This document shows, piece by piece, positions 1 through 64,000 of a stretch of DNA of 64,000 nt. The stretch is taken from positions 4,832 through 68,831 of the IMG/VR virus record IMGVR_UViG_3300034102_001642. One strand, given 5' to 3'. Every line of letters starts with the position of its first letter. Positions within the stretch are counted from its first letter, which is position 1. The stretch is from a virus. Taxonomy: Duplodnaviria; Caudoviricetes. The notes beneath the pieces are model-generated. The model was not told the origin of the DNA. It was given only the letters and a program-made list of their open reading frames with translations, and ran no database searches. A program made the translations under genes and the position numbers.

Positions 1-1593
1 CTTACAGAAGTTACAAGTATGGTAAACAATACAGATTCTGCAAAGGGAGTTTATTCTACATCAGGAACTACATGTAAGTTTACAATTGACACAGGCTCTG
101 CTTCGGGAACTTTAGGAATATTAATTAACCCAATGAATACATCAAACGTTTCTGGAACGTCATTAAGCGGATACGGTAAAAATGCATCGGTTACGGATTT
201 GAAACCAAATAAACCTTCTGTTGCAGCAGGAATGCTTTCTTATAGTTACGGAGGCAAGATGGTTTGGTCTGCTAATAACATAACTGTAACTAGTTGGACA
301 GTGTACAATGATGGTTCGGTATATGCAACCTCTGCATCCTCAAGTCCTAGTACTAATTTCTTAGACATAGATCGACCTGGTGCGTCTCCAGATACATTCG
401 GGTCTTTTGTAGTATTAATTATTGGAACATCTCCAAGATTTTCAGAAACCGCTTGGCTTTCTTCTCCAGCTTTAACTATAACATATCCACCAGCACCAAA
501 TGACTGGTACTGCACAACTTCTATTAATGGTGGAGGCGTGGGTAATTGTGATTATACAAAACCTGGTTTTGATAACTCTGGCTCTGGCAGTGGCTTCTCT
601 CGCCAGTGTACATTTGGAACAGCTTATCCAGCATGTCAATCAACTAATCCTCCACCAGCTAACACATGGAAATGCACAACATCTAGTCCTGGAGCTGGCG
701 TAGGTAATTGTAGTTACACCGATCCTGGTTTTGATAACTCTGGCTCTGGCAGCGGTTATACTCGCCAGTGCACACTTGGAACAAGCTATCCAGAATGTCA
801 ATCAACTAACCCAGCTCCCGTACAAACTAACACATGGAAATGCACAACATCTAGTCCTGGAGCTGGCGTAGGTAATTGTAGTTACACCGATCCTGGTTTT
901 GATAACTCTGGCTCTGGCAGCGGCTACTCTCGCCAGTGCACATTTGGAACAAGCTATCCAGAATGTCAATCAACAAATCCCGCAACAACATTTGCGCCAC
1001 CGTTCTTCCCACCAGAGTTTTTTTCTCCACCAGAGTTTTTTTCTCCACCAACTTTTGGAGGCAAAGGACCCCTACCAACATTTGCGCCACCGTTCTTCCC
1101 ACCGTTCTTCCCACCAGGATTTAAGGGTAAATGTTTAGCACCAGATGCTTTGGCTCTATCTAAAAATGGTTTTGTTAAAGCAAAAGATATACGAGTTGGA
1201 GACGAGCTAATATCTATTAGTAAATCAGACATAAGCTTTGATTCTGTACTAAAAGATAAAACATCACAAAGCTTATCAGAAAATATTCAATTTGAAAACG
1301 TTAAGGTAATTTCTGTAACAGAAAAAACTTCAACGCTAATTGGATTTAATGAAATAGGGAAGAACTATTCTATTACTCAGCCTATATTTATTAAGAATTC
1401 GGGCGGTATAGAATACAGAAATGCTGGAGATATCAATATTGGGGATGTCATTATAAGTATAGGCTTGGATGGCGTGGTTTCAGATATCGTAGTAGAATCT
1501 ATTGAGACGGATAACTTTGAGTCAATAGTTTATGATATTAGAACCTCTCCACAACCTTGGTTTATTGTTAATTCTACTATAGCCATAGCATAA
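1..1593 (+). CDS. Probable virion surface protein (5'-truncated): Ser/Thr/Gly-rich region, three 4-Cys repeats, Pro/Phe repeat tract, C-terminal Hint-like domain
   Basis: Frame is open from base 1, so ATG 19 may be internal. 3x W.CTTS..G.GVGNC.YT.PGFDNSGSGSG..RQCT.GT.YP.CQSTNP; FAPPFFPP tract; CLAPDALALSKNGFVKAKDIRVGD...AGDINIGD...VYDIRT...WFIVN matches the Hint block A/F pattern. Confidence 0.75.
   Translation, partial: LTEVTSMVNNTDSAKGVYSTSGTTCKFTIDTGSASGTLGILINPMNTSNVSGTSLSGYGKNASVTDLKPNKPSVAAGMLSYSYGGKMVWSANNITVTSWTVYNDGSVYATSASSSPSTNFLDIDRPGASPDTFGSFVVLIIGTSPRFSETAWLSSPALTITYPPAPNDWYCTTSINGGGVGNCDYTKPGFDNSGSGSGFSRQCTFGTAYPACQSTNPPPANTWKCTTSSPGAGVGNCSYTDPGFDNSGSGSGYTRQCTLGTSYPECQSTNPAPVQTNTWKCTTSSPGAGVGNCSYTDPGFDNSGSGSGYSRQCTFGTSYPECQSTNPATTFAPPFFPPEFFSPPEFFSPPTFGGKGPLPTFAPPFFPPFFPPGFKGKCLAPDALALSKNGFVKAKDIRVGDELISISKSDISFDSVLKDKTSQSLSENIQFENVKVISVTEKTSTLIGFNEIGKNYSITQPIFIKNSGGIEYRNAGDINIGDVIISIGLDGVVSDIVVESIETDNFESIVYDIRTSPQPWFIVNSTIAIA
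505..981 (+). repeat. Three tandem ~150-170 nt repeats encoding 4-Cys modules
   Basis: Copies begin near 505, 661 and 829; copies 2 and 3 are nearly identical in DNA. Confidence 0.9.
991..1118 (+). repeat. In-frame 12/18-nt repeats encoding PPFF / PPEFFS
   Basis: ccaccgttcttc and ccaccagagtttttttct units. Confidence 0.9.
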
Positions 1594-1629
1594 AAATTAT
1601 GCTATAATTTTTAAAAAAGGAGATTTACC

Positions 1630-1860
1630 GTGTCTATAAAAAGAGATATTGATGGAGAAGTATTTTTAGTTCTCGTTGATAATGAGTTTGCTGGATGGTT
1701 TAGTATACCAACAGGGGACCTTGAAACAGAAATATTAAGATCAGGGCTATCAAGTAACCCTAAGATAATAAATTTTACAGATTTGCCTATAGAAATATCA
1801 CAACTTCCAACCCCAGCATCTGGATGGAAATGGGACGGCACATCATTTAATAAGGATTAA
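1630..1860 (+). CDS. Hypothetical protein (ends in GWKWDG motif; possible fibre-associated protein)
   Basis: GTG start after AAGGAG; TGCTATAAT promoter at 1600-1608. Confidence 0.7.
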   Translation: MSIKRDIDGEVFLVLVDNEFAGWFSIPTGDLETEILRSGLSSNPKIINFTDLPIEISQLPTPASGWKWDGTSFNKD

Positions 1861-1862
1861 TT

Positions 1863-2102
1863 ATGACTTCAAGGTGGCAAACAATAAAAGCTAACCTAGT
1901 TGACCCAAATACCGTAAAGCCATGGGACATGCTAAATCCAAATACCGTATGGACTACTGACGAAAAAAAAGAACAAAGACTAAATATTTGCAGGGGATGC
2001 CCTGAGTTCATATCATTAACCACACAATGTAAACAATGTGGCTGTATTATGAAAATGAAAACAGCAATGGAAGCAGCAGTCTGTCCTTTATCAAAATGGT
2101 AA
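1863..2102 (+). CDS. Small Cys-rich metal-binding protein (R..IC..C...C..CGC...K......CP..KW)
   Basis: Six-Cys pattern common in aquatic phage ORFs. Confidence 0.7.
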   Translation: MTSRWQTIKANLVDPNTVKPWDMLNPNTVWTTDEKKEQRLNICRGCPEFISLTTQCKQCGCIMKMKTAMEAAVCPLSKW

Positions 2103-2173
2103 AAAATCTTATTTATAGAAAATAATAAGGTATAATTATCTAAGCAACACAATCAAATATAGGGGGTAGTCAA

Positions 2174-2731
2174 TTGGCCACCAATTATCCAACTAGCTTA
2201 GATCAATTAGTTAATCCTAATTCTTCCGACGAGCTATCATCACCATCTCATTCGCAGCAACATATAAATGCAAATGATGCTATTGAGGCATTAGAAACAA
2301 AAGTCGGTGTAAATGGTTCAACAGATCCAAACTCACTGTCATACAAAGTTTCAAATATTGAAACTACGTTAATCAATTTAGACAATAGCACAGACAACGT
2401 TATAGAGCTTCTTGGATTAGAAGGCAACAATGACCTTGCAGTCTATGGTATTGAAAACGCTACCAACTTAGATTCTTTTGCAAAAAGCGTATGGAGAACT
2501 GCTAAGTATAACATTCAGGTGACAAGGGGATCCGATGTGTATACATCAGAGATTCTTGTTTCCCACGATGGAACAGACATAATGGTTTCAGAATCAAACA
2601 TAATTTCAAACACAAACAATAGTATATTTTCTTATACCTTTGAAGAAAACTCAGGTATAATTAGTTTAAGAGTCACCCCTGTTTCTGGTTCAATCTCAGT
2701 AAGATACGTCAGATCAGCGCTTAAAGCATAA
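2174..2731 (+). CDS. Putative virion structural protein
   Basis: N-terminal ATNYPTSLD...H...NDAIEALE.KVG motif of phage fibre-type proteins; beta-rich C-terminal domain similar to that of the next ORF. Confidence 0.6.
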   Translation: MATNYPTSLDQLVNPNSSDELSSPSHSQQHINANDAIEALETKVGVNGSTDPNSLSYKVSNIETTLINLDNSTDNVIELLGLEGNNDLAVYGIENATNLDSFAKSVWRTAKYNIQVTRGSDVYTSEILVSHDGTDIMVSESNIISNTNNSIFSYTFEENSGIISLRVTPVSGSISVRYVRSALKA

Positions 2732-2758
2732 ATAAAAGCAGTAAGAGGAGTCATATAA

Positions 2759-3958
2759 ATGGCAACAGTAACAAAAAACTTTAGAATTAAATCGGGCCTT
2801 ATAGTTGAAGGTGCTACAGGTACAATCAATGGTCAAAATATACTTACAGAAACAGGCGGAAATGCTTACATCCTCAACCTTGTTGGCGGTGCCACTCTTG
2901 TAAAATCCGTAGACGCAGGAACATTTGCAGTCGATGGCGCAGGCAATCTTACAGTAAAGCCTAATACATTTGATGCATATGGATCAGCTTCATCTGCTCA
3001 ATCAGCAGCAATTTCTGCAGCATCATCAGATGCAACAACTAAGGCATCTGCAGCACAGTCTGCAGCAATTACAGCAGCAGCAACAGATGCAACAACTAAG
3101 GTAGCAGCAGAAGCAGCACTTAGAGTATCTGGCGATGCAGCATCAGTAGCCACTGCAGCAGCAGACGCTACTACAAAGGCCAACGCCGCTCAAGCAGCAG
3201 CCGAAGCAACAGCAGCAGCTGCTCTTTCATCTGCAATATCAACAGAGGTTTCAAACCGTAACACAGCAATTTCAACTGCAGTAGATTCATTGGTAGATGG
3301 AGCACCAGCTCTTCTTAATACATTAAATGAATTGGCAGCAGCAATAAATGATGACGCTAATTACACAACAACTCTTACATCAGCATTAGCCACAAAAGCT
3401 AATTCAGCAGATGTTACTTCAGCAATTTCTACAGCAGTTTCAGATGCCGCTTCAGATGCAACAACTAAGGTAGCAGCAGAAGCAGCACTTAGAGTATCAG
3501 GCGATGCAGCATCAGTAGCGACAGCAGCAGCTGACGCAACAACCAAGGCTAACGCAGCTCAAGCAGCAGCAGAAGCAACAGCAGCAGCTGCTAATACAGC
3601 TCAGCAAAATGGAACTACAGCATTTACAGCATTAAACGTAAATGATCAAGCTAAGCAATTTGCGGCTTCATCATCTGGGACAGCAGCAGTTGCTGGAACA
3701 GCTTATGAGTGGGCAAAGTCAGATTATCGCTCAGCTAAAGTTCTTGTTAAGATTGACAACGCAACACACAATGAAGTTTCAGAAGTTTTAATAACACTAG
3801 ATGCATCAGATAACGTAGCAATTACAGAATATGCAATTGTCGGAACTAATGGATCAAGAGGAACCATTACAGCAGATGTATCAGGTTCAAATGTAAGAAT
3901 AAGAGTAACTCCAGTAGATAACTCAACAGTTAAAGTATCTGGAACACTTCTTAAATAA
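2759..3958 (+). CDS. Ala-rich coiled-coil fibre protein
   Basis: DATTKA/AAQAAA repeats; fibre motif LVDGAPALLNTLNELAAAINDDANY; SD GAGGAG. Confidence 0.7.
   Translation: MATVTKNFRIKSGLIVEGATGTINGQNILTETGGNAYILNLVGGATLVKSVDAGTFAVDGAGNLTVKPNTFDAYGSASSAQSAAISAASSDATTKASAAQSAAITAAATDATTKVAAEAALRVSGDAASVATAAADATTKANAAQAAAEATAAAALSSAISTEVSNRNTAISTAVDSLVDGAPALLNTLNELAAAINDDANYTTTLTSALATKANSADVTSAISTAVSDAASDATTKVAAEAALRVSGDAASVATAAADATTKANAAQAAAEATAAAANTAQQNGTTAFTALNVNDQAKQFAASSSGTAAVAGTAYEWAKSDYRSAKVLVKIDNATHNEVSEVLITLDASDNVAITEYAIVGTNGSRGTITADVSGSNVRIRVTPVDNSTVKVSGTLLK
3084..3590 (+). repeat. Internal ~135-nt direct repeat (copies from about 3084 and 3453)
   Basis: DATTKVAAEAALRVSGDAASVATAAADATTKANAAQAAAEATAAAA occurs twice. 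Confidence 0.85.
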
Positions 3959-4023
3959 TTAAATAAAAGGTATGGGGTCCTTCCAAAACCCCAACAAAAC
4001 ACTTAGGGGATATGTGAACTTAA

Positions 4024-4557
4024 ATGGCAACAGTAAATAAGAACTTTAAAGTTAAGAATGGACTAAATGTCGCAGGGACTGCTACGTTTGAGTCTAATGT
4101 TGTATTAGGGTCTACTCCCTTAAGATTTGATACCGTAACAAATAAATTACAAATTCAGCTAAATGGCCAATGGATGCCAATAGCTTTAAATTCAGAAGTT
4201 CCAGACGAAAACACAATGATCAATTTAATGGACGTAGGTCTTGCAATTGATTACAATGGTGAGCCAATCTATACAATTCAAGCTAATGGGGTATCTACAA
4301 CAGCAACTAAATTTGCTGATGGCGGAAGCCCATCAACTCCAATTTATGGAATGGTCTTTGATTCTGGAAACGTAGACTGGGAATCAACCCCAGATATAAG
4401 CTTCATGGATATAGGCCTTGCAATTGATTATAATGGTCAACCAGTATATACAGTTCAAGGTAACGGTGTTTCAACATCGGCAAATAAATATGCCAATGGT
4501 GGATATCCAAGTACTTTAGTATACGAATTAACTTTTGATTCAGGCACTTTAGTATAA
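4024..4557 (+). CDS. Putative virion protein with internal duplication
   Basis: N-terminus MATVNKNFKVKNGL paralogous to 2759 ORF (MATVTKNFRIKSGL); MD.GLAIDYNG.P.YT.Q.NGVST...FDSG occurs twice. Confidence 0.65.
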   Translation: MATVNKNFKVKNGLNVAGTATFESNVVLGSTPLRFDTVTNKLQIQLNGQWMPIALNSEVPDENTMINLMDVGLAIDYNGEPIYTIQANGVSTTATKFADGGSPSTPIYGMVFDSGNVDWESTPDISFMDIGLAIDYNGQPVYTVQGNGVSTSANKYANGGYPSTLVYELTFDSGTLV

Positions 4558-4607
4558 ATAAATAAATGGTATAATAATCTAATACAAAGTAACAAAGGGA
4601 GAAAAAA

Positions 4608-6443
4608 ATGTCAACAGTAAGAATTCAAGTTCGAAGAGGATCAGCATCAGACTGGTCTGGAGTAAATCCAATACTTGCAGCAGGAGAACTAGGCGTTGAA
4701 ACAGACACTAGAAAAATCAAAGTTGGAGACGGATCCACCGCATGGAATTCCCTTTCTTACATAGCAGCCGATGCACCTGAAATTGGAGAAATTTCACAAG
4801 ACGCAATCAATACAGCACTTACAATGGGTGCAGGTTTAACAAAGACCTACAATGATGGCTCAAACACAATTACAATTAACGTAGACAGCAACGTTGTTGC
4901 TCTTAAGTCATACGTAGATTCAGCAGTAACTGGACTTACAAATTCAACAGCCAGTACATACTTAGAGAATGCGGATCGTGGAGCAGCAAACGGAGTCGCC
5001 TCTCTTGATGCAAACACTCAAGTGCCAAAATCACAATTGAATCTAATAGGATTATCAACAAATATTACAACAAGTGAAAACATAGAGGCACAAAATTTAA
5101 CATTAGCTGGAAACCTTTTTGTTAACGGAACAACTGTAACATTAGACACAGCTACCTTTACAACAGAAGACCCAATGATTCAATTGGGTTCAACCAACGC
5201 AGGCAATGCTTTAGATCTAGGATTTGTAGCTAAACACAATGATGGAGTTGCTAATCACACAGGATTTGTAAGAGATGCATCTGCTAATAAATGGAAACTA
5301 TTTACAGGAGTAACTGATACCCCAGGCCCTACAATTAATTTTGCCCAGGGAAGCCTAGACGACCTTGAACTTAGAGGCCTTACAGCAACAGATGTCAGCT
5401 TAACTAATTTAGTAGCAACAGGATCAGTAACACTTCCTGCAGGTTCTGTAGAGACAGCAGATTTAGCAACCGATTCAATAACTGCAGCAAAAATTTCAAT
5501 TGGCGCAGTAACTGCAGAAAAAATTGCAGCTGATGCAGTAACTGCAGAAAAAATTGCAGATCTTGCAATTACAAATGATCATGTAAGTGGTACTGCAGCA
5601 ATTCACCAAGACAAAATTTCTGGACTTGGTGCATCTCTTGCAGCTAAATCAGATTTGGCATCACCAACATTTACTGGTACAGTAACTCTTCCAAGTACAA
5701 CATCAATTGGTACAGTTTCTTCAACAGAAATTGGATACCTAGATGGAGTTACATCATCAGTTCAAACACAAATTACAGCAGCGGTTACCGCTCTTTCAAC
5801 CCATGAATCAGATACTACAAATGTTCATGGAATTGCAGATACAGCACTTCTAGCACTTAAGTCAGAGGTTGCTGCGGTAACACCAGCCACTTTAGGACTT
5901 GGTAATGTTGATAATACTTCTGATGCTAATAAGCCAGTATCAACAGCAACAAGCACAGCAATCGCAACAGCAAAGTCTGAAGCAATTGCAGACGCAACAT
6001 CACAGGTAAGTGCACTTATATCTGGTGCACCAGCAGCAATGAATACACTTGATGAACTTGCTGCAGCACTTGGAGATGACGCAAACTTTGCAGCATCAGT
6101 AACAACTAGCCTTGGATTAAAGGTAGATTCTTTAACACCAATCGTTCGGAAGACAGAATCATATACACTTTCATCACTAACTGAAAGAGATGACTTGATC
6201 GAAATGGGATCAGGATCACCTATAACTTTAACAATACCAGCAGATGCAACTCTAGATTTCCCAATCGGAACATCTATTGATATTCTGCAGACTGGAGCTG
6301 GACAAGTAACAATTGCCCCAGTATCAGGAACAGTTACAGTTAACGCAACACCTGGCCTAAAACTTCGTACAACCTGGTCATCTTGTACTCTCTTTAAGAG
6401 AGCAGCAAATACATGGGTTGTCTACGGCGACTTGATGGCGTAA
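4608..6443 (+). CDS. Tail fibre protein with Mtd/hyaluronidase-type N-terminal domain
   Basis: IQVRRGSASDW...NPILAAGELGVETDT.KIKVGDG..AWNSL; GLGNVDNTSDANKPVS and TLDELAAALGDDANF fibre motifs. Confidence 0.8.
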   Translation: MSTVRIQVRRGSASDWSGVNPILAAGELGVETDTRKIKVGDGSTAWNSLSYIAADAPEIGEISQDAINTALTMGAGLTKTYNDGSNTITINVDSNVVALKSYVDSAVTGLTNSTASTYLENADRGAANGVASLDANTQVPKSQLNLIGLSTNITTSENIEAQNLTLAGNLFVNGTTVTLDTATFTTEDPMIQLGSTNAGNALDLGFVAKHNDGVANHTGFVRDASANKWKLFTGVTDTPGPTINFAQGSLDDLELRGLTATDVSLTNLVATGSVTLPAGSVETADLATDSITAAKISIGAVTAEKIAADAVTAEKIADLAITNDHVSGTAAIHQDKISGLGASLAAKSDLASPTFTGTVTLPSTTSIGTVSSTEIGYLDGVTSSVQTQITAAVTALSTHESDTTNVHGIADTALLALKSEVAAVTPATLGLGNVDNTSDANKPVSTATSTAIATAKSEAIADATSQVSALISGAPAAMNTLDELAAALGDDANFAASVTTSLGLKVDSLTPIVRKTESYTLSSLTERDDLIEMGSGSPITLTIPADATLDFPIGTSIDILQTGAGQVTIAPVSGTVTVNATPGLKLRTTWSSCTLFKRAANTWVVYGDLMA

Positions 6444-6476
6444 CACAAATTTAAATAGTAAAAAAGGAGATTCAAA

Positions 6477-7682
6477 ATGGCAGTAGGTAAGAAATTCGGT
6501 AAAAAGGCACAGGCATCAAATGACTTTTTGGAGCCAATGGCACCAACGTCAGTAACAGCAACAAACGTACCAGCAAATCGTGCATATAATAATGGACGGG
6601 CTGACGTAACGTTTTCTTTGCCAGAAAATTCACCTGCTGCCACATCCTTTACAGTAACATCCTCCCCAGGATCATTTACTGCTTCAGGAGCATCTTCTCC
6701 AATATCTGTAGTTGGTTTACAATCAAATACAGCATATACATTTACAGTAACAGGAACAAATGCAGTAGGAACTGGCGCAGCATCTGCTGCCTCAAATAGC
6801 ATTACTGCAACAACTGTACCTCAAGCTCCACAAAGCCCAAGCGCAACTGCAGGAGTTAACCAAAACACAATTACTTGGACACAACCAGCAAATGGTGGAT
6901 CTGCAATAACCAACTATTATGTTGCAGGTAATGATGGAACAAGTGGAAATACAACAGCCCTAACAATAACTATTGCAGATACTGCTAATACATCTCAGTA
7001 TTATAATGTTTATGCAGATAATGCTAATGGTCGGTCAGCAGCCTCAGATAATACAGCAACTATTACTACTCAGGCACCGTTCTTCCCACCGTTCTTCCCA
7101 CCGTTCTTCCCACCAGGGTTCTTTGCCCCACCAGGGTTCTTTGCCCCACCAGGGTTCTTTGCCCCACCAGGGTTCTTTGCCCCACCAGGGTTCTTTTCCC
7201 CACCAGGATTTAAGGGTAAATGTTTAGCACCAGAATCAGTTATTTTCACTAATACTGGATGGGTAAAGGCTAAAGATATTAAAGTTGGGGATCAAGTAGT
7301 AACAGTTGATAGCTCTAATATTAATCTTGAATCTATAACCGCAAATAAGACATCTGGACAATTAGATTCAACAGTTAAGTTTACAAATTCAGAAGTTATT
7401 TCAGTAACAGAAAAAACTGGAAAGCTAGTTGGATTTAATTACAGAGGTAAAGACTACTCAGAAACTCAGCCTTTATTTGTAAAAACCTCAAATGGTATTA
7501 CCTATAAGAATGCAGGAGAAATTGAAATAGGAGAAATAATCCTAGGAGTAGATTCAAATGGACTAGTCCAAGAAACTCCAGTAACCTCAATTGAAAAGGG
7601 TGAAGCAGAATCAACTGTTTATGATGTTAGAACATCTCCACAGCCATGGTTTATCGTTAATTCCTTCCTAGTAATAGCTTAA
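6477..7682 (+). CDS. Fibronectin type III repeat protein with Pro/Phe repeat tract and C-terminal Hint-like domain
   Basis: Two FN3 domains (GLQSNTAYTFTVTGTNAVG; W..PANGGSAITNY.V); APFFPPFFPPFFPPG(FFAPPG)4FFSPPGFKGK|CLAPESVIFT..GWVKAKDIKVGD...VYDVRT...WFIVN. Confidence 0.85.
   Translation: MAVGKKFGKKAQASNDFLEPMAPTSVTATNVPANRAYNNGRADVTFSLPENSPAATSFTVTSSPGSFTASGASSPISVVGLQSNTAYTFTVTGTNAVGTGAASAASNSITATTVPQAPQSPSATAGVNQNTITWTQPANGGSAITNYYVAGNDGTSGNTTALTITIADTANTSQYYNVYADNANGRSAASDNTATITTQAPFFPPFFPPFFPPGFFAPPGFFAPPGFFAPPGFFAPPGFFSPPGFKGKCLAPESVIFTNTGWVKAKDIKVGDQVVTVDSSNINLESITANKTSGQLDSTVKFTNSEVISVTEKTGKLVGFNYRGKDYSETQPLFVKTSNGITYKNAGEIEIGEIILGVDSNGLVQETPVTSIEKGEAESTVYDVRTSPQPWFIVNSFLVIA
7074..7208 (+). 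repeat. Tandem in-frame 12-nt (ccaccgttcttc) and 18-nt (ccaccagggttctttgcc) repeats
   Basis: Read directly from the sequence. Confidence 0.95.
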
Positions 7683-7690
7683 ATATCTAT

Positions 7691-7725
7691 AAAAGAGGGG
7701 TAGCCCACAAGCTGCCCCTCTTTTT
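7691..7725 (+). terminator. Rho-independent terminator (potentially bidirectional)
   Basis: aaaagaggggtagc-ccacaa-gctgcccctc-ttttt. Confidence 0.85.
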
Positions 7726-7729
7726 GCTA

Positions 7730-7758
7730 TTGTATTTGTAAATTCAAAATGATACAAT
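7730..7758 (+). promoter_or_regulatory. Sigma70/SigA-type promoter for the oxygenase cluster
   Basis: TTGTAT-17nt-TACAAT with extended TG (TGATACAAT). Confidence 0.65.
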
Positions 7759-7764
7759 AAAGGC

Positions 7765-8478
7765 ATGACTACTATAAATGACCAATATGGATTTTCTTCA
7801 AAAGAAGAGCTTTTCCCAGGCGTGTGGGTATACAGAGATGTAATTAAAAAAGATTTAGATGTTATTAATAGATTAAACACGATAGGAAATTCTGCTAATA
7901 AAGAAGGAGATTCCAGATACAATTGGACATTCGGCTTTGTTGGATATAGTGATAGAATACCATCATATAGAGATTGCGAAGATATTAAAATTGGAGAGAT
8001 AATTAGTCCAGCTAATGAAACCCAGAAACTAGTTGGAGAATTATGGTCTGATTTAAAAAAAGCACAAGATGTGGCAGTTGCAGACTATTGCGCTAAATAT
8101 AACGTAAAGATGAATTATTGGGAAGTCATGAACTGTATTAGATACGGCAAGGGACAACATTTCCAAGAGCATGCCGACCATGGATTTTCATATAGTGCTA
8201 CAGTATCATTAGTTGCTTATGTAAATGACGATTATGCGGGAGGAAATTTATTTTTCCCTAAATTAGGCTTAGACATTAAGCCAAGAGCTGGTGATTTATA
8301 TATTTTCCCATCTACTTATTTGTTTTCACATAGAGCAATGCCAGTAGAAGATGGCATGAAGTTTTCTATTGTAACAATGCTTGATTATAATGATCATGCT
8401 CACAGACAAGAGTTTTTTGAAGCAAGAACCAGATGGCTAGAAGAAGATGCAAAAACTGGCAAGAATTCGTATGCATAA
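7765..8478 (+). CDS. 2OG-Fe(II) oxygenase, prolyl 4-hydroxylase-like
   Basis: HADH...YVNDDYAGGNLFF...KP.AGDLYIFPS...H...V..G.K. Confidence 0.88.
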   Translation: MTTINDQYGFSSKEELFPGVWVYRDVIKKDLDVINRLNTIGNSANKEGDSRYNWTFGFVGYSDRIPSYRDCEDIKIGEIISPANETQKLVGELWSDLKKAQDVAVADYCAKYNVKMNYWEVMNCIRYGKGQHFQEHADHGFSYSATVSLVAYVNDDYAGGNLFFPKLGLDIKPRAGDLYIFPSTYLFSHRAMPVEDGMKFSIVTMLDYNDHAHRQEFFEARTRWLEEDAKTGKNSYA

Positions 8479-9199
8479 AATTAAGGCATATACAATAAGA
8501 GATGGCTACGGAGAAGTTTTTCCTCTTTCAATTAAAAGAGATTGGATGGATAACACTTGGGACTCTCACGCATACAAATGTTTTCCAGTAGGGCTAACTA
8601 ATCAGCTTGGCTGGGGAATATCGTTTCCCGAAGATATATCTTTTATATGGGATGGAGTAACGGACAGCACCCCAGATCATGTTAAAATTTTATCTGGTGA
8701 AAAATATGCTTATTCTGGTAGAGCCAATGCAACTATAAGTTTTAATACAGGAATAATGTTTTCTACTGAAGAAAATTTAAGTCTTCTATCTATGCCAGTT
8801 CCAAATTTATTTATTGACGGTGCCGTGCCTTTTACAACTCTAATAAGCACATCATTTTTTAGAGGAGAATTGCCATGTGCTTGGATGATAACCAAGCCAA
8901 ACGAGGTTATTACAATAAAAGCAGGAACACCTATAATTGCAATATTGCCAATAGATCTAGAGGGCCTACAAAACTCAGAAATAAATTTTGATAGCGTAGA
9001 ATCTTTGCCAGACCCTAAGTTCGATTCAACCGAATACTCTAATGTTATTTACGATTTAAATAGAAAAGCAGTTTGGTCCAATTTTTATAGAGATGCCGTA
9101 GATCATCTTAAAAATGCCATAGGAAGCCATCAAGTAAAAGCTATTAGATTTAAAGTTAATCATGAATTAAACAGGGGAAATGATATAATAGATAAATGA
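8471..9199 (+). CDS. DUF6065-like protein
   Basis: P....RDWMD.....HAYKCFP....NQLGW motif; ATG 8471 overlaps the upstream stop. Confidence 0.7.
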   Translation: MHKIKAYTIRDGYGEVFPLSIKRDWMDNTWDSHAYKCFPVGLTNQLGWGISFPEDISFIWDGVTDSTPDHVKILSGEKYAYSGRANATISFNTGIMFSTEENLSLLSMPVPNLFIDGAVPFTTLISTSFFRGELPCAWMITKPNEVITIKAGTPIIAILPIDLEGLQNSEINFDSVESLPDPKFDSTEYSNVIYDLNRKAVWSNFYRDAVDHLKNAIGSHQVKAIRFKVNHELNRGNDIIDK

Positions 9200-9873
9200 A
9201 GCTAGCAAACCAATGGACAGAAGATCAAAAACCAAAATCTATTACTCCGTCTGGATTTTTTGGAAATTCAACAGACAACATTGTTGAAATTAGAGAATTC
9301 CTTACAATAGAAGAACGTAAGAGGCTGATGGATTTTGCCCTCAATAATAAAATTTGGGACATAACAGAAACACATAGGGATGCCGATGGTTTAGTTTTAT
9401 ATGACCATAAGGTTTGGGAAGATAGAGTTTGCACATATAATTCTTTAATGGCATCAGACCCATCAATTTTAGAATTAATTTATAGCATGATAGCAAGACT
9501 TAAAATAGAGGTAGACGCATTTTTTAATGTTGATGCAAAAGAAACTGGTCCAGCAATTGTTAGGTGGCCTGTTGGTGCAAGACAAGAGCCACATGCAGAC
9601 AAAGAATTTCATTCTGGCCCAGAAAAAGGAAGAGCAAATGATTTTCCTTGGTATGACCTAGCTGGTTTATTTTATTTTAACGATGATTATGAAGGTGGAG
9701 AATTATATTTCCCACAACATGGAATTGAATTTCAGCCAGTGGCTGGAGCAGCATATTTTTTCCCAGGTGACATGAACTATACACACGGGGTAAGACCAGT
9801 AAAATCTGGAAATAGATTTACATCTCCATTCTTTTGGACGATACAAAAACATACAGGAGAAAAACAACCATGA
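9196..9873 (+). CDS. 2OG-Fe(II) oxygenase, prolyl 4-hydroxylase-like
   Basis: HADK...YFNDDYEGGELYF...HGV..V.SG.R. Confidence 0.88.
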   Translation: MKLANQWTEDQKPKSITPSGFFGNSTDNIVEIREFLTIEERKRLMDFALNNKIWDITETHRDADGLVLYDHKVWEDRVCTYNSLMASDPSILELIYSMIARLKIEVDAFFNVDAKETGPAIVRWPVGARQEPHADKEFHSGPEKGRANDFPWYDLAGLFYFNDDYEGGELYFPQHGIEFQPVAGAAYFFPGDMNYTHGVRPVKSGNRFTSPFFWTIQKHTGEKQP

Positions 9874-10715
9874 GTGAATTAGAACATGTAGAGCTTTATC
9901 CAAAAGTTGATGTTTATAGAAATGTCTTAAAAGACCCAGCACAACTATATGAAGTAATGAACGCTTCAGAAAAAACTTCAGAAGGAAAGTATTTTTTAAA
10001 GACCTGGGATCCTTGGGCTCATTTTGGAACGTATACTCAGAAAAAAGATATAAGAGAAGTTTCTGCAGAAATTCAATCTACAGAAATGTTTATTAAAGAA
10101 AAAGCATTTGTTGAAGAAGTTGAAGCGGCATACAGTAAGGTTATAGCGGACTACATAGAAAGACACAACATCGAGTTGCCAGAAGGCTGGCGATTCAGCG
10201 GATCCTCTTATTCTAAATATCATGCAGGAGTTGACAACCTTAAGAGTAAACTTACCATGCAGTATCATACAGACCATATAACATCACAAAAAGATATGCC
10301 TGGGGATAAATTTTCAATTACCTGCACAATGTATATTAATGATGATTACGATGGCGGAGATATAGAGTTTTATATTAATGGGCAATTCATTAATCATAAG
10401 CCAAAAGCTGGTGACATTTTAGTATTTCCTTCAACAGAGCCATATTATCATGGGGTAAAAACAATTAATAGCAATGAGAAATTTTTTGTTAGAAATTTTA
10501 TAATGACCCCTCACAATGGCACAGAAGAATGGCTTGCCAACCAAAGAAAATTTGGTGCTTACAAATGGGCAAAAATGGAGCAAGAAAGAATTGATTACGA
10601 CGATAAAAGAAACATGGTTTATTTTAATGACGGAGTTCCAGTTACATATGAAGAGCATGTTGAAAAGCAATTTGGCGTCCCATTTGATGCTGAAAAGGAA
10701 AAGGGGATAATGTAA
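9870..10715 (+). CDS. 2OG-Fe(II) oxygenase, prolyl 4-hydroxylase-like
   Basis: HTD...YINDDYDGGDIEF...KPKAGDILVFPS..PYYHGV; ATG 9870 follows AGGAGA. Confidence 0.85.
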   Translation: MSELEHVELYPKVDVYRNVLKDPAQLYEVMNASEKTSEGKYFLKTWDPWAHFGTYTQKKDIREVSAEIQSTEMFIKEKAFVEEVEAAYSKVIADYIERHNIELPEGWRFSGSSYSKYHAGVDNLKSKLTMQYHTDHITSQKDMPGDKFSITCTMYINDDYDGGDIEFYINGQFINHKPKAGDILVFPSTEPYYHGVKTINSNEKFFVRNFIMTPHNGTEEWLANQRKFGAYKWAKMEQERIDYDDKRNMVYFNDGVPVTYEEHVEKQFGVPFDAEKEKGIM

Positions 10716-10717
10716 TT

Positions 10718-11470
10718 ATGGAAAGAAATATGGTTATAACTAGACACAAGCCAGATATTGTGCAATATGACAACTTCTTAACTCCAGATGAATGTAAATC
10801 AATCATTGATGTTCTAGCCATTAAGATGGAAAAAGAACAATTAAAGTGGATGCCAATTTCATTTTATGAGTCATACTCATCAGGTACTCCAGAGTTAAAT
10901 GACCCAGACACAATTGCCTGTGGCCTACCAGGAGATTTTTTTGTAGACCTTAGACAAAGAGTTATAGATGCTACTGCAGACATGGCTGGTAAAGATCCAG
11001 AACAAATGTCGCAGATAAGCTGGCACTCTCAAAGATGGGCACCAGGAGCTTTTGCAAATATGCATTCAGACAATACTTCTAATGATGGAGTTTCGGGAGC
11101 ATTTACTAGAAGTAGATATGCAACTTTTCTTTATTTAAACGATGATTTTGAAGATGGTATTTTAAACTTTAAGCATGGATTAACAATTGTTCCAAAAACT
11201 GGAACCCTAGTAACATTTGCTGGAGGATTCCATAACATGCACGAAGTTACAACAGTTAAAAAATCTATAAGATACACTCTTGGATCATTCTGGGATGATA
11301 GAGAAGAAAGTGATTATCCACAGGAAGTTAGAGATGCTTGGGCGGCAGAACTTGCTGAGGTTAGAGCAATGCAAGCAGATGAAGCTATTGAGTGGGAAGA
11401 CTACAGAAATAAAGGATTAAGAATAACCCCCCGTGGAGAAGTATATCCAGCATCAGAAGTAGAAGGATAG
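10718..11470 (+). CDS. 2OG-Fe(II) oxygenase, prolyl 4-hydroxylase-like
   Basis: DNFLTPDEC (P4H N-terminal motif), HSD...YLNDDFEDG...HEV....R. Confidence 0.88.
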   Translation: MERNMVITRHKPDIVQYDNFLTPDECKSIIDVLAIKMEKEQLKWMPISFYESYSSGTPELNDPDTIACGLPGDFFVDLRQRVIDATADMAGKDPEQMSQISWHSQRWAPGAFANMHSDNTSNDGVSGAFTRSRYATFLYLNDDFEDGILNFKHGLTIVPKTGTLVTFAGGFHNMHEVTTVKKSIRYTLGSFWDDREESDYPQEVRDAWAAELAEVRAMQADEAIEWEDYRNKGLRITPRGEVYPASEVEG

Positions 11471-11471
11471 C

Positions 11472-12122
11472 ATGCAAAACAATGTAGAGTTTAAGCAATT
11501 TATAATGTTTGATCTTAAAGTTTTGGGAACAGATATATGGTACTGGGAAAATGCATTAAGCTTTCCAGAACATTTAAAAGATTTTATAGACAAAATAGAC
11601 CAAGAGCCAGAATCATATTCCAGAATATCTAAATGGGAAAATTGGACTGCTAGCAATGATTCTAGTCTAGTATACGGTAAAACAAAAACAATAAATGCGT
11701 CTGCTTTAAAAAAAACTACTGGATCTGACATGGTAGATAAAAAAACTCTTTATATTGCTAATAGTTTTTCAATGGCTTTTCAAATGTGCACCGATAGATA
11801 TTTGGAATCTAGAAGGTTAGATAAAAATAAATATAACCTAAATCTTGATCGCATAACAATAAAAGCCTGGAATGAAGGACAATCAATGGGCCCACATTTT
11901 GATGGACAAGATGGAAATAAAGATTTAGCATTTTCTTTAGTAGCATATATTAATGATGATTATGAGGGCGGAGAGATTAATTTCCCAAACCATAATGTGA
12001 CTATAAAGCCAAAAGCTGGAAGCCTAATAATGTTTCCATCACAAGAGCCTTACATACACGAAGTAAAGCCTATTGTGTCTGGTACTAGATACATGAGCCC
12101 AGCACACGTATATATTAAGTAG
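11472..12122 (+). CDS. 2OG-Fe(II) oxygenase, prolyl 4-hydroxylase-like
   Basis: HFD...YINDDYEGGEINF...HEV..I.SG.R. Confidence 0.88.
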   Translation: MQNNVEFKQFIMFDLKVLGTDIWYWENALSFPEHLKDFIDKIDQEPESYSRISKWENWTASNDSSLVYGKTKTINASALKKTTGSDMVDKKTLYIANSFSMAFQMCTDRYLESRRLDKNKYNLNLDRITIKAWNEGQSMGPHFDGQDGNKDLAFSLVAYINDDYEGGEINFPNHNVTIKPKAGSLIMFPSQEPYIHEVKPIVSGTRYMSPAHVYIK

Positions 12123-12142
12123 ATAGGTGGTATAATAAAAAA

Positions 12143-13255
12143 ATGAGCACAGGAGTAAATGGCTGGAGATTTCCAGACTACACAGACACCCCAGACGTAC
12201 CTAGAGACCTAGGAAACCTTGGCGCTGACATTGCGACATTCATTGCCGCTAATCCAGGCCCACAGGGCCCTTCAGGCACCTTAGCGGTAGGTACAGTAAC
12301 TACTGTTAGTGCTGCTACACCAGCATCAGTTGTAAATGTAGGAACTGCATCTAATGCTATATTGAATTTAACATTACCAAGAGGTGTTGATGGAATTATT
12401 GGTGGTCCTGGTCCCTCTAATGTTTTAAATATTGGAACTGTTGTTGAAGGCGGCTCTGCTAGCGCAACAATAACTGGAACCAGTCCTTCACAAACATTAA
12501 ACTTAGTTCTTCCCCAAGGTCCGCAAGGCATACAAGGACCAACTGGACCTCAAGGTCCAGCCACAGTAGCTGTTGGAACAACTACAACTGGTGCGGCTGG
12601 AACAAATGCCTCAGTTGTTAATACTGGAACGACAGCAAACGCTATTTTTTCATTTACAATACCAAGAGGCGCAACTGGCGCAACTGGACCAACTGGACCT
12701 CAAGGCATTCCTGGAGACAGCGCAACAATTGACCCAATAGCAACAACAATAAGTTTAAATATACCGACATCTTCTGGATACGGAGTAAACTCTAACTGGT
12801 ACCCATTTGCAAACAATCTTTATTCAATGGGGCAGCCAACAGATGTCCCAAATGGAGTTTCATCAAATAGATTCTGGAAAACAATATACTCTAATACTGG
12901 AACCATTAATACTTCAGATGAAAGATTAAAAACTGATATTGTTACATCTCCACTTGGCCTTGATTTTATAAATAATTTAAATCCCGTAAAATATAAATTC
13001 CTTGAAGGTGGAAAAGAAGTAGTTGAGGGAGACATAGTTTCTATTCCTGGATCAAGAACACATTATGGACTTATTGCCCAAGAAGTAAAACAAGCATTAG
13101 ATGAATCTGGTGTTGGAGATTTTGCTGGTTGGGTAAAAATGGATATGTCACAAGAAGATTCTATGCAAGGCCTAAGATATGATCAGTTTGTGGCACCATT
13201 AATTAAAGCCGTACAAGAGCTTACAGCGAGAGTCAAAGCCCTAGAAGAGAAGTAA
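12143..13255 (+). CDS. Collagen-like fibre protein with C-terminal intramolecular chaperone (peptidase S74) domain
   Basis: GPQGP/GPTGPQG triplets; TSDERLKTDI...LGLDFINNLNPVKY...HYGLIAQEV...LRYDQFVAPLIKAVQEL. Confidence 0.85.
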   Translation: MSTGVNGWRFPDYTDTPDVPRDLGNLGADIATFIAANPGPQGPSGTLAVGTVTTVSAATPASVVNVGTASNAILNLTLPRGVDGIIGGPGPSNVLNIGTVVEGGSASATITGTSPSQTLNLVLPQGPQGIQGPTGPQGPATVAVGTTTTGAAGTNASVVNTGTTANAIFSFTIPRGATGATGPTGPQGIPGDSATIDPIATTISLNIPTSSGYGVNSNWYPFANNLYSMGQPTDVPNGVSSNRFWKTIYSNTGTINTSDERLKTDIVTSPLGLDFINNLNPVKYKFLEGGKEVVEGDIVSIPGSRTHYGLIAQEVKQALDESGVGDFAGWVKMDMSQEDSMQGLRYDQFVAPLIKAVQELTARVKALEEK

Positions 13256-13258
13256 GAC

Positions 13259-15064
13259 ATGTCATATAAGTATACTGTCTTAAAAGATAACCCACTTGCA
13301 TTTTTTTTGTTGGATGAGGTTCGTTCTGGAGAAACTAATTTATACAGCAACTTAACTTCACTGTATTCCACCTATCAAGATTTAAAAGATAATGGAATTT
13401 CATATGCAGCAGTTAGCGGACTACCCATTGTAGACTACTCTGGAAATTCTATGGAGGGCTACGCAATAGATGCTTCAGATATGGAAGTTCTTCCAATAGT
13501 AGGAGCTGGCGTCAGAGGTACTGAAATTAATGAAAATATTGATCTGTCTTTAAAAGCTTTAGGAATTGCTAATTCTAAAAGCCCAGACAACCCCTTTGCA
13601 TTTGAAATATGGTTTAGCCCAGATCCTTCTGACCTATCAGAATACTTAATCATTGGAGATGCAACAAATAAAATAGGTTTATTTTATAAAAATGAAAATG
13701 TAATATTTAAGTGCACGGAGCAAGAAAAAGTCTGGTCTAAAGTAGCCAAGACTAAAGTAATGCATATAGTGGGAATATTTTCTAAAGATAAAATGTCTTT
13801 GTATATAAACGGATCTCTGGTTTCTGAAAAATTTATTACAGCAGGGTTTAAATTTACAAATGCATCCATGACTCCTAAAATTGGTCCAGCAAATACTGGA
13901 AAGAGATTTGTAGTAGATTCGGCAGCAATATATAATTATGAAATAGAAGACACAAAAATTTTAGCACATTATTTAGCTGGGTATAAAGAAACTAAGTATT
14001 CACAAATTGTTTATTCTAAAAACGGCGTATTGTTTTCATTAAATTCTGTGTTTTTAAAACCAGCAGTTTCATATAGATATCCTGGATCTAAATCCTTAGA
14101 TTCTATAGTTTCGGGAGACGCATACTATAATCCAACTTATAAAAGAATAGAATTTGCCCAGACAGAATTAGTAGAAGAAAAAACTTTTGTATTTGAAGAA
14201 AGACTTTATGTGCCAAACCCAGAGAACATTGTTTCTTCTAGGATATCTTATGGCCAAGATGTGCAAAACATTTTAGTGGAAGCTAAGGTTCCAGGGCAGC
14301 CATGGGTAGTATGTAAAAACAATTCTACTCTTCCATATTATAATAAAAATGAAGACCTATCTGGTCCAATACTAGACATACGTGTAACAATGAACACTCT
14401 AGATTCATCTTTTGACCTCCCCTACTTTGATAAATTGGAAATTGACTTATACTCAAATAAAGATTTTTATTCTGATAATGGTGGGGGTAAAATATATTCA
14501 AACTACGATTATTCATTGGGTTATTATAACTACCCAGTAAGAATGCAAAATAAATACAACGGATTGACCATGCAATCTGGTTATGGCTTTTCGGTAGACC
14601 TTCCAATACAGCCAAGAACAATAGAAATGTTTTTTACTCCAAGAGAAGGTAAGAATGTTTTATTCTCATCAGCCTTAGCCTCTTTAAGCTGGACAAATAG
14701 CGGGGTAATAACAAAAAATGGAATTAGTGCAATATACGTCAATGGAGTAAATAGAACTACATCCACCAACGTATCCCAATTTTTATTAAGTGGAGTATCT
14801 CATCACATATTAATAGTGCTAAGCGCAAGCGCCACAAATATTAAATTAAATCAGAACCAAAGTGGGTCGGAATATGGTGGATCTAATACCTATAGCAATT
14901 TAGCATTTTATGAAACCCCATTTACCGCTCCAGAAGCCCTAAAGAATTATAAGCTGTATTGCTCAGAAAATTCATTTACCATAGAAGACCCAGGCATAAC
15001 TTTCTCAGAAAGTGCTACTGGCCTAGACAACACAGCCTACTTCACAAGATCTTTTGACGTTTAG
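13259..15064 (+). CDS. LamG/concanavalin-A-like domain virion protein
   Basis: Y..TVL.DNPLAFFLLDE; FAFEIWF...HIVGIF...SLYING...AIYN...I..HY. Confidence 0.7.
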   Translation: MSYKYTVLKDNPLAFFLLDEVRSGETNLYSNLTSLYSTYQDLKDNGISYAAVSGLPIVDYSGNSMEGYAIDASDMEVLPIVGAGVRGTEINENIDLSLKALGIANSKSPDNPFAFEIWFSPDPSDLSEYLIIGDATNKIGLFYKNENVIFKCTEQEKVWSKVAKTKVMHIVGIFSKDKMSLYINGSLVSEKFITAGFKFTNASMTPKIGPANTGKRFVVDSAAIYNYEIEDTKILAHYLAGYKETKYSQIVYSKNGVLFSLNSVFLKPAVSYRYPGSKSLDSIVSGDAYYNPTYKRIEFAQTELVEEKTFVFEERLYVPNPENIVSSRISYGQDVQNILVEAKVPGQPWVVCKNNSTLPYYNKNEDLSGPILDIRVTMNTLDSSFDLPYFDKLEIDLYSNKDFYSDNGGGKIYSNYDYSLGYYNYPVRMQNKYNGLTMQSGYGFSVDLPIQPRTIEMFFTPREGKNVLFSSALASLSWTNSGVITKNGISAIYVNGVNRTTSTNVSQFLLSGVSHHILIVLSASATNIKLNQNQSGSEYGGSNTYSNLAFYETPFTAPEALKNYKLYCSENSFTIEDPGITFSESATGLDNTAYFTRSFDV

Positions 15065-15145
15065 CCTGCAATATTTTTAAAATATTGTCACAGATTAGGA
15101 CAGAAGATGGACTTTTGTTGAGAATAATGGTAAACTGGTTAACAT

Positions 15146-15484
15146 ATGGAAATCTTAAATCAAAAAAGTCAAGTTGTTGAAGAGACACGCCTAGGCATAT
15201 ACGTATGGGAAATGCCAGATGGTCGATGGATCGGCGATGATGATGGAAATTTCCTTTCTATAACATCAACCAAAGGCAACAGATCTAAAATTGCCGCACT
15301 CGCAGATTCTGTTAGACATTATGGAATTAGCGAAGGCCAGCCTAAATTTCTTTCAGGCAGAAGAAAAATTGATGATGAAGAATTTGAGCATCAAAACGAA
15401 AGACTTAAATGGGGCCTTACTCCAGATCCATTAGATATTGGAGAATATAAAGATTCAATTTTAAGAGGGGGATCTGTAAGATGA
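15146..15484 (+). CDS. Hypothetical protein upstream of portal
   Basis: Clean ORF coupled to the portal gene; TGGTAAACT promoter at 15128-15136. Confidence 0.7.
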   Translation: MEILNQKSQVVEETRLGIYVWEMPDGRWIGDDDGNFLSITSTKGNRSKIAALADSVRHYGISEGQPKFLSGRRKIDDEEFEHQNERLKWGLTPDPLDIGEYKDSILRGGSVR

Positions 15485-17064
15485 CACAATTTTTAGAAGA
15501 CGGACCAGAAGATACATACGAGGTATCTGTTAAAAATAGTTCAGACCTATTCTCATTTAAGAAAGAAAAAGAACACGTAGACCCATTTGCAATTGGTATT
15601 GATGACCTTAAAAAAGTAAGAGGCCTTGGAACAAACTTTAAAAGAAAAGTAAATAGAGATTTTGCAAAATCATTTACTGGTAAAGATGGAGCAGCAACAC
15701 AACAAAATCTATTGCAATCAGCAGTTACTGGTTATGCAATGTTCGACCTTGTACAACCAGTATATAATCTAGAATATCTTTCTCAAATATATGAAGTTTC
15801 AACATACAACTATGCAGCTATTAATGCTAAGGTGGCAAATATTGTTGGTCTTGGATATTCTTTTATGGAGACAAGAAAAACGAATGATGCCATTGATGCA
15901 ATAACAGATGATAAGCAATTAGATAGAGCTCGTAGAAAACTAAATAAATTAAAACAAGATCTTCAAGACTGGCTAGATGCAACAAATGAGGAAGATACAT
16001 TTACCGAAACATTAATAAAGGCGTATACAGACCTAGAAGCAACTGGTAACGGCTACCTCGAAATTGGTAGAACTACAGGCGGAGACATTGGTTATATTGG
16101 CCATATACCAGCAAAAACTATGCGTGTAAGAAGACTTAGAGATGGATTTATGCAATTGCTTTATGGAAAAGCTGTATTCTTTAGAAACTTTGGAGATACA
16201 GAAACTATTAATCCAATTGGCGATTCAGAGGATAGACCAAACGAAATCATTCATTTAAAGAAATATACCCCAATGAATAATTACTACGGTATTCCAGATA
16301 TTGTAGCAGCCCAGATGTCACTTGCGGGAAATGAATTTGCTGGCAGATACAACCTTGACTACTTTGAAAACAAAGCGGTACCAAGATATATTATTACAGT
16401 TAAGGGAGCAAAGCTTTCTCCAGAGTCAGAAAGGAAATTGCTTGAATTCTTCCAAGTTGGATTAAAGGGTAAAAACCACAGATCACTATATATTCCTCTA
16501 CCAGCCGACACTCAAGACAATAAAGTTGAATTTAAAATGGAACCAGTTGAAGCTGGTGCCCAAGAGTCTTCATTTAATATTTATAGGCAGTCAAATAGAG
16601 ATGAAATTCTATTGGCACACAGAGTCCCAATTAATAAAATTGGTGTTCCAGAAGGCGTATCTTTGGCAAACGCTAGAGATGCAGATAAAACATTTAAAGA
16701 GCAGGTTTGCCGTCCAGCTCAAATGAGACTTGAAAAAAGAATTAATTCAATAATTGAAGAAAAGACAGATGCATTAAAAATTAAATTCGAAGAGTTGACT
16801 TTGACTGACGAAGATACCCAGTCTCAAATAGACGAAAGATATTTAAGAATGCAGGTAATTACTCCTAATGAAGTTAGAATTAGAAAAGGAATGATTCCTG
16901 TTGACGGCGGAGACGAAATGGTTGAATTAAAGCCACAGCAAGCAGCTGATCAAAAGGCAACTGCTGGGAAAACTAGGGCTAGGGATTCAGAAAGATCTGC
17001 TGCATCTTCCGATAAAGTCGGAGAAGGCAGAAATGCAAAGGGTGACGGAAAAAGGGTTGACTAA
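15481..17064 (+). CDS. Portal protein (PBSX/HK97-like)
   Basis: DLEATGNGYLEI, EIIHLK.Y...YYGIP, YFENKAVP, EILLAHRVP, ITPNEVR...GM.P..GGD. Confidence 0.92.
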   Translation: MTQFLEDGPEDTYEVSVKNSSDLFSFKKEKEHVDPFAIGIDDLKKVRGLGTNFKRKVNRDFAKSFTGKDGAATQQNLLQSAVTGYAMFDLVQPVYNLEYLSQIYEVSTYNYAAINAKVANIVGLGYSFMETRKTNDAIDAITDDKQLDRARRKLNKLKQDLQDWLDATNEEDTFTETLIKAYTDLEATGNGYLEIGRTTGGDIGYIGHIPAKTMRVRRLRDGFMQLLYGKAVFFRNFGDTETINPIGDSEDRPNEIIHLKKYTPMNNYYGIPDIVAAQMSLAGNEFAGRYNLDYFENKAVPRYIITVKGAKLSPESERKLLEFFQVGLKGKNHRSLYIPLPADTQDNKVEFKMEPVEAGAQESSFNIYRQSNRDEILLAHRVPINKIGVPEGVSLANARDADKTFKEQVCRPAQMRLEKRINSIIEEKTDALKIKFEELTLTDEDTQSQIDERYLRMQVITPNEVRIRKGMIPVDGGDEMVELKPQQAADQKATAGKTRARDSERSAASSDKVGEGRNAKGDGKRVD

Positions 17065-17117
17065 CCCTAATCAACTGCTATTTGCTTTATAGTAGATAAA
17101 CCATTAAAATTAAGCAT

Positions 17118-18461
17118 ATGAACATTGAAAAGTCACAGTGGTCGACCAATGGCCAAAACATTCATTTGTCTGTCCCATTCACAAAAGTGAATAGGGAGAC
17201 AAGAACTGTTTCTGGATTCGCTACATTAGACAACGTAGACCAAACAGGTGACGTTGTAACAGCAGAAGCAAGCATAAAAGCATTTGAAAGTTTTAGAGGC
17301 AATCTTAGAGAGATGCATCAACCATTAGCTGTAGGCAAAGTAGTTTCTTTTAAACCAGAAACATATTACGATCAAAAGTCAAAAGAATTTTATAATGGAG
17401 TTTATGTAACATCATATATCTCTAAAGGCGCACAAGATACATGGGAGAAAGTTCTTGACGGAACACTTTCAGGTTTTTCAATTGGCGGAAAAATTAAAGA
17501 GTCAGATAATGAAATGAATAAAGCAACAGGAGAAACTGTAAGATTTATTAAAGATTATGATTTAATTGAATTATCAATTGTTGATTCTCCAGCAAACGAA
17601 ATGTGCAATATTATTTCAATAGAGAAAATGAACGGCCAACTTGTATTTAAAGGTATGGCAGCAGATGTAGTTACAGAAAATATTTTTTATTGCGAAGAAA
17701 GCGATTCTGTTTTTATCTCAACAGACAAAACGTATTCTTCTCCAGTTACTGGAAAAGAAGCTACGCTAATTGGATGGGTCGAAAGCTCAGACATAAACAA
17801 ATCAAAAGAGATAGATAAGATTCTTGCTTCATTTAAGAAGTCAAGAGTTCCGTTACCTGGAATACAAACAATAGCAAAACAGGTTAACGTACAAGGAGGT
17901 AATGAAGTGGAAAAACTAAACGTAAAAGCTGAAGATTCAACAGTAGTAACTGCAGAAACAGCAATCGTTGAAGAGACCGTAGTAGCATCTGATGCACCTG
18001 CAGTCGAAGATGCACCAGACACTGATAACTCAGTGGAAGATGCAGACTCTGCTTCTGTAAATGTCTTTAAGTCGGTTGATGCTCCTCAAGCAGAAGCTGC
18101 AGTTGAAGAACCTGATTTTGCAAAAATGTTAGTAGACCTAAAGGGATTCTTTGCAGATACTCTTAGCAAGGCTACAGAGGCAAATGCAGTACAGGTTTCA
18201 GAAATCAAAGAAACTGTAGAGACTTTTAGTAAGAGCGTAAATGCTCAAATTACAGAGTTAGCAGAAAAGCACAGTGCACTTAGTGCCGCTGTCACAGAAA
18301 TAAAGGGCACCATTGATGGTGTTCAAAAGCGTGTAGATGCCGTAGAAGGCGATACAGCAATTAAAAAGTCCTCAGACCTTGGCGGGTCTGTTGCACCAGC
18401 AGTAAACAAATCAAAATGGAACGGTTCTTTCCTCGGTTCCGTAAACGAAATATTTAACTAG
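17118..18461 (+). CDS. Prohead maturation protease with C-terminal scaffold region
   Basis: R.VSGFAT...D..GD, LREMH, GFSIGG, ELSIVDSPAN; acidic and coiled-coil C-terminus. Confidence 0.88.
   Translation: MNIEKSQWSTNGQNIHLSVPFTKVNRETRTVSGFATLDNVDQTGDVVTAEASIKAFESFRGNLREMHQPLAVGKVVSFKPETYYDQKSKEFYNGVYVTSYISKGAQDTWEKVLDGTLSGFSIGGKIKESDNEMNKATGETVRFIKDYDLIELSIVDSPANEMCNIISIEKMNGQLVFKGMAADVVTENIFYCEESDSVFISTDKTYSSPVTGKEATLIGWVESSDINKSKEIDKILASFKKSRVPLPGIQTIAKQVNVQGGNEVEKLNVKAEDSTVVTAETAIVEETVVASDAPAVEDAPDTDNSVEDADSASVNVFKSVDAPQAEAAVEEPDFAKMLVDLKGFFADTLSKATEANAVQVSEIKETVETFSKSVNAQITELAEKHSALSAAVTEIKGTIDGVQKRVDAVEGDTAIKKSSDLGGSVAPAVNKSKWNGSFLGSVNEIFN
17907..18461 (+). CDS. Nested in-frame scaffolding protein (internal GTG start)
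   Basis: AAGGAGGT at 17893-17900, then an in-frame GTG 6 nt later at the domain boundary. Confidence 0.6.
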   Translation: MEKLNVKAEDSTVVTAETAIVEETVVASDAPAVEDAPDTDNSVEDADSASVNVFKSVDAPQAEAAVEEPDFAKMLVDLKGFFADTLSKATEANAVQVSEIKETVETFSKSVNAQITELAEKHSALSAAVTEIKGTIDGVQKRVDAVEGDTAIKKSSDLGGSVAPAVNKSKWNGSFLGSVNEIFN

Positions 18462-18477
18462 GGTAGGTGAAATAAAA

Positions 18478-19527
18478 ATGAGTAATGAAACATTAGAAAA
18501 AGCAATCGCAGCAGGCACAACAGCCTCAACTGGTTTTGCATCAACAACTGGAGGAGCAGGAGTACACACAGCGTCTGAAAACGGCAACGGTGGTCTTCTT
18601 AATCCAGAACAATCAGCTCGCTTCCTAGACTATATGTTCGATTCAACCGTAATTGGAAAAGTCGCACGTACAGTTCGAATGAAGTCAGACACAACAGAAA
18701 TTGATCGTATGTCAGTAGGAGAAAAGCTTGTTAAGCTTGCATCCGAAGGAGATAATACAGGTGTTAACTCAGCTGTAACTTTCTCAAAGATCTCTTTAAC
18801 AACAAAGAAGCTACGCATGGACTGGGAGCTTTCAACAGAATCACTAGAAGATAACATCGAGGGTGCAGATCTAGAAGATCACATTGCACGTTTGATGGCG
18901 ACACAAGCAGGAAATGACATCGAAGATGTTATTCTTAACGGTGACGAATCTCTAACAACCGATGCTCTTTACAAATCATTTAATGGTGTTGTAAAGAAAG
19001 CTAAGACCTCTGGTCGTGTAGTAGATGCAGCGGGTGCAGTAATTTCTCGTGCTGTATTCAACTCAGCGCTTAAGGCTCTTCCACGTAAGTACAAGCAACG
19101 TCGTACAGACCTTCGCTTCCTTGCAGGATCAAACTTGATCCAAGATTACTTATACTCTAACTCACAGAACATCCAGAACGTTACTCCACAAGATATTGCC
19201 TCTGGCATTATCCGTGGTGATGTTCCTGTTCTAGGAGGTCCTGCAGGATATGTAGCTCCATACGCATTTGGTATTCCAATCGTTGAAGTTCCACTTCTTC
19301 CAGAGACACAAACTGGTACATACGCAAGCCCATCAGGATCACACGGAGATGTCCACTTGACATTCCCTAACAACGTGGTAATTGGTGTAAAGCGTGACGT
19401 AACAGTTTACCGCTTCTTCTGGCCACGTAAGGACTCAATTGAGTACACAATGTATACTCGTGTTGGCGTTCAAATCGAGCAGGCAGACGCTTGGGTAGTT
19501 GTAAAGAACGTTAAGATAGCTTCCTAA
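18478..19527 (+). CDS. Major capsid protein (HK97 fold)
   Basis: Follows protease; GGLLNPEQ..RF, ELSTESLEDNIEG, EDVILNGD; biased codon usage; terminator downstream. Confidence 0.92.
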   Translation: MSNETLEKAIAAGTTASTGFASTTGGAGVHTASENGNGGLLNPEQSARFLDYMFDSTVIGKVARTVRMKSDTTEIDRMSVGEKLVKLASEGDNTGVNSAVTFSKISLTTKKLRMDWELSTESLEDNIEGADLEDHIARLMATQAGNDIEDVILNGDESLTTDALYKSFNGVVKKAKTSGRVVDAAGAVISRAVFNSALKALPRKYKQRRTDLRFLAGSNLIQDYLYSNSQNIQNVTPQDIASGIIRGDVPVLGGPAGYVAPYAFGIPIVEVPLLPETQTGTYASPSGSHGDVHLTFPNNVVIGVKRDVTVYRFFWPRKDSIEYTMYTRVGVQIEQADAWVVVKNVKIAS

Positions 19528-19543
19528 TTAGGAATTAATCTAA

Positions 19544-19580
19544 GAAAAGCCCCCAATTAATTTTGGGGGCTTTTCATTTT
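19544..19580 (+). terminator. Rho-independent terminator after capsid gene
   Basis: gaaaagccccca-attaattt-tgggggcttttc-atttt. Confidence 0.88.
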
Positions 19581-19626
19581 AATTATACAATGCTATAATG
19601 GTTTTACCTAGAAAAAGGAGTAATAA

Positions 19627-20022
19627 ATGTCTTTTGACACATTAAAGGTCGGAGAGCTAAAAGCAATTGCAGAAGATTTCGCAGTTGAAACAGAAGGACT
19701 TAAGAATAAGCAAGACATAATTGCAGCACTATCAGAAGAGGGTGTTACATACGAAGTGTATACTAAGACACTAAAGGATGTAGAAGATGCAAAAGAGGAA
19801 ATTGAAATCCTCCCAGTATTTGATCCAAAGGCAGAGCGTACAGAAGATACTGTACTAGTTAGAATGACAAGGGCAAACTTTAGGTATGACATTTTGGGCC
19901 ACACGTTCACACAGGAACACCCATTTGTAGCAATGCATAAAGATTCTGCTCAAGAAATTTTTGATATAGAGGAGGGGTTTCGTTTAGCCACACCAAAAGA
20001 AGTACAGGATTATTACGGCTAA
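19627..20022 (+). CDS. Hypothetical head-associated protein (Rho-N/HeH-like N-terminus)
   Basis: LKVGELKAIAEDF......KQDIIAAL; SD AAGGAG; TGCTATAAT at 19591. Confidence 0.6.
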   Translation: MSFDTLKVGELKAIAEDFAVETEGLKNKQDIIAALSEEGVTYEVYTKTLKDVEDAKEEIEILPVFDPKAERTEDTVLVRMTRANFRYDILGHTFTQEHPFVAMHKDSAQEIFDIEEGFRLATPKEVQDYYG

Positions 20023-20037
20023 CCTTAACAACACAAA

Positions 20038-21018
20038 ATGGAAATTATAGTAGGAACAAATGCTCCAGTAAAGCAAAGAGTCTTTTGGAAAGGCGGCATA
20101 TCTAGAGCAGATTCACTTCCAACAGTTAAGTTTTATGACATAACTGAAGACCCAGCAGTTACTCCATCTATTAATCCATTAACTCTTTTACACACACAAA
20201 CAGCAGAAGAAGTAGACACGGACTTTGGAGTATACAGTGTATACCCACCATTGGCTCTTACAAACAGACCTAGATCATTAAAGCTAGTATGGGAATATCA
20301 GGTTGATGGACAGTTAGTAACAAAAGAGCATAAGATTTTTGTTGTAACTCCATACGTAGACTTAACGCAGGCAGCAGATGCATTAGGGTTTGGATTTGAT
20401 CAATCTGACCCAAACTATAAAACATTTGCTGACTTGGTTGCTGCAGAGCGATATGCTAGAAAGTTAATTGAAAACTATACTGGACAGCAGTTCCATTTAT
20501 ATGATGATGTAAATATTGTTTATTCAACTGGTGCAGATGTTTTACCGTTGCCTCAAAAGATTAACCAGTTACACGAGCTTTATTTAAATGACATGCTTTT
20601 GGTTGATACAATTAACAACATTAATAATTTAAATATGCCAGTTTCGGTATCTGAAAGTGGATTTGGGTTAAGAGTTGATAGATCAAACGCTTTAGACAAT
20701 GTGGTATATTACGCAAACGGCATGATTCCTCCAAGCATTAATGATAGTGGAAGAGGTATATTTGTAAACGGCGGAACATACAGGGTTGCTGGTAGATATG
20801 GTTGGCAAAATGTACCAGACGAGGTAGAGCTTGCTTGTATTGAATTAATGAGAGACTTTTTCTCTAAAGATAAAGAGTGGCGAAATAAATACATAAAGAG
20901 TATACAAACATTTGACTGGCAGTTCCAATACGATACATCAGCATTTAGTGGCACAGGAAATAACTATGCAGACCAGCTATTGCTACCATACGTCACAAAC
21001 AAAATGGTAGTTATTTAA
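20038..21018 (+). CDS. Head-to-tail adaptor
   Basis: ARKLIENYTGQQF...GRYGW..VPDEVELACIELM...TGN..AD.LL.PY; position. Confidence 0.75.
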   Translation: MEIIVGTNAPVKQRVFWKGGISRADSLPTVKFYDITEDPAVTPSINPLTLLHTQTAEEVDTDFGVYSVYPPLALTNRPRSLKLVWEYQVDGQLVTKEHKIFVVTPYVDLTQAADALGFGFDQSDPNYKTFADLVAAERYARKLIENYTGQQFHLYDDVNIVYSTGADVLPLPQKINQLHELYLNDMLLVDTINNINNLNMPVSVSESGFGLRVDRSNALDNVVYYANGMIPPSINDSGRGIFVNGGTYRVAGRYGWQNVPDEVELACIELMRDFFSKDKEWRNKYIKSIQTFDWQFQYDTSAFSGTGNNYADQLLLPYVTNKMVVI

Positions 21019-21019
21019 C

Positions 21020-21448
21020 ATGAACAATCTGGTCGATTCTATTTTCAATATGAAAGTAGATATATATATGCAAGAAGACTATCAGGACCCAAATACTGGT
21101 GCTATTAAAAAGTCTTGGATATATGAAAAGACACTCCCTTGTTTTGCAAAAGGAATGATATCTAACTCATCTTCTGCAAGAAGCGGAGACAATAGGTCTA
21201 TATCAATTAAATATGAAAACACTCAAACTATAGAAATTAGAACACAAACACCAATTACGTATAGACAAAAAATAACTAACATTAAAGATTCTTCCAACAA
21301 TGTAATATGGTATGAATTAAATTACCCAAATGATACACCCACAGTCTTTGAGATAGTAAGCTCAACACCAATCACAGATCCGTTTGGAACACTTATGGCA
21401 TACAATTCAATTGCCAAAAGGTCGGAGAACCAGATAATTGGAGACTAA
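21020..21448 (+). CDS. Head-to-tail stopper / head closure protein
   Basis: Position, size and beta-rich pattern. Confidence 0.6.
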   Translation: MNNLVDSIFNMKVDIYMQEDYQDPNTGAIKKSWIYEKTLPCFAKGMISNSSSARSGDNRSISIKYENTQTIEIRTQTPITYRQKITNIKDSSNNVIWYELNYPNDTPTVFEIVSSTPITDPFGTLMAYNSIAKRSENQIIGD

Positions 21449-22232
21449 CGGAGTAGCACTACTACAAGCAGCATCTGGCCTAGAAAGATTCATGGTTGGT
21501 TCATCTGCCGCTGGAGTTATTAAAGACAGTAACGTAGCACAGATATCTGCATTCTTATATTACCAAGCGAATGTAGCAGCAAAGCTTACGTCAAACAAAG
21601 CATTTCAAAGACTTTTTAAAACTACAATATTTAATCAAATAGACAAAGACTTTGGACTATTTATAGACTCTCAAGCACGTACAAAGCCAAAATCATTACA
21701 CCATGTATATGAATGGAATAAAACTGGTCAGACTACTGGTAGATTATTTAAACTAAACAGAATGGATTCAATTGGACTTTCATTTAAAATTAACTATGAT
21801 TTAAAATTATCTAAATCTTCCGTGCCGACAAAAAATAGAAAACAAAAGAGTAGATACGTTTTTGCAAATAAGGCTGCAGTAATGGAAAAAGGCATGCCAA
21901 TTACAATCAGACCAAAATCAGCTGAAAGGCTGGTATTTGAAATTGATGGAGAAGTTGTATTTATGCCAAAGGGCAAGTCAGTTACAGTAAGAAGCCCAGG
22001 CGGTAGAGCATCTACCAATCAATTCAATCTTGCATACAGCAGATATTTTAGTGGGCCTATGGTATCTCATTCTATAAAGGCGTCTGGATTTCAAAATATA
22101 TTTGGATCTAAGTTTGAAAAGGCAATGAGAGTTCCTTCTTCTATATCCAAGGTGCGTTATTCTTTTAGTCCAGGTACAATTAGACTACAGGCGGACTCAG
22201 CATTAACTGAACAATTTGGAGGGGTAGCATAA
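21438..22232 (+). CDS. Neck / tail completion protein (putative)
   Basis: Position; basic protein; TTG start. Confidence 0.5.
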   Translation: METNGVALLQAASGLERFMVGSSAAGVIKDSNVAQISAFLYYQANVAAKLTSNKAFQRLFKTTIFNQIDKDFGLFIDSQARTKPKSLHHVYEWNKTGQTTGRLFKLNRMDSIGLSFKINYDLKLSKSSVPTKNRKQKSRYVFANKAAVMEKGMPITIRPKSAERLVFEIDGEVVFMPKGKSVTVRSPGGRASTNQFNLAYSRYFSGPMVSHSIKASGFQNIFGSKFEKAMRVPSSISKVRYSFSPGTIRLQADSALTEQFGGVA

Positions 22233-22738
22233 TGGTAAACTATAATATAGATGCAATGTATGAAATTAGAAAACACTTGTGGCAAGAACTAATACTAAAC
22301 AGTCTAGTTGATCCTAATTCATATTACAGCGACAACTTAGGCGAAGCAATAATTCCAATTATCCCAGTTCAGCAGGCTCCAGAAATGAGTCAATTTTTAA
22401 GCGGCAAAACCCATATAGTTTATGACAAGATAGGTAGCACCTATGAAGAAAACTGGATGATATGTTGCGAAAAGATATCATTTACAATTTACTCAGTAGA
22501 CCATGCTGAAATAAATGCCATTAGGAATATGATGATGGATGTATTTAGAAGAATGGACGATTCTGCCAGAGACTTAAACAACTCCAAATCTACAGACAAG
22601 ATAATATTCCACAATACAATGATTGTGGACATGTCTCCCACAGAGCCATCTGAGGAGCTAGCAGGCTTCCTGGCAGCAGACATTATATTAGAGGTTAAAT
22701 ACTCTAGAACCGTAGGGGCCAAGGGCAGGTTTGATTAG
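22232..22738 (+). CDS. Tail terminator (putative)
   Basis: Immediately upstream of major tail gene; acidic, 168 aa. Confidence 0.55.
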   Translation: MVNYNIDAMYEIRKHLWQELILNSLVDPNSYYSDNLGEAIIPIIPVQQAPEMSQFLSGKTHIVYDKIGSTYEENWMICCEKISFTIYSVDHAEINAIRNMMMDVFRRMDDSARDLNNSKSTDKIIFHNTMIVDMSPTEPSEELAGFLAADIILEVKYSRTVGAKGRFD

Positions 22739-22861
22739 TTTGCCTTTTGGTTGATTGTAAGATAAAATTATACCAAGAGGAAATGAGCCTAGCCAGCTTG
22801 CTTTAAAGTTTTACAGTAAGTCAATATATATATATTTATTTAATAATGGAGGTTTTAAAAC

Positions 22862-23578
22862 ATGGCAAATCAAATTGCAGGTAATGCTAAGAATATTCTA
22901 GTTGGTGCTTCACCACTATTTATCTCAAACTTAGACGTTACAGCTACAGGATATGTAGAAAATTTTGCACCTGGAGAGCAGGGCTCAACAGCACCAGCTT
23001 TTTCAGCTCCAACAGCTTCAGCTGATGGAAAGTCATACACAGATACTTTGAATGAAGTAACTGCTTCAACAACACCAGCATTCTATTACAGAAACGTTGG
23101 TTACACAAACAACGGTCTTCAGGTTACATACAACCCATCATACGGTTCAGTAACAGTAGATCAGCTTCTTGATACAGCAAAGCTTTTCAAGGAGTCAATG
23201 GAAGTTATGATCGCAACAGAAATGGCAGAAGGAACTCTTGAGAACATTCTTGCAGTATTCGGCCAGAGCTCAGGTACACTTACAGATGGAGCAACAGTAG
23301 ACAAGCTTGGTCTTGCTGGTGGAGCTCTTGGTGAGGCACCAACAGAGCGTCAGCTAGTTGCAGTAGGACAGGCTCCAACATCTGGAGCAGGAGTAACAAA
23401 GGCAGAGCGTGTATACTATGCACGTCGTGTTCTTTCTGTACAACAGTCACAGTTCTCTTTGGCTCGTAACGCAGCATCAACATTCCCAGTTACATTCCGT
23501 TTGCTTCCAGATGGTTCAAAGGCTGGTCAGGAATATGGTTTCATCGTAGACCGTGTTCTAAATAAGACAGGCGCATAA
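22862..23578 (+). CDS. Major tail protein
   Basis: NILVGA...VGYTNNGL...VDQLLD...T.MAE.TLEN...FPVTFRLLP; strong SD; terminator after. Confidence 0.85.
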   Translation: MANQIAGNAKNILVGASPLFISNLDVTATGYVENFAPGEQGSTAPAFSAPTASADGKSYTDTLNEVTASTTPAFYYRNVGYTNNGLQVTYNPSYGSVTVDQLLDTAKLFKESMEVMIATEMAEGTLENILAVFGQSSGTLTDGATVDKLGLAGGALGEAPTERQLVAVGQAPTSGAGVTKAERVYYARRVLSVQQSQFSLARNAASTFPVTFRLLPDGSKAGQEYGFIVDRVLNKTGA

Positions 23579-23597
23579 TTAATTCTTATTAATTAAT

Positions 23598-23627
23598 AAA
23601 ACCCCCCTAAGAAATTAGGGGGGTTTT
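23598..23627 (+). terminator. Rho-independent terminator
   Basis: aaaacccccctaa-gaaa-ttaggggggtttt. Confidence 0.88.
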
Positions 23628-23690
23628 AACATTGTATTGGTAATTCTGATATGATACAATAATTAAGACGAGATCCTAGGAGGATTTAAA

Positions 23691-24023
23691 TTGGCAACAA
23701 CAGTATATGATGTAGAAGAGATTCAACTACAAAATGGCGCAACCGTAAAGTTAAAGCCTTTAACAATTAAAGAGCTTAGAAAATTTATGGCAGCTATTGC
23801 AAAGACGGCAGAAGTAACTACAGAAGATGAGACGCTAACCATCCTAATCGATGCTTGTGCAGTAGCACTAGAGAAGCAGCTTCCAGATTTGGTAAAAGAT
23901 AGAGACGCATTCGAGGACACCCTTGACGTTCCTACAATTAATCGTATCCTTGAAGTTTGCGGTGGAATCAAGATGGACGATCCAAATTTGTTAGCAGCAG
24001 CGGTTCTAGCTGGTCAGAACTAG
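23691..24023 (+). CDS. Tail assembly chaperone (G)
   Basis: Between major tail and tape measure genes; LKPLTIKELRKF; SD GGAGG; own promoter TTGTAT-17-TACAAT at 23632-23660. Confidence 0.8.
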   Translation: MATTVYDVEEIQLQNGATVKLKPLTIKELRKFMAAIAKTAEVTTEDETLTILIDACAVALEKQLPDLVKDRDAFEDTLDVPTINRILEVCGGIKMDDPNLLAAAVLAGQN

Positions 24024-24352
24024 ATCTAGCTGCATTAGAAGGAGAAGTATTTCTAATAGGAAACTATAAGAATTACGAGGAATTGGAAGACAACCTTTCA
24101 ATGCCAGAATTGATTCAAACTTTTAAATCTATGCAAAAGTCTGAATCAGAAAAAAGAAAGTTTTTGGCCGCAATACAAGGCGTAGAACTTGATGACGCCG
24201 AAGAACAAGAAGAAAGCAAGAGCTTTGAAGATGTAAGAAGAAAGGCTCTTGGAATAACTGCAAGTGCATCTGATGTTGTTTCATTACAAGGTCAGTTTGC
24301 TTCAGAAGCAGGGTTTGGTATCGGAGCGGGACTCGGATACAAAAAGGAGTAA
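23984..24352 (+). CDS. Tail assembly chaperone extension (GT) via -1 frameshift
   Basis: Overlapping ORF in the -1 frame; in-frame slippery heptamer A AAT TTG at 23984-23990. Confidence 0.7.
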   Translation, partial: KFVSSSGSSWSELDLAALEGEVFLIGNYKNYEELEDNLSMPELIQTFKSMQKSESEKRKFLAAIQGVELDDAEEQEESKSFEDVRRKALGITASASDVVSLQGQFASEAGFGIGAGLGYKKE

Positions 24353-24356
24353 GTAG

Positions 24357-27300
24357 TTGGCAGATCAAAATATAGTTACCAACATAACTGCGACGGCTAA
24401 TTTTTCTAGTCTAACAGCGCAGTTACAAGCGGTTACTTCTCAACTTCTAAAACTCCAAGCTACAACAATTGGTTTAAATAAAAATTTAACTAGCCAAGTT
24501 GGAGTAATGAATCGTCAGTTTGACGAAACCATGCGCTCCACTGGCCAGTTTGCCAGACACTTTGTAACATTAACTTCAGACGTATCTAAGTTTGGTCAGA
24601 ACCTAGATAGCGGAAGAATGAAGCTAGGACAATATTTTAGAGCCTGGCAAGGACATACACAAAAAACTAGCTCATTAGTTAGAGAGTTAGCCAAGCAACA
24701 AGTAATGCTTGAGAACGCAATCATACAGCCGCTAGGTAAAAACGCTCAAGGATTAATGCAATACAACGTAATGGTTCAATCTGGACTAGACGCAACAAAA
24801 AATAAGTCTGCATTATTAAGACAAGAACTATCTATTATGAACAAGGTAATGATGGATGGATCAAATCAGCTTATTAACTGGGGTAAGAATACACAGTGGG
24901 CTGGTCGTCAGTTAACAGTAGGATTAACTGTACCTTTAGCAGCATTCGGTATGGCTGCAGCAAAAGCATTTAAGGAAGCAGATCAAGAGTTAACTCGTTT
25001 AACAAAGGTTTATGGAGGATTAACTGCAACATCCAGCGCTGATCTTCTTAAGGTTCGTAAAGATGTTATGGCAGTATCAAGAGAATTAGCTTCTGGACTA
25101 GGAGCAAACTTTACAGAGACTATTGCGCTTGCCGCAGATATTGCTGCTACTGGTAAAGAGGGTGCAGACCTAATTGACTCAACAAGACAAACAACAAGAC
25201 TTGCAATTCTTGGTGAAGTAGATAGACAAGAAGCAATGAAAGCAACTCTCGCAATTCAAACCGCATTTGGACAAAACACAATGCAGTTAGCAGAGTCAAT
25301 TGACTTCCTGAACGCCGTTGAAAACCAGACCTCAACAACTCTAGATGATTTAGTAACAGCTATTCCAAAAGCTGGCCCAGTAGTAAAAGCACTTGGCGGA
25401 GATGTAGAAGATCTTGCACTTTATTTAACTGCAATGCGTGAAGGTGGAATTAACGCATCAGAAGGTGCCAACGCATTAAAGTCTGCATTAGCATCTGTAA
25501 TTAACCCAACAAAAGTTGCAAAAGAAATGTTTATGGGATTGGGAATTGATTTAGCTGGGATAGTAGATAAAAATGCTGGCAACTTAACTGGAACAATTAT
25601 GGCACTTAAGGATTCTCTAGACTCACTTGAACCACTACAAAGAGCAAGAGCAATTGAACAATTATTTGGTAAGTTTCAGTTTGCAAGAATTAATGCATTA
25701 TTTGAGAACTTAGGGAAAGAAGGAAGCCAGACCCTACAAGTATTAGACTTAATGAAGGCTAGCACGAAAGATCTTGCTAGTATATCTGAACGAGAATTAA
25801 AGGCACTTACAGAATCAGCATCTGGTAAATACAGAAGAGCACTTGAATCAGTAAAGGCAGAGCTTGCAGTAGTCGGAGAGCAATTCCTAAAAGTTGGAGC
25901 ATTTGTATTAAATGCAATCGATGGAATTTTAAAGTTTATTGGAAACCTTCCAGCACCAATTAAGGCTGTACTAGGATTTATTGGAAGTCTTACAGCAGTT
26001 GCTGGTCCTATTATTATGTTAACTGGTGTACTTGCCAACTTCTTTGGATATATCATTAAAGGAATACTTGCCCTAAAAAACATTGGTAAGGGTGGAACAG
26101 GATTTAAGTTATTAACTCCAGAATTAATGGCAGCTGAGGCTGCTGCAAAAAATGTAGAACAATCATTCTACAGTGACACAAAAGCAGCAGCTACGTTTTC
26201 TGATGCAGTTTTAACACTAGCAGCATCATTTGAAAAACTAAAGCAAAGCGCAATGTCATCTACCGTTGCAACTAGCAACAGTATGTCTACCGTAGCTGGT
26301 AACCCAGTGATGCGAGGCGGGGGAAGAATTGTAGACAAAGATAACCCTCTTGTTGGCAAATCATATTCAAGAGACATGTCCCATGTTATTCCAACTGGAT
26401 CAAAAACTGCAGAACAAAGAGCAAGCGAAACAATATTCTCTACAGTTCCTGGACCTAAGCCAGTAAACCTAAGACTTTCAAATTCACCACAGACATACAT
26501 GAACGATGACCTTCCAAGAATTCCTGGAGTTACTTCAGTTAACGGAGTATCAAATGGAATAGTTGCAGCAGAAGCCGCTAAGTGGCATTCTATGACCGCA
26601 GCTTTGGCAATGCAGTCTAAAGCAGAAATAGCATTACTTAAAACTGAAATTGCTGCTACTGGAACAGTAACAGCATCACTATCAGATTCATATCAAGCAT
26701 TGCTTCCACAAATGACAAAGATAACTTCTTTAGCAGCAGACGAAACAGCATTAATTGTTAAGCAATTACAAGCTGGTAAAATTACAGTAGAGGCAGCTAG
26801 AGCTAAAATATTTGCATTAAATGCACAAGTAGAAGTTATGCTAGCTCAAACAGCGCAAGGTGTAGCTACTGCTCAAGCAAGAAACATAAACTTGGGAATG
26901 GTTCCGCTTACATCTCAACCAGTAGTAGGCGCAGCTGGCAAGTCAAACATGAAAGAGCTTTTCCATAAGTCAGAAACTTCTAAACTGGTAGATTCAATTG
27001 CACGTGGTCTTGGTGTTAGAACATCTGGTGCTGGTTACAGTATTCAAACAACAAAGCCTAGATTTAATGCTGGCGGAAAAATTGAAGACTTTGGTCAAAA
27101 CAAAACTCGGGTAAGCGGTCCTGCATCTATTACATATGACGATAGAATGGGCAGTATTCCATTGGGTGGATATGTATTAAATCAAGCGGCATCGATGGAT
27201 CCAGCAAATGCTAAATTAGTAGCAGCAGCACCATCAACTCATAATAACAGCGGTAGCAATATAACTGCTTTGCTTACACCAAAAGAAACAGTATTTGGTC

Positions 27301-30300
27301 CAGGAATTCAAGACAATCCAGAATTATTAGCAGCAGTAGATGCAGCAAATAACGGAAGACCACTTCCAAGACGTATGGGTGGTGGAAAGATTAATCTTTC
27401 AACATCTAATTATGGAGCAATAAATCCAGCAGTAATGGTTAAAATTTTATCACAATTATTTAAACGCAATCCAAAACTTTCAAGGGAAATGCTTCGAGGC
27501 AGAGATATGTCTTTGTCTGGTGCGGAAGCTAGAGCATATCAGGAAAGTGTTTTTGGAACTGCTCTTAGATCATCATCTAGAGAATTAAGCAGACAATATT
27601 ATTTTGTAGGAAATTGGGGCGGAAGATTAAGGGCAAGTGTCAATACAGCTCTTTCTCATGGTGCTGCTAAAAAGGCTGATATTGTAAGCGATTTAATGCA
27701 TGGATCATCTCAGCAGGCATTGCCTTCACTTACCAGATTTTTACAAGTAAATAAAGTACCTCCAGACAAAATAGCATTACTAACTGATCGTGCTAGAGCA
27801 AACATGGTTTCTGGTTTGTCTGGTACTGGTAAAATTGGGGAAGCAGAATGGTCAAGGCTACAACACAAAGAATATCTTGCAGTAGCTAAAGAGCTTCGTT
27901 TAAGAAAAGAATATCTAGAAAGCTTAAATGTTCCAGGACAAAGAAGAGCCCATTCAACTGACCCAGTTGCTAGAGGAATTCAAGCGGAGACTGCTTTAAA
28001 TCCATATGGTAAAACAGATTTAGAAAAACTTATTGCAGCAAATGATGCCAATGGTACAAGGTATATGGGCTCATATCGTAATTATGGAATAGAAAAAATT
28101 AATGGAGAACCTACCGCATTAGCGCACATGATGCCTAAATTTAGTGGCGGAGGAATGATCGGCAATGTCTTAAAGGGTTTGGCCATGAGAAGAATTGGTG
28201 CAGGATTTGGACCAACTGGAGCTCCTAAGCCAAGTATGTATGAGTCAGCACCATGGGGAGTTAACTCACTTTCAATTGGAATGGCAGAAACATTATTTGC
28301 AAATTCTGGATTAAGAAAAAATACACAAAAATTATTCTATGATAAGTTTGCGGCAGCTATGGCAAAAGAAAAGCCATACGGTTATGTTAAAGATGCAAAG
28401 ACTGGTTCTTTAAAGCACGGGCTTGAGCCAGATGTACTAGATTCAATTATTAGATCAGCAGCTTCAGATCTGATTGGAGATAGAAATGTATTAAGACAAT
28501 TGTCCCCAATAGACAGAGACATATTAAAAAATAAATATTTAAATTGGGATTCAAAACAAAATACTCCAATGACAGCAGAACTTAAAAAGAAAATATTTGA
28601 TATTAGCGGTAATAGAGAAATGGGTGGTCCAGTATCTCCAGGACAAAATTATGTTGTTGGAGAAAAAGGACCAGAAATATTTAGACCACTTCAGAGCGGA
28701 AATATTATTCCTGGATATGAAGTTGGCGGAGTTATTAAATACGGTAAAGACTCATATGGACTTAGTGGAAATCCAGCAAAACGTGCAGAACAGCTTGCAG
28801 AAAAAGCAGCACGTGCTGAAGCAGCTAAATCTTACGGGGGACAAAGATCTTTCCCTTACGCACCAGGATTAAGACTTCCCTTATCAGGAGCAGGCTCATC
28901 TATAGACTCTGCTTTTTCATCAATTGCTTCTTCTCTTAAAGCAGGCTCAAATAAATTAGTAACAAGCACAAGAATGATTAATGATCAGGTATCTTATTCG
29001 ATAAGATCACTTGTAGACGGATCAAGATTATATGCAGACTCCATAACATCATCAGCCAAGTCTATTGGTTCGTCTTACAAACGTGGTGGCTCTGAAATAT
29101 TAATTGCTGGAGCACCAGGAGCATTCCCAGGTGGCAAAGAAGATCGTGCCCAAAGAATGGCTAGTTCATTTAGAACTAATGCTGCATACTCAACAGCAGC
29201 AATCATGCACCCAATACAATACTTAAAGACAAAAGGATTAAATCCAGAATTTGGTCAAGGCGCTGGTGCAAACATGGTTGGAATGATGGGCGGAATGGCA
29301 GCAGGTGGAGCAATAGGTGGAAAGCTTGGCGGTCAAAATGGCGCAATGATGGGTAGCATGGCTGGAATGATGGGCGGCCAAATGCTTCTTCCAAAAATTG
29401 GTGGAATGATTGGGAAACGTGCTGCAGCAAGTGCAGCAACAGCAGGATTAGCTTCCGCAGGATTTGGCGCAACCGCAGCCGCTGCTGCAGGTTTAGTTGC
29501 ACCATTAGCAGCGGTAACAGCAGCAGGTATTGCTGGATACAAAATGTGGAAGCATTATAAAGAAGGACAAGATCTTAATATAGCTTCGTTTGGTTTGACT
29601 GCAGAAGCAGCTAAAAAAGCTGGACTTAGGTTTACAGATTTTGGCGCAAGGATTAAGGATACTATTCAAAATGCAAAAGATATGGCTGATGCAAATAAGT
29701 TAGTTTATGAAAGTATGAAAGACGGCGGAACGCCATTCCAAATGACTACTGCAGAATACACGAAATTAAAGGTTGAAGTTAAAGAAACATTTGGTGAGCA
29801 AATTGATATATTAAACCGCCAGCCTTCAACTAAGGTTCCAGACGCAGTTAGCAGAATTAAAGAACAGTTAGTTGCCGCTGGTATGTCTGCTGAAGAAGCA
29901 ACTAAAAAAATATATACAATGCTTCAGCTTTCAAATAAAAAAGATCAGTCAATCACTGCAACACTTGGCAATGCAGACTTTAAGGCAATTACAGATCCCC
30001 AATCTGCTGCTGTTTCTGCAGTAACTAGCTTTGGAGAAGACACTAAAACTCAGGGCAATAAAGAAAAAGCCGCCCAATTAAATACAGCCCTTACAGCAAC
30101 TGAAACTGCAATTAATGATTTAATTGAAAAAAGAGAAAGACTTGTGGCGAAAGACTTGACTGGTAAAGTAAAATCACTAAGTTTTGCAGAAGCTGAAAAA
30201 ATAGTGATTGATCAAATAAATAATTCAAAAGAAGCTGGAACAGTAATTGATGAAGGAACAATTAGTGCAATGGAAGAAATAAATCCAGGAATTAGAAAAA

Positions 30301-31838
30301 TGATTAATGGATCTGATACAGTTGTAAGCGTATGGCAAAAAATTAGATTGCAAGCACAAGGATTTACTGGAGACCTTAATAAATTAAACGCCGAGCAAAC
30401 CCAATTAATTGCCGATGCTTTCGCTGCAATATCTACATCTGTAGTAGCAACAAATTCAGCCAAAGGCGGGCTTCTAGAAAAGCAATACACTGCACTTGGT
30501 AAGCTAGAAGACAAAATTAAGTCTTACACACAAGCGTTAAAAGGACAAAAAGTTTCAGAGCAAATATCTGATAGAGAGAGGCTGTCTTCACTTAACAAGC
30601 AGATTGAAGCAAATAATAAATTGGCGGAAGCTAGAAAGAAAGCATTGTCTGCAGCACAAGCAGATGCCGACCTTGGAAGACAAATTGAAAAGACCAGAAT
30701 TGCAATGCTTAATGCTGAAGCAACTGGAGACACACAAAAATCTCAAGAACTTAGACTTGATTTGGAGTCATTGACAAGTCAGCAACAAACAGAGTCACAA
30801 TCAAAAGCTATTGATAAGGCAAATGAACTTGCAAATGCACCTCTCAAAGCTGCTATTGAAGCTATGGCTAAAAATCAACAAAAGGCTGCCGACAGTGCAG
30901 CGCTAGCTGGAGAAAGTTTAGAGTCATATCGTAAAAAGCAAGAAGAGTCTGTTGCGGCAATAGATAAAGTTAATAATTCCATGACCGCACTTTATGGCAA
31001 TGCTGAAGCAGCTGGTAAATCAGTAGAAGAATATGTTAAAACAAATAAAGAAGCAGCAGCTGGATTCGTTGCTGCAGTAGAAGCGGCTACTGGCGAAAAG
31101 ATGCCAAGGTATCTGGATTTTCAAAATTATGAAGGTGGGCAAGTAGTAAGTAAAAAAGTTGCAGTTTCTCCACAAGCAAACGCATTATCAATATTAGCAA
31201 AAGCAGGAGCAGGTTCTGCCGTTAACGATGCACTTGCAAATAGCATTAAGGGTGGAGCATCTCTTAAAGATATTGTAGACGCAATTCAAAATAAAGAAGA
31301 TTCCAAAAAACTGAAAAAAATTTCTTATGCGATAAAGGAATCTGGATATTCTGCTAATAAAGTTGGAGCTGGCGCCCTTTCAGCTGCTGGAATTTCTTCG
31401 GGAGAACAGGTATTAGGAACAACATTTTTAGATAAAGATGGAGTAAAATGGAAAATATCTTCCCGTCCTGTTGGCGGGTATAACTCTGACTGGGGTGTGA
31501 CAAAAGCTGGGTTTGGAACTATGAATTTAAATCCAAAAATACCAACAATTGTTGGAGACCGTGGGCCAGAAATGGTATTCGGAAATATGGTTATTCCTAA
31601 CATGGCAAAAGTTCCTTTTGCATCACCAAGGTATGACTTAAAAGAAGCTGCAAAAAGATTTGAGCCTATGCAACAAAGATCTTCAAGTGCATCATATGTA
31701 GTAAATCAAAATATCTACGCATCTGAGGGAATGGATGTCGAGGCATTGTCAAATATGATTGTCAAAAAAGCTGAAATTGTTATTGGACAAAAGGCTAAAG
31801 TTAATGTTAAAATGATTGGACAGGGGAAGAATATATAA
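24357..31838 (+). CDS. Tape measure protein (2493 aa)
   Basis: TP901-type core (GRQLTVGLTVPL..FG..A, EGANALKS), helical Ala-rich, VVGEKGPE motifs, position. Confidence 0.93.
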   Translation: MADQNIVTNITATANFSSLTAQLQAVTSQLLKLQATTIGLNKNLTSQVGVMNRQFDETMRSTGQFARHFVTLTSDVSKFGQNLDSGRMKLGQYFRAWQGHTQKTSSLVRELAKQQVMLENAIIQPLGKNAQGLMQYNVMVQSGLDATKNKSALLRQELSIMNKVMMDGSNQLINWGKNTQWAGRQLTVGLTVPLAAFGMAAAKAFKEADQELTRLTKVYGGLTATSSADLLKVRKDVMAVSRELASGLGANFTETIALAADIAATGKEGADLIDSTRQTTRLAILGEVDRQEAMKATLAIQTAFGQNTMQLAESIDFLNAVENQTSTTLDDLVTAIPKAGPVVKALGGDVEDLALYLTAMREGGINASEGANALKSALASVINPTKVAKEMFMGLGIDLAGIVDKNAGNLTGTIMALKDSLDSLEPLQRARAIEQLFGKFQFARINALFENLGKEGSQTLQVLDLMKASTKDLASISERELKALTESASGKYRRALESVKAELAVVGEQFLKVGAFVLNAIDGILKFIGNLPAPIKAVLGFIGSLTAVAGPIIMLTGVLANFFGYIIKGILALKNIGKGGTGFKLLTPELMAAEAAAKNVEQSFYSDTKAAATFSDAVLTLAASFEKLKQSAMSSTVATSNSMSTVAGNPVMRGGGRIVDKDNPLVGKSYSRDMSHVIPTGSKTAEQRASETIFSTVPGPKPVNLRLSNSPQTYMNDDLPRIPGVTSVNGVSNGIVAAEAAKWHSMTAALAMQSKAEIALLKTEIAATGTVTASLSDSYQALLPQMTKITSLAADETALIVKQLQAGKITVEAARAKIFALNAQVEVMLAQTAQGVATAQARNINLGMVPLTSQPVVGAAGKSNMKELFHKSETSKLVDSIARGLGVRTSGAGYSIQTTKPRFNAGGKIEDFGQNKTRVSGPASITYDDRMGSIPLGGYVLNQAASMDPANAKLVAAAPSTHNNSGSNITALLTPKETVFGPGIQDNPELLAAVDAANNGRPLPRRMGGGKINLSTSNYGAINPAVMVKILSQLFKRNPKLSREMLRGRDMSLSGAEARAYQESVFGTALRSSSRELSRQYYFVGNWGGRLRASVNTALSHGAAKKADIVSDLMHGSSQQALPSLTRFLQVNKVPPDKIALLTDRARANMVSGLSGTGKIGEAEWSRLQHKEYLAVAKELRLRKEYLESLNVPGQRRAHSTDPVARGIQAETALNPYGKTDLEKLIAANDANGTRYMGSYRNYGIEKINGEPTALAHMMPKFSGGGMIGNVLKGLAMRRIGAGFGPTGAPKPSMYESAPWGVNSLSIGMAETLFANSGLRKNTQKLFYDKFAAAMAKEKPYGYVKDAKTGSLKHGLEPDVLDSIIRSAASDLIGDRNVLRQLSPIDRDILKNKYLNWDSKQNTPMTAELKKKIFDISGNREMGGPVSPGQNYVVGEKGPEIFRPLQSGNIIPGYEVGGVIKYGKDSYGLSGNPAKRAEQLAEKAARAEAAKSYGGQRSFPYAPGLRLPLSGAGSSIDSAFSSIASSLKAGSNKLVTSTRMINDQVSYSIRSLVDGSRLYADSITSSAKSIGSSYKRGGSEILIAGAPGAFPGGKEDRAQRMASSFRTNAAYSTAAIMHPIQYLKTKGLNPEFGQGAGANMVGMMGGMAAGGAIGGKLGGQNGAMMGSMAGMMGGQMLLPKIGGMIGKRAAASAATAGLASAGFGATAAAAAGLVAPLAAVTAAGIAGYKMWKHYKEGQDLNIASFGLTAEAAKKAGLRFTDFGARIKDTIQNAKDMADANKLVYESMKDGGTPFQMTTAEYTKLKVEVKETFGEQIDILNRQPSTKVPDAVSRIKEQLVAAGMSAEEATKKIYTMLQLSNKKDQSITATLGNADFKAITDPQSAAVSAVTSFGEDTKTQGNKEKAAQLNTALTATETAINDLIEKRERLVAKDLTGKVKSLSFAEAEKIVIDQINNSKEAGTVIDEGTISAMEEINPGIRKMINGSDTVVSVWQKIRLQAQGFTGDLNKLNAEQTQLIADAFAAISTSVVATNSAKGGLLEKQYTALGKLEDKIKSYTQALKGQKVSEQISDRERLSSLNKQIEANNKLAEARKKALSAAQADADLGRQIEKTRIAMLNAEATGDTQKSQELRLDLESLTSQQQTESQSKAIDKANELANAPLKAAIEAMAKNQQKAADSAALAGESLESYRKKQEESVAAIDKVNNSMTALYGNAEAAGKSVEEYVKTNKEAAAGFVAAVEAATGEKMPRYLDFQNYEGGQVVSKKVAVSPQANALSILAKAGAGSAVNDALANSIKGGASLKDIVDAIQNKEDSKKLKKISYAIKESGYSANKVGAGALSAAGISSGEQVLGTTFLDKDGVKWKISSRPVGGYNSDWGVTKAGFGTMNLNPKIPTIVGDRGPEMVFGNMVIPNMAKVPFASPRYDLKEAAKRFEPMQQRSSSASYVVNQNIYASEGMDVEALSNMIVKKAEIVIGQKAKVNVKMIGQGKNI

Positions 31839-32287
31839 TGGCAGCTTTAACTTTACCAGTAGGTTCAGCATTGTTTATACAAGATGCTCTTGGCGTCTGG
31901 CAAAAATTAACTGAGCATAATAGGTCCCCAATATCTGTAGATGTACAACGCTTTGAGCAGACCTCTAGAATGGCCAATGGAAGCCTTAGAAAGCTGTTTA
32001 TAGCCGATAAGAAGAACATATCCACCTCCTGGAGCATGGTTCCGTCATATTCCACTATGACCGTAGATACAGGCTGGGGAGCGGAAGACATTAAAGCATT
32101 TTATTTAAGCGCCAAAGGCCAAGGAACATTTAATGTAAGAATAGCATATAACTCAGCCAGAACCGAAGATTTTGCCGCAAGTTTTACCTCATGCTCATTT
32201 AATATGATTAAAAGAAATGTAAAGGAAAAAGCGGCGGATACAGCACAGGCATTTTGGGATGTAAGTATTTCACTGGAAGAAGTATAA
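31838..32287 (+). CDS. Minor tail (distal tail-like) protein
   Basis: Follows tape measure; RMANGSLRK...WDVSISLEEV. Confidence 0.7.
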   Translation: MAALTLPVGSALFIQDALGVWQKLTEHNRSPISVDVQRFEQTSRMANGSLRKLFIADKKNISTSWSMVPSYSTMTVDTGWGAEDIKAFYLSAKGQGTFNVRIAYNSARTEDFAASFTSCSFNMIKRNVKEKAADTAQAFWDVSISLEEV

Positions 32288-35200
32288 TGCAATCAGTAAG
32301 CCAAACAACTCTAGATAAACTTAATACATCTGCTTCATATTCAATGTCAGGCGGATGCTGGCTAGAATATAATATGAACGATTTAATTTTAAATGCAGCG
32401 GTTACGGCTACACCAGCTGAAACTGCAACTCAAACAGATCCAATTACTGGTAAAACATACCAGCCATTTAAAAAGCTATTTCCATTAACCAGCATAATAG
32501 ACCCAAGAAGACCTTCGGCAGCAGGAATTAATTATTTTATATTAAACCCAAATGTTATAAATAGCATACCAAAGTATAACGTTTCTTCAGATCTTCCAGT
32601 AAGAACTTATTTTTCTAGCCCTAAAAATCAATACAAATTTTGGGTTTCACCCAAGTCTGGCGGCACAGCATTAAGTAATTTTAGTTTTACTGTAGATTAT
32701 CCTATATCAAAAACTGCTGTTGCCAATACCATACTTGTTAAATTTGAAACTTCTTACTCTAAGCCATCTACGTGGTCTATTAAAATACAAGATCACGCTG
32801 GTACTGAAACCACAATATCTACAAATGGAGTTGTGCCAGATAATGGAGTGTTCCAACTTTACTACAATGGATCCTCCTGGTCCACTACAAAATTTACAAC
32901 GCCTACTGCTCCATTAAATATTAAAAAAATAATTGTATCTGTAAATACAATTAGCGTTGCAAACTCCTATCTTGGAGTTATAGAAGTTGGTGCTAGATAT
33001 ATTCAAGACGTATCAAATAGATTAGTTTCTTTTCAAATTTCAAAAACTTCATCAGATGATTCATCTGGCATTGTTCCAGTTGGATCAGTAACATCAAATG
33101 CTCTATCAATGTCACTAGAGGGGTATGATAAAAAAGGCATTGAGTATGACAAAACAATGGCATTCAATAAAGATAATATAAATTTGTACAAGAACGTAAA
33201 GGTGATTCCATTTAATAAAATAGGAGACGATGTTATTCCACAAGGAATATTTTACATAGATTCCTTCACTTTGTCAGAATTTGGAGATATTGATATTCAG
33301 GGACTAGACGGAGCAAAGTTTTTACAAGAAATACTAGCCCCAGATATTGTAATTCAAAATGCTCCATCACAAGCAATTATTAGAAGGCTTTTAGATAGCG
33401 TAGGGTTTACTGGATATAATTTTAATACATATGGTAAAGGGGATGTAAATAAAGTTGACTCTGCAACTATAGTTCCTTTGTATTGGTTTACAGAAGATAC
33501 AAAAACAGTATGGCAACACATACAGGATCTATGCAGAGATACTCAAATGATAGCAACATTTGATAACAATGATATTCTTCAATTCTATCCTAGAGACTAT
33601 TTATTTGATAAATTAAGAACATCTAGTTTTAAATTTAGAAGTGAAACTAAGGGAGTAAACATCCCGAATATTATATCTTTCACTAAAGAAACAGTCCCTT
33701 CTGTCAAAGCAGTAAAAGTGATATATACTCCAATTATTAGTACAAACTATCAAGGCTCATCAGACAACCTTTATGTTTCTCCGCCAGCCGCTATCGGTGC
33801 AGCCGCACTACAAACAACATTATTATCAACCGCCCAAATTGAAACAGACGCACCAAAAGGCGTTGTTTCGCTATCTCCTATTAGCGTTTATAGTGATTTA
33901 GCAGATACATCTTTTTATAATAAGGCTGGATATTTTTTAATCAATAATGAAATAATTGAATACGATGCAATTGAATTTCAATATGAGCCGCTTTCATCTC
34001 CTAATACAGTTACAAAAAAATGGATAACGTCAGATTCAGACATTGCAAAGTTTCTTGGGGAAAGCAAGATTAATTCATTCAAGCCTACGCTAAGATATAG
34101 AATTAAAGAAAGAAATGCATTTAATGCAACTGGCAAAGGTATAGGTGTAGGAGAGACCCACCTGGTAAATATTGATGATCTAAAATCAGAATGGTCAGGA
34201 TCTAAACTAAACTTGTCTGCAAAAACAAATGTTGCAGACCAATCAGTATTCTCATTAAGACAAACAGATGGATCTGGTGTTTCAATTTCTAGATCCCTTC
34301 TTACAATAGTTGCACCTACGGCATCTAAAGAATACTATTGCGCTTCAATTAGTCCAGACGTTAATTTTACATCACAGAAATATTTTTCAATTGGAACAGC
34401 TTTATTCTTTAAGCTTGCTAAAGGTAGTAATGGAAGAACTACTGGAGAACAGTTTGTTTCTGCTGGACTTGGTATTGGTCTTGACGCCAATAACTTAAAC
34501 GGCTATATTTTAAAAATTGGGACTTCTCAAAACGTAGCAAACAAAGGATTAAATTATAGAGATGTACAGTTATTTAAAATAGTTAACGGAGTAGAGACAC
34601 CAGTTTCTGATACTCAAAAGACAGAAGAGGCATCAATTACTGGAGTATCTGGAGGAGAGTTTTACAGAGTAGACGTAAGAGTTTCTCAAGCAACAACAGG
34701 CCAAAGAATATTTAAAATTAAATTTAACAATGCCGTAATAACAGCAACTGATTCTGAAGCCACAACAATGGGCAACAAAATTGCATTAATCGGCATACAA
34801 GGTGAATCATCATTTGACTACGCATATGTAGCTTCATTAAAGAAAGAAGATTTTACTGGATCTTATTCTTATGACAATTATGGATCATACGTTGGTTCTG
34901 CCACAGAATTAAAAAATGTGTTTGGAGACTTTATTGCTATTGGATCTGCCTCCACTTTATCAAGTCCATGGATAAAAGAATTTGGGCCAGTAGCTAGAGA
35001 AATTAAAAAAATATCAACTAGGTATGCAACAAGACCAGGTTTTGTTAAATACCCTCAAATAATATTAAATCCCAACGTAACGCTACTTGGGTACGACGCA
35101 AACTCATTTGGAATTGATGCTTATATTTTAAATAACACTGGAGCATTTGTTGATTTAGCAGACGGCGGTCAAAAAAGCTTTATTGTAGTAGGAGAAACAA

Positions 35201-35550
35201 TAGCTCCCCTGGACCCATTTGAGTACCTTGACCCAGATCTATCTGCAACCAAAAATGATGAGCAAGTCGCATTTGAATCTATGTGGATACAAAAGGAATC
35301 AGAAGCGAAGGCTTTATCTACATGGATGAGAACTCAATGGTCTAAACAACAAACAGTTATTCAGATAGATGTTTTCCCAAACCCTATTATTGAAACAGGG
35401 GATGTAGTTGAAATATCTTATCCTAATAACTTTGTGTATTCTACTGAAGATACTGGGCAAACGGCTGGCAAATATATTGTTTTGGATATTGAGCAGGGGT
35501 ATAGCCAAGCCCCATCTACAAAACTTACCTGCAGGTCGATTTATGTTTAA
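32287..35550 (+). CDS. Large minor tail / baseplate hub protein
   Basis: Position; GIFYID, VWQHIQDL, NPIIETGDVVEI; likely ATG at 32287. Confidence 0.7.
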   Translation: MQSVSQTTLDKLNTSASYSMSGGCWLEYNMNDLILNAAVTATPAETATQTDPITGKTYQPFKKLFPLTSIIDPRRPSAAGINYFILNPNVINSIPKYNVSSDLPVRTYFSSPKNQYKFWVSPKSGGTALSNFSFTVDYPISKTAVANTILVKFETSYSKPSTWSIKIQDHAGTETTISTNGVVPDNGVFQLYYNGSSWSTTKFTTPTAPLNIKKIIVSVNTISVANSYLGVIEVGARYIQDVSNRLVSFQISKTSSDDSSGIVPVGSVTSNALSMSLEGYDKKGIEYDKTMAFNKDNINLYKNVKVIPFNKIGDDVIPQGIFYIDSFTLSEFGDIDIQGLDGAKFLQEILAPDIVIQNAPSQAIIRRLLDSVGFTGYNFNTYGKGDVNKVDSATIVPLYWFTEDTKTVWQHIQDLCRDTQMIATFDNNDILQFYPRDYLFDKLRTSSFKFRSETKGVNIPNIISFTKETVPSVKAVKVIYTPIISTNYQGSSDNLYVSPPAAIGAAALQTTLLSTAQIETDAPKGVVSLSPISVYSDLADTSFYNKAGYFLINNEIIEYDAIEFQYEPLSSPNTVTKKWITSDSDIAKFLGESKINSFKPTLRYRIKERNAFNATGKGIGVGETHLVNIDDLKSEWSGSKLNLSAKTNVADQSVFSLRQTDGSGVSISRSLLTIVAPTASKEYYCASISPDVNFTSQKYFSIGTALFFKLAKGSNGRTTGEQFVSAGLGIGLDANNLNGYILKIGTSQNVANKGLNYRDVQLFKIVNGVETPVSDTQKTEEASITGVSGGEFYRVDVRVSQATTGQRIFKIKFNNAVITATDSEATTMGNKIALIGIQGESSFDYAYVASLKKEDFTGSYSYDNYGSYVGSATELKNVFGDFIAIGSASTLSSPWIKEFGPVAREIKKISTRYATRPGFVKYPQIILNPNVTLLGYDANSFGIDAYILNNTGAFVDLADGGQKSFIVVGETIAPLDPFEYLDPDLSATKNDEQVAFESMWIQKESEAKALSTWMRTQWSKQQTVIQIDVFPNPIIETGDVVEISYPNNFVYSTEDTGQTAGKYIVLDIEQGYSQAPSTKLTCRSIYV

Positions 35551-35570
35551 TGAAATGGTAGAATCTTAAT

Positions 35571-35981
35571 ATGGCTACAAAAAAACCAAGAATAGGAAAG
35601 TCGCAAGTTGCTGGTGGAGTTAAAGTCCAGCTGCCTTTAGACTCACCCCTAAGAAAAGTATTAAAAACAGATCAGTATGATCTTGTCAATATATACACTG
35701 ATAGGGTAGATAAAACATATGTTGCTTCATCTCCAGACGATAATGAAGATATTGAAGATGACGATGATGATACCACACCAGATGAACCAATAGATACTTC
35801 GGATGCCCCAAATTTAGAGGACATAGTTTTAATTGGAACAACTGGGAAAAGATATTCTTCTGGCCAAACAATAACCGACCCAGAAATATATTATGATGGG
35901 AATAACAATAGGCTATTCAGAGTCACCTTTGAAGTTAAAAATAGTGTTGGAGAGATTGTAAAGGGAGTAATGATAGTATGA
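35571..35981 (+). CDS. Hypothetical tail-region protein with acidic tract
   Basis: ORF downstream of TGGTAGAAT (35556). Confidence 0.6.
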   Translation: MATKKPRIGKSQVAGGVKVQLPLDSPLRKVLKTDQYDLVNIYTDRVDKTYVASSPDDNEDIEDDDDDTTPDEPIDTSDAPNLEDIVLIGTTGKRYSSGQTITDPEIYYDGNNNRLFRVTFEVKNSVGEIVKGVMIV

Positions 35982-36865
35982 TAACAAAATTTGGTAAAAG
36001 ATTTATAACATCTTATTTAGCAAGCGGACTTAATTTCAATCAAAAAGACATTGCAATAGGAATAGGATCGCAAGCCCCAACTGTAAATGACTCAGACATG
36101 CAATTTGAATTTTATCGATCAGGAGTTTTTCTTGGAAGTTCTGACATACAAACAAATACAGCAAGTGGGGTAACAACATATTCAGTAGTTTATAAGACTA
36201 CATTGCCAACAGACGTTGAGGGCATAATATCAGAAATTGGAATTTTCCCTTCAGGGTTTTTGCAAAATACAGACTATTCTTCTAAATATATATCATCTTT
36301 TGAGAATACAACAGACTGGAAAGATTCAGATGGCGCACAACCAATATCTGTATCAACACCAACTCCAAAAATAGGTTCCTCATATTTTTCTATTACCGCA
36401 GCAAGCAATCAATCAAAATCATATAGCCTGGATACCGTTTTTGATCTTGCTGGATATGGAGTTGAAGACAGTATTTCACTTGCTTTTTATCAATCAGATT
36501 TAAACTTAGATTATATTTATGTTAGATTTTACAGCTCACCAACTAGCTATAAAGAAATAAGATTTTTAGCAACAACATCTATAGGACATAAAATTTTATC
36601 ACTTAAGTTATCTAGCTTATTTAACTCTACATTTTCATCTGCTGGAGCAACAGACTTTTCTAAAATTACTATAATAGAAATAGGCGCTAAAGCTAAAGTT
36701 TCAGGGGCTACAAATGTTTTATTAGATGGGTTAAGATTAAATGATGAAGACAGATATAACAGCCAGTATGGCTTAATTAGCAGATCTATTCTTTCTACCC
36801 CCATAGTAAAACCTCTTGGCATAGAGATGGATATTGAATATAAAGTAAATCTAGGATTCTTATAA
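35978..36865 (+). CDS. Minor tail / baseplate protein
   Basis: MITKFGKRFI..YLA....IAIGIG......D..MQFEFYR...ISEIGIF, resembling fibre-collar N-termini. Confidence 0.65.
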   Translation: MITKFGKRFITSYLASGLNFNQKDIAIGIGSQAPTVNDSDMQFEFYRSGVFLGSSDIQTNTASGVTTYSVVYKTTLPTDVEGIISEIGIFPSGFLQNTDYSSKYISSFENTTDWKDSDGAQPISVSTPTPKIGSSYFSITAASNQSKSYSLDTVFDLAGYGVEDSISLAFYQSDLNLDYIYVRFYSSPTSYKEIRFLATTSIGHKILSLKLSSLFNSTFSSAGATDFSKITIIEIGAKAKVSGATNVLLDGLRLNDEDRYNSQYGLISRSILSTPIVKPLGIEMDIEYKVNLGFL

Positions 36866-39396
36866 TGGTTGATAAATATTCACCAGGTAGATATGATCCA
36901 ATAAGTGGAAAATATTTTCCAGCAGATTTAAGCAAAACAAATGAAGAGGCAGCCAATGCAGCAAATACAAAAACTGCAGATGCATTTACTGTTAAAAAAT
37001 CTGGCTTAAATGTTGTAATGAATGGTCAATATCAATTTTCGTTTGCATATTTATATTCTGATCCAAATAATGCCTCAAACCTTATTCCTGGAACCAGGTC
37101 CCCCAACTTTATAGTTACGCTACAAACTCCCGATTTAACTCAGCCAGTAACCAACCTTGTTGTAACACCTTCACTTCTTTCTTATGGAGTTAATTGGACT
37201 TTAATAGATAAAGCTTTAGCTGCAAACAAATGGCTTATTGATATACAGATATACGAAAGTTTAACTGGAGCATTTGCAGGAGAAGAATATTTAGTTTGGA
37301 ATGGAAACGGAAACTCTGCAACCATACTTGTTTCAAATACAGCAAACAGATGGATACGTGTTGATACACGAGATCAAGATTATAGGAAGAAAAGCGTTTC
37401 TTTTGGCCCATTCAAAGCAATAGATCCAATTGTTGTAGATACAACTGGGCCAGCAAACGTAACTTCCGTGACTGCTGAAAGTGGAATTGATACATCTGGA
37501 TACTTGGGATTCAATGCTTACGCAAACATATCTTGGCCAGCAGTAACAGGCGGAGGCATAAGAGGATATAGAATTAGATTTAGCAATGATAGCGGAGCCA
37601 CCTATTCTTATGTTGATTCTCCAGGAACTGGAACAACATATAAGCTTGCTGGACTAGTAATTGGATCAACCTATAAAATAGCAGTTGCCACATATGATGA
37701 ATATAATAATACATCTTCTTCATATGTATCTGGACCAGATGTTACGGTTACTGGAACTCCATCAGTAACAAATTTTATTAAGGGCGGAGATTTTGAATTC
37801 GGAGTAGGGGTGGGATCAGTTGCAACAAATAAAGGTTTATATTTTGATGCCAGCAACTATTGGTATATTAATGCAACAAACAGTGCCAGACTTAAAGTTG
37901 GTGGGTCTACAAGCAACTACCTACTTTGGGACGGCTCTACATTTGCGGTAGATGGTAACATAACGGCTAGAGGCGGGCAGTTTAGCGGTAATATATTTAT
38001 GTCTACAACTGGAGCATCTATATATAGCGGAACAATTGATGCAACTACTGGTAATCTAACTGGCAACGGATTTGCATTAAATTCAACGGGATTAAAGGTT
38101 GCTAACGGCACAAAGTCTGTAACTATATCTGCTGCAACTGGAACAATAACTGCCAATGGTGGATCTATTGCTGGATGGGCATTAGGAGATAATACTTTTT
38201 CTAAAAACAATATTATATTAGACAGTACAGGAAATGGTAAAATACAAGTTGGCGCAAGTGCACAGAATAGTGTTTATTTAGGAACAGAGACTTCTGGTGG
38301 AACTTCATTTCTTATGTGGGCAGGTAATAATACTCCTGATGCTAATGCTAAATTTAAAATAGGAGCAGACGGCACACTATATGCAGTTGGTGCAGTTTTT
38401 GGATTAGGATCAAGTATTGCTGGATACGCAACATCTACACAGTTAACTACGGTTTCCACCACCGCAACAACTGCTGCATCAGATGCCAATACCGCAAAAA
38501 TTGCTGCTCAGGCCGCAAAGGCAACGGCGGATGCCGCTCTACCATCAACAAGCTTCAATAGAGACGCTATTGTAAATAGCATTAACAGCTCTGCTACAAC
38601 AACTACAATAAACGGCGGTAAAATAACAACAGGAACTGTTTCTGCAAATGCAGTTGTTTCAGATTTTATTTCTGCATTTAATATCAACGCAGATAAAATT
38701 ACTTCTGGAACAATTGGTGCATCTGTATCTATTACAACCCCAACGATTACAGTTGGATCATTAGGAGATTCTTATTATTTTAAAACAAAGTCTATACGAA
38801 GTGGTACATCAATTGAGGCTTTAGCAGTAAATGCTATAAACATGATGTCCGCTTCATCAGCTGGAACCCTTTCAAATTGGTATCCCTACTATACCGATGA
38901 CGCATCACTTGGTTTTGTAAGCTCCCCCTATAACCTTAGATGGAGAAATATATTTTTAATAAATAGTCCAAACGTAAGCTCAGATAATAGATATAAAAAT
39001 AACATACAGGTTTCAGACCTAGGCTTAGATTTTATTAAAAAATTAAATCCAAGAAAATACAAACTGAATTCAAGATCCGTTAAGCCAGTTATAGATGAAG
39101 ACGGCAAAGAAGTGCTACATGAAAATTCTGATAAGCCAGTAACTGAGCCAAATTTAAATGACCCAGGAGTAAGAAATCATTATGGGTTTGTAGCTCAAGA
39201 AGTAAAGGAAGCTTTAGACCAATTAGGTATATATGACTCGGCAGCCTTTTGGACGCTAGCCGATAAAGATGATCCAGAGTCTAGTCAGGCTTTGGTTTAT
39301 GAACAATTTATTTCACCACTAACCAAGGCTATACAAGAATTGTCAGATATGGTAGAATCATTACAACAAGAAATAAATACACTGAAGGGTATATAA
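36865..39396 (+). CDS. Tail fibre / receptor-binding protein with FN3 and peptidase S74 chaperone domains
   Basis: FN3 (SWPAV...GYRIRF...GL..GSTY.IAVATYD); SSDNRYKNNI...LGLDFIKKLNP...HYGFVAQEV...YEQFISPL.KAIQEL. Confidence 0.85.
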   Translation: MVDKYSPGRYDPISGKYFPADLSKTNEEAANAANTKTADAFTVKKSGLNVVMNGQYQFSFAYLYSDPNNASNLIPGTRSPNFIVTLQTPDLTQPVTNLVVTPSLLSYGVNWTLIDKALAANKWLIDIQIYESLTGAFAGEEYLVWNGNGNSATILVSNTANRWIRVDTRDQDYRKKSVSFGPFKAIDPIVVDTTGPANVTSVTAESGIDTSGYLGFNAYANISWPAVTGGGIRGYRIRFSNDSGATYSYVDSPGTGTTYKLAGLVIGSTYKIAVATYDEYNNTSSSYVSGPDVTVTGTPSVTNFIKGGDFEFGVGVGSVATNKGLYFDASNYWYINATNSARLKVGGSTSNYLLWDGSTFAVDGNITARGGQFSGNIFMSTTGASIYSGTIDATTGNLTGNGFALNSTGLKVANGTKSVTISAATGTITANGGSIAGWALGDNTFSKNNIILDSTGNGKIQVGASAQNSVYLGTETSGGTSFLMWAGNNTPDANAKFKIGADGTLYAVGAVFGLGSSIAGYATSTQLTTVSTTATTAASDANTAKIAAQAAKATADAALPSTSFNRDAIVNSINSSATTTTINGGKITTGTVSANAVVSDFISAFNINADKITSGTIGASVSITTPTITVGSLGDSYYFKTKSIRSGTSIEALAVNAINMMSASSAGTLSNWYPYYTDDASLGFVSSPYNLRWRNIFLINSPNVSSDNRYKNNIQVSDLGLDFIKKLNPRKYKLNSRSVKPVIDEDGKEVLHENSDKPVTEPNLNDPGVRNHYGFVAQEVKEALDQLGIYDSAAFWTLADKDDPESSQALVYEQFISPLTKAIQELSDMVESLQQEINTLKGI

Positions 39397-39557
39397 TGGA
39401 CAATAGATTAGAACTAATTGTAACAGCATTGCAGCAACGTATTGGCGAAATTGTCTCACAATATGAGACAAATATTGCTGTTCTCCGTGCCGAGATTACT
39501 CAGTTGTCAATAAAAATTCAAGAACTAGAAGCACCAAAGGAAAAACCAAAGGAGTAA
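39396..39557 (+). CDS. Small coiled-coil protein (53 aa, not in ORF track)
   Basis: MDNRLELIVTALQQRIGEIVSQYETNIAVLRAEITQL...; ATG overlaps upstream stop. Confidence 0.7.
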   Translation: MDNRLELIVTALQQRIGEIVSQYETNIAVLRAEITQLSIKIQELEAPKEKPKE

Positions 39558-39559
39558 AA

Positions 39560-39985
39560 ATGGCCGAACAATTGCAACCAATGCCTGTAAATCCAGGCGA
39601 CCCAATAACATCAGAGTTATTGGCCAACATTGTGTCTAATATTAATATAATAAATAACTTGTCAAATAGTATTAACGATAGTGGTAGCTCTACACAAGAT
39701 CCTGGGGCGGGTGTTCAAACACAAATTGAGTCTGGCAGATTAAAAATTACTGCGAATAAAGACGGAAAAACAATAACACCAGTAAGTTTTAAAAAGCCAT
39801 TTAGTGCCAGGCCAAATATAGTATGCACAGTTTGGCAGCCATCGGCTGTTGGGGCATTAACCAATAAATTTCAACCAATAGTAACAGTTGCTTCTGCTGA
39901 GGGATTTTCAATTCAAATGCAAAACGTAGGCGCTACGGCAAGCGGAAGCCTATATGTGCAATGGATTGCTTGTAGTACTACATAG
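39560..39985 (+). CDS. Small fibre-tip / H-type-lectin-like protein
   Basis: VSFKKPFSARPNIV.T...GFSI......VQWIA. Confidence 0.55.
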   Translation: MAEQLQPMPVNPGDPITSELLANIVSNINIINNLSNSINDSGSSTQDPGAGVQTQIESGRLKITANKDGKTITPVSFKKPFSARPNIVCTVWQPSAVGALTNKFQPIVTVASAEGFSIQMQNVGATASGSLYVQWIACSTT

Positions 39986-39988
39986 GTA

Positions 39989-40016
39989 TTGACAATATGT
40001 AGCACTATGCTACAAT
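39989..40016 (+). promoter_or_regulatory. Promoter at start of replication module
   Basis: TTGACA-16nt-TACAAT with extended TG. Confidence 0.75.
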
Positions 40017-40028
40017 TTGATTTAGACT

Positions 40029-40054
40029 ATAGGCCATGAATATTCATGGCCTAT
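40029..40054. promoter_or_regulatory. Perfect 26-bp palindrome (operator or leader hairpin)
   Basis: ataggccatgaatattcatggcctat. Confidence 0.6.
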
Positions 40055-40071
40055 TAACATTAAGGTAAATA

Positions 40072-40887
40072 ATGACAAACGATTTAAAGTGGATGCTATC
40101 ATCAGATCAGCAATTTCCATATCAGGATGACAAGATGATCGAGCTTTGGTTTAAAGTTATGAAATGGTTCAAACCAGATGTTGTTGATTACCTTGGTGAC
40201 ACAGACGATCAAGCCTGTTATAGTAAATATACAGATGGCAAACCGACAGAATTTTTAAAGGCATATAAGAATGATGACGTGACAAATGATTTAGAGTTAA
40301 TGCTAAAAGATATGAAGATTGAGGCAAGCGGCGCTAGAGAATTTTATGAAAGAACAAGAAAAATGCTTCCAAACGCACAGCTATTCTCAGCACTAGGAAA
40401 CCACGATATTAGAATTTTTGATTATCTAGATAAAAAAATACCTGAATATGCAAAGCATGTAACACCAGAAGCTCTATGGAGTTTAGATTCATTGGGCTAC
40501 GATTATATTTATTATAACGAATTACCAGAACGCCGTTTTGGAGATATCCATGTTCACCACGGAATGTCAATTGCAGCCACAGGATCTGTTAGAAAAGATA
40601 TGGAAGATATGCAGGTGTCTTTAATTAGAGGTCATTCTCACAGGATCGCTTCACACATGGTTACTTACGAGCTTAGAAATAAAGGCAAGGGAGAAACTTT
40701 ACGTGGGTATGAGATTGGTCACATGTGTGATGAAAAAGGTCCAGGAATGAAATACACTCAACATCATGACTGGCAAAAAGGATTTGCTATTGCTCATATA
40801 GAAAATGGTAAATATCCTCACATTAACATGATCCATGTTTCACCAGAGTATTCTTGCGTAGTGGACGGAAAGCTCTTTCAAGTATGA
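40072..40887 (+). CDS. Calcineurin-like metallophosphoesterase
   Basis: SD.Q, GD..D, GNHD, HG, GHSH motifs. Confidence 0.85.
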   Translation: MTNDLKWMLSSDQQFPYQDDKMIELWFKVMKWFKPDVVDYLGDTDDQACYSKYTDGKPTEFLKAYKNDDVTNDLELMLKDMKIEASGAREFYERTRKMLPNAQLFSALGNHDIRIFDYLDKKIPEYAKHVTPEALWSLDSLGYDYIYYNELPERRFGDIHVHHGMSIAATGSVRKDMEDMQVSLIRGHSHRIASHMVTYELRNKGKGETLRGYEIGHMCDEKGPGMKYTQHHDWQKGFAIAHIENGKYPHINMIHVSPEYSCVVDGKLFQV

Positions 40888-41072
40888 TTAAGTGTAATAA
40901 ATGCGGAGGGAGAGTTTTTGTAGACAGAGTATTCTCTCAAAAAATGCATATGGAATTGTTTTGCATCATGTGCGGCAAGCGCTGGATGATGAATAAAAAT
41001 ACAAATAAGATGGGCAAATGGCTAGAGACACTAGAAGAAAATCACTCAAAGAAGTACGGTATTTCTTCTTAA
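40884..41072 (+). CDS. Zinc-ribbon protein
   Basis: CNKCGG...CIMCG. Confidence 0.7.
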   Translation: MIKCNKCGGRVFVDRVFSQKMHMELFCIMCGKRWMMNKNTNKMGKWLETLEENHSKKYGISS

Positions 41073-41500
41073 ACGAGAAGATACATAAGACTCTTAGCTT
41101 ATCTAGAGCTAAAGATCAATTGATTGCTTGGTCGTATTTAGATAAGAAAAGAATGCTTTACCCATATTCAGAAGTAGATAAAAATATGGGAAGTGCTTAT
41201 AGTATTGTTCAGGTTGCCTCAATGTTGAATAAACATAGGGTTACAATACAAGAGTATATTCTAGAAGGAAAAATTAAGTCTCCACAAAAAATTTATCCAA
41301 TAGGCAGTGCCTCAGAAGATGTTTGGTATAAGTATATGTTTAGCGACAAAGATATATTAGATTTACATCAATATATATTAGAAGCAGGTCACTCCAAAAA
41401 TGTTCCGTCTAAGGCAGAATTATTGGCTCTTCTCAAACACAGCTTTATATTGTATACTAAGACCGTAGACGGTTTTGTACCAGTATGGAAGGCGGAGTAA
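41018..41500 (+). CDS. HTH (MerR/excisionase-like) DNA-binding protein
   Basis: YSIVQVASMLNKHRVTIQEYILEGKI..P. Confidence 0.65.
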   Translation: MARDTRRKSLKEVRYFFLNEKIHKTLSLSRAKDQLIAWSYLDKKRMLYPYSEVDKNMGSAYSIVQVASMLNKHRVTIQEYILEGKIKSPQKIYPIGSASEDVWYKYMFSDKDILDLHQYILEAGHSKNVPSKAELLALLKHSFILYTKTVDGFVPVWKAE

Positions 41501-41631
41501 TGAGTTACAACCCAATATATACACTTGAGACTGGCGCTTCCAAAAAACGTAAAAGAGAAAAAGAAGTTGAGGAGTGGAATTCCAAGAACGGCCCTGTTAT
41601 AATAAAAAAGGTAGAAGATGGAAAAAAGTAG
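41500..41631 (+). CDS. Small hypothetical protein (43 aa, not in ORF track)
   Basis: MSYNPIYTLETGASKKRKREKEVEEWNSKNGPVIIKKVEDGKK; translationally coupled. Confidence 0.5.
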   Translation: MSYNPIYTLETGASKKRKREKEVEEWNSKNGPVIIKKVEDGKK

Positions 41632-41731
41632 GATGGCTACCTGCGATATTTGTAAAAGAGATATAGAAGTTCGCTGGGGGATATTTGCCAGCGATACATT
41701 AACTAGACATAAGAAGGCGGAGCACAAATGA
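41618..41731 (+). CDS. C2H2-type zinc-finger miniprotein (37 aa, not in ORF track)
   Basis: MEKSRMATCDICKRDIEVRWGIFASDTLTRHKKAEHK; overlaps both neighbours. Confidence 0.6.
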   Translation: MEKSRMATCDICKRDIEVRWGIFASDTLTRHKKAEHK

Positions 41732-41931
41732 CAACAAGAGTAAAGGTTGATCTTTCTTTTACTAGAAATCTTGGTAACTATGAAAGCATCAGGATAAATG
41801 TTGGCATAGAAGATGATGCCCGTTCTGGAGAAACAGTAGATATTGCTACAGAAAGAGTTTACGGATTTGTAGAAAAAAAGCTAATTCAAAAAATTGGTGA
41901 AATAGAGGAAGAGCTGAAAATTGGCAAATAA
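41728..41931 (+). CDS. Hypothetical protein
   Basis: TRNLGNYESIRI motif common in phage ORFs. Confidence 0.7.
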   Translation: MTTRVKVDLSFTRNLGNYESIRINVGIEDDARSGETVDIATERVYGFVEKKLIQKIGEIEEELKIGK

Positions 41932-42241
41932 TAGAGAGCCATATATCCTTATAACAAATTATCAAAATCTTTATAAAGAAAGATATGGCAGGCTTCCTGT
42001 ATTAAATAAGTTTAGAGAAAAATGGGCCATGCAGGATGTAATTGATAGCGTAGGATTTCATAAGGCAAATGACTTATTGAATTATTATTTTAGCCTAGAA
42101 AAAACAGGACACCCGTTACAATTCTTTTATTATAACTTTGATAAAATGGAAAATGCTAGAATAGAGTTACAAAAGGATATTGAGACACGCCGACTACTGC
42201 GAGAGTCTACTAAAAAGATGGTGGAAGAAGGCGGGCTATGA
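41921..42241 (+). CDS. Hypothetical protein upstream of helicase (possible loader)
   Basis: Coupled to dnaB-like gene. Confidence 0.6.
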   Translation: MANNREPYILITNYQNLYKERYGRLPVLNKFREKWAMQDVIDSVGFHKANDLLNYYFSLEKTGHPLQFFYYNFDKMENARIELQKDIETRRLLRESTKKMVEEGGL

Positions 42242-43485
42242 ATACAGAAGCAACACTAATTTCTGCTATATGTAAGAATAAAGATATAAGCACTGTTATG
42301 GCAGAAAATGTCGATGAGCTATTTACCTCTCATGGAGATGTTTGGGATGGTCTAAAGTCTTATTATAATAAGTTTAAGGCTATACCAGAAATTGGAATCC
42401 TACAAGAAAAATTTAAAGACTTTGAGCCAGACCTAAATGCAACAGCAGAAACTGCATATTATCTAGATAACCTTAAGAATGAGTTCTTGTCTAGCAGACT
42501 AAAGAGTATTTTAATTCGTGGCGGATCCATGCTAAAAGAAGATGTTGCTTCTAGAGTTATTGCCGAACTTCAGTCCCAGCTTTCTAGCTTAAACAAATAT
42601 ACAAATAATGTCCGTGACCTAGATATAACTGATGCAGATAAAGCCATTAAGCATTTAGAGGCTTTAAAGGCCCGTACAGCCCAGATGGGCGGTTCTCCAG
42701 GTATTAAGACTGGGTTCCAGTCAATCGACCTTGCATACCCCACTGGAATGGCTCCAGGACACCTTATAGTGGCCATTGGCTGGCCAGGGAAAGGAAAGAC
42801 ATGGTTTACATCCTACCTTGCCTGCAAGGCATGGGAGCAGGGATTTAAGCCCATGATTGTTTCTCTTGAAATGACACCAGAGAATATGCGTGACAGAATT
42901 TATACAATGCTGGGCTCAGGTTTATTTAAAGCTAGCGATTTTGCAAAGGGCGATATTAATATTGACGATTTCAGAACTTGGTCGGGAAAGAAATTTGTAG
43001 ACAAGAATAAGTTTATCTTAGTATCAAATGAGGGCTCTGGAAATGTGACACCAAATGCTATTCAAGCAAAGATAGACCAGCACAAACCAGATATTGTTAT
43101 CCTAGACTATCATCAATTGTTTACAGATAATAATAACTCCAAGGCTCCAACAGAACGTAATATGAATATATCTCGTGAGTTTAAAAACTTAGCAGTAAGA
43201 AATAATATTCCTATTATTGATATTACCGCTGCTACAGCAGACGATATTACAGATCAAGATAACCCACCCATGATGAGTCAAGTTGCTTGGTCAAAAGCAA
43301 TTGAGTACGATGCAGATATGGCTATGGCTATTCACAAGTACAAGGGTACAGACATGATTGAAATTGTTTCTAGAAAGAATAGACACGGACACGACTTCGG
43401 TGTATTTTTAGATTGGGATATTAACAGGGGTATCGTCAAAGAGATTTACGAAAATCCGTTTGCAAATGACGCACAAAAGAATTAA
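42238..43485 (+). CDS. dnaB: Replicative DnaB-like helicase
   Basis: Walker A GWPGKGKT, SLEM, ILDY, SKAIEYDAD, KNRHG. Confidence 0.92.
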   Translation: MNTEATLISAICKNKDISTVMAENVDELFTSHGDVWDGLKSYYNKFKAIPEIGILQEKFKDFEPDLNATAETAYYLDNLKNEFLSSRLKSILIRGGSMLKEDVASRVIAELQSQLSSLNKYTNNVRDLDITDADKAIKHLEALKARTAQMGGSPGIKTGFQSIDLAYPTGMAPGHLIVAIGWPGKGKTWFTSYLACKAWEQGFKPMIVSLEMTPENMRDRIYTMLGSGLFKASDFAKGDINIDDFRTWSGKKFVDKNKFILVSNEGSGNVTPNAIQAKIDQHKPDIVILDYHQLFTDNNNSKAPTERNMNISREFKNLAVRNNIPIIDITAATADDITDQDNPPMMSQVAWSKAIEYDADMAMAIHKYKGTDMIEIVSRKNRHGHDFGVFLDWDINRGIVKEIYENPFANDAQKN

Positions 43486-43768
43486 AAGATTTCAAATTGC
43501 CGTAGAGTTTAATGACGACAGTCAAATTATAAGTTTAAGGCCTCAGTACGAAAACTTATTAACACAAGATATGCGTGGTAAAGGATATATAAGGGTATTA
43601 GATATTGATCCAGCTTTCTCAATAGAGTTTACTGGACAAACATGGAGATTCTTAATGACTCTCCACGGGATATATGTGGGAAGGAAGAAGGCATGGCAAT
43701 TCGAGGGTACAACTCAAAACAAATTGATACCAAGGACTACGCCCCAAGCCATATTAAATCAGTCTTAG
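43460..43768 (+). CDS. Hypothetical protein
   Basis: ORF bridging helicase and primase. Confidence 0.55.
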   Translation: MQMTHKRIKRFQIAVEFNDDSQIISLRPQYENLLTQDMRGKGYIRVLDIDPAFSIEFTGQTWRFLMTLHGIYVGRKKAWQFEGTTQNKLIPRTTPQAILNQS

Positions 43769-44688
43769 CTGAAATAGGACTTAATATTGTTGGCGCAACA
43801 GGCAATGATTTTCTATGCTACTGCCCATTTCATTCTAATAGACATACGTCTAGCTTTAGCGTAAGCCAAACATCTGGTGCATTTATTTGCTTCAACCCTG
43901 CTTGCGGAGAGACTGGCACTTTAGTTGATTTAATCAAACGCACTATGCATAAAAATGATTTTCAATCTTTAAGATTAATCGCAGCCAAAGAAACAGAAGC
44001 GTTAGATAACTTTGATGAAATTATGGAAGATATGCTTGAAGAGAAACCAGCCTTCGAAGAATTTTCACAAGAAACATTAGATAGACTTCATTCCGATCTT
44101 GCTCGTAACGGTAATGCTAGATCTTATTTAGAATCTAGAGGTATTAGCGTAGAGTCTATGAAACACTTTGGTCTTGGTTACTCACCAGCAATGAATATGA
44201 TTGTTACTCCAGTTCATAGTCCAGATGGAATTCCAATTGGAATAGTTGGTAGATCTATTGAGGGAAAGACTTTTAAAAATAGCACTAACCTTCCAAAAAG
44301 CAAAACTTTATTCAACATTCATAGAGCAAAAAAAATAGGAGACCAGGTGATAGTTTGTGAGTCAAACTTTGATGCAATAAGAATTCATCAGGCGGGATTC
44401 CCCAATGTCGTGGCAACCCTAGGTGGATTTTTGTCTAATGAGCAACAATCTTTATTAAATAGACATTTTAATAAGATAATAATTATGACAGATGCAGATG
44501 AAGCTGGCAGGGAATTAGGCAAATCTATTTCTAGTAAGCTTAGAAATAAAGATATTTCTTGGGCCTCTTTTGGATATCGTGAGATATATCCAAATAAGGC
44601 TAAGGATGCTGGTGATTTAACTGAAGAAGAAATAAAAATATGCATAAAAAAATCCGTATCAGATATTGAATATCGCTCATGGATATGA
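43693..44688 (+). CDS. dnaG: DNA primase (CHC2 zinc finger + TOPRIM)
   Basis: CPFH...SFSV...CF...CG; VCESNFDA, TDADEAG, KDAGD; start approximate. Confidence 0.9.
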   Translation: MAIRGYNSKQIDTKDYAPSHIKSVLAEIGLNIVGATGNDFLCYCPFHSNRHTSSFSVSQTSGAFICFNPACGETGTLVDLIKRTMHKNDFQSLRLIAAKETEALDNFDEIMEDMLEEKPAFEEFSQETLDRLHSDLARNGNARSYLESRGISVESMKHFGLGYSPAMNMIVTPVHSPDGIPIGIVGRSIEGKTFKNSTNLPKSKTLFNIHRAKKIGDQVIVCESNFDAIRIHQAGFPNVVATLGGFLSNEQQSLLNRHFNKIIIMTDADEAGRELGKSISSKLRNKDISWASFGYREIYPNKAKDAGDLTEEEIKICIKKSVSDIEYRSWI

Positions 44689-44742
44689 TATACTAAATAA
44701 ACAGATGGATTTACACCATCAACTATACAATAAGGAGATACA

Positions 44743-45420
44743 ATGGGTATCGTAAAAGGTCTAAAAGGATTAAATCAAGTTATGGACAAGCCTTCATACA
44801 GCGAAGGTGACGGAACAAAAGCACGTTGGGCAAAGCTAGAAGATGCGGAAAGCGTAAAAGTTCGCTTCCTGCAAGAACTAGATCCTGACTCACCAATGTA
44901 CAACGAAAAAAATGGTTTGGGTTTTATTGCCGTAGAGCATACTAACCCTAAAGACTACAAGCGCAAGGCACTATGTTCAATGGAAGATCAAGGCAAGTGC
45001 TACGGTTGCGAACAACACCGTAAAGATTATAAGGCGGGATGGAAAGGTCGTTCACGACTTTACATGAACGTATTAATTGATGATGGCAAAGAAGAGCCAT
45101 ACGTAGCAATTCTTTCTCAAGGTTCGAGTGGTAAAACAATTACGCCAACTCTTATTGAGTACGCTGGCGAAATGGGTTCTATCAGCAATCTAATGTGGCG
45201 CATTAAGCGCACAGGAACAAAGACAGATACAAGCTACACAATCATTCCTTTGGCTAAAGATGAGGCACCTTTTGATTCCTCAGCACTTGAATTGTACGAC
45301 TTGGAGACAACAGCAATTCGAGATTTGCCTTATACAGAGCAAGAAGGATTTTTTAACGGAGAAGGCGGAAGCCATGAAGCTCCTACTGCTTCAGACTCAG
45401 ACAGCAATTTAGTCTGGTAA
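44743..45420 (+). CDS. Single-stranded DNA-binding protein (gp32-like)
   Basis: VRFL, H/C/C/C zinc site, IKRTG...DTSY, acidic tail ending in W. Confidence 0.75.
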   Translation: MGIVKGLKGLNQVMDKPSYSEGDGTKARWAKLEDAESVKVRFLQELDPDSPMYNEKNGLGFIAVEHTNPKDYKRKALCSMEDQGKCYGCEQHRKDYKAGWKGRSRLYMNVLIDDGKEEPYVAILSQGSSGKTITPTLIEYAGEMGSISNLMWRIKRTGTKTDTSYTIIPLAKDEAPFDSSALELYDLETTAIRDLPYTEQEGFFNGEGGSHEAPTASDSDSNLVW

Positions 45421-45431
45421 CTATTTATAGT

Positions 45432-45464
45432 CAGGGGCAGTCTATTGACTGCCCCTGCTTTATT
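45432..45464 (+). terminator. Terminator hairpin overlapping the -35 (TTGACT) of a downstream promoter
   Basis: caggggcagtc-tatt-gactgcccctg-ctttattt; TTGACT 45445 and TAAAAT 45468. Confidence 0.75.
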
Positions 45465-45479
45465 TAGTAAAATAACATT

Positions 45480-45686
45480 ATGCCTACATATGAAATCCCA
45501 GATCCGTTTGAGACATTTGTTGCTAATAAATATAAAAACTATAAGGGTATGTGGTACGACTTCTTTGCAAGAGAATGGAATTTAAAATCTGCATGTTGTG
45601 GGAAAGAGCTTTATGCACCAAACAAAAAAACTATGATTAAGACAAGACTTTATCATACAAGGAATGAATGCATGGGCGGATATTAA
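45480..45686 (+). CDS. Hypothetical protein
   Basis: ORF coupled to dnaE. Confidence 0.6.
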   Translation: MPTYEIPDPFETFVANKYKNYKGMWYDFFAREWNLKSACCGKELYAPNKKTMIKTRLYHTRNECMGGY

Positions 45687-48600
45687 TGAGTTTTACACAC
45701 TTACATGTTCATTCTTATTATTCATTAATGGATGGACTAAATTCACCTAAAGAATTATGCCAAGCAGCGTTGGATGCTGGGCAAACTGCGATTGCAATTA
45801 CAGACCATGGCACTCTCTCTTCACACAGAGATATGCAAATTGCCGCAAAGGAAACTGGCATTAAGCCAATTCTTGGTGTTGAGGCGTACATATCTCCAAC
45901 CGATAGATTTGATAGATCATCTAAAACCGATAAATCTATTCAAGCCTACAACCACATTATTTTGCTAGCGAAAAATAAAAAGGGGTTGGAGAATATTAAT
46001 ATCCTTCAGGAGCTTGCTTGGAATGAAGGTTTTTATCATAAGCCAAGAATTGACAGAGAAATATTAGATCTATATAGCGAAGGCATTATCGTTCTCAGCG
46101 GATGTCTTAATGGACTCATTAGTAAGGCTATCGATAAGGGTAACATGGAGGAAGCAGAACTTCTTCTCAAGGGCTTTAAACAAACTTTTGGACAAGATTT
46201 TTACGTGGAAGTGCAATCACACAACCCTGTGGAGATCAACTCTGCCCTTTTAGAATTAGCAGACAATCTAAACATTAAGGCGGTGGCAACAGGAGACGCC
46301 CACTTTGCTAAAGAAGAAGATAGAATACTAGAGGAAGCATTGCTGATCCTATCTACATCTCCTAAAATTGACAAAGACTCGGACTTTGAGATGTCACGTA
46401 ATATTAAAGATATGATGGAGAGATTTAATTATCTATACCCAGACCGTAGAATTTCTTTCCAAGACTACAACTTGTTTATTCAGTCTAGAGAAGAGATTGA
46501 GGCAGACTTTAATAAAGCTGGAATTACTCGTACAGACATTTACGAAAATACAATAGAAATTGAAAAGAAGATTGGCGAATATGACTTTAATCAAGGGCTA
46601 GACCTTCTTCCAGTTCCTAAAACAGATGCCGACCAAAAACTGTCTGATATGGCTTTTGAAGGCCTAGAAAGGCTACGCCTCAGAGAGAGCTGGCTAGGCA
46701 ATGACGTATATGACCAGAGACTTATTGAAGAGTTAGAGATAATTAAATCTAAGAACTTTGCCTCGTATTTCTTAGTTGTGGCAGATATGATTAACTGGGC
46801 AAAAGAAAATAATATTATGGTTGGCCCAGGTCGTGGCTCTGCCGCAGGCTCGTTGGTCTGCTATGCGCTTGGCATTACAGATGTAGACCCAATTGAATAT
46901 GACTTGCTATTTTTTAGATTTATTAATCCAGAACGTAACGACTTTCCAGATATTGACACAGACTTCGAAGACCGTCGTCGTAAAGAAGTAAAAGAATATT
47001 TAAAGAAAAAATTCAAACATGTAGCATCTATTTCCACATACACTTATTTTAAAGATAAAGGTGTAATTAGAGACGCAGCAAGAATTTTTATGGTTCCGCT
47101 TCAAGAGGTTAATCGTGCAATGAAATCAATTGATACTTTTGAAGATTTTATTTCTTCTCCAAATACAAAAGAATTTAGAGCTAAATATCCAGAAGTAGTT
47201 TGGCTTGCAGATAGATTGCGTGGAAGAATTAGATCTGTTGGCGTACATGCTGCTGGAGTAGTTGTAGCAAAAGATGATTTAAGAAAGTTTGCACCAGTTG
47301 AATCGAGAGAAGACGCACAAGATAAAGTGTCGGGAAGAATTCCTGTCGTTGCATACGATATGGATACGGTTGCAGATATAGGTCTTATTAAACTAGATGC
47401 ACTAGGGCTTAAGACCTTATCTGTAATTTCTGATACCCTTAAATCAATTAAATCTAGGACAGGCAAAGATATAATATTATCGTCTATGACGCTTGATGAT
47501 CCAGAAGTTTATAAAATGCTTAGCGAAGGATTTACTAAGGGCGTATTCCAAGCTGAAGCAACACCATACACTAACCTTCTTATTAAAATGGGAACAGATA
47601 AGTTTGAGGATCTAGTTGCATCCAATGCACTTGTGAGGCCAGGAGCCATGAATACAGTTGGTGCTGCATACATTAAGCGTAAACACGGGAATGAGGCTGT
47701 AGATTATATGCATACTATAATGAAACCTTTTACCGAGAACACTTATGGTGTTATTATATATCAAGAGCAAGTTATGCAGGCATGCGTACACTTGGGCGGT
47801 ATGACTTGGGCAGAGGCTGATAAGGTCCGCAAGATTATTGGAAAGAAAAAAGATGCAAAAGAATTTGACCAGTTCAAAGATAGGTTTGTTATTGGGGCTT
47901 CAAAACACATTACTAAGAAAAAGGCAGAGGCGCTCTGGCACGATTTTGAAGCGCATGCTGGTTATTCTTTTAATCGTTCCCATGCCGTTGCTTATTCTAT
48001 GCTCAGTTATTATACTGCTTGGCTTAAGTTTTATTATCCGCTTGAGTTCATGTTTTCAATTCTTAAAAACGAAAATGATAAAGATGCTAGGACGGAGTAT
48101 TTAATTGAGGCTAAACGTCTAGGACTAAAGGTGCTACTGCCTCATATTAACGAGTCAGGTCTTGATTTTTCACTTCAAGAAAATGCAATCCGATTTGGAT
48201 TATCTGAAATTAAGTTTATATCTGACAACATTGCAAATAAAATTATTGACAGCAGACCTTATATTGACTACAATCATTTTATTTCTATTGCTTCTGCTAA
48301 AGGAAGCGGTATAAATAGTAGAGCAATTAGTTCACTTAATGCAATTGGTGCCGCAGCATTCAAAGATAATCCTAGAAGTGGAAATGAAAAAGATAATTAC
48401 TATGAGTATCTAAACATACCAACATTTAATTTAGAAGGTATTCCCCCAAGAGTTAAAGCTCAGGCTAGACCAATTGAAGAGTTTGATGACCTAGGCTCGT
48501 TTGTTATGTTCGGAATGGTAAAGGGAATTAAACGTGGAACAGGCTGGGCAAGAGTAGAGATTGTAGATGAGACTGGTTCAATAGGACTCTTTCATAATGA

Positions 48601-48967
48601 GCAGACACAAATTGAAGTAGGTCAGATGTATTTCATCCTCGTTGGAGACAATAGAATAGCAAGGTATATAAAGGTTTCGGATATAGACCCTTCATCAAAC
48701 GATATGTTTGTTGACTATTTGTACCGAAAAGAGTATGATCTTGAAGAAGACGAATATATAGTTGTAAACTTTACCCCATATGTAACAAAGGCAGGCAAAA
48801 CTATGAGCCATATAGTGTTGTCAAATAGAAATAAGGAGTTGACAAGAGCAATTGCTTTTCCAGCTATGTACAAAATGACCCTTGCAAAAATGCGTGAGGG
48901 AATGAAGTGTAGGGTTGTTCTATCAAAATTAGACGATGGAACTATGAATGTAAAGGAAATCAAATGA
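45686..48967 (+). CDS. dnaE: DNA polymerase III alpha subunit
   Basis: PHP domain HLHVHSYYSLMDG, TDHG; GPGRGSAAGSL; PDIDTD; KLDALGL; YSFNRSHA; no intein. Confidence 0.96.
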   Translation: MSFTHLHVHSYYSLMDGLNSPKELCQAALDAGQTAIAITDHGTLSSHRDMQIAAKETGIKPILGVEAYISPTDRFDRSSKTDKSIQAYNHIILLAKNKKGLENINILQELAWNEGFYHKPRIDREILDLYSEGIIVLSGCLNGLISKAIDKGNMEEAELLLKGFKQTFGQDFYVEVQSHNPVEINSALLELADNLNIKAVATGDAHFAKEEDRILEEALLILSTSPKIDKDSDFEMSRNIKDMMERFNYLYPDRRISFQDYNLFIQSREEIEADFNKAGITRTDIYENTIEIEKKIGEYDFNQGLDLLPVPKTDADQKLSDMAFEGLERLRLRESWLGNDVYDQRLIEELEIIKSKNFASYFLVVADMINWAKENNIMVGPGRGSAAGSLVCYALGITDVDPIEYDLLFFRFINPERNDFPDIDTDFEDRRRKEVKEYLKKKFKHVASISTYTYFKDKGVIRDAARIFMVPLQEVNRAMKSIDTFEDFISSPNTKEFRAKYPEVVWLADRLRGRIRSVGVHAAGVVVAKDDLRKFAPVESREDAQDKVSGRIPVVAYDMDTVADIGLIKLDALGLKTLSVISDTLKSIKSRTGKDIILSSMTLDDPEVYKMLSEGFTKGVFQAEATPYTNLLIKMGTDKFEDLVASNALVRPGAMNTVGAAYIKRKHGNEAVDYMHTIMKPFTENTYGVIIYQEQVMQACVHLGGMTWAEADKVRKIIGKKKDAKEFDQFKDRFVIGASKHITKKKAEALWHDFEAHAGYSFNRSHAVAYSMLSYYTAWLKFYYPLEFMFSILKNENDKDARTEYLIEAKRLGLKVLLPHINESGLDFSLQENAIRFGLSEIKFISDNIANKIIDSRPYIDYNHFISIASAKGSGINSRAISSLNAIGAAAFKDNPRSGNEKDNYYEYLNIPTFNLEGIPPRVKAQARPIEEFDDLGSFVMFGMVKGIKRGTGWARVEIVDETGSIGLFHNEQTQIEVGQMYFILVGDNRIARYIKVSDIDPSSNDMFVDYLYRKEYDLEEDEYIVVNFTPYVTKAGKTMSHIVLSNRNKELTRAIAFPAMYKMTLAKMREGMKCRVVLSKLDDGTMNVKEIK

Positions 48968-49161
48968 GTGATGCAAAAATAGAAGATATTTACGCACAGC
49001 TAAACATTGCTAAAATACTTGTTGCTGCAATTGAAAGTCTTGGAGAAATTTCTCTACCAGTTGAAAATTTTTTAAAGGCAGCCAATGAAGACAAAGAATT
49101 GCAAGTAGATTACAATGAGGGCGATCAAACATTTACATTTAAACTTAAACAAAAAGATTAA
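48964..49161 (+). CDS. Hypothetical protein
   Basis: Coupled ORF. Confidence 0.6.
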   Translation: MSDAKIEDIYAQLNIAKILVAAIESLGEISLPVENFLKAANEDKELQVDYNEGDQTFTFKLKQKD

Positions 49162-49223
49162 TTGTATAGGCTTCACAGCGCCCCATTTAAATGGTATACT
49201 AGTAGAGAGAAGAAAGAATACAA

Positions 49224-50228
49224 ATGACTATTTCCCTAGAAGATATAATGGCAAAGCTAGACCCAAAAACACGTGCAAGAGTTCAATCTGCACAAAATGT
49301 TCAAGTTCATAAACAATTAACTCCTAGCATAGGATTAAATGTTGCCTTAAAGGGTGGCTTAGGATATGGAAGACAAATATTAGTTTGGGGCAATAAGTCT
49401 GCTGGTAAATCTTCTTTCTGCTTACAGATGATAGCATTAGCACAACAAGAAGGCAAAACTTGTGCATGGATTGATGCAGAAGCATCTTATGATCAATCTT
49501 GGGCAGAGCAACTGGGAGTAGATTCATCTTCCCTTATTTATTCTCAAGCTAAAACAGTAAACGATATGGTAGACGTTGGCGTAAAGCTAATGGAAGCTGG
49601 CGTAGATGTAATTGTTGTTGACTCCATCTCTGCTTTGCTTCCTGGCATATATTTTGAAAAAGATGGAAACGAAATGAAAGATTTGCAAGACACAAAGCAA
49701 ATCGGCGCAGAAGCAAAGGATATGACTCACGCAGTCAAAATGTTAAACTATGCAAACAAAAACACACTACTTGTTCTTATCTCCCAACAAAGAAATCAGT
49801 TTGGGTCAATGCATGCTTCACACATCCCAACAGGAGGAATGGCAGTTAAATTTTTCTCTAGTACCGTTATCAAGCTCTGGTCTTCAGAAGCTGAAGCTAA
49901 TGCTATCAAGGCTGGCGTTCAAGTTGGGGACAAAATTATTGAACAGCGTGTCGGAAGACCAGTCAATTGGGTTATTGATTACAACAAGCTCGGCCCCCCT
50001 AACCTTTCAGGACAATACGATTTTTACTACCAAGGAGAATCTTTAGGAGTTGATCGTATTGGTGAGACGCTAGATGTTGCAGAAATGTACGGTTTAGTAG
50101 AAAAAGGTGGAGCATGGTACACAATTAATAAAGAACGTTTTCAGGGTAGGGCTAAGGCAGTAGCATACCTTAGAGATAACCCAAAAGTTGCTGGCTCTTT
50201 GATTGAGGAAATCAATGCCAAATCTTAA
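49224..50228 (+). CDS. recA: RecA/UvsX-like recombinase
   Basis: GNKSAGKS, WIDAE, VVDSI, TGG.A.KF, KGGAWY...QG. Confidence 0.93.
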   Translation: MTISLEDIMAKLDPKTRARVQSAQNVQVHKQLTPSIGLNVALKGGLGYGRQILVWGNKSAGKSSFCLQMIALAQQEGKTCAWIDAEASYDQSWAEQLGVDSSSLIYSQAKTVNDMVDVGVKLMEAGVDVIVVDSISALLPGIYFEKDGNEMKDLQDTKQIGAEAKDMTHAVKMLNYANKNTLLVLISQQRNQFGSMHASHIPTGGMAVKFFSSTVIKLWSSEAEANAIKAGVQVGDKIIEQRVGRPVNWVIDYNKLGPPNLSGQYDFYYQGESLGVDRIGETLDVAEMYGLVEKGGAWYTINKERFQGRAKAVAYLRDNPKVAGSLIEEINAKS

Positions 50229-50403
50229 TGAGTTTATTAACAGTCCTCGTGTTATTAGTAAAAAAAATCTAGAATCAATACTTGGGGTTAAGCCATGCTC
50301 AAAATGTGATAAGGATGCAGGTGAAGCATTTTGGGATCCAGAGTCTATGGTATTGTCTTGGGAATGTCCAGATGGCCACTTAAACGAAGTTAAGGTTGGA
50401 TAA
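50215..50403 (+). CDS. Small zinc-binding protein
   Basis: CSKC...WECPDGH. Confidence 0.65.
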   Translation: MPNLNEFINSPRVISKKNLESILGVKPCSKCDKDAGEAFWDPESMVLSWECPDGHLNEVKVG

Positions 50404-51249
50404 ATGACTACTGACTTTTCAGATATTAAAAAAATTGTAGTGGCCCCACAAATTGTAATATATAAAAACATATTTAAAAACAGCAAAGAGATAATTGAAT
50501 TGCTGCAGGATAGTAGAAAAATTTCGTTCTTTAATGAATGGAGGGAATGGTATGGTCAAGGATTTAGAAGAGACGCAGACTTTAGTCTTTTAAATACTAT
50601 AGACCCTGGAACCGATACATTTCTTAATTTAGAAAAACAATATATATTAGAAATAAATAAGTGTATGAATTTCATTAGAGAAGACTATCTTAATGAGTTT
50701 GGAAAAGAAAATGGAATATGGCCTTCATTTATAAAAGATTGGGAATCGCTAAAAGATACAGATAAAAAATACTGGATTGATTTTTTTAGATATGACGTAG
50801 ATTTTCAAGGAAAGGTAAACCCTTCTGGATTAATCATGGAATACCATGTAGATGAATTGCCAGTACCTGGGGAAACAAAAACAAAGAGGCACGTTGCCAC
50901 TGTTAATTTTTATTTAAATAATAGTTATGACGGAGGGGAAATTTGTGTATACGATTCTATATCAAATAATACATACATGTATAAGCCTATGCCTGGAGAT
51001 GCCGTTATAATGCCGTCAACAGAACCATTCTATCACGGAGTAAAGCCATTTAGTAAATCAGATAGGTATTTTTTAAGAGCGTTTATTGATTCTGATGTTA
51101 AAGACGAAATTGAGTGGAAAAAACAATACAACATAACAATTGGACAAGACAATTTAAATAATGTTAATACAGAAGAATCTTATGTAGAAAAAGATTTACA
51201 AACCATAAAGCTGTCTATCCCATCTAACCTTATAGAAGTTAAAGGCTAG
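50404..51249 (+). CDS. 2OG-Fe(II) oxygenase, prolyl 4-hydroxylase-like
   Basis: HVD...YLNNSYDGGEI...KP.PGDAVIMPSTEPFYHGV; similar to 9870 ORF. Confidence 0.85.
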   Translation: MTTDFSDIKKIVVAPQIVIYKNIFKNSKEIIELLQDSRKISFFNEWREWYGQGFRRDADFSLLNTIDPGTDTFLNLEKQYILEINKCMNFIREDYLNEFGKENGIWPSFIKDWESLKDTDKKYWIDFFRYDVDFQGKVNPSGLIMEYHVDELPVPGETKTKRHVATVNFYLNNSYDGGEICVYDSISNNTYMYKPMPGDAVIMPSTEPFYHGVKPFSKSDRYFLRAFIDSDVKDEIEWKKQYNITIGQDNLNNVNTEESYVEKDLQTIKLSIPSNLIEVKG

Positions 51250-51252
51250 TAA

Positions 51253-51558
51253 ATGTCTGAAAGAGCCGAAGTAAAAAGAGATAATGCTAAAGCACAAAAA
51301 AATAGCGGGCGAGGAGATTACCAAAAGGGTGATGCTAGGTGGAATCAATTTTTAGTTGATTATAAGGAGGCGGGATCTACATTTACATTGAATAAAGAGG
51401 TTTGGTCTAAGATCTGTACAGATACATTTAAAGTAAATAGAGATATGCATCCAGCCTTAAAAATTATTATAGGTAAAGAAAGCAAGGTGCGACTTGGTAT
51501 AATAGAGTGGGCAATTTTAGAAGAATTAATTAAATGCTGGGAGGATAATAATGCATAA
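51253..51558 (+). CDS. PD-(D/E)xK endonuclease / Holliday junction resolvase-like
   Basis: NSGRG...KGDA.....VDYK. Confidence 0.65.
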   Translation: MSERAEVKRDNAKAQKNSGRGDYQKGDARWNQFLVDYKEAGSTFTLNKEVWSKICTDTFKVNRDMHPALKIIIGKESKVRLGIIEWAILEELIKCWEDNNA

Positions 51559-52249
51559 TGTAGATGTTTATATAGATGACATATCTTTTCCGACAGCAAA
51601 AATTAGACCACTAGAACTTCAAAGAGAATGGATGCATTCATATGTTTATAACTGCTACCCAATAGCAATGGCAAATACTTTTGGATATGGTATTTATTTT
51701 GAACACGACATATCTTTTATTTGGGATGGCTCTAAAGATGACGGAGCAGTTGGTATTATTGGTAAAGAAAATATTTGGGTTGGTAGAGGAGAAGGAACGG
51801 CAAGCTTTGCCACCAATTTAATATTTAAAACTGATGAAAACACTAGTATGCTCACAATGCCAGTTCCAAATGAATATTTAGATGGAGCACAAGTTTTAAG
51901 TACAATATTGTCTACATCAGTATTTACTGGTACATTTACTATTGTTTGGAAACTTGATACTCCCAACAAAGAATATTTTGTTCCAGCTGGAACAAATATA
52001 GCATGTGTACTTCCAATATCGATTGGATCAATCCAGGGCTCAATTTTTAATATTAAGAATTCTAAATGGCCATTTGAAAAAATTCAAGATAGTGAAGAAT
52101 ACATGAGCTATTTAAAAGAAAAAAATTCTGAAGGCATTAGGCCCAGAATGTATAAAAAGGGAATTGATCATACAGGCAAAATAATTGGTAAACATGAAGT
52201 AGATAAAATAATTTTAAACGTGAACTATGAAAATGAACAGGAAAATTAA
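51551..52249 (+). CDS. DUF6065-like protein (paralog of 8471 ORF)
   Basis: PL..QREWM...YNCYP...AN.FGY.I.F..DISFIWDG. Confidence 0.7.
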   Translation: MHNVDVYIDDISFPTAKIRPLELQREWMHSYVYNCYPIAMANTFGYGIYFEHDISFIWDGSKDDGAVGIIGKENIWVGRGEGTASFATNLIFKTDENTSMLTMPVPNEYLDGAQVLSTILSTSVFTGTFTIVWKLDTPNKEYFVPAGTNIACVLPISIGSIQGSIFNIKNSKWPFEKIQDSEEYMSYLKEKNSEGIRPRMYKKGIDHTGKIIGKHEVDKIILNVNYENEQEN

Positions 52250-52354
52250 ATGAAAATATTTTTACTAGGATTGATGGCGGGTCTATCAATTGGATACCCG
52301 CTTGGGTTATTTATAGATCAAATAGACAAAAGGATAAAAAATAATGGAAGATAA
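52250..52354 (+). CDS. Small membrane protein (34 aa, not in ORF track)
   Basis: MKIFLLGLMAGLSIGYPLGLFIDQIDKRIKNNGR fills the intergenic gap. Confidence 0.5.
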   Translation: MKIFLLGLMAGLSIGYPLGLFIDQIDKRIKNNGR

Positions 52355-52676
52355 AAATACACTACAGCTTATTAGCGATATCACAGAGTTTAATGATCTG
52401 CATGAGTTTATGCATGATGAGCACCTAGACAAAGCTTTGGCTATCGTTGTAAAGCTTCTAATGAATCCTGATGTTCCTTCTGCAAAAGCCCCGCATTTAA
52501 TTATGGAACTTCAAGCAATGTCCACCAAGTTTGCCGTGCTTGCTTCTGTATATTCTACAATTGCTAAGGACAAAGCTGGAACGGTTAATAATAATAAGAA
52601 AAATATTTACTATTCGGTAAAGGAGTCCATAGACAAACTCGTAGATGCACTTAAGTATGTGGTTAGGTATAACTAA
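52344..52676 (+). CDS. Hypothetical helical protein
   Basis: Clean ORF in operon. Confidence 0.65.
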   Translation: MEDKNTLQLISDITEFNDLHEFMHDEHLDKALAIVVKLLMNPDVPSAKAPHLIMELQAMSTKFAVLASVYSTIAKDKAGTVNNNKKNIYYSVKESIDKLVDALKYVVRYN

Positions 52677-53125
52677 TGATTCAAAAAAGAATTATGCTGG
52701 TGTTTATTTTTATTGGTTCAGCAATAGGATTGTTTGTTTTAAATTCTAATCAACCAGAGTGCATTAATCTATACGTAGACTACGGAAATAATTCTACAGT
52801 AGAAAAGAAATGCGTCAGTGCCAGTGGTAAAGTTAATTCTTTAGATCTATTAAAGACACATGGGTATAATATAGAGGGAACAGTAAAGTATGGAAATGCT
52901 GTTGTCTGCAGAGTAAATAATTTTCCCAACAACAGTGTTGAAAAATGCCAAGACATGCCACCAGAAAATGCATATTGGGCCGTGTTAGTAAAAAAGAATC
53001 AGGCCTTGCCATTTCCAAGAAATGAATGGGGCTGGGCACAAAAGGGAATTAATGAAACTTTTGTCGAACCAGGAGACCACCTTGGCCTAGTATTTTCTAC
53101 TAAAGGAGAAGTAAGATGGCCGTAG
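52676..53125 (+). CDS. Membrane-anchored transcobalamin-beta/DUF4430-like protein (putative cobalamin binding)
   Basis: N-terminal TM helix; VDYG...C...LL...G..I.G...YG..VVCRVN.FP...YWA...W.WA..GI......PGD.LG.VF. Confidence 0.55.
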   Translation: MIQKRIMLVFIFIGSAIGLFVLNSNQPECINLYVDYGNNSTVEKKCVSASGKVNSLDLLKTHGYNIEGTVKYGNAVVCRVNNFPNNSVEKCQDMPPENAYWAVLVKKNQALPFPRNEWGWAQKGINETFVEPGDHLGLVFSTKGEVRWP

Positions 53126-53259
53126 AATTATTAGAAGAAAAGGTTAAGAATAAATCTTTTCCAATATTAATTATTGCTCAGCTTTTTATAACAGTTTTTG
53201 CTTTATCTGTAGTTAATGAAATTGCAGTAGATGTTTGGCGTTCTTTAAGGGGTCACTGA
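53116..53259 (+). CDS. Small membrane protein (47 aa, not in ORF track)
   Basis: MAVELLEEKVKNKSFPILIIAQLFITVFALSVVNEIAVDVWRSLRGH; SD AAGGAG. Confidence 0.55.
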   Translation: MAVELLEEKVKNKSFPILIIAQLFITVFALSVVNEIAVDVWRSLRGH

Positions 53260-53756
53260 TGGTAATACTAAGTAAAATTTATACTAAAACTGGCGATGAT
53301 GGGCAAACCTCTAACGCTAATAACGAAAGGGTGTCTAAGACTAGCCCTATAATGGAAGCGATAGGTGCTGTAGATGAGGCCAACTCTGCTATTGGAATGG
53401 CAACCGATGAGTATAATGATATTATTGAAAGAGTTCAGAGCGACTTATTTGATCTTGGCGCAGAGCTTGCAGGTGCTTCAACAATAACAATATCTGAAAA
53501 CAGAGTAACATATTTAGAAAATGTAATTGATGACTATAATGAATATCTAGAACCTTTAAGATCTTTTGTTTTACCAACAGGACCACTGCACAATGCAAGG
53601 ACTGTTGTAAGAAGGGCAGAGCGTGAAGTTTGGAAGATAGAAAACGTAAATCCAAACATTGCTAAGTATTTAAATCGTCTATCAGACTTATTGTTTGTTA
53701 TGGCTAGATATCACAATAAAGGAAAAGAAAAAATGTGGGTGCCAAACAATGGCTAG
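53259..53756 (+). CDS. pduO: ATP:cob(I)alamin adenosyltransferase, PduO type
   Basis: KIYTKTGDDGQT...RVSK...G.VDEANS.IG...Q..LFDLGAELA...RTVVRRAER...YLNRLSDLLFV.AR. Confidence 0.93.
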   Translation: MVILSKIYTKTGDDGQTSNANNERVSKTSPIMEAIGAVDEANSAIGMATDEYNDIIERVQSDLFDLGAELAGASTITISENRVTYLENVIDDYNEYLEPLRSFVLPTGPLHNARTVVRRAEREVWKIENVNPNIAKYLNRLSDLLFVMARYHNKGKEKMWVPNNG

Positions 53757-54537
53757 AGATATTGTAAAAAACCTTAAATTTAAAAAGCATGCTGGGAATT
53801 TCTTTGACCCAGAAAAGTTTGCCCAGCTTCTCGACGAATCTTATAGAAATACAAAACGTCCAGATGGAGACACTACAAAGAAGTCTTTTAGTCCAAGCTT
53901 ATTGGGTTACGGGCATGGTACATGTCCAAGATACTGGTATATGGCATTTACTGGGGCGGTCTTTATTGATGAGAATGATGCTGTTGCGGTGGCAAACATG
54001 GCTCAGGGCACACAGGCTCACGAAAGACTACAGAGTCTTATTAAGACTATGCCTGAGTGGAAAGCGGAAGAAGAAGAGATCGTAAACGAGTATCCCCCTA
54101 TTAGAGGCTTTATAGATTTAATTATGGAATATGACGGTGAAACAGTCATTGGTGAAATTAAAACAGCTAAACAGGAGGTTTGGGATACAAGACAGGCTGA
54201 AATGAAGTCTTCCCCAAACCACATGCTTCAGCTATTAACGTATATGAAATTAAAGAATGCCAAAGAAGGTTTCTTCCTTTATGAAAACAAAAACACTCAA
54301 GAGATACTAATTATTCCAATTTCAATGAATGATAAAAACAAAGAAATAATTGAAAATGCTTTTCAATGGATGAGAGATGTTTGGGATAATTTCAAAGAAG
54401 GAGATTTACCAAAGCGTCCTGAAGGGGCAACCAAGTACAAGCTTCCTTGCACGTATTGTCCAGTAAAAAAAGCATGCTGGGAAAAAGGATCTAATCCTGG
54501 AACAGTTGAAATTGATTTAATGAAAGTCTTCAAGTAA
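53749..54537 (+). CDS. Cas4-like PD-(D/E)xK exonuclease
   Basis: CPR.WY, G...H, GFID...EIKT, QL..YM, C.YCP....C (Fe-S cysteines). Confidence 0.85.
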   Translation: MARDIVKNLKFKKHAGNFFDPEKFAQLLDESYRNTKRPDGDTTKKSFSPSLLGYGHGTCPRYWYMAFTGAVFIDENDAVAVANMAQGTQAHERLQSLIKTMPEWKAEEEEIVNEYPPIRGFIDLIMEYDGETVIGEIKTAKQEVWDTRQAEMKSSPNHMLQLLTYMKLKNAKEGFFLYENKNTQEILIIPISMNDKNKEIIENAFQWMRDVWDNFKEGDLPKRPEGATKYKLPCTYCPVKKACWEKGSNPGTVEIDLMKVFK

Positions 54538-54815
54538 TGAAATGTTTTAATTCTGAATGTCCTAAAGATTTTACTCCCAAGACACATAATCAAAAATATT
54601 GTTCTGATGAGTGTTGCAGGATTGCAACAAATAAAAGAATTATGCAAAAGTATTACGAAAAAAAAGCTATTCAAAATGGTGCTCCAAGAAAATGCAAGGG
54701 GTGTCCAGGATTTTTAAGCAGGTACAATACCGAAACTTATTGCTCTAAATGCATAAAGTCTAGACGCTTTAAAGATAAAAAATATTTGATGGGCATAATA
54801 GATGACATTGGCTAG
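54537..54815 (+). CDS. Cys-rich zinc-binding protein
   Basis: C....C...F.P....QKYCS..C; C..C...C..C. Confidence 0.7.
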   Translation: MKCFNSECPKDFTPKTHNQKYCSDECCRIATNKRIMQKYYEKKAIQNGAPRKCKGCPGFLSRYNTETYCSKCIKSRRFKDKKYLMGIIDDIG

Positions 54816-55368
54816 TTTAGTAAAGACTAAGGCATCTAAAGTGCTTGGCATTGATGCATCTACAAACTCAATAGCTTTTTGTTTAATGGAAAATGACGTG
54901 CCATTAAAATGGGGAAAGATTAACCTATCTGGAAATGATATTTATGAAAAAATTTACGATGCAAAAATTAAAATGAATGTGATGCTAGATGAACTACGGG
55001 CAGATTATATTGCAGTTGAGGGTGCAGTTTTAGTTAGATCGGCAGATGCCGTAATAAAACTGTCTTATGTATATGGGGTTGTTATTGCAGAGCTGATGTC
55101 AACTGGGGCTAAAGTTATAACAATAGCCCCAACTTCATGGCAGGCCTATATCGGTAACAATAATCCTACTAAGCAAGAAAAGGCGGACATTAGATTGGCT
55201 AATCCAGGATACGCAGACTCATGGTATAAAAATCAATTAAGGAATATGAGAAAGCAAAGAACAGCGGATTACTTTAATAAGAAGTACAATCTGTCAGTAT
55301 CAGATTTTGATGTAGCAGATTCATTTGGAATTGCCCATTATGCCAATAAGGTTTTGACACAACGATGA
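54802..55368 (+). CDS. ruvC: RuvC-like Holliday junction resolvase
   Basis: VLGIDAS, AVEG, P.SW, D.ADS.GIA. Confidence 0.82.
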   Translation: MTLASLVKTKASKVLGIDASTNSIAFCLMENDVPLKWGKINLSGNDIYEKIYDAKIKMNVMLDELRADYIAVEGAVLVRSADAVIKLSYVYGVVIAELMSTGAKVITIAPTSWQAYIGNNNPTKQEKADIRLANPGYADSWYKNQLRNMRKQRTADYFNKKYNLSVSDFDVADSFGIAHYANKVLTQR

Positions 55369-55511
55369 AGCTATATCAAAATAAAGACTGGCTTTATAAC
55401 AGATACAATATTCAAAAAAAGACTATTATGGAAATATCAAAGGAATGTAAGGTATCTGCAATGACCATACAGAGATATATAGATAAATTTGGTATAAAAC
55501 CCAAGCGTTAA
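55365..55511 (+). CDS. Small HTH DNA-binding protein (48 aa, not in ORF track)
   Basis: MKLYQNKDWLYNRYNIQKKTIMEISKECKVSAMTIQRYIDKFGI. Confidence 0.7.
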   Translation: MKLYQNKDWLYNRYNIQKKTIMEISKECKVSAMTIQRYIDKFGIKPKR

Positions 55512-55540
55512 TTGACATTTTGGTTGACTAGAAGTATAAT
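55512..55540 (+). promoter_or_regulatory. Consensus promoter upstream of packaging genes
   Basis: TTGACA-17nt-TATAAT. Confidence 0.85.
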
Positions 55541-55546
55541 CATTTA

Positions 55547-56086
55547 ATGACAGAAATAGAGCCATCCGTACACTTTGACAAGATGAATAAAGTTGTTTCA
55601 GAGTTGTTAAAAGGTAATTCAGCTACACAAATTGCCACCATAACTGGTATGAACAGAAAAGATGTTTTAGAGTATATTGATGAGTGGAAGTCTGTGGTCC
55701 ACAATGACACTAATGTTAGAGAACGTGCTAGAGAAGCTCTAATGGGGGCAGATCAACACTACGACATATTAATTAAAGAGGCATGGAAAACAGTAGAGGA
55801 TGCCGATACTCAGGGTCAACTTAATGTAAAATCTGGAACACTAAAACTAATTGCAGACATAGAGGGTAAAAGAATTGCAATGTTACAAGCAGTAGGAGTT
55901 CTTGAAAACAATGAGATTGCATCGCAAATACTAGAGAACGAAAGAAAGCAAGAAATGTTGGTTGGCATACTAAAAGAGGTTACGTCTAGCTGTAATCACT
56001 GTAAGGTGGAAGTTGCTAAAAGATTGTCTCAAATTACTGGAATTGTAGAGCCTATTATAATTTCTGAGGATATTGCTAATGTTTAA
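55547..56086 (+). CDS. HTH + helical protein, probable terminase small subunit
   Basis: LLKG.SATQIA..TGM.R..V; upstream of large terminase. Confidence 0.55.
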   Translation: MTEIEPSVHFDKMNKVVSELLKGNSATQIATITGMNRKDVLEYIDEWKSVVHNDTNVRERAREALMGADQHYDILIKEAWKTVEDADTQGQLNVKSGTLKLIADIEGKRIAMLQAVGVLENNEIASQILENERKQEMLVGILKEVTSSCNHCKVEVAKRLSQITGIVEPIIISEDIANV

Positions 56087-56678
56087 TAAAAATGGATTCC
56101 TTACTTTGGGGGAAGACATTTTTGTATATAAAAATTTTGTTACAGATAAAGAGTGTGAAATTTTAATACGGGAAGCTATATCCGTTCCAGAAGATAAATG
56201 GAAACAAAACTTTAATGATCATGGGCTGGGAAACGAAAGGTCAATGATTTGGACAGAAGAGCTTATTCCAATACATGAAAGAATTAAATGTATTTTAGAA
56301 AAAGAAGTTAATTTGGGTATAGACAGAGGCTTAGTTAGGATGAAGCAAGGAACTAAAGGTGCAATTCATTCAGATAATCACGACTCATTGCACATTAGAG
56401 ATGCTAATAAATTAGTTAAGGAAGATGAAGATTTTGATTTAGGAGAGAATACAATTGCTGGAATAATATTGTATTTTAATAATTTTGATGGCGGAGACCT
56501 GTTATATCTTGATCAAGGAATTATCTACCACCCAGAAAAAGGTGACCTTGTAATACATAGTGCAGAAGAACACTGCATACATCAAGTACAAGAATTAAAA
56601 AGCGGTATAAGGTATTTCCATTCCAATAACTTGTTTCAGTACATACGAGTTCCAAAAGGATTTAATAATGTCGCTTGA
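56079..56678 (+). CDS. 2OG-Fe(II) oxygenase, prolyl 4-hydroxylase-like
   Basis: KNFVTDKEC, HSD...YFNNFDGGDL...HQV....G.R. Confidence 0.85.
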   Translation: MFNKNGFLTLGEDIFVYKNFVTDKECEILIREAISVPEDKWKQNFNDHGLGNERSMIWTEELIPIHERIKCILEKEVNLGIDRGLVRMKQGTKGAIHSDNHDSLHIRDANKLVKEDEDFDLGENTIAGIILYFNNFDGGDLLYLDQGIIYHPEKGDLVIHSAEEHCIHQVQELKSGIRYFHSNNLFQYIRVPKGFNNVA

Positions 56679-58470
56679 TTTTTCAGAGTTTATAGATATA
56701 CTAGATGGCGACGAGTTTGAGCAAAAACCAGTAGACCTACGGACTTTTGTAACAAGCCCAGATTATTTGGCACTACCACCACTTTCAGAAAATCAATATA
56801 CGCTTATTGAAAAAAGTTCTCAAATATACAAAGAGTCTACTCTTATTAAGCTTTATGGAGAAGAATTAGGAAAACATATGTTTAATCAAACATGTGTCGA
56901 GGTTATTGCTCAATTAGGTAAAGGCTCTGGAAAAGATTACTCATCAACAATTTCTGTAGCTTACATTGTTTATTTACTGTTGTGCCTTAAAGATCCAGCA
57001 GCGTATTATGGAAAACCGCCAAAAGATGCCATAGATATATTAAATATTGCTATCAACGCACAGCAGGCCAACAATGTTTTTTTTAAGGGATTTAAAATGA
57101 GAATTGAAAACTCTCCTTGGTTTGCTGGTAAGTATACAGACAAAGCTTCAGAAATTAAATTTGACAAATCCATAACAGTTCATTCTGGACACTCAGAAAG
57201 AGAAGCGTGGGAAGGATACAATGTTATGGTGGTAATTCTAGACGAGATATCTGGATTTGCAACAGAAAGTACCAGTGGTCACGATCAAGCTAAAACAGCC
57301 GATGCAATATATGACATGTACAGGGCGTCAGTTGATTCACGTTTTCCAGATGTAGGCAAGGTAATCCTGCTTTCTTTTCCTAGATTTAAAAATGATCCGA
57401 TACAAAAATTTTATGAATCAGTCATAGCGGAAAAAGAAACAATTGTTAGGACAGAGATATTAAAATTAGATCAAGACTTGCCAAACGGTACAGAAGGCAA
57501 TGAGTTTGAAGTGGCCTGGGAAGAAGATCATATAGTTTCTTATGTTTACCCCAGAGTATTTGCGCTCAAAAGACCAACATGGGAAGTAAATCCAACAAAA
57601 AAAATAACAGACTTTACTGTTGCTTTTCACAAAAATGCGCCAGACGCACTCGGTAGATTTGCCTGTATGCCAACAGATGCAGTAGATGCATTTTTTAAAT
57701 CCAGAGAAAAAATTGAAAGGGCATTTAATCAAGGTAGTTTGGCTGTAGATAAATTTGGAAGACTTGAAGAATGGTTTAAACCAGACCTAGAAAAAGATTA
57801 TTTTATACATGTAGACTTAGCTCAAAAGCACGATCATTGTGCGGTTGCAATGGGCCATGTAAGTAAATGGGTTGACATAAAGGTAACAGATACATACTCC
57901 CAACCAGCTCCAATTGTAAACATTGATGCGGTTAGATTTTGGACTCCGACCCCAGACAAATCAGTAGATTTTACAGAGGTAAAAGACTACATATTGTCTT
58001 TAAGAACAAGAGGGTTTAATATAAAAACTTGCACATTTGATAGATGGAACTCTCACGACATGATGCAACAATTAAAAAAATACGGTATCAATACGGAAAT
58101 TCTTTCGGTATCTAAAAAACACTACGACGATATGGCAATGGTTGTTTTAGAAGAAAGATTATCTGGCCCACATATCCCGCTATTGATAGACGAATTACTT
58201 CAATTAAGAATTATGAGAGATAAGGTTGACCATCCAAGAAAAGGATCAAAGGATTTGGCGGATGCTGTATGCGGAGCAGTATATAATTCAATTAGCAGAA
58301 CTAGAATGCGTAGAGACGAAGAAATAAAAATTCATGACTATGAATCTATGAGCTATGACAACGACTTTGGAGTCAGCGACGGTGAAGTAGAAAATGTATA
58401 CAACATGATTAGGGCACCAAGAATGCCTGAAAGCTTAGCAAGATCAATAGAAAATATGGAGATAATATGA
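56668..58470 (+). CDS. terL: Terminase large subunit
   Basis: Walker A LGKGSGKD, Walker B ILDE, nuclease HVDLA, FDRWNS, DHP..GSKD.ADA. Confidence 0.9.
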   Translation: MSLDFSEFIDILDGDEFEQKPVDLRTFVTSPDYLALPPLSENQYTLIEKSSQIYKESTLIKLYGEELGKHMFNQTCVEVIAQLGKGSGKDYSSTISVAYIVYLLLCLKDPAAYYGKPPKDAIDILNIAINAQQANNVFFKGFKMRIENSPWFAGKYTDKASEIKFDKSITVHSGHSEREAWEGYNVMVVILDEISGFATESTSGHDQAKTADAIYDMYRASVDSRFPDVGKVILLSFPRFKNDPIQKFYESVIAEKETIVRTEILKLDQDLPNGTEGNEFEVAWEEDHIVSYVYPRVFALKRPTWEVNPTKKITDFTVAFHKNAPDALGRFACMPTDAVDAFFKSREKIERAFNQGSLAVDKFGRLEEWFKPDLEKDYFIHVDLAQKHDHCAVAMGHVSKWVDIKVTDTYSQPAPIVNIDAVRFWTPTPDKSVDFTEVKDYILSLRTRGFNIKTCTFDRWNSHDMMQQLKKYGINTEILSVSKKHYDDMAMVVLEERLSGPHIPLLIDELLQLRIMRDKVDHPRKGSKDLADAVCGAVYNSISRTRMRRDEEIKIHDYESMSYDNDFGVSDGEVENVYNMIRAPRMPESLARSIENMEII

Positions 58471-58703
58471 GCGAGTACCAAGAAAGAGCCAAGGAATGTA
58501 AGTGTTGCACAAAACACGTACCTCTTCCTACAACACTAAAAAGATATAATAAAATTATTTTATGTCCAACAACATATGATAATGTAATTGAATATAAAAG
58601 AATATGGGAGTCGTACGGTTCTAGGCCAGCTGGCAATATAAGAAAACATTTTTCTGAATATGTACAGCAAATAGTAGAGTCTGCTATTGACAACCAGCAT
58701 TGA
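58467..58703 (+). CDS. Hypothetical Cys-containing protein
   Basis: Coupled ORF; CKCC..H...CPT. Confidence 0.6.
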   Translation: MSEYQERAKECKCCTKHVPLPTTLKRYNKIILCPTTYDNVIEYKRIWESYGSRPAGNIRKHFSEYVQQIVESAIDNQH

Positions 58704-58714
58704 TATAGTACAAT
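58687..58714 (+). promoter_or_regulatory. Promoter for tRNA pair
   Basis: TTGACA-16nt-TACAAT. Confidence 0.7.
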
Positions 58715-58723
58715 TAAATTAAG

Positions 58724-58797
58724 GCGCCAGTAGCTTAGTTGGTTAAAGCCCCGAACTCATAATTCGGTAATCGTAGGTTCGAGTCCTACCTGTCGCA
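58724..58797 (+). tRNA. tRNA with CAT anticodon (elongator Met or Ile2); CCA not encoded
   Basis: Cloverleaf: GCGCCAG/CTGTCGC acceptor with one C.U mismatch, CCGAA-CTCATAA-TTCGG anticodon arm, GTTCGAG T-loop. Confidence 0.9.
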
Positions 58798-58801
58798 CAA
58801 A

Positions 58802-58874
58802 GCCTTTGTAGCTCAGGGGATAGAGCAACAGGCTTCTACCCTGTGTGTCGGAGGTTCGATTCCTTCCAGGGGCA
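58802..58874 (+). tRNA. tRNA-Arg(TCT); CCA not encoded
   Basis: GCCTTTG/CAGGGGC acceptor, ACAGG-CTTCTAC-CCTGT anticodon arm, GTTCGAT T-loop. Confidence 0.9.
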
Positions 58875-58926
58875 CTAAATTTGCTAACACTAGCAATTTT
58901 ATAGCAGAAAATGGTATACTGATATT

Positions 58927-59397
58927 ATGAAACAATTAATTAAATCTTTACAATCATTCCAATCTAATTCTGTAGTATTTATGAATTTAGTAAAGGGGTT
59001 TTATATTAATACAGAATCTGTATTAATGAGACAGTCACAAATTGTCTACAAAGAAATGTACCTTGCTTCCGACGAGATTTTGATGGAGACATCATTATGG
59101 TTAAGAAGACTTGGAGCGGAAGCACCATATACATTAGAAGAATTTTCATATCACCAAACTCTTGGCAACGTGAAGCCAGATACATACTGTGGGGTTGAAA
59201 TGGCACAGCATTTGGTTCCAATTAATCAGAAAGTCATTGAAGAGTTAAAGGTTTTATCAGAACTTGCTATGATACAAAAACAATTCTCATTACTTGAACA
59301 TTTAAATTTAGCAACTAAAAAACATATGGAATGGAATTGGTTCCTAGAATCAAGCCTTAAATTACCGCCAAATCCATGGAAATCATTAAAAGACTAA
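58927..59397 (+). CDS. Dps/ferritin-like protein, ferroxidase residues apparently degenerate
   Basis: Size and LRRLG..AP...EF, H....WFL.S match Dps; the HWN..H..D...E signature is missing. Confidence 0.6.
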   Translation: MKQLIKSLQSFQSNSVVFMNLVKGFYINTESVLMRQSQIVYKEMYLASDEILMETSLWLRRLGAEAPYTLEEFSYHQTLGNVKPDTYCGVEMAQHLVPINQKVIEELKVLSELAMIQKQFSLLEHLNLATKKHMEWNWFLESSLKLPPNPWKSLKD

Positions 59398-59408
59398 CTT
59401 AATACAAT

Positions 59409-60101
59409 ATGAATTTTCAAAGAGACATTGTAGCTGCAGATGAATTTGCAATACAAAATTTCCCTGGAGTAATATATCAAGTACTGCATCATGCAGCTAC
59501 AGACTCGGCGAATTATGCTATAGAAAAAATGCAAGAGGCAATGATGTTTTCAAATAGAGAACACTTAAGAAAATATTGTTGTAATTTAATAAAAAAGAAA
59601 AAAAAATCTGTTGTAGTAGAATTTGGAGTTTGGTCTGGAAATTCAATTAATTATTTTGCAAGGGAGTTACCACGGGCTTCCGTGTTTGGTTTCGATTCTT
59701 TCCTAGGACTTAACGAAGATTGGTCTGGTTGGAATTTAAGTAAAGGTATGTTTAATTTAAATGGAATAAGTCCATTAGTTGAAAAAAATGTTATTATTTA
59801 CAATGGCTTATACGAAGATACTATTCCAGAATTTGTTAAAAACAACAATTTTGAAAATGGAATAGATTTAATTCATATGGACTCAGACACCTATATTCCA
59901 ACTATTTACGCATTAAATACTTTAAATAATTTAGTTAGAAAAGGATCAATAATTATATTTGATGAGTATTTTGGTTATCCAAATTGGAGAAATCACGAAT
60001 ATAAAGCGTTTCGGGAATTTGTTTTACAAAATTCAATAAACTATAGATATATAGCTTATTCAGAACACGCAGTAGCCGTAGAAATATTAAAGGCTGGCTA
60101 G
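59409..60101 (+). CDS. TylF/MycF-like class I SAM-dependent O-methyltransferase
   Basis: EFGVWSG.S, GFDSF.GL, G.Y.DT.P, HMDSD.Y, IIFDEY. Confidence 0.82.
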   Translation: MNFQRDIVAADEFAIQNFPGVIYQVLHHAATDSANYAIEKMQEAMMFSNREHLRKYCCNLIKKKKKSVVVEFGVWSGNSINYFARELPRASVFGFDSFLGLNEDWSGWNLSKGMFNLNGISPLVEKNVIIYNGLYEDTIPEFVKNNNFENGIDLIHMDSDTYIPTIYALNTLNNLVRKGSIIIFDEYFGYPNWRNHEYKAFREFVLQNSINYRYIAYSEHAVAVEILKAG

Positions 60102-60104
60102 ATA

Positions 60105-61148
60105 ATGAAAAAAAATACTTCAATAAATGGTCTATGTTTTGACGACATATTGCTGATTCCCCATGATTCATCTCCAATAATAAGTAGATCGCACATAGAT
60201 CTTGCCACAAAAATTGGCAACCCCAATAATCCAGACGCAATATTAAGTATTACTAGCCCTATTATTTCTGCGCCAATGGAATCCATATCTTCTTATGAAA
60301 TGCTTTTTGCACTTAATAAATCTGGCTCAATTGGAATGACATGCAGATCAGAAGATTTAGACATAAAGTTAAAAAAATCCTGTGATATCAACAAAAATAC
60401 AATTGGGGTAACAATAACTACTGCAGATATTTATGACTGCAAAACAATAGATATGATTGTTTCTAAAGGCATTAAGATTATTTTATTAGATGTTGCAAAC
60501 GGACATTTAAAATTAGCAGCAGATTCTGTATCTGATTTAAGATTAATGGTGCCATCGAGCACACACATAATGTGTGGAAATGTAGCGTCATACGGCGCAT
60601 ACAAAATGCTAATGGATGCTGGAGCTGATTCTGTACGTGTAGGCATAGGAGGAGGCGCAGCCTGTACTACAAGGCTTGTAACGGGCTTTGGGGCGCCAAC
60701 GCTAGCCTCGATAATGAATATTTATGAACATGTAAAAAATGATTATGTAAATGGAATAGTTGCAGATGGCGGTATTAAAAATTCTGGTGACATAGTAAAG
60801 GCTTTAGGTGCTGGTGCAAGTGCTGTCATGCTAGGATCTATGCTTGCTGGGCATAACGAATGCGAATCAATAGACGGGAAATATTATCTTAGTGGATTGG
60901 CATCAAGGGAATATATACTGAAAGAAAGGGGGATAGAGGATGTAAAAAATCCTATAATAAGCTTTGAGGGGGTTACTGGTGAAGTAAATCCTAAAGGACC
61001 AGCACTAGAAGGCATATATAATATACTTAATAATATAAGAAGCGCATTTACATATTCAGGTGCGCCTAATATAAAAGAATTTCAAAATAATTTAGAGTAT
61101 ATAGAGGTTTCTCCATCTTCTGCTCGAGAGTCTGGTAGTAGGGTTTAG
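60105..61148 (+). CDS. guaB: IMP dehydrogenase / GMP reductase family protein (no CBS domains)
   Basis: FDDILLIP, SAPM, DVANGH, GNVA, VGIGGGAACTTR, ADGGI..SGDIVKAL..GA..VMLG. Confidence 0.85.
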   Translation: MKKNTSINGLCFDDILLIPHDSSPIISRSHIDLATKIGNPNNPDAILSITSPIISAPMESISSYEMLFALNKSGSIGMTCRSEDLDIKLKKSCDINKNTIGVTITTADIYDCKTIDMIVSKGIKIILLDVANGHLKLAADSVSDLRLMVPSSTHIMCGNVASYGAYKMLMDAGADSVRVGIGGGAACTTRLVTGFGAPTLASIMNIYEHVKNDYVNGIVADGGIKNSGDIVKALGAGASAVMLGSMLAGHNECESIDGKYYLSGLASREYILKERGIEDVKNPIISFEGVTGEVNPKGPALEGIYNILNNIRSAFTYSGAPNIKEFQNNLEYIEVSPSSARESGSRV

Positions 61149-61162
61149 TAGTATAATAGTAT

Positions 61163-61260
61163 TCTGCACCCCTTCATCGGGGAGTCGCAGATTTGTCGGA
61201 GGAGACAGCGACGTTAAATATCTGACACAGTCCTGAGCATGACTTTTTAAAAACTGCTCT
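61163..61260 (+). ncRNA. Candidate structured RNA (two hairpins plus terminal pseudoknot); family not recognised
   Basis: GC-rich intergenic block after TATAAT (61152); stems CCCC/GGGG, TGTCGGA/TCTGACA, AGTC/GACT, GAGCA/TGCTC. Confidence 0.55.
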
Positions 61261-61278
61261 TTATTTTAAAGGAGAAAA

Positions 61279-61890
61279 ATGAAACATATTAGGCTGACGG
61301 AGGATATCTGGTATTATAAAAATGTAGATGAAAATATCTCTATATTGTTAAAAAAAATACAAGAACAAAAAAATTGGTTTGAATATACAAATGGTTTAAA
61401 TCCAGATGGTACAGAATGCCATAGTGGAATTAAAGGCGCCGCTGTGATTGTTTGGCCAAATATGAATCATTATTATGACGTCATGGCTATATTTAAAAAT
61501 GTATTTGAAGATTATGTTGAAAAAAATAAAGAAAGGCTTTCTTTAAATATTACATCGCCAATTGAGAATAATATAGATATAAATTGGATGCCAGAACGTA
61601 CTTGGGTAGATCAAAAAAATATGGTTGTGCGTAAATATACAGAAGGGTCATTTATGTTTGCACATAATGATGGTGGAGTTGGTCTTGAGCCAGCCCTTAC
61701 AGCACTTCTATGGTTTAACGAAGATTTTGAAGGCGGAGAACTAGAATTTCCTGATTTAAATTTAATTGTAAAGCCAGAAACGGCTTCGGTATTAATATTC
61801 CCTAGTAATTTAGAGCATGGAGTTAAAACTCTTATTTCAGGTGAAAGATTTGTAACCTCTGCATATCTATATGAAAATCCCGTGGAGTAA
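61279..61890 (+). CDS. 2OG-Fe(II) oxygenase, prolyl 4-hydroxylase-like
   Basis: HND...WFNEDFEGGELEF...HGV....SGER. Confidence 0.87.
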   Translation: MKHIRLTEDIWYYKNVDENISILLKKIQEQKNWFEYTNGLNPDGTECHSGIKGAAVIVWPNMNHYYDVMAIFKNVFEDYVEKNKERLSLNITSPIENNIDINWMPERTWVDQKNMVVRKYTEGSFMFAHNDGGVGLEPALTALLWFNEDFEGGELEFPDLNLIVKPETASVLIFPSNLEHGVKTLISGERFVTSAYLYENPVE

Positions 61891-61893
61891 AAC

Positions 61894-62301
61894 ATGTTTG
61901 AATATTATGTAAAAAAAGTATCTAAAGTTGTAGACGGAGATACAATTGATGTAGATATAGATCTAGGATTTAATATATCATTTTCATCCAGAGTTAGATT
62001 GGCTGGAATAGATACCCCAGAATCTAGAACTACAGATAAAATAGAGAAAGTTCTCGGCCTAGAGTCAAAATCTTTTTTAAAGAATGCAATAGATTCTGCT
62101 AAAAGCGTTGTAATTAAAACTGAAAAGATGGACAGCTCAGAAAAATATGGAAGAATATTAGGGTGGGTATATCTTGATGGATCAGAAGTTTCAATTAATG
62201 AGCAAATGATATCTGAAGGATACGCTTGGGGTTATCTTGGAGATACCAAAGTAAAAGATTTTGACGCATTAGCAAAGGCTAGGGCAAAAGCAAAAAAGTA
62301 G
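61894..62301 (+). CDS. Thermonuclease (SNase) family protein
   Basis: VVDGDTI...RVRLAGIDTPE...KYGRILG...N..MI.EGYA. Confidence 0.9.
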   Translation: MFEYYVKKVSKVVDGDTIDVDIDLGFNISFSSRVRLAGIDTPESRTTDKIEKVLGLESKSFLKNAIDSAKSVVIKTEKMDSSEKYGRILGWVYLDGSEVSINEQMISEGYAWGYLGDTKVKDFDALAKARAKAKK

Positions 62302-62382
62302 TTGCAATCCTAGTCACCTAAATGGTATAATAATATGGTCACCTGCCAAATGGGGGTGACCATATTACTTGCTTAAAAGGAG
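62302..62382 (+). promoter_or_regulatory. hsp20 promoter and 13-bp leader hairpin
   Basis: TTGCAA-18nt-TATAAT (TGG extended); taatatggtcacc/ggtgaccatatta at 62331-62367; SD AAGGAG. Confidence 0.7.
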
Positions 62383-62388
62383 AATAAA

Positions 62389-62805
62389 ATGGTAACACAA
62401 TTTGCTATGGATCTATTTAAGGATCCATTTTTTATTGGCTTCAACAGAGAGTTGGAGCGTTTCAATAGTCTTAGTAAGGTAAACAATACGGCATTCCCGC
62501 CATATGATTTGCTAAAGCTAGACGAAGATAACTATCAGTTAACGCTGGCAGTTGCTGGATTCACAAGAGAAGATCTGACTGTGTCAATTGAAGACGGAAG
62601 TCTTTGGATCACAGGTGAAATTACAGAGGTAACAGATGCAGAAATTGTCCACAAGGGAATTGCTGCACGTAAGTTCACAAGAATCTTTGAACTAAGTGAA
62701 TACATGGAAGTTTCTAGTGTAGAGCTAAAGGATGGCATGTTGCATATCCGTGTAGTTAGAAATCTACCAAAAGAAAAACAACCAAAAATTCTAAAAATTA
62801 AATAA
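62389..62805 (+). CDS. Small heat-shock protein (Hsp20/IbpA-like)
   Basis: FPPYDL......Y.L.LAVAGF...HKGIA.R.F.R.F.L...L.DG.L.I. Confidence 0.93.
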   Translation: MVTQFAMDLFKDPFFIGFNRELERFNSLSKVNNTAFPPYDLLKLDEDNYQLTLAVAGFTREDLTVSIEDGSLWITGEITEVTDAEIVHKGIAARKFTRIFELSEYMEVSSVELKDGMLHIRVVRNLPKEKQPKILKIK

Positions 62806-62810
62806 CCGTG

Positions 62811-62838
62811 AGACCTGGGTATGTCCTAAAACTACCCA
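62811..62838 (+). ncRNA. Second copy of small pseudoknot motif
   Basis: gac-ctgggtat-gtc-ctaaaac-taccca; covaries with 61229-61260. Confidence 0.55.
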
Positions 62839-62856
62839 CTTAACAGAAAGATTAAA

Positions 62857-63618
62857 ATGATTATTCAAATAATTGGTCTCCCAGGTTCTGGAAAGACAGA
62901 GCTTGCAAAAGCTTTAAAAGAAAGAATTAACGCAATACACCTTAATGCAGATGAAGTCCGTGCAACAGTAAATTCTGACCTAGGCTTTAGTGCTGAAGAT
63001 AGAATAGAGCAAGCAAGACGCATGGGAGAGATGGCAAGATTAATTGCCAAGCAAGGAGTAGCACCAGTAGTAGTTGACTTTGTTTGTCCTACAGAATTAA
63101 CTCGTGCAGCATTTGGTAAGCCAGACATCCTTATCTTCATGGATACAATAGAAGAGGGAAGATTTGAAGATACAAATAAAATGTTTGAAAAACCAACAAA
63201 GTTTAGTTGGATGTTTATGAATCACAGGCTTGATGCAAACGAAAAAGCTTCTGTAATTATTGAAGAGTTTAAATTACACGATTGGTCAGCACCGACTACT
63301 CTTATGCTTGGTCGCTATCAGCCATGGCATGAAGGGCATCATGCTTTGTATTTACAAGCTGGAATGAGAACAAACCAAGTACTACTTGGAGTACGCAATA
63401 CATATAATACTAGCGAAAAGGATCCACTTACATTTGATGAAGTAAAGGGTTATATTGCTAAGGATGAGTTTATGGACGGCGCATTAGTTTTAAGACTGCC
63501 TAACATTACTAACATTGTGTATGGCCGTGACGTAGGATATAAAATTGAACAAGTAGATTTGGGGGCAGACATTCATGCTATTTCGGCTACTGAAAAACGT
63601 AAAGAATTGGGTATCTAG
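62857..63618 (+). CDS. Adenylylsulfate-kinase-like P-loop kinase fused to HxGH nucleotidyltransferase
   Basis: GLPGSGKT..A, LNADEVR.....DLGFS.EDR (CysC-like); GRYQPWHEGH. Confidence 0.8.
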   Translation: MIIQIIGLPGSGKTELAKALKERINAIHLNADEVRATVNSDLGFSAEDRIEQARRMGEMARLIAKQGVAPVVVDFVCPTELTRAAFGKPDILIFMDTIEEGRFEDTNKMFEKPTKFSWMFMNHRLDANEKASVIIEEFKLHDWSAPTTLMLGRYQPWHEGHHALYLQAGMRTNQVLLGVRNTYNTSEKDPLTFDEVKGYIAKDEFMDGALVLRLPNITNIVYGRDVGYKIEQVDLGADIHAISATEKRKELGI

Positions 63619-63686
63619 TTTTGGTGAAGGAATTGCAGATGCAGAAGATAGATTTGTTAAAAGCATATTTGAAGAGGATATAGATC

Positions 63687-63890
63687 ATGAAAGTAACGAA
63701 GACTAGATCATTTGTTAAAGCACTAAGTTATCGCATTTGGGGAACGCTTTCTTCTGTTGCTGTTGCTTATGTTATAACAAAGAATGCTTCACTATCCATA
63801 ACAATTGCATTTTGGGAAACAGTAGTTAAAATATTTATTTACTACGCACATGAACGTGGATGGAACTATATTCAGTGGGGTAGAAAGTAA
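63687..63890 (+). CDS. DUF2061-like small membrane protein
   Basis: RS..KALSYR...T.......E...K...YY.HER.W..I.WG. Confidence 0.8.
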   Translation: MKVTKTRSFVKALSYRIWGTLSSVAVAYVITKNASLSITIAFWETVVKIFIYYAHERGWNYIQWGRK

Positions 63891-64000
63891 TGCCAGTATA
63901 TGAATATAAATGTGGAACTGATGATGCACACGAGACACTTGCAGTAACAAGATCTATCTCAGAAGATGATCCAGGATACACGTGTAAAGAATGTGATTCA
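63890..64000 (+). CDS. FmdB-family zinc-ribbon protein (3'-truncated)
   Basis: MPVYEYKC.....H.............C.EC. Confidence 0.7.
   Translation, partial: MPVYEYKCGTDDAHETLAVTRSISEDDPGYTCKECDS

What the first reader, a model, noticed from the sequence alone, without database searches (positions are those of the whole stretch)
991..13255. Candidate phage system: shared Pro-Phe repeat + Hint autoprocessing tag next to an array of prolyl-hydroxylase-like enzymes
Seen: two proteins with unrelated N-termini (Cys-repeat protein 1-1593; FN3 protein 6477-7682) end in the same cassette, (PPFF/PPxFFx)n-PPGFKGK|C-Hint. Directly after the second come five divergent P4H-like 2OG-Fe(II) oxygenases and a DUF6065 gene, then a collagen (Gly-Pro-X) fibre. 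The enzyme block is thus flanked on both sides by Pro-rich candidate substrates. Established: Hint domains self-cleave at Cys1 via a thioester that a nucleophile can resolve (Hedgehog, bacterial intein-like domains); viral P4Hs such as that of PBCV-1 hydroxylate Pro-rich repeats. Inference: a portable C-terminal tag that is hydroxylated (perhaps further modified) and then cleaved, ligated or anchored, i.e. a post-translational maturation pathway for virion surface proteins. I know of no description of this combination.
Basis: partly seen in the sequence, partly recalled or inferred. Interest (0 to 1): 0.88.

Follow-up and report, generated by a model that had tools for sequence, protein, structure and literature searches.

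The report
Phage repeat-Hint tag beside hydroxylase array
Uncultured freshwater phages give two different structural proteins the same tail end, a proline-phenylalanine repeat often capped by a self-cleaving Hedgehog/intein-type domain, and always encode a fixed row of prolyl-hydroxylase-like enzymes right next to it, which points to an undescribed way of chemically maturing virus particle proteins.

Summary
Two proteins (window 1-1593, which is cut by the window start; 6477-7682) end in the same cassette: a Pro/Phe tandem repeat, then ...FKGK, then Cys1 of a 153-aa domain. That domain folds as a Hint domain (pLDDT 93). Its best solved matches are inteins, BIL domains and Hedgehog.

Five P4H-like 2OG-Fe(II) oxygenases and one DUF6065 gene follow, then a fibre gene with short collagen-like runs.

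Related viral contigs change the picture:
- The constant partner of the oxygenase array is the aromatic-proline repeat protein. It lies within 3 kb upstream of 106 of the 110 arrays that have 3 kb or more of upstream sequence.
- The Hint domain is optional (57 of 104 loci) and has been swapped repeatedly.
- Within one genome, the two repeat proteins nearly always carry the same C-terminal module.
- The only orthologues without the array are six with proline-poor repeats.

My reading is a virion-protein maturation module. The Hint domain would be a removable, self-cleaving C-terminal cap, and the repeat would be the likely substrate of the oxygenases. Neither the cleavage nor the hydroxylation is shown. 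All the co-occurrence evidence comes from one large phage clade. I found no description in print.

The parts
1..1593 (+). C-terminal 530 aa of protein A (full length 725 aa; the gene starts 584 nt upstream of the window). Order of parts: Cys-rich 56-aa repeats, Pro/Phe repeat, Hint domain.
535..980 (+). 168-nt tandem repeat x 2.7, encoding Cys-rich units with 4 Cys each, in protein A
   Evidence: sequence
991..1131 (+). Aromatic-proline repeat of protein A (FAPPFFPPEFFSPP...PPFFPPGFKGK)
1132..1590 (+). Hint domain of protein A. It starts with Cys1 and ends ...FIVNSTIAIA at the stop codon.
6477..7682 (+). Protein H (401 aa): conserved basic N-terminus, FN3 region, Pro/Phe repeat, Hint domain
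   Evidence: (fn3 7e-8)
7065..7220 (+). Aromatic-proline repeat of protein H ((PPFF)3(PPGFFA)5...PPGFKGK). It is the candidate oxygenase substrate.
7221..7679 (+). Hint domain of protein H (Cys249 is residue 1; 153 aa; no residues follow it)
7765..8478 (+). Oxygenase O1 (PF13640). Its best solved relative by sequence is B. anthracis P4H. This paralogue type sits directly upstream of DUF6065 in 159 of 160 cases.
8447..9199 (+). DUF6065 protein with a predicted dUTPase-like beta-barrel fold. The gene overlaps O1 by 32 nt and O2 by 4 nt.
9196..9873 (+). Oxygenase O2 (PF13640)
9834..10715 (+). Oxygenase O3 (PF13640). The ORF is listed from TTG at 9834; an ATG at 9870 is the alternative start.
10718..11470 (+). 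Oxygenase O4 (PF13640)
11472..12122 (+). Oxygenase O5 (PF13640). Its best solved relative by sequence is PBCV-1 P4H, followed by PiuC-type hydroxylases and lysyl hydroxylase LH3.
12143..13255 (+). Tail-fibre-like protein with short collagen-like G-X-Y runs and a C-terminal Peptidase_S74 self-cleaving chaperone
50404..52249 (+). Second oxygenase (50404-51249) and second DUF6065 gene (51551-52249), in the replication/accessory part of the genome with no repeat protein nearby
56073..56678 (+). Seventh oxygenase, directly upstream of the large terminase gene
61279..61890 (+). Eighth oxygenase

Best explanation
This is a conserved maturation module for virion surface proteins in a large clade of uncultured freshwater phages. 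These are siphovirus-like phages with a 2493-aa tape measure protein.

Structural proteins with unrelated N-terminal parts carry one shared C-terminal cassette. Its core is a tandem aromatic-proline repeat (PPFF, FFAPPG, PFF or PYF units, 40 to 170 residues long).

In about half of the lineages, this window included, the repeat is followed by a BIL/Hedgehog-type Hint domain. Its first residue, Cys1, comes right after ...FKGK. Most probably the Hint domain makes an N-to-S acyl shift at Lys|Cys and is then hydrolysed off. It would act as a removable C-terminal folding or assembly cap, like the Peptidase_S74 chaperone on the neighbouring fibre. The mature protein would then end in the repeat plus a short basic tail, as Hint-less homologues already do.

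Five anciently diverged P4H-like 2OG-Fe(II) oxygenases are encoded immediately downstream in a fixed order (O1-DUF6065-O2-O3-O4-O5). Most probably they hydroxylate prolines of that repeat, and perhaps other residues, in the cytoplasm before assembly.

Shown here: the genes, the fold, the invariant Cys/Ser1, intact Fe/2OG motifs, the gene linkage, and the co-variation of the cassette within genomes.
Inferred: the cleavage, hydrolysis as the outcome, hydroxylation, and location in the virion.
For: Cassette and fold
- Shared cassette: 54% identity over 160 aa.
- Hint fold: pLDDT 93.2; Foldseek top hits are inteins, BIL2, Hedgehog and Cth-BIL at 1e-7 to 1e-6; family profile against 2lwy gives 6.5e-12.
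- Junction residue in 66 unique Hint ORFs from loci L001-L105: Cys in 64 and Ser in 2, so a nucleophile in all 66.

Size and nature of the family
- 97 representatives at E<=1e-3 among 1.84 billion proteins, with the domain at the C-terminal end in most of them.
- In most of the 42 representatives I fetched, an aromatic and/or proline repeat directly precedes Cys1.

Oxygenases
- All 8 in the window keep His-x-Asp...His, and a Lys or Arg 10 residues after the distal His.
- O1's 17 orthologues keep H136, D138, H189 and K199 invariant.
- Nearest solved relatives by sequence: B. anthracis P4H at 2e-6 and PBCV-1 P4H at 6.5e-5.

Linkage
- 106 of the 110 arrays with 3 kb or more upstream have a repeat or Hint gene within 3 kb upstream. 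This includes 80 loci retrieved through DUF6065 alone.
- Paralogue order is conserved.
- Of 106 unique FN3 orthologues with 4 kb or more downstream, the six with proline-poor FG-type repeats (Pro 0.10-0.13) are the only ones with no oxygenase array downstream. The other nine without DUF6065 within 4 kb still have oxygenases or a more distant array.

Cassette as a unit
- The two repeat proteins of one genome carry the same C-terminal module in 32 of 38 pairs, often with near-identical end sequences.

Context
- Surrounding genes match tail-fibre and structural PHROGs, and the portal, protease and capsid genes follow.
- The neighbouring fibre has its own self-cleaving C-terminal chaperone, Peptidase_S74.
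Against: - All the linkage evidence comes from one syntenic clade. The counts are not phylogenetically independent, and the proline-poor / no-array contrast amounts to one or at most two events.
- The window's Hint copies have Ser-x-x-Gln where inteins and BIL domains have the block B Thr-x-x-His. They also lack the terminal His-Asn. Catalytic competence is therefore not assured.
- Three further oxygenases and a second DUF6065 gene lie among replication and accessory genes, far from any repeat protein.
- Distant relatives of these oxygenases are common in cyanophages and Methylophilales phages (117 records). There they have been discussed as metabolic or DNA-repair genes (PMC3037559, passages read).
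- DUF6065 has a dUTPase-like fold (Z up to 11.2), which could point to nucleotides rather than proteins.
- No proteomic or biochemical data exist, and no cultured relative is known. tblastn of protein H and of DUF6065 against 50,697 GenBank phage records found nothing.
Confidence: 0.45

Rival explanations
1. The oxygenases have nothing to do with the repeat proteins. They would be host-takeover or auxiliary metabolic enzymes, as is assumed for the many 2OG-Fe(II) oxygenases of cyanophages. Their targets would be host proteins (for example translation factors), nucleotides, DNA or small molecules. On this view the adjacency is inherited gene order.
For: - There are 8 oxygenases and 2 DUF6065 genes in the window, and 3 + 1 of them lie away from structural genes.
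- Distant homologues occur in 117 GenBank phage records, mostly cyanophages.
- Sullivan et al. 2010 (PMC3037559, passages read) report multiple copies in 14 of 16 cyanomyophages and suggest 2OG turnover or DNA repair.
- DUF6065 has a dUTPase-like fold.
- All linkage counts come from one clade.
- Relatives with proline-poor repeats keep 1-5 oxygenases elsewhere in their records.
Against: - The array sits inside the structural gene block, on the same strand and tightly packed with it.
- A fixed five-paralogue order directly after the repeat gene survives across deep divergence. DUF6065 identity falls to about 40% and the repeat protein's C-terminus is swapped at least 9 times.
- The nearest solved relatives by sequence are peptidyl-prolyl hydroxylases.
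- The array is absent exactly where the repeat has lost its prolines.
- In some relatives other repeat-Hint genes are also directly followed by an oxygenase: L010, L013, L017, L018, L021, L024, L078, L099, L102.
Confidence: 0.3
2. The Hint thioester is not simply hydrolysed. It is resolved by another nucleophile, so that the repeat protein becomes covalently joined by its C-terminus to a virion protein, a small molecule or the host surface. This would parallel Hedgehog cholesteroylation or thioester adhesins, and it is the first reader's 'ligated or anchored' option.
For: - The Cys/Ser1 nucleophile is invariant (66 of 66).
- A conserved basic motif (FKGK, FKAK, FKSGK...) precedes it in many subfamilies.
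- Both repeat proteins of a genome carry the same module, as expected if both must meet one common acceptor.
- From established knowledge of Hedgehog and BIL domains (review PMC7765530, passages read), Hint thioesters can be resolved by nucleophiles other than water.
Against: - Nothing follows the Hint fold, so there is no sterol-recognition-like or adaptor region.
- Close homologues work without any Hint domain, ending in short tails or small Cys-rich knots (47 of 104 loci). The covalent chemistry therefore cannot be essential to the protein's role.
- No candidate acceptor was identified.
Confidence: 0.12
3. The window's Hint domains are catalytically dead. They stay attached as a structural or receptor-binding tip of the fibre.
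For: - The block B His is replaced by Gln, and Thr by Ser. The terminal His-Asn is replaced by Ile-Ala.
- The C-terminal position is where phage fibres usually carry exchangeable receptor-binding tips, and this module is exchanged often.
- One relative (L058) has a degenerate copy without Cys1.
Against: - Cys or Ser at position 1 is kept in 66 of 66 unique copies despite identity falling to about 25-30%. That is hard to explain without chemistry at that residue.
- The Gln variant is the majority state of the whole family, while a few members keep His at that position.
Confidence: 0.15
4. The true substrate of the array is the collagen-like fibre downstream (12143-13255), as with collagen P4H, and the repeat protein is a bystander.
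For: - G-X-Y runs are present in 12143-13255.
- A collagen-like or S74 ORF lies within 3 kb downstream of 45 of the 71 arrays that have 3 kb or more of downstream sequence.
- O1's best solved relative by sequence is the collagen-peptide-hydroxylating P4H of B. anthracis (the substrate is recalled, not checked here).
Against: - The linkage is weaker than for the repeat gene (45 of 71 against 106 of 110).
- The G-X-Y runs are short, and their prolines are mostly in the X position, not in X-Pro-Gly (read).
- The repeat of protein H itself contains Pro-Pro-Gly in every unit.
Confidence: 0.1

Closest known systems
Bacterial intein-like (BIL) domains (solved example: C. thermocellum BIL, PDB 2lwy; Tetrahymena BUBL BIL2, 6y75)
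   Same: - Best sequence match of the family profile (6.5e-12, aligned end to end), and among the top fold matches.
- Not inserted in a conserved host protein.
- Sits in a variable region of a non-conserved protein.
- Distant family members end in His-Asn followed by 1-3 residues, as review PMC7765530 describes for A-type BIL domains.
   Different: - The window's copies lack His-Asn and the block B His.
- The domain is strictly C-terminal.
- It is always preceded by an aromatic-proline repeat.
- It is phage-encoded and lies in structural genes.
Hedgehog C-terminal autoprocessing (Hog/Hint) domain (PDB 1at0, 6tyy)
   Same: A C-terminal Hint domain that begins with Cys and can only cleave at its N-terminal junction. 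The fold matches at E about 1e-6, TM 0.66-0.77.
   Different: There is no sterol-recognition region after the Hint fold (the protein ends at its last strand), so no evident lipid transfer. Block B His is absent. The N-terminal 'cargo' is unrelated.
Peptidase_S74 intramolecular chaperone of phage tail fibres and endosialidases
   Same: A C-terminal, self-removing domain on phage fibre proteins. One is present two genes further on in this same module (12143-13255). This is the closest functional analogy for what I propose the Hint domain does.
   Different: Unrelated fold and chemistry. S74 uses a Ser-Lys dyad acting on a trimer (recalled, not tested here), whereas Hint would use a Cys thioester.
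Viral and bacterial peptidyl-prolyl 4-hydroxylases (PBCV-1 P4H, PDB 5c5t; B. anthracis P4H, 5hv0/3itq)
   Same: They are the nearest solved relatives of O5 and O1 by sequence. They belong to the same Pfam family, PF13640, and have the same His-x-Asp...His motif. From memory, the PBCV-1 enzyme hydroxylates proline-rich repeat peptides.
   Different: Here there are five fixed paralogues (18-24% identical to each other) plus a dUTPase-fold partner, arranged as an operon-like array. The candidate substrate is an aromatic-proline repeat, not (PAPK)n or collagen. Activity is untested.
Multiple 2OG-Fe(II) oxygenase genes of T4-like cyanophages
   Same: Distant homologues (23-31% identity). They also occur in multiple copies, and their function is also unknown (PMC3037559).
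   Different: In cyanophages the genes are scattered in variable regions and no candidate substrate has been proposed. Here they form an ordered array locked to a repeat-protein gene inside the structural module.

Membership tests
HINT superfamily (Hedgehog/intein fold) | Horseshoe-like Hint fold | tested here: met
   AF2 model pLDDT 93.2, pTM 0.85. 59 PDB matches at E<=1e-3; those listed are almost all inteins, BIL domains or Hedgehog.
HINT superfamily (Hedgehog/intein fold) | Nucleophile (Cys/Ser/Thr) as first residue of the domain | tested here: met
   Cys in 64 and Ser in 2 of 66 unique copies. Window copies: Cys at nt 1132 and nt 7221.
HINT superfamily (Hedgehog/intein fold) | Block B Thr-x-x-His | tested here: not met
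   In the alignment to 2lwy and to KlbA, the family consensus S-l-e-q lies opposite T-F-D-H and H-D-H. The window copies read SETQ and SITQ. A few relatives keep His.
Intein | Inserted within a host protein, with a C-extein starting with Cys/Ser/Thr that is ligated to the N-extein | tested here: not met
   The domain ends at the stop codon in both window proteins. Distant members have only 1-3 residues after His-Asn, usually Lys.
Intein / A-type BIL | C-terminal His-Asn | tested here: not met
   The window copies end ...LVIA and ...IAIA where relatives have ...LVHNK. The feature is met in the distant HNK subfamily only.
Hedgehog Hog domain | Sterol-recognition region C-terminal to the Hint module | tested here: not met
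   No residues follow the last Hint strand (model strands run to residue 166 of 167).
2OG-Fe(II) oxygenase, P4H-like (PF13640) | Pfam score above the gathering cut-off | tested here: met
   5 of 5 array genes score 31.8-49.9 bits against a cut-off of 27.
2OG-Fe(II) oxygenase, P4H-like (PF13640) | His-x-Asp...His iron triad and a basic residue for the 2OG carboxylate | tested here: met
   H136, D138 and H189 are invariant in all 8 window paralogues, with K or R 10 residues after the distal His. The same residues are invariant in 17 O1 orthologues. The role of the basic residue is recalled.
2OG-Fe(II) oxygenase, P4H-like (PF13640) | Peptidyl-proline 4-hydroxylation activity | not testable with these tools
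   Only sequence relatedness to solved P4Hs is available.
DUF6065 (PF19541) | Pfam score above the gathering cut-off | tested here: met
   100.1 bits against a cut-off of 26.6.
dUTPase / dCTP deaminase superfamily (for DUF6065) | Fold | tested here: met
   VIA-align gives Z 11.2 (1dun). All 14 chains with Z>=8 are dUTPases or herpesvirus dUTPase-like proteins. Foldseek gives E about 3e-4 with low TM to the query (0.35).
dUTPase / dCTP deaminase superfamily (for DUF6065) | Catalytic dUTPase sequence motifs | not tested
   phmmer finds no match to any solved dUTPase. I did not align the motifs.
Peptidase_S74 (neighbouring fibre) | Pfam score above the gathering cut-off | tested here: met
   52.5 bits against a cut-off of 22, residues 258-323.

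The most novel reading that the evidence does not exclude
The cassette is a two-step chemical 'warhead' for phage surface proteins. First, a team of five specialised hydroxylases, with a dUTPase-fold helper, converts a rigid and very hydrophobic aromatic-polyproline rod into a hydroxyproline-rich, extensin-like or mussel-glue-like adhesive fibre. Second, the Hint domain leaves the C-terminus as an activated thioester. That thioester is captured by a nucleophile on the virion or on the host envelope (or by the adjacent lysine), giving a covalent anchor. If true, this would be the first Hedgehog-like protein ligation and the first multi-enzyme hydroxylation pathway described for bacteriophage particles. 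It would also give a function to the puzzling 2OG-Fe(II) oxygenase families of aquatic phages.
Probability: 0.1. Interest if true: 0.92.

Novelty: new variant of a known kind. Interest (0 to 1): 0.72.

Why it matters
Aquatic phages carry many 2OG-Fe(II) oxygenase genes whose function has stayed speculative since the first cyanophage genomes (PMC3037559). This module offers a concrete and testable substrate: an aromatic-proline repeat encoded immediately upstream of a fixed five-enzyme array.

It also shows Hedgehog/BIL-type C-terminal autoprocessing domains used as exchangeable end modules of phage structural proteins. I found no description of that in my literature searches.

If confirmed, it would add post-translational hydroxylation and Hint-mediated processing to the known ways of maturing virions. 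It would also provide small (153-aa) C-terminal self-cleaving tags and new P4H specificities for protein engineering.

Tried and rejected
Searches that found nothing or nothing useful
- GenBank phages: blastn of window 6001-14000, tblastn of protein H and tblastn of DUF6065 all gave no match. There is therefore no cultured relative to lean on.
- The search for homologous proteins on the Hint region gave only 4 unnamed ENA proteins.
- The genome-contig scan gave a single distant hit: an alpha-2-macroglobulin-like protein of a Paceibacterota MAG with an inserted Hint domain. It is not the cassette.
- Literature: 'DUF6065' gave 0 papers. 'Hint domain' + phage + autoprocessing gave 9 papers, none on phage structural proteins judging by title and abstract. 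The BIL-domain search and the P4H + bacteriophage + tail fiber + hydroxyproline search gave nothing on this system judging by the listings.

Jobs without a usable answer
- Complex prediction of O1 (alignment A3) with DUF6065 (alignment A2) returned 'no answer', score 0.00. This counts neither for nor against binding.
- DUF6065 has no sequence match in the PDB.
- Its Foldseek matches to dUTPases are weak (TM to the query 0.35). The dUTPase-fold statement rests on VIA-align.

Ideas rejected
- That the Hint domain is a true intein: there is no C-extein.
- That it is a Hedgehog homologue with lipid transfer: nothing follows the Hint fold.
- That the repeat is non-coding or out of frame: the repeat units are 12 and 18 nt, the ORF is continuous, and the peptide repeat is conserved across relatives whose copy numbers differ.

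Rows dropped before counts
- L001-L003 (copies of the window's own record) were left out of all locus counts.
- Counts use only ORFs on the + strand of loci.
- One search used unique protein sequences with 4 kb or more downstream.
- One search used one DUF6065 gene per locus (104 of 147 rows).
- In one search, the rows that include L078 2-169 or L038 3239-3787 are artefacts of reading the repeat DNA in another frame.
- Loci were not dereplicated by contig or by species.

Full report
WHAT IS IN THE WINDOW

The window is bases 4832-68831 of a 68,831-base IMG/VR virus record. All long ORFs lie on the + strand. PHROG matches identify a portal (15481-17064), a head protease, a capsid protein, a 2493-aa tape measure protein, minor tail and fibre proteins, a DnaB-like helicase, a large DNA polymerase and a large terminase. 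This is a long-tailed, siphovirus-like phage.

The finding lies in a block of fibre-like and structural genes upstream of the portal.

THE CASSETTE

Protein A (window 1-1593) is cut by the window start. The complete ORF is 725 aa. Protein H (6477-7682) is 401 aa and has an FN3 domain (7e-8).

The two proteins are unrelated except for their last ~160 residues. Those are 54% identical (E 1e-58) and begin PPGFKGK-C. Before that point both carry Pro/Phe repeats (991-1131 and 7065-7220). These are also perfect or near-perfect DNA tandem repeats of 12 and 18 nt.

The C-terminal 153 residues get only sub-threshold Pfam hits. With an alignment of 32 relatives (A1), AlphaFold gives a confident model (pLDDT 93.2). 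Its best solved matches are inteins, the Tetrahymena BUBL BIL2 domain, the Hedgehog autoprocessing domain and the C. thermocellum BIL domain (E 1e-7 to 1e-6). The family profile matches that BIL domain end to end at 6.5e-12. The domain is therefore a Hint domain, and by sequence it is closest to BIL domains.

ACTIVE-SITE FEATURES

In 66 unique copies from related loci, the first residue is Cys in 64 and Ser in 2. Against this:
- The block B Thr-x-x-His is Ser-x-x-Gln in the window's copies and in most relatives.
- The window's copies end ...VIA or ...IAIA, where a distant subfamily ends with the canonical ...VHNK.
- Nothing follows the fold.

The domain is therefore not an intein (no C-extein) and not a Hedgehog-type sterol transferase (no region after the Hint fold). 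At most it can cleave at its own N-terminus.

HOW WIDE IS THE FAMILY

A full HMMER scan of 1.84 billion representative proteins found 97 proteins at E<=1e-3, 38 at <=1e-10 and 8 at <=1e-30. In most of them the match lies at the very C-terminus.

I fetched 42 of them. Most have an aromatic and/or proline-rich repeat directly before the Cys. The repeat types include PFF, PYF, PPFF, FTPFGA, PPDFTPA and PPV(I). The N-terminal parts are FN3 domains, Cys-rich repeats or PASTA-like domains.

Members are already in UniProt/BFVD under automatic names: 'Hint domain containing protein', 'Fibronectin type III' and 'PASTA_pknB domain containing protein', all from uncultured Caudovirales. I found no paper describing them. 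No GenBank phage record has a detectable homologue of protein H or of DUF6065. A pattern scan of 185,579 prokaryote genomes found only an unrelated inserted Hint domain in a CPR MAG.

THE ENZYMES

All five array genes pass the PF13640 cut-off, and DUF6065 is clear. The eight oxygenases of the window are only 18-24% identical to each other. All of them keep His-x-Asp...His plus a Lys or Arg ten residues after the distal His.

Their nearest solved relatives by sequence are the B. anthracis P4H (O1, 2e-6) and the PBCV-1 P4H (O5, 6.5e-5). After those come PiuC-type hydroxylases and lysyl hydroxylase LH3.

DUF6065 has no sequence match in the PDB. Its model (pLDDT 84) has a dUTPase-like beta-barrel fold: VIA-align Z up to 11.2, with all 14 chains at Z>=8 being dUTPases or herpesvirus dUTPase-like proteins. 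Foldseek agrees only weakly. In the ESM Atlas, DUF6065 clusters are 63-94% viral.

GENOMIC CONTEXT ACROSS RELATIVES

I gathered 181 related viral loci, in two ways:
- with the Hint cassette and three distant family members as queries;
- independently, with DUF6065 as the query.

The results:

(i) The module is a conserved unit. It reads: repeat protein, O1, DUF6065, O2, O3, O4, O5, with extra copies in some lineages. The most common order, O1-D-O2-O3-O4-O5, occurs in 39 loci. An O1-type gene directly precedes DUF6065 in 159 of 160 cases.

(ii) Of 162 arrays, 110 have 3 kb or more of upstream sequence. Of these, 106 have a repeat or Hint gene within 3 kb. Three of the four exceptions have one about 5.5 kb upstream.

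(iii) A collagen-like or S74 ORF follows within 3 kb in 45 of the 71 arrays that have 3 kb or more of downstream sequence.

(iv) The part after the repeat is variable. Among 104 loci it is a Hint domain in 57, a short tail in 31, a small Cys-rich knot in 15 and something else in 1. On a tree of the neighbouring DUF6065 gene, Hint presence or absence changes 16 times, and at least 9 changes are forced by well-supported branches. Shuffled labels give a mean of 34.6 changes and a minimum of 27.

(v) Where a locus holds two repeat proteins, the orthologues of A and H, they carry the same kind of end in 32 of 38 pairs: 20 Hint/Hint, 10 short/short and 2 Cys/Cys. The tails are often near-identical, or the Hint domains are of the same subtype. 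Three of the six discordant rows involve wrong-frame artefact ORFs.

(vi) Among 106 unique orthologues of protein H with 4 kb or more downstream, 91 have DUF6065 within 4 kb. The only ones with no downstream array at all are six with proline-poor, FG-like repeats (FTPFGAFG..., Pro 0.10-0.13). They are otherwise syntenic with the window. Their records still hold 1-5 oxygenases elsewhere, and one of the five records holds a DUF6065 gene.

(vii) In several relatives, other repeat-Hint genes are also followed directly by an oxygenase.

INTERPRETATION

The constant layer is the aromatic-proline repeat together with the oxygenase array. The array lies inside the structural block and keeps a fixed order of five anciently diverged paralogues. 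It is lost together with the prolines of the repeat. Its members are P4H-like. Taken together, this makes the repeat the best candidate substrate.

The variable layer is the end module. The Hint domain is one of several options, and homologues do without it. After cleavage the protein would end in the repeat plus a short basic tail, much as Hint-less homologues end. For these reasons I favour simple self-removal, a transient cap for a very hydrophobic polyproline-type rod. This is analogous to the Peptidase_S74 chaperone carried by the fibre two genes further on. I favour it over ligation.

The concordance of end modules within a genome shows that the cassette is selected as a unit. That could reflect a common docking site, a common processing factor or a common receptor. 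I cannot tell which.

CAVEATS

- Every co-occurrence count comes from one large syntenic clade and was not dereplicated by species. The proline-poor / no-array contrast is one or two evolutionary events.
- The window also has three oxygenases and a DUF6065 gene among non-structural genes.
- Distant homologues in cyanophages have been read as metabolic or repair genes.
- The dUTPase-like fold of DUF6065 might point to nucleotides.
- The Hint active site is non-canonical.
- No cleavage, hydroxylation or virion localisation has been observed.
- The complex prediction for O1 with DUF6065 gave no answer.

VERDICT

The feature is real and well delimited. Its parts are of known kinds: BIL/Hedgehog-type Hint domains and viral P4H-like oxygenases. 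The combination is, as far as my searches reach, undescribed. I rate it a new variant of known kinds, with interest 0.72 and confidence 0.45 in the full mechanism.

Rough confidence in the sub-claims:
- shared cassette, about 0.95;
- Hint fold, about 0.97;
- self-cleavage, about 0.7;
- the repeat as oxygenase substrate, about 0.45.

Noticed in passing
window 8447-9199 and 51551-52249: DUF6065, a family of unknown function that is mostly viral in the ESM Atlas, is predicted to have a dUTPase-like beta-barrel fold (VIA-align Z up to 11.2). In this phage clade it is always embedded in an oxygenase array. The window has a second oxygenase + DUF6065 set far from the structural genes.
   Followed up: partly
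window 50404-51249, 56073-56678, 61279-61890: Three more P4H-like oxygenases with intact His-x-Asp...His motifs lie among replication, packaging and accessory genes. That makes 8 in 64 kb.
   Followed up: partly
loci L026-L073 and L108-L184 (e.g. L060:3255-4208, L062:9611-10609, L114:8410-9243): Homologues of protein H without a Hint domain end either in small Cys-rich knots (6-10 Cys in 20-37 aa) or in short tails such as ...FGSRFIRSY. The second repeat protein of the same genome ends the same way.
   Followed up: partly
loci L077-L087 (e.g. L080:10001-11281): This sub-clade is syntenic with the window, but its repeat is proline-poor and FG-nucleoporin-like (FGFTPFGAFGFTPFG). Its Hint domain ends in the canonical VHNK. 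It has no oxygenase array between the repeat gene and the portal. Instead there are three unassigned ~220-aa ORFs, a class II ribonucleotide reductase and a 1196-aa ORF.
   Followed up: partly
proteins P0015, P0034, P0042, P0046, P0057; BFVD A0A6J5NY54: Short family members (about 280 aa) have a PASTA-like N-terminal domain instead of FN3. The A1 profile matches PknB PASTA at about 5e-4. This hints at peptidoglycan binding and possibly Gram-positive or actinobacterial hosts.
   Followed up: no
window 535-980: A 168-nt tandem repeat x 2.7 encodes 56-aa units with four Cys each (W.CTTS...GNC.Y...RQC...YPECQS) in protein A. Relatives have up to about 1100-aa versions with more units.
   Followed up: no
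L058:4358-5608 (same contig as L104): After the repeat there is a ~158-aa C-terminal domain. It scored below my Hint profile's threshold and has no Cys at the junction (FKTAPTNIIDQTT...). It looks like a possibly degenerate, inactive Hint domain.
   Followed up: no
L185:5607-10592 (Paceibacterota MAG): A 1661-aa alpha-2-macroglobulin-like protein carries an inserted Hint/intein-like domain (…GAEKG|CFVGE…YVHN|QKG…). It is unrelated to the cassette.
   Followed up: no
window 1863-2102: A small 79-aa protein with two CxxC pairs (phrog_13558, 2.7e-14) follows protein A. In several relatives an oxygenase follows that position instead.
   Followed up: no
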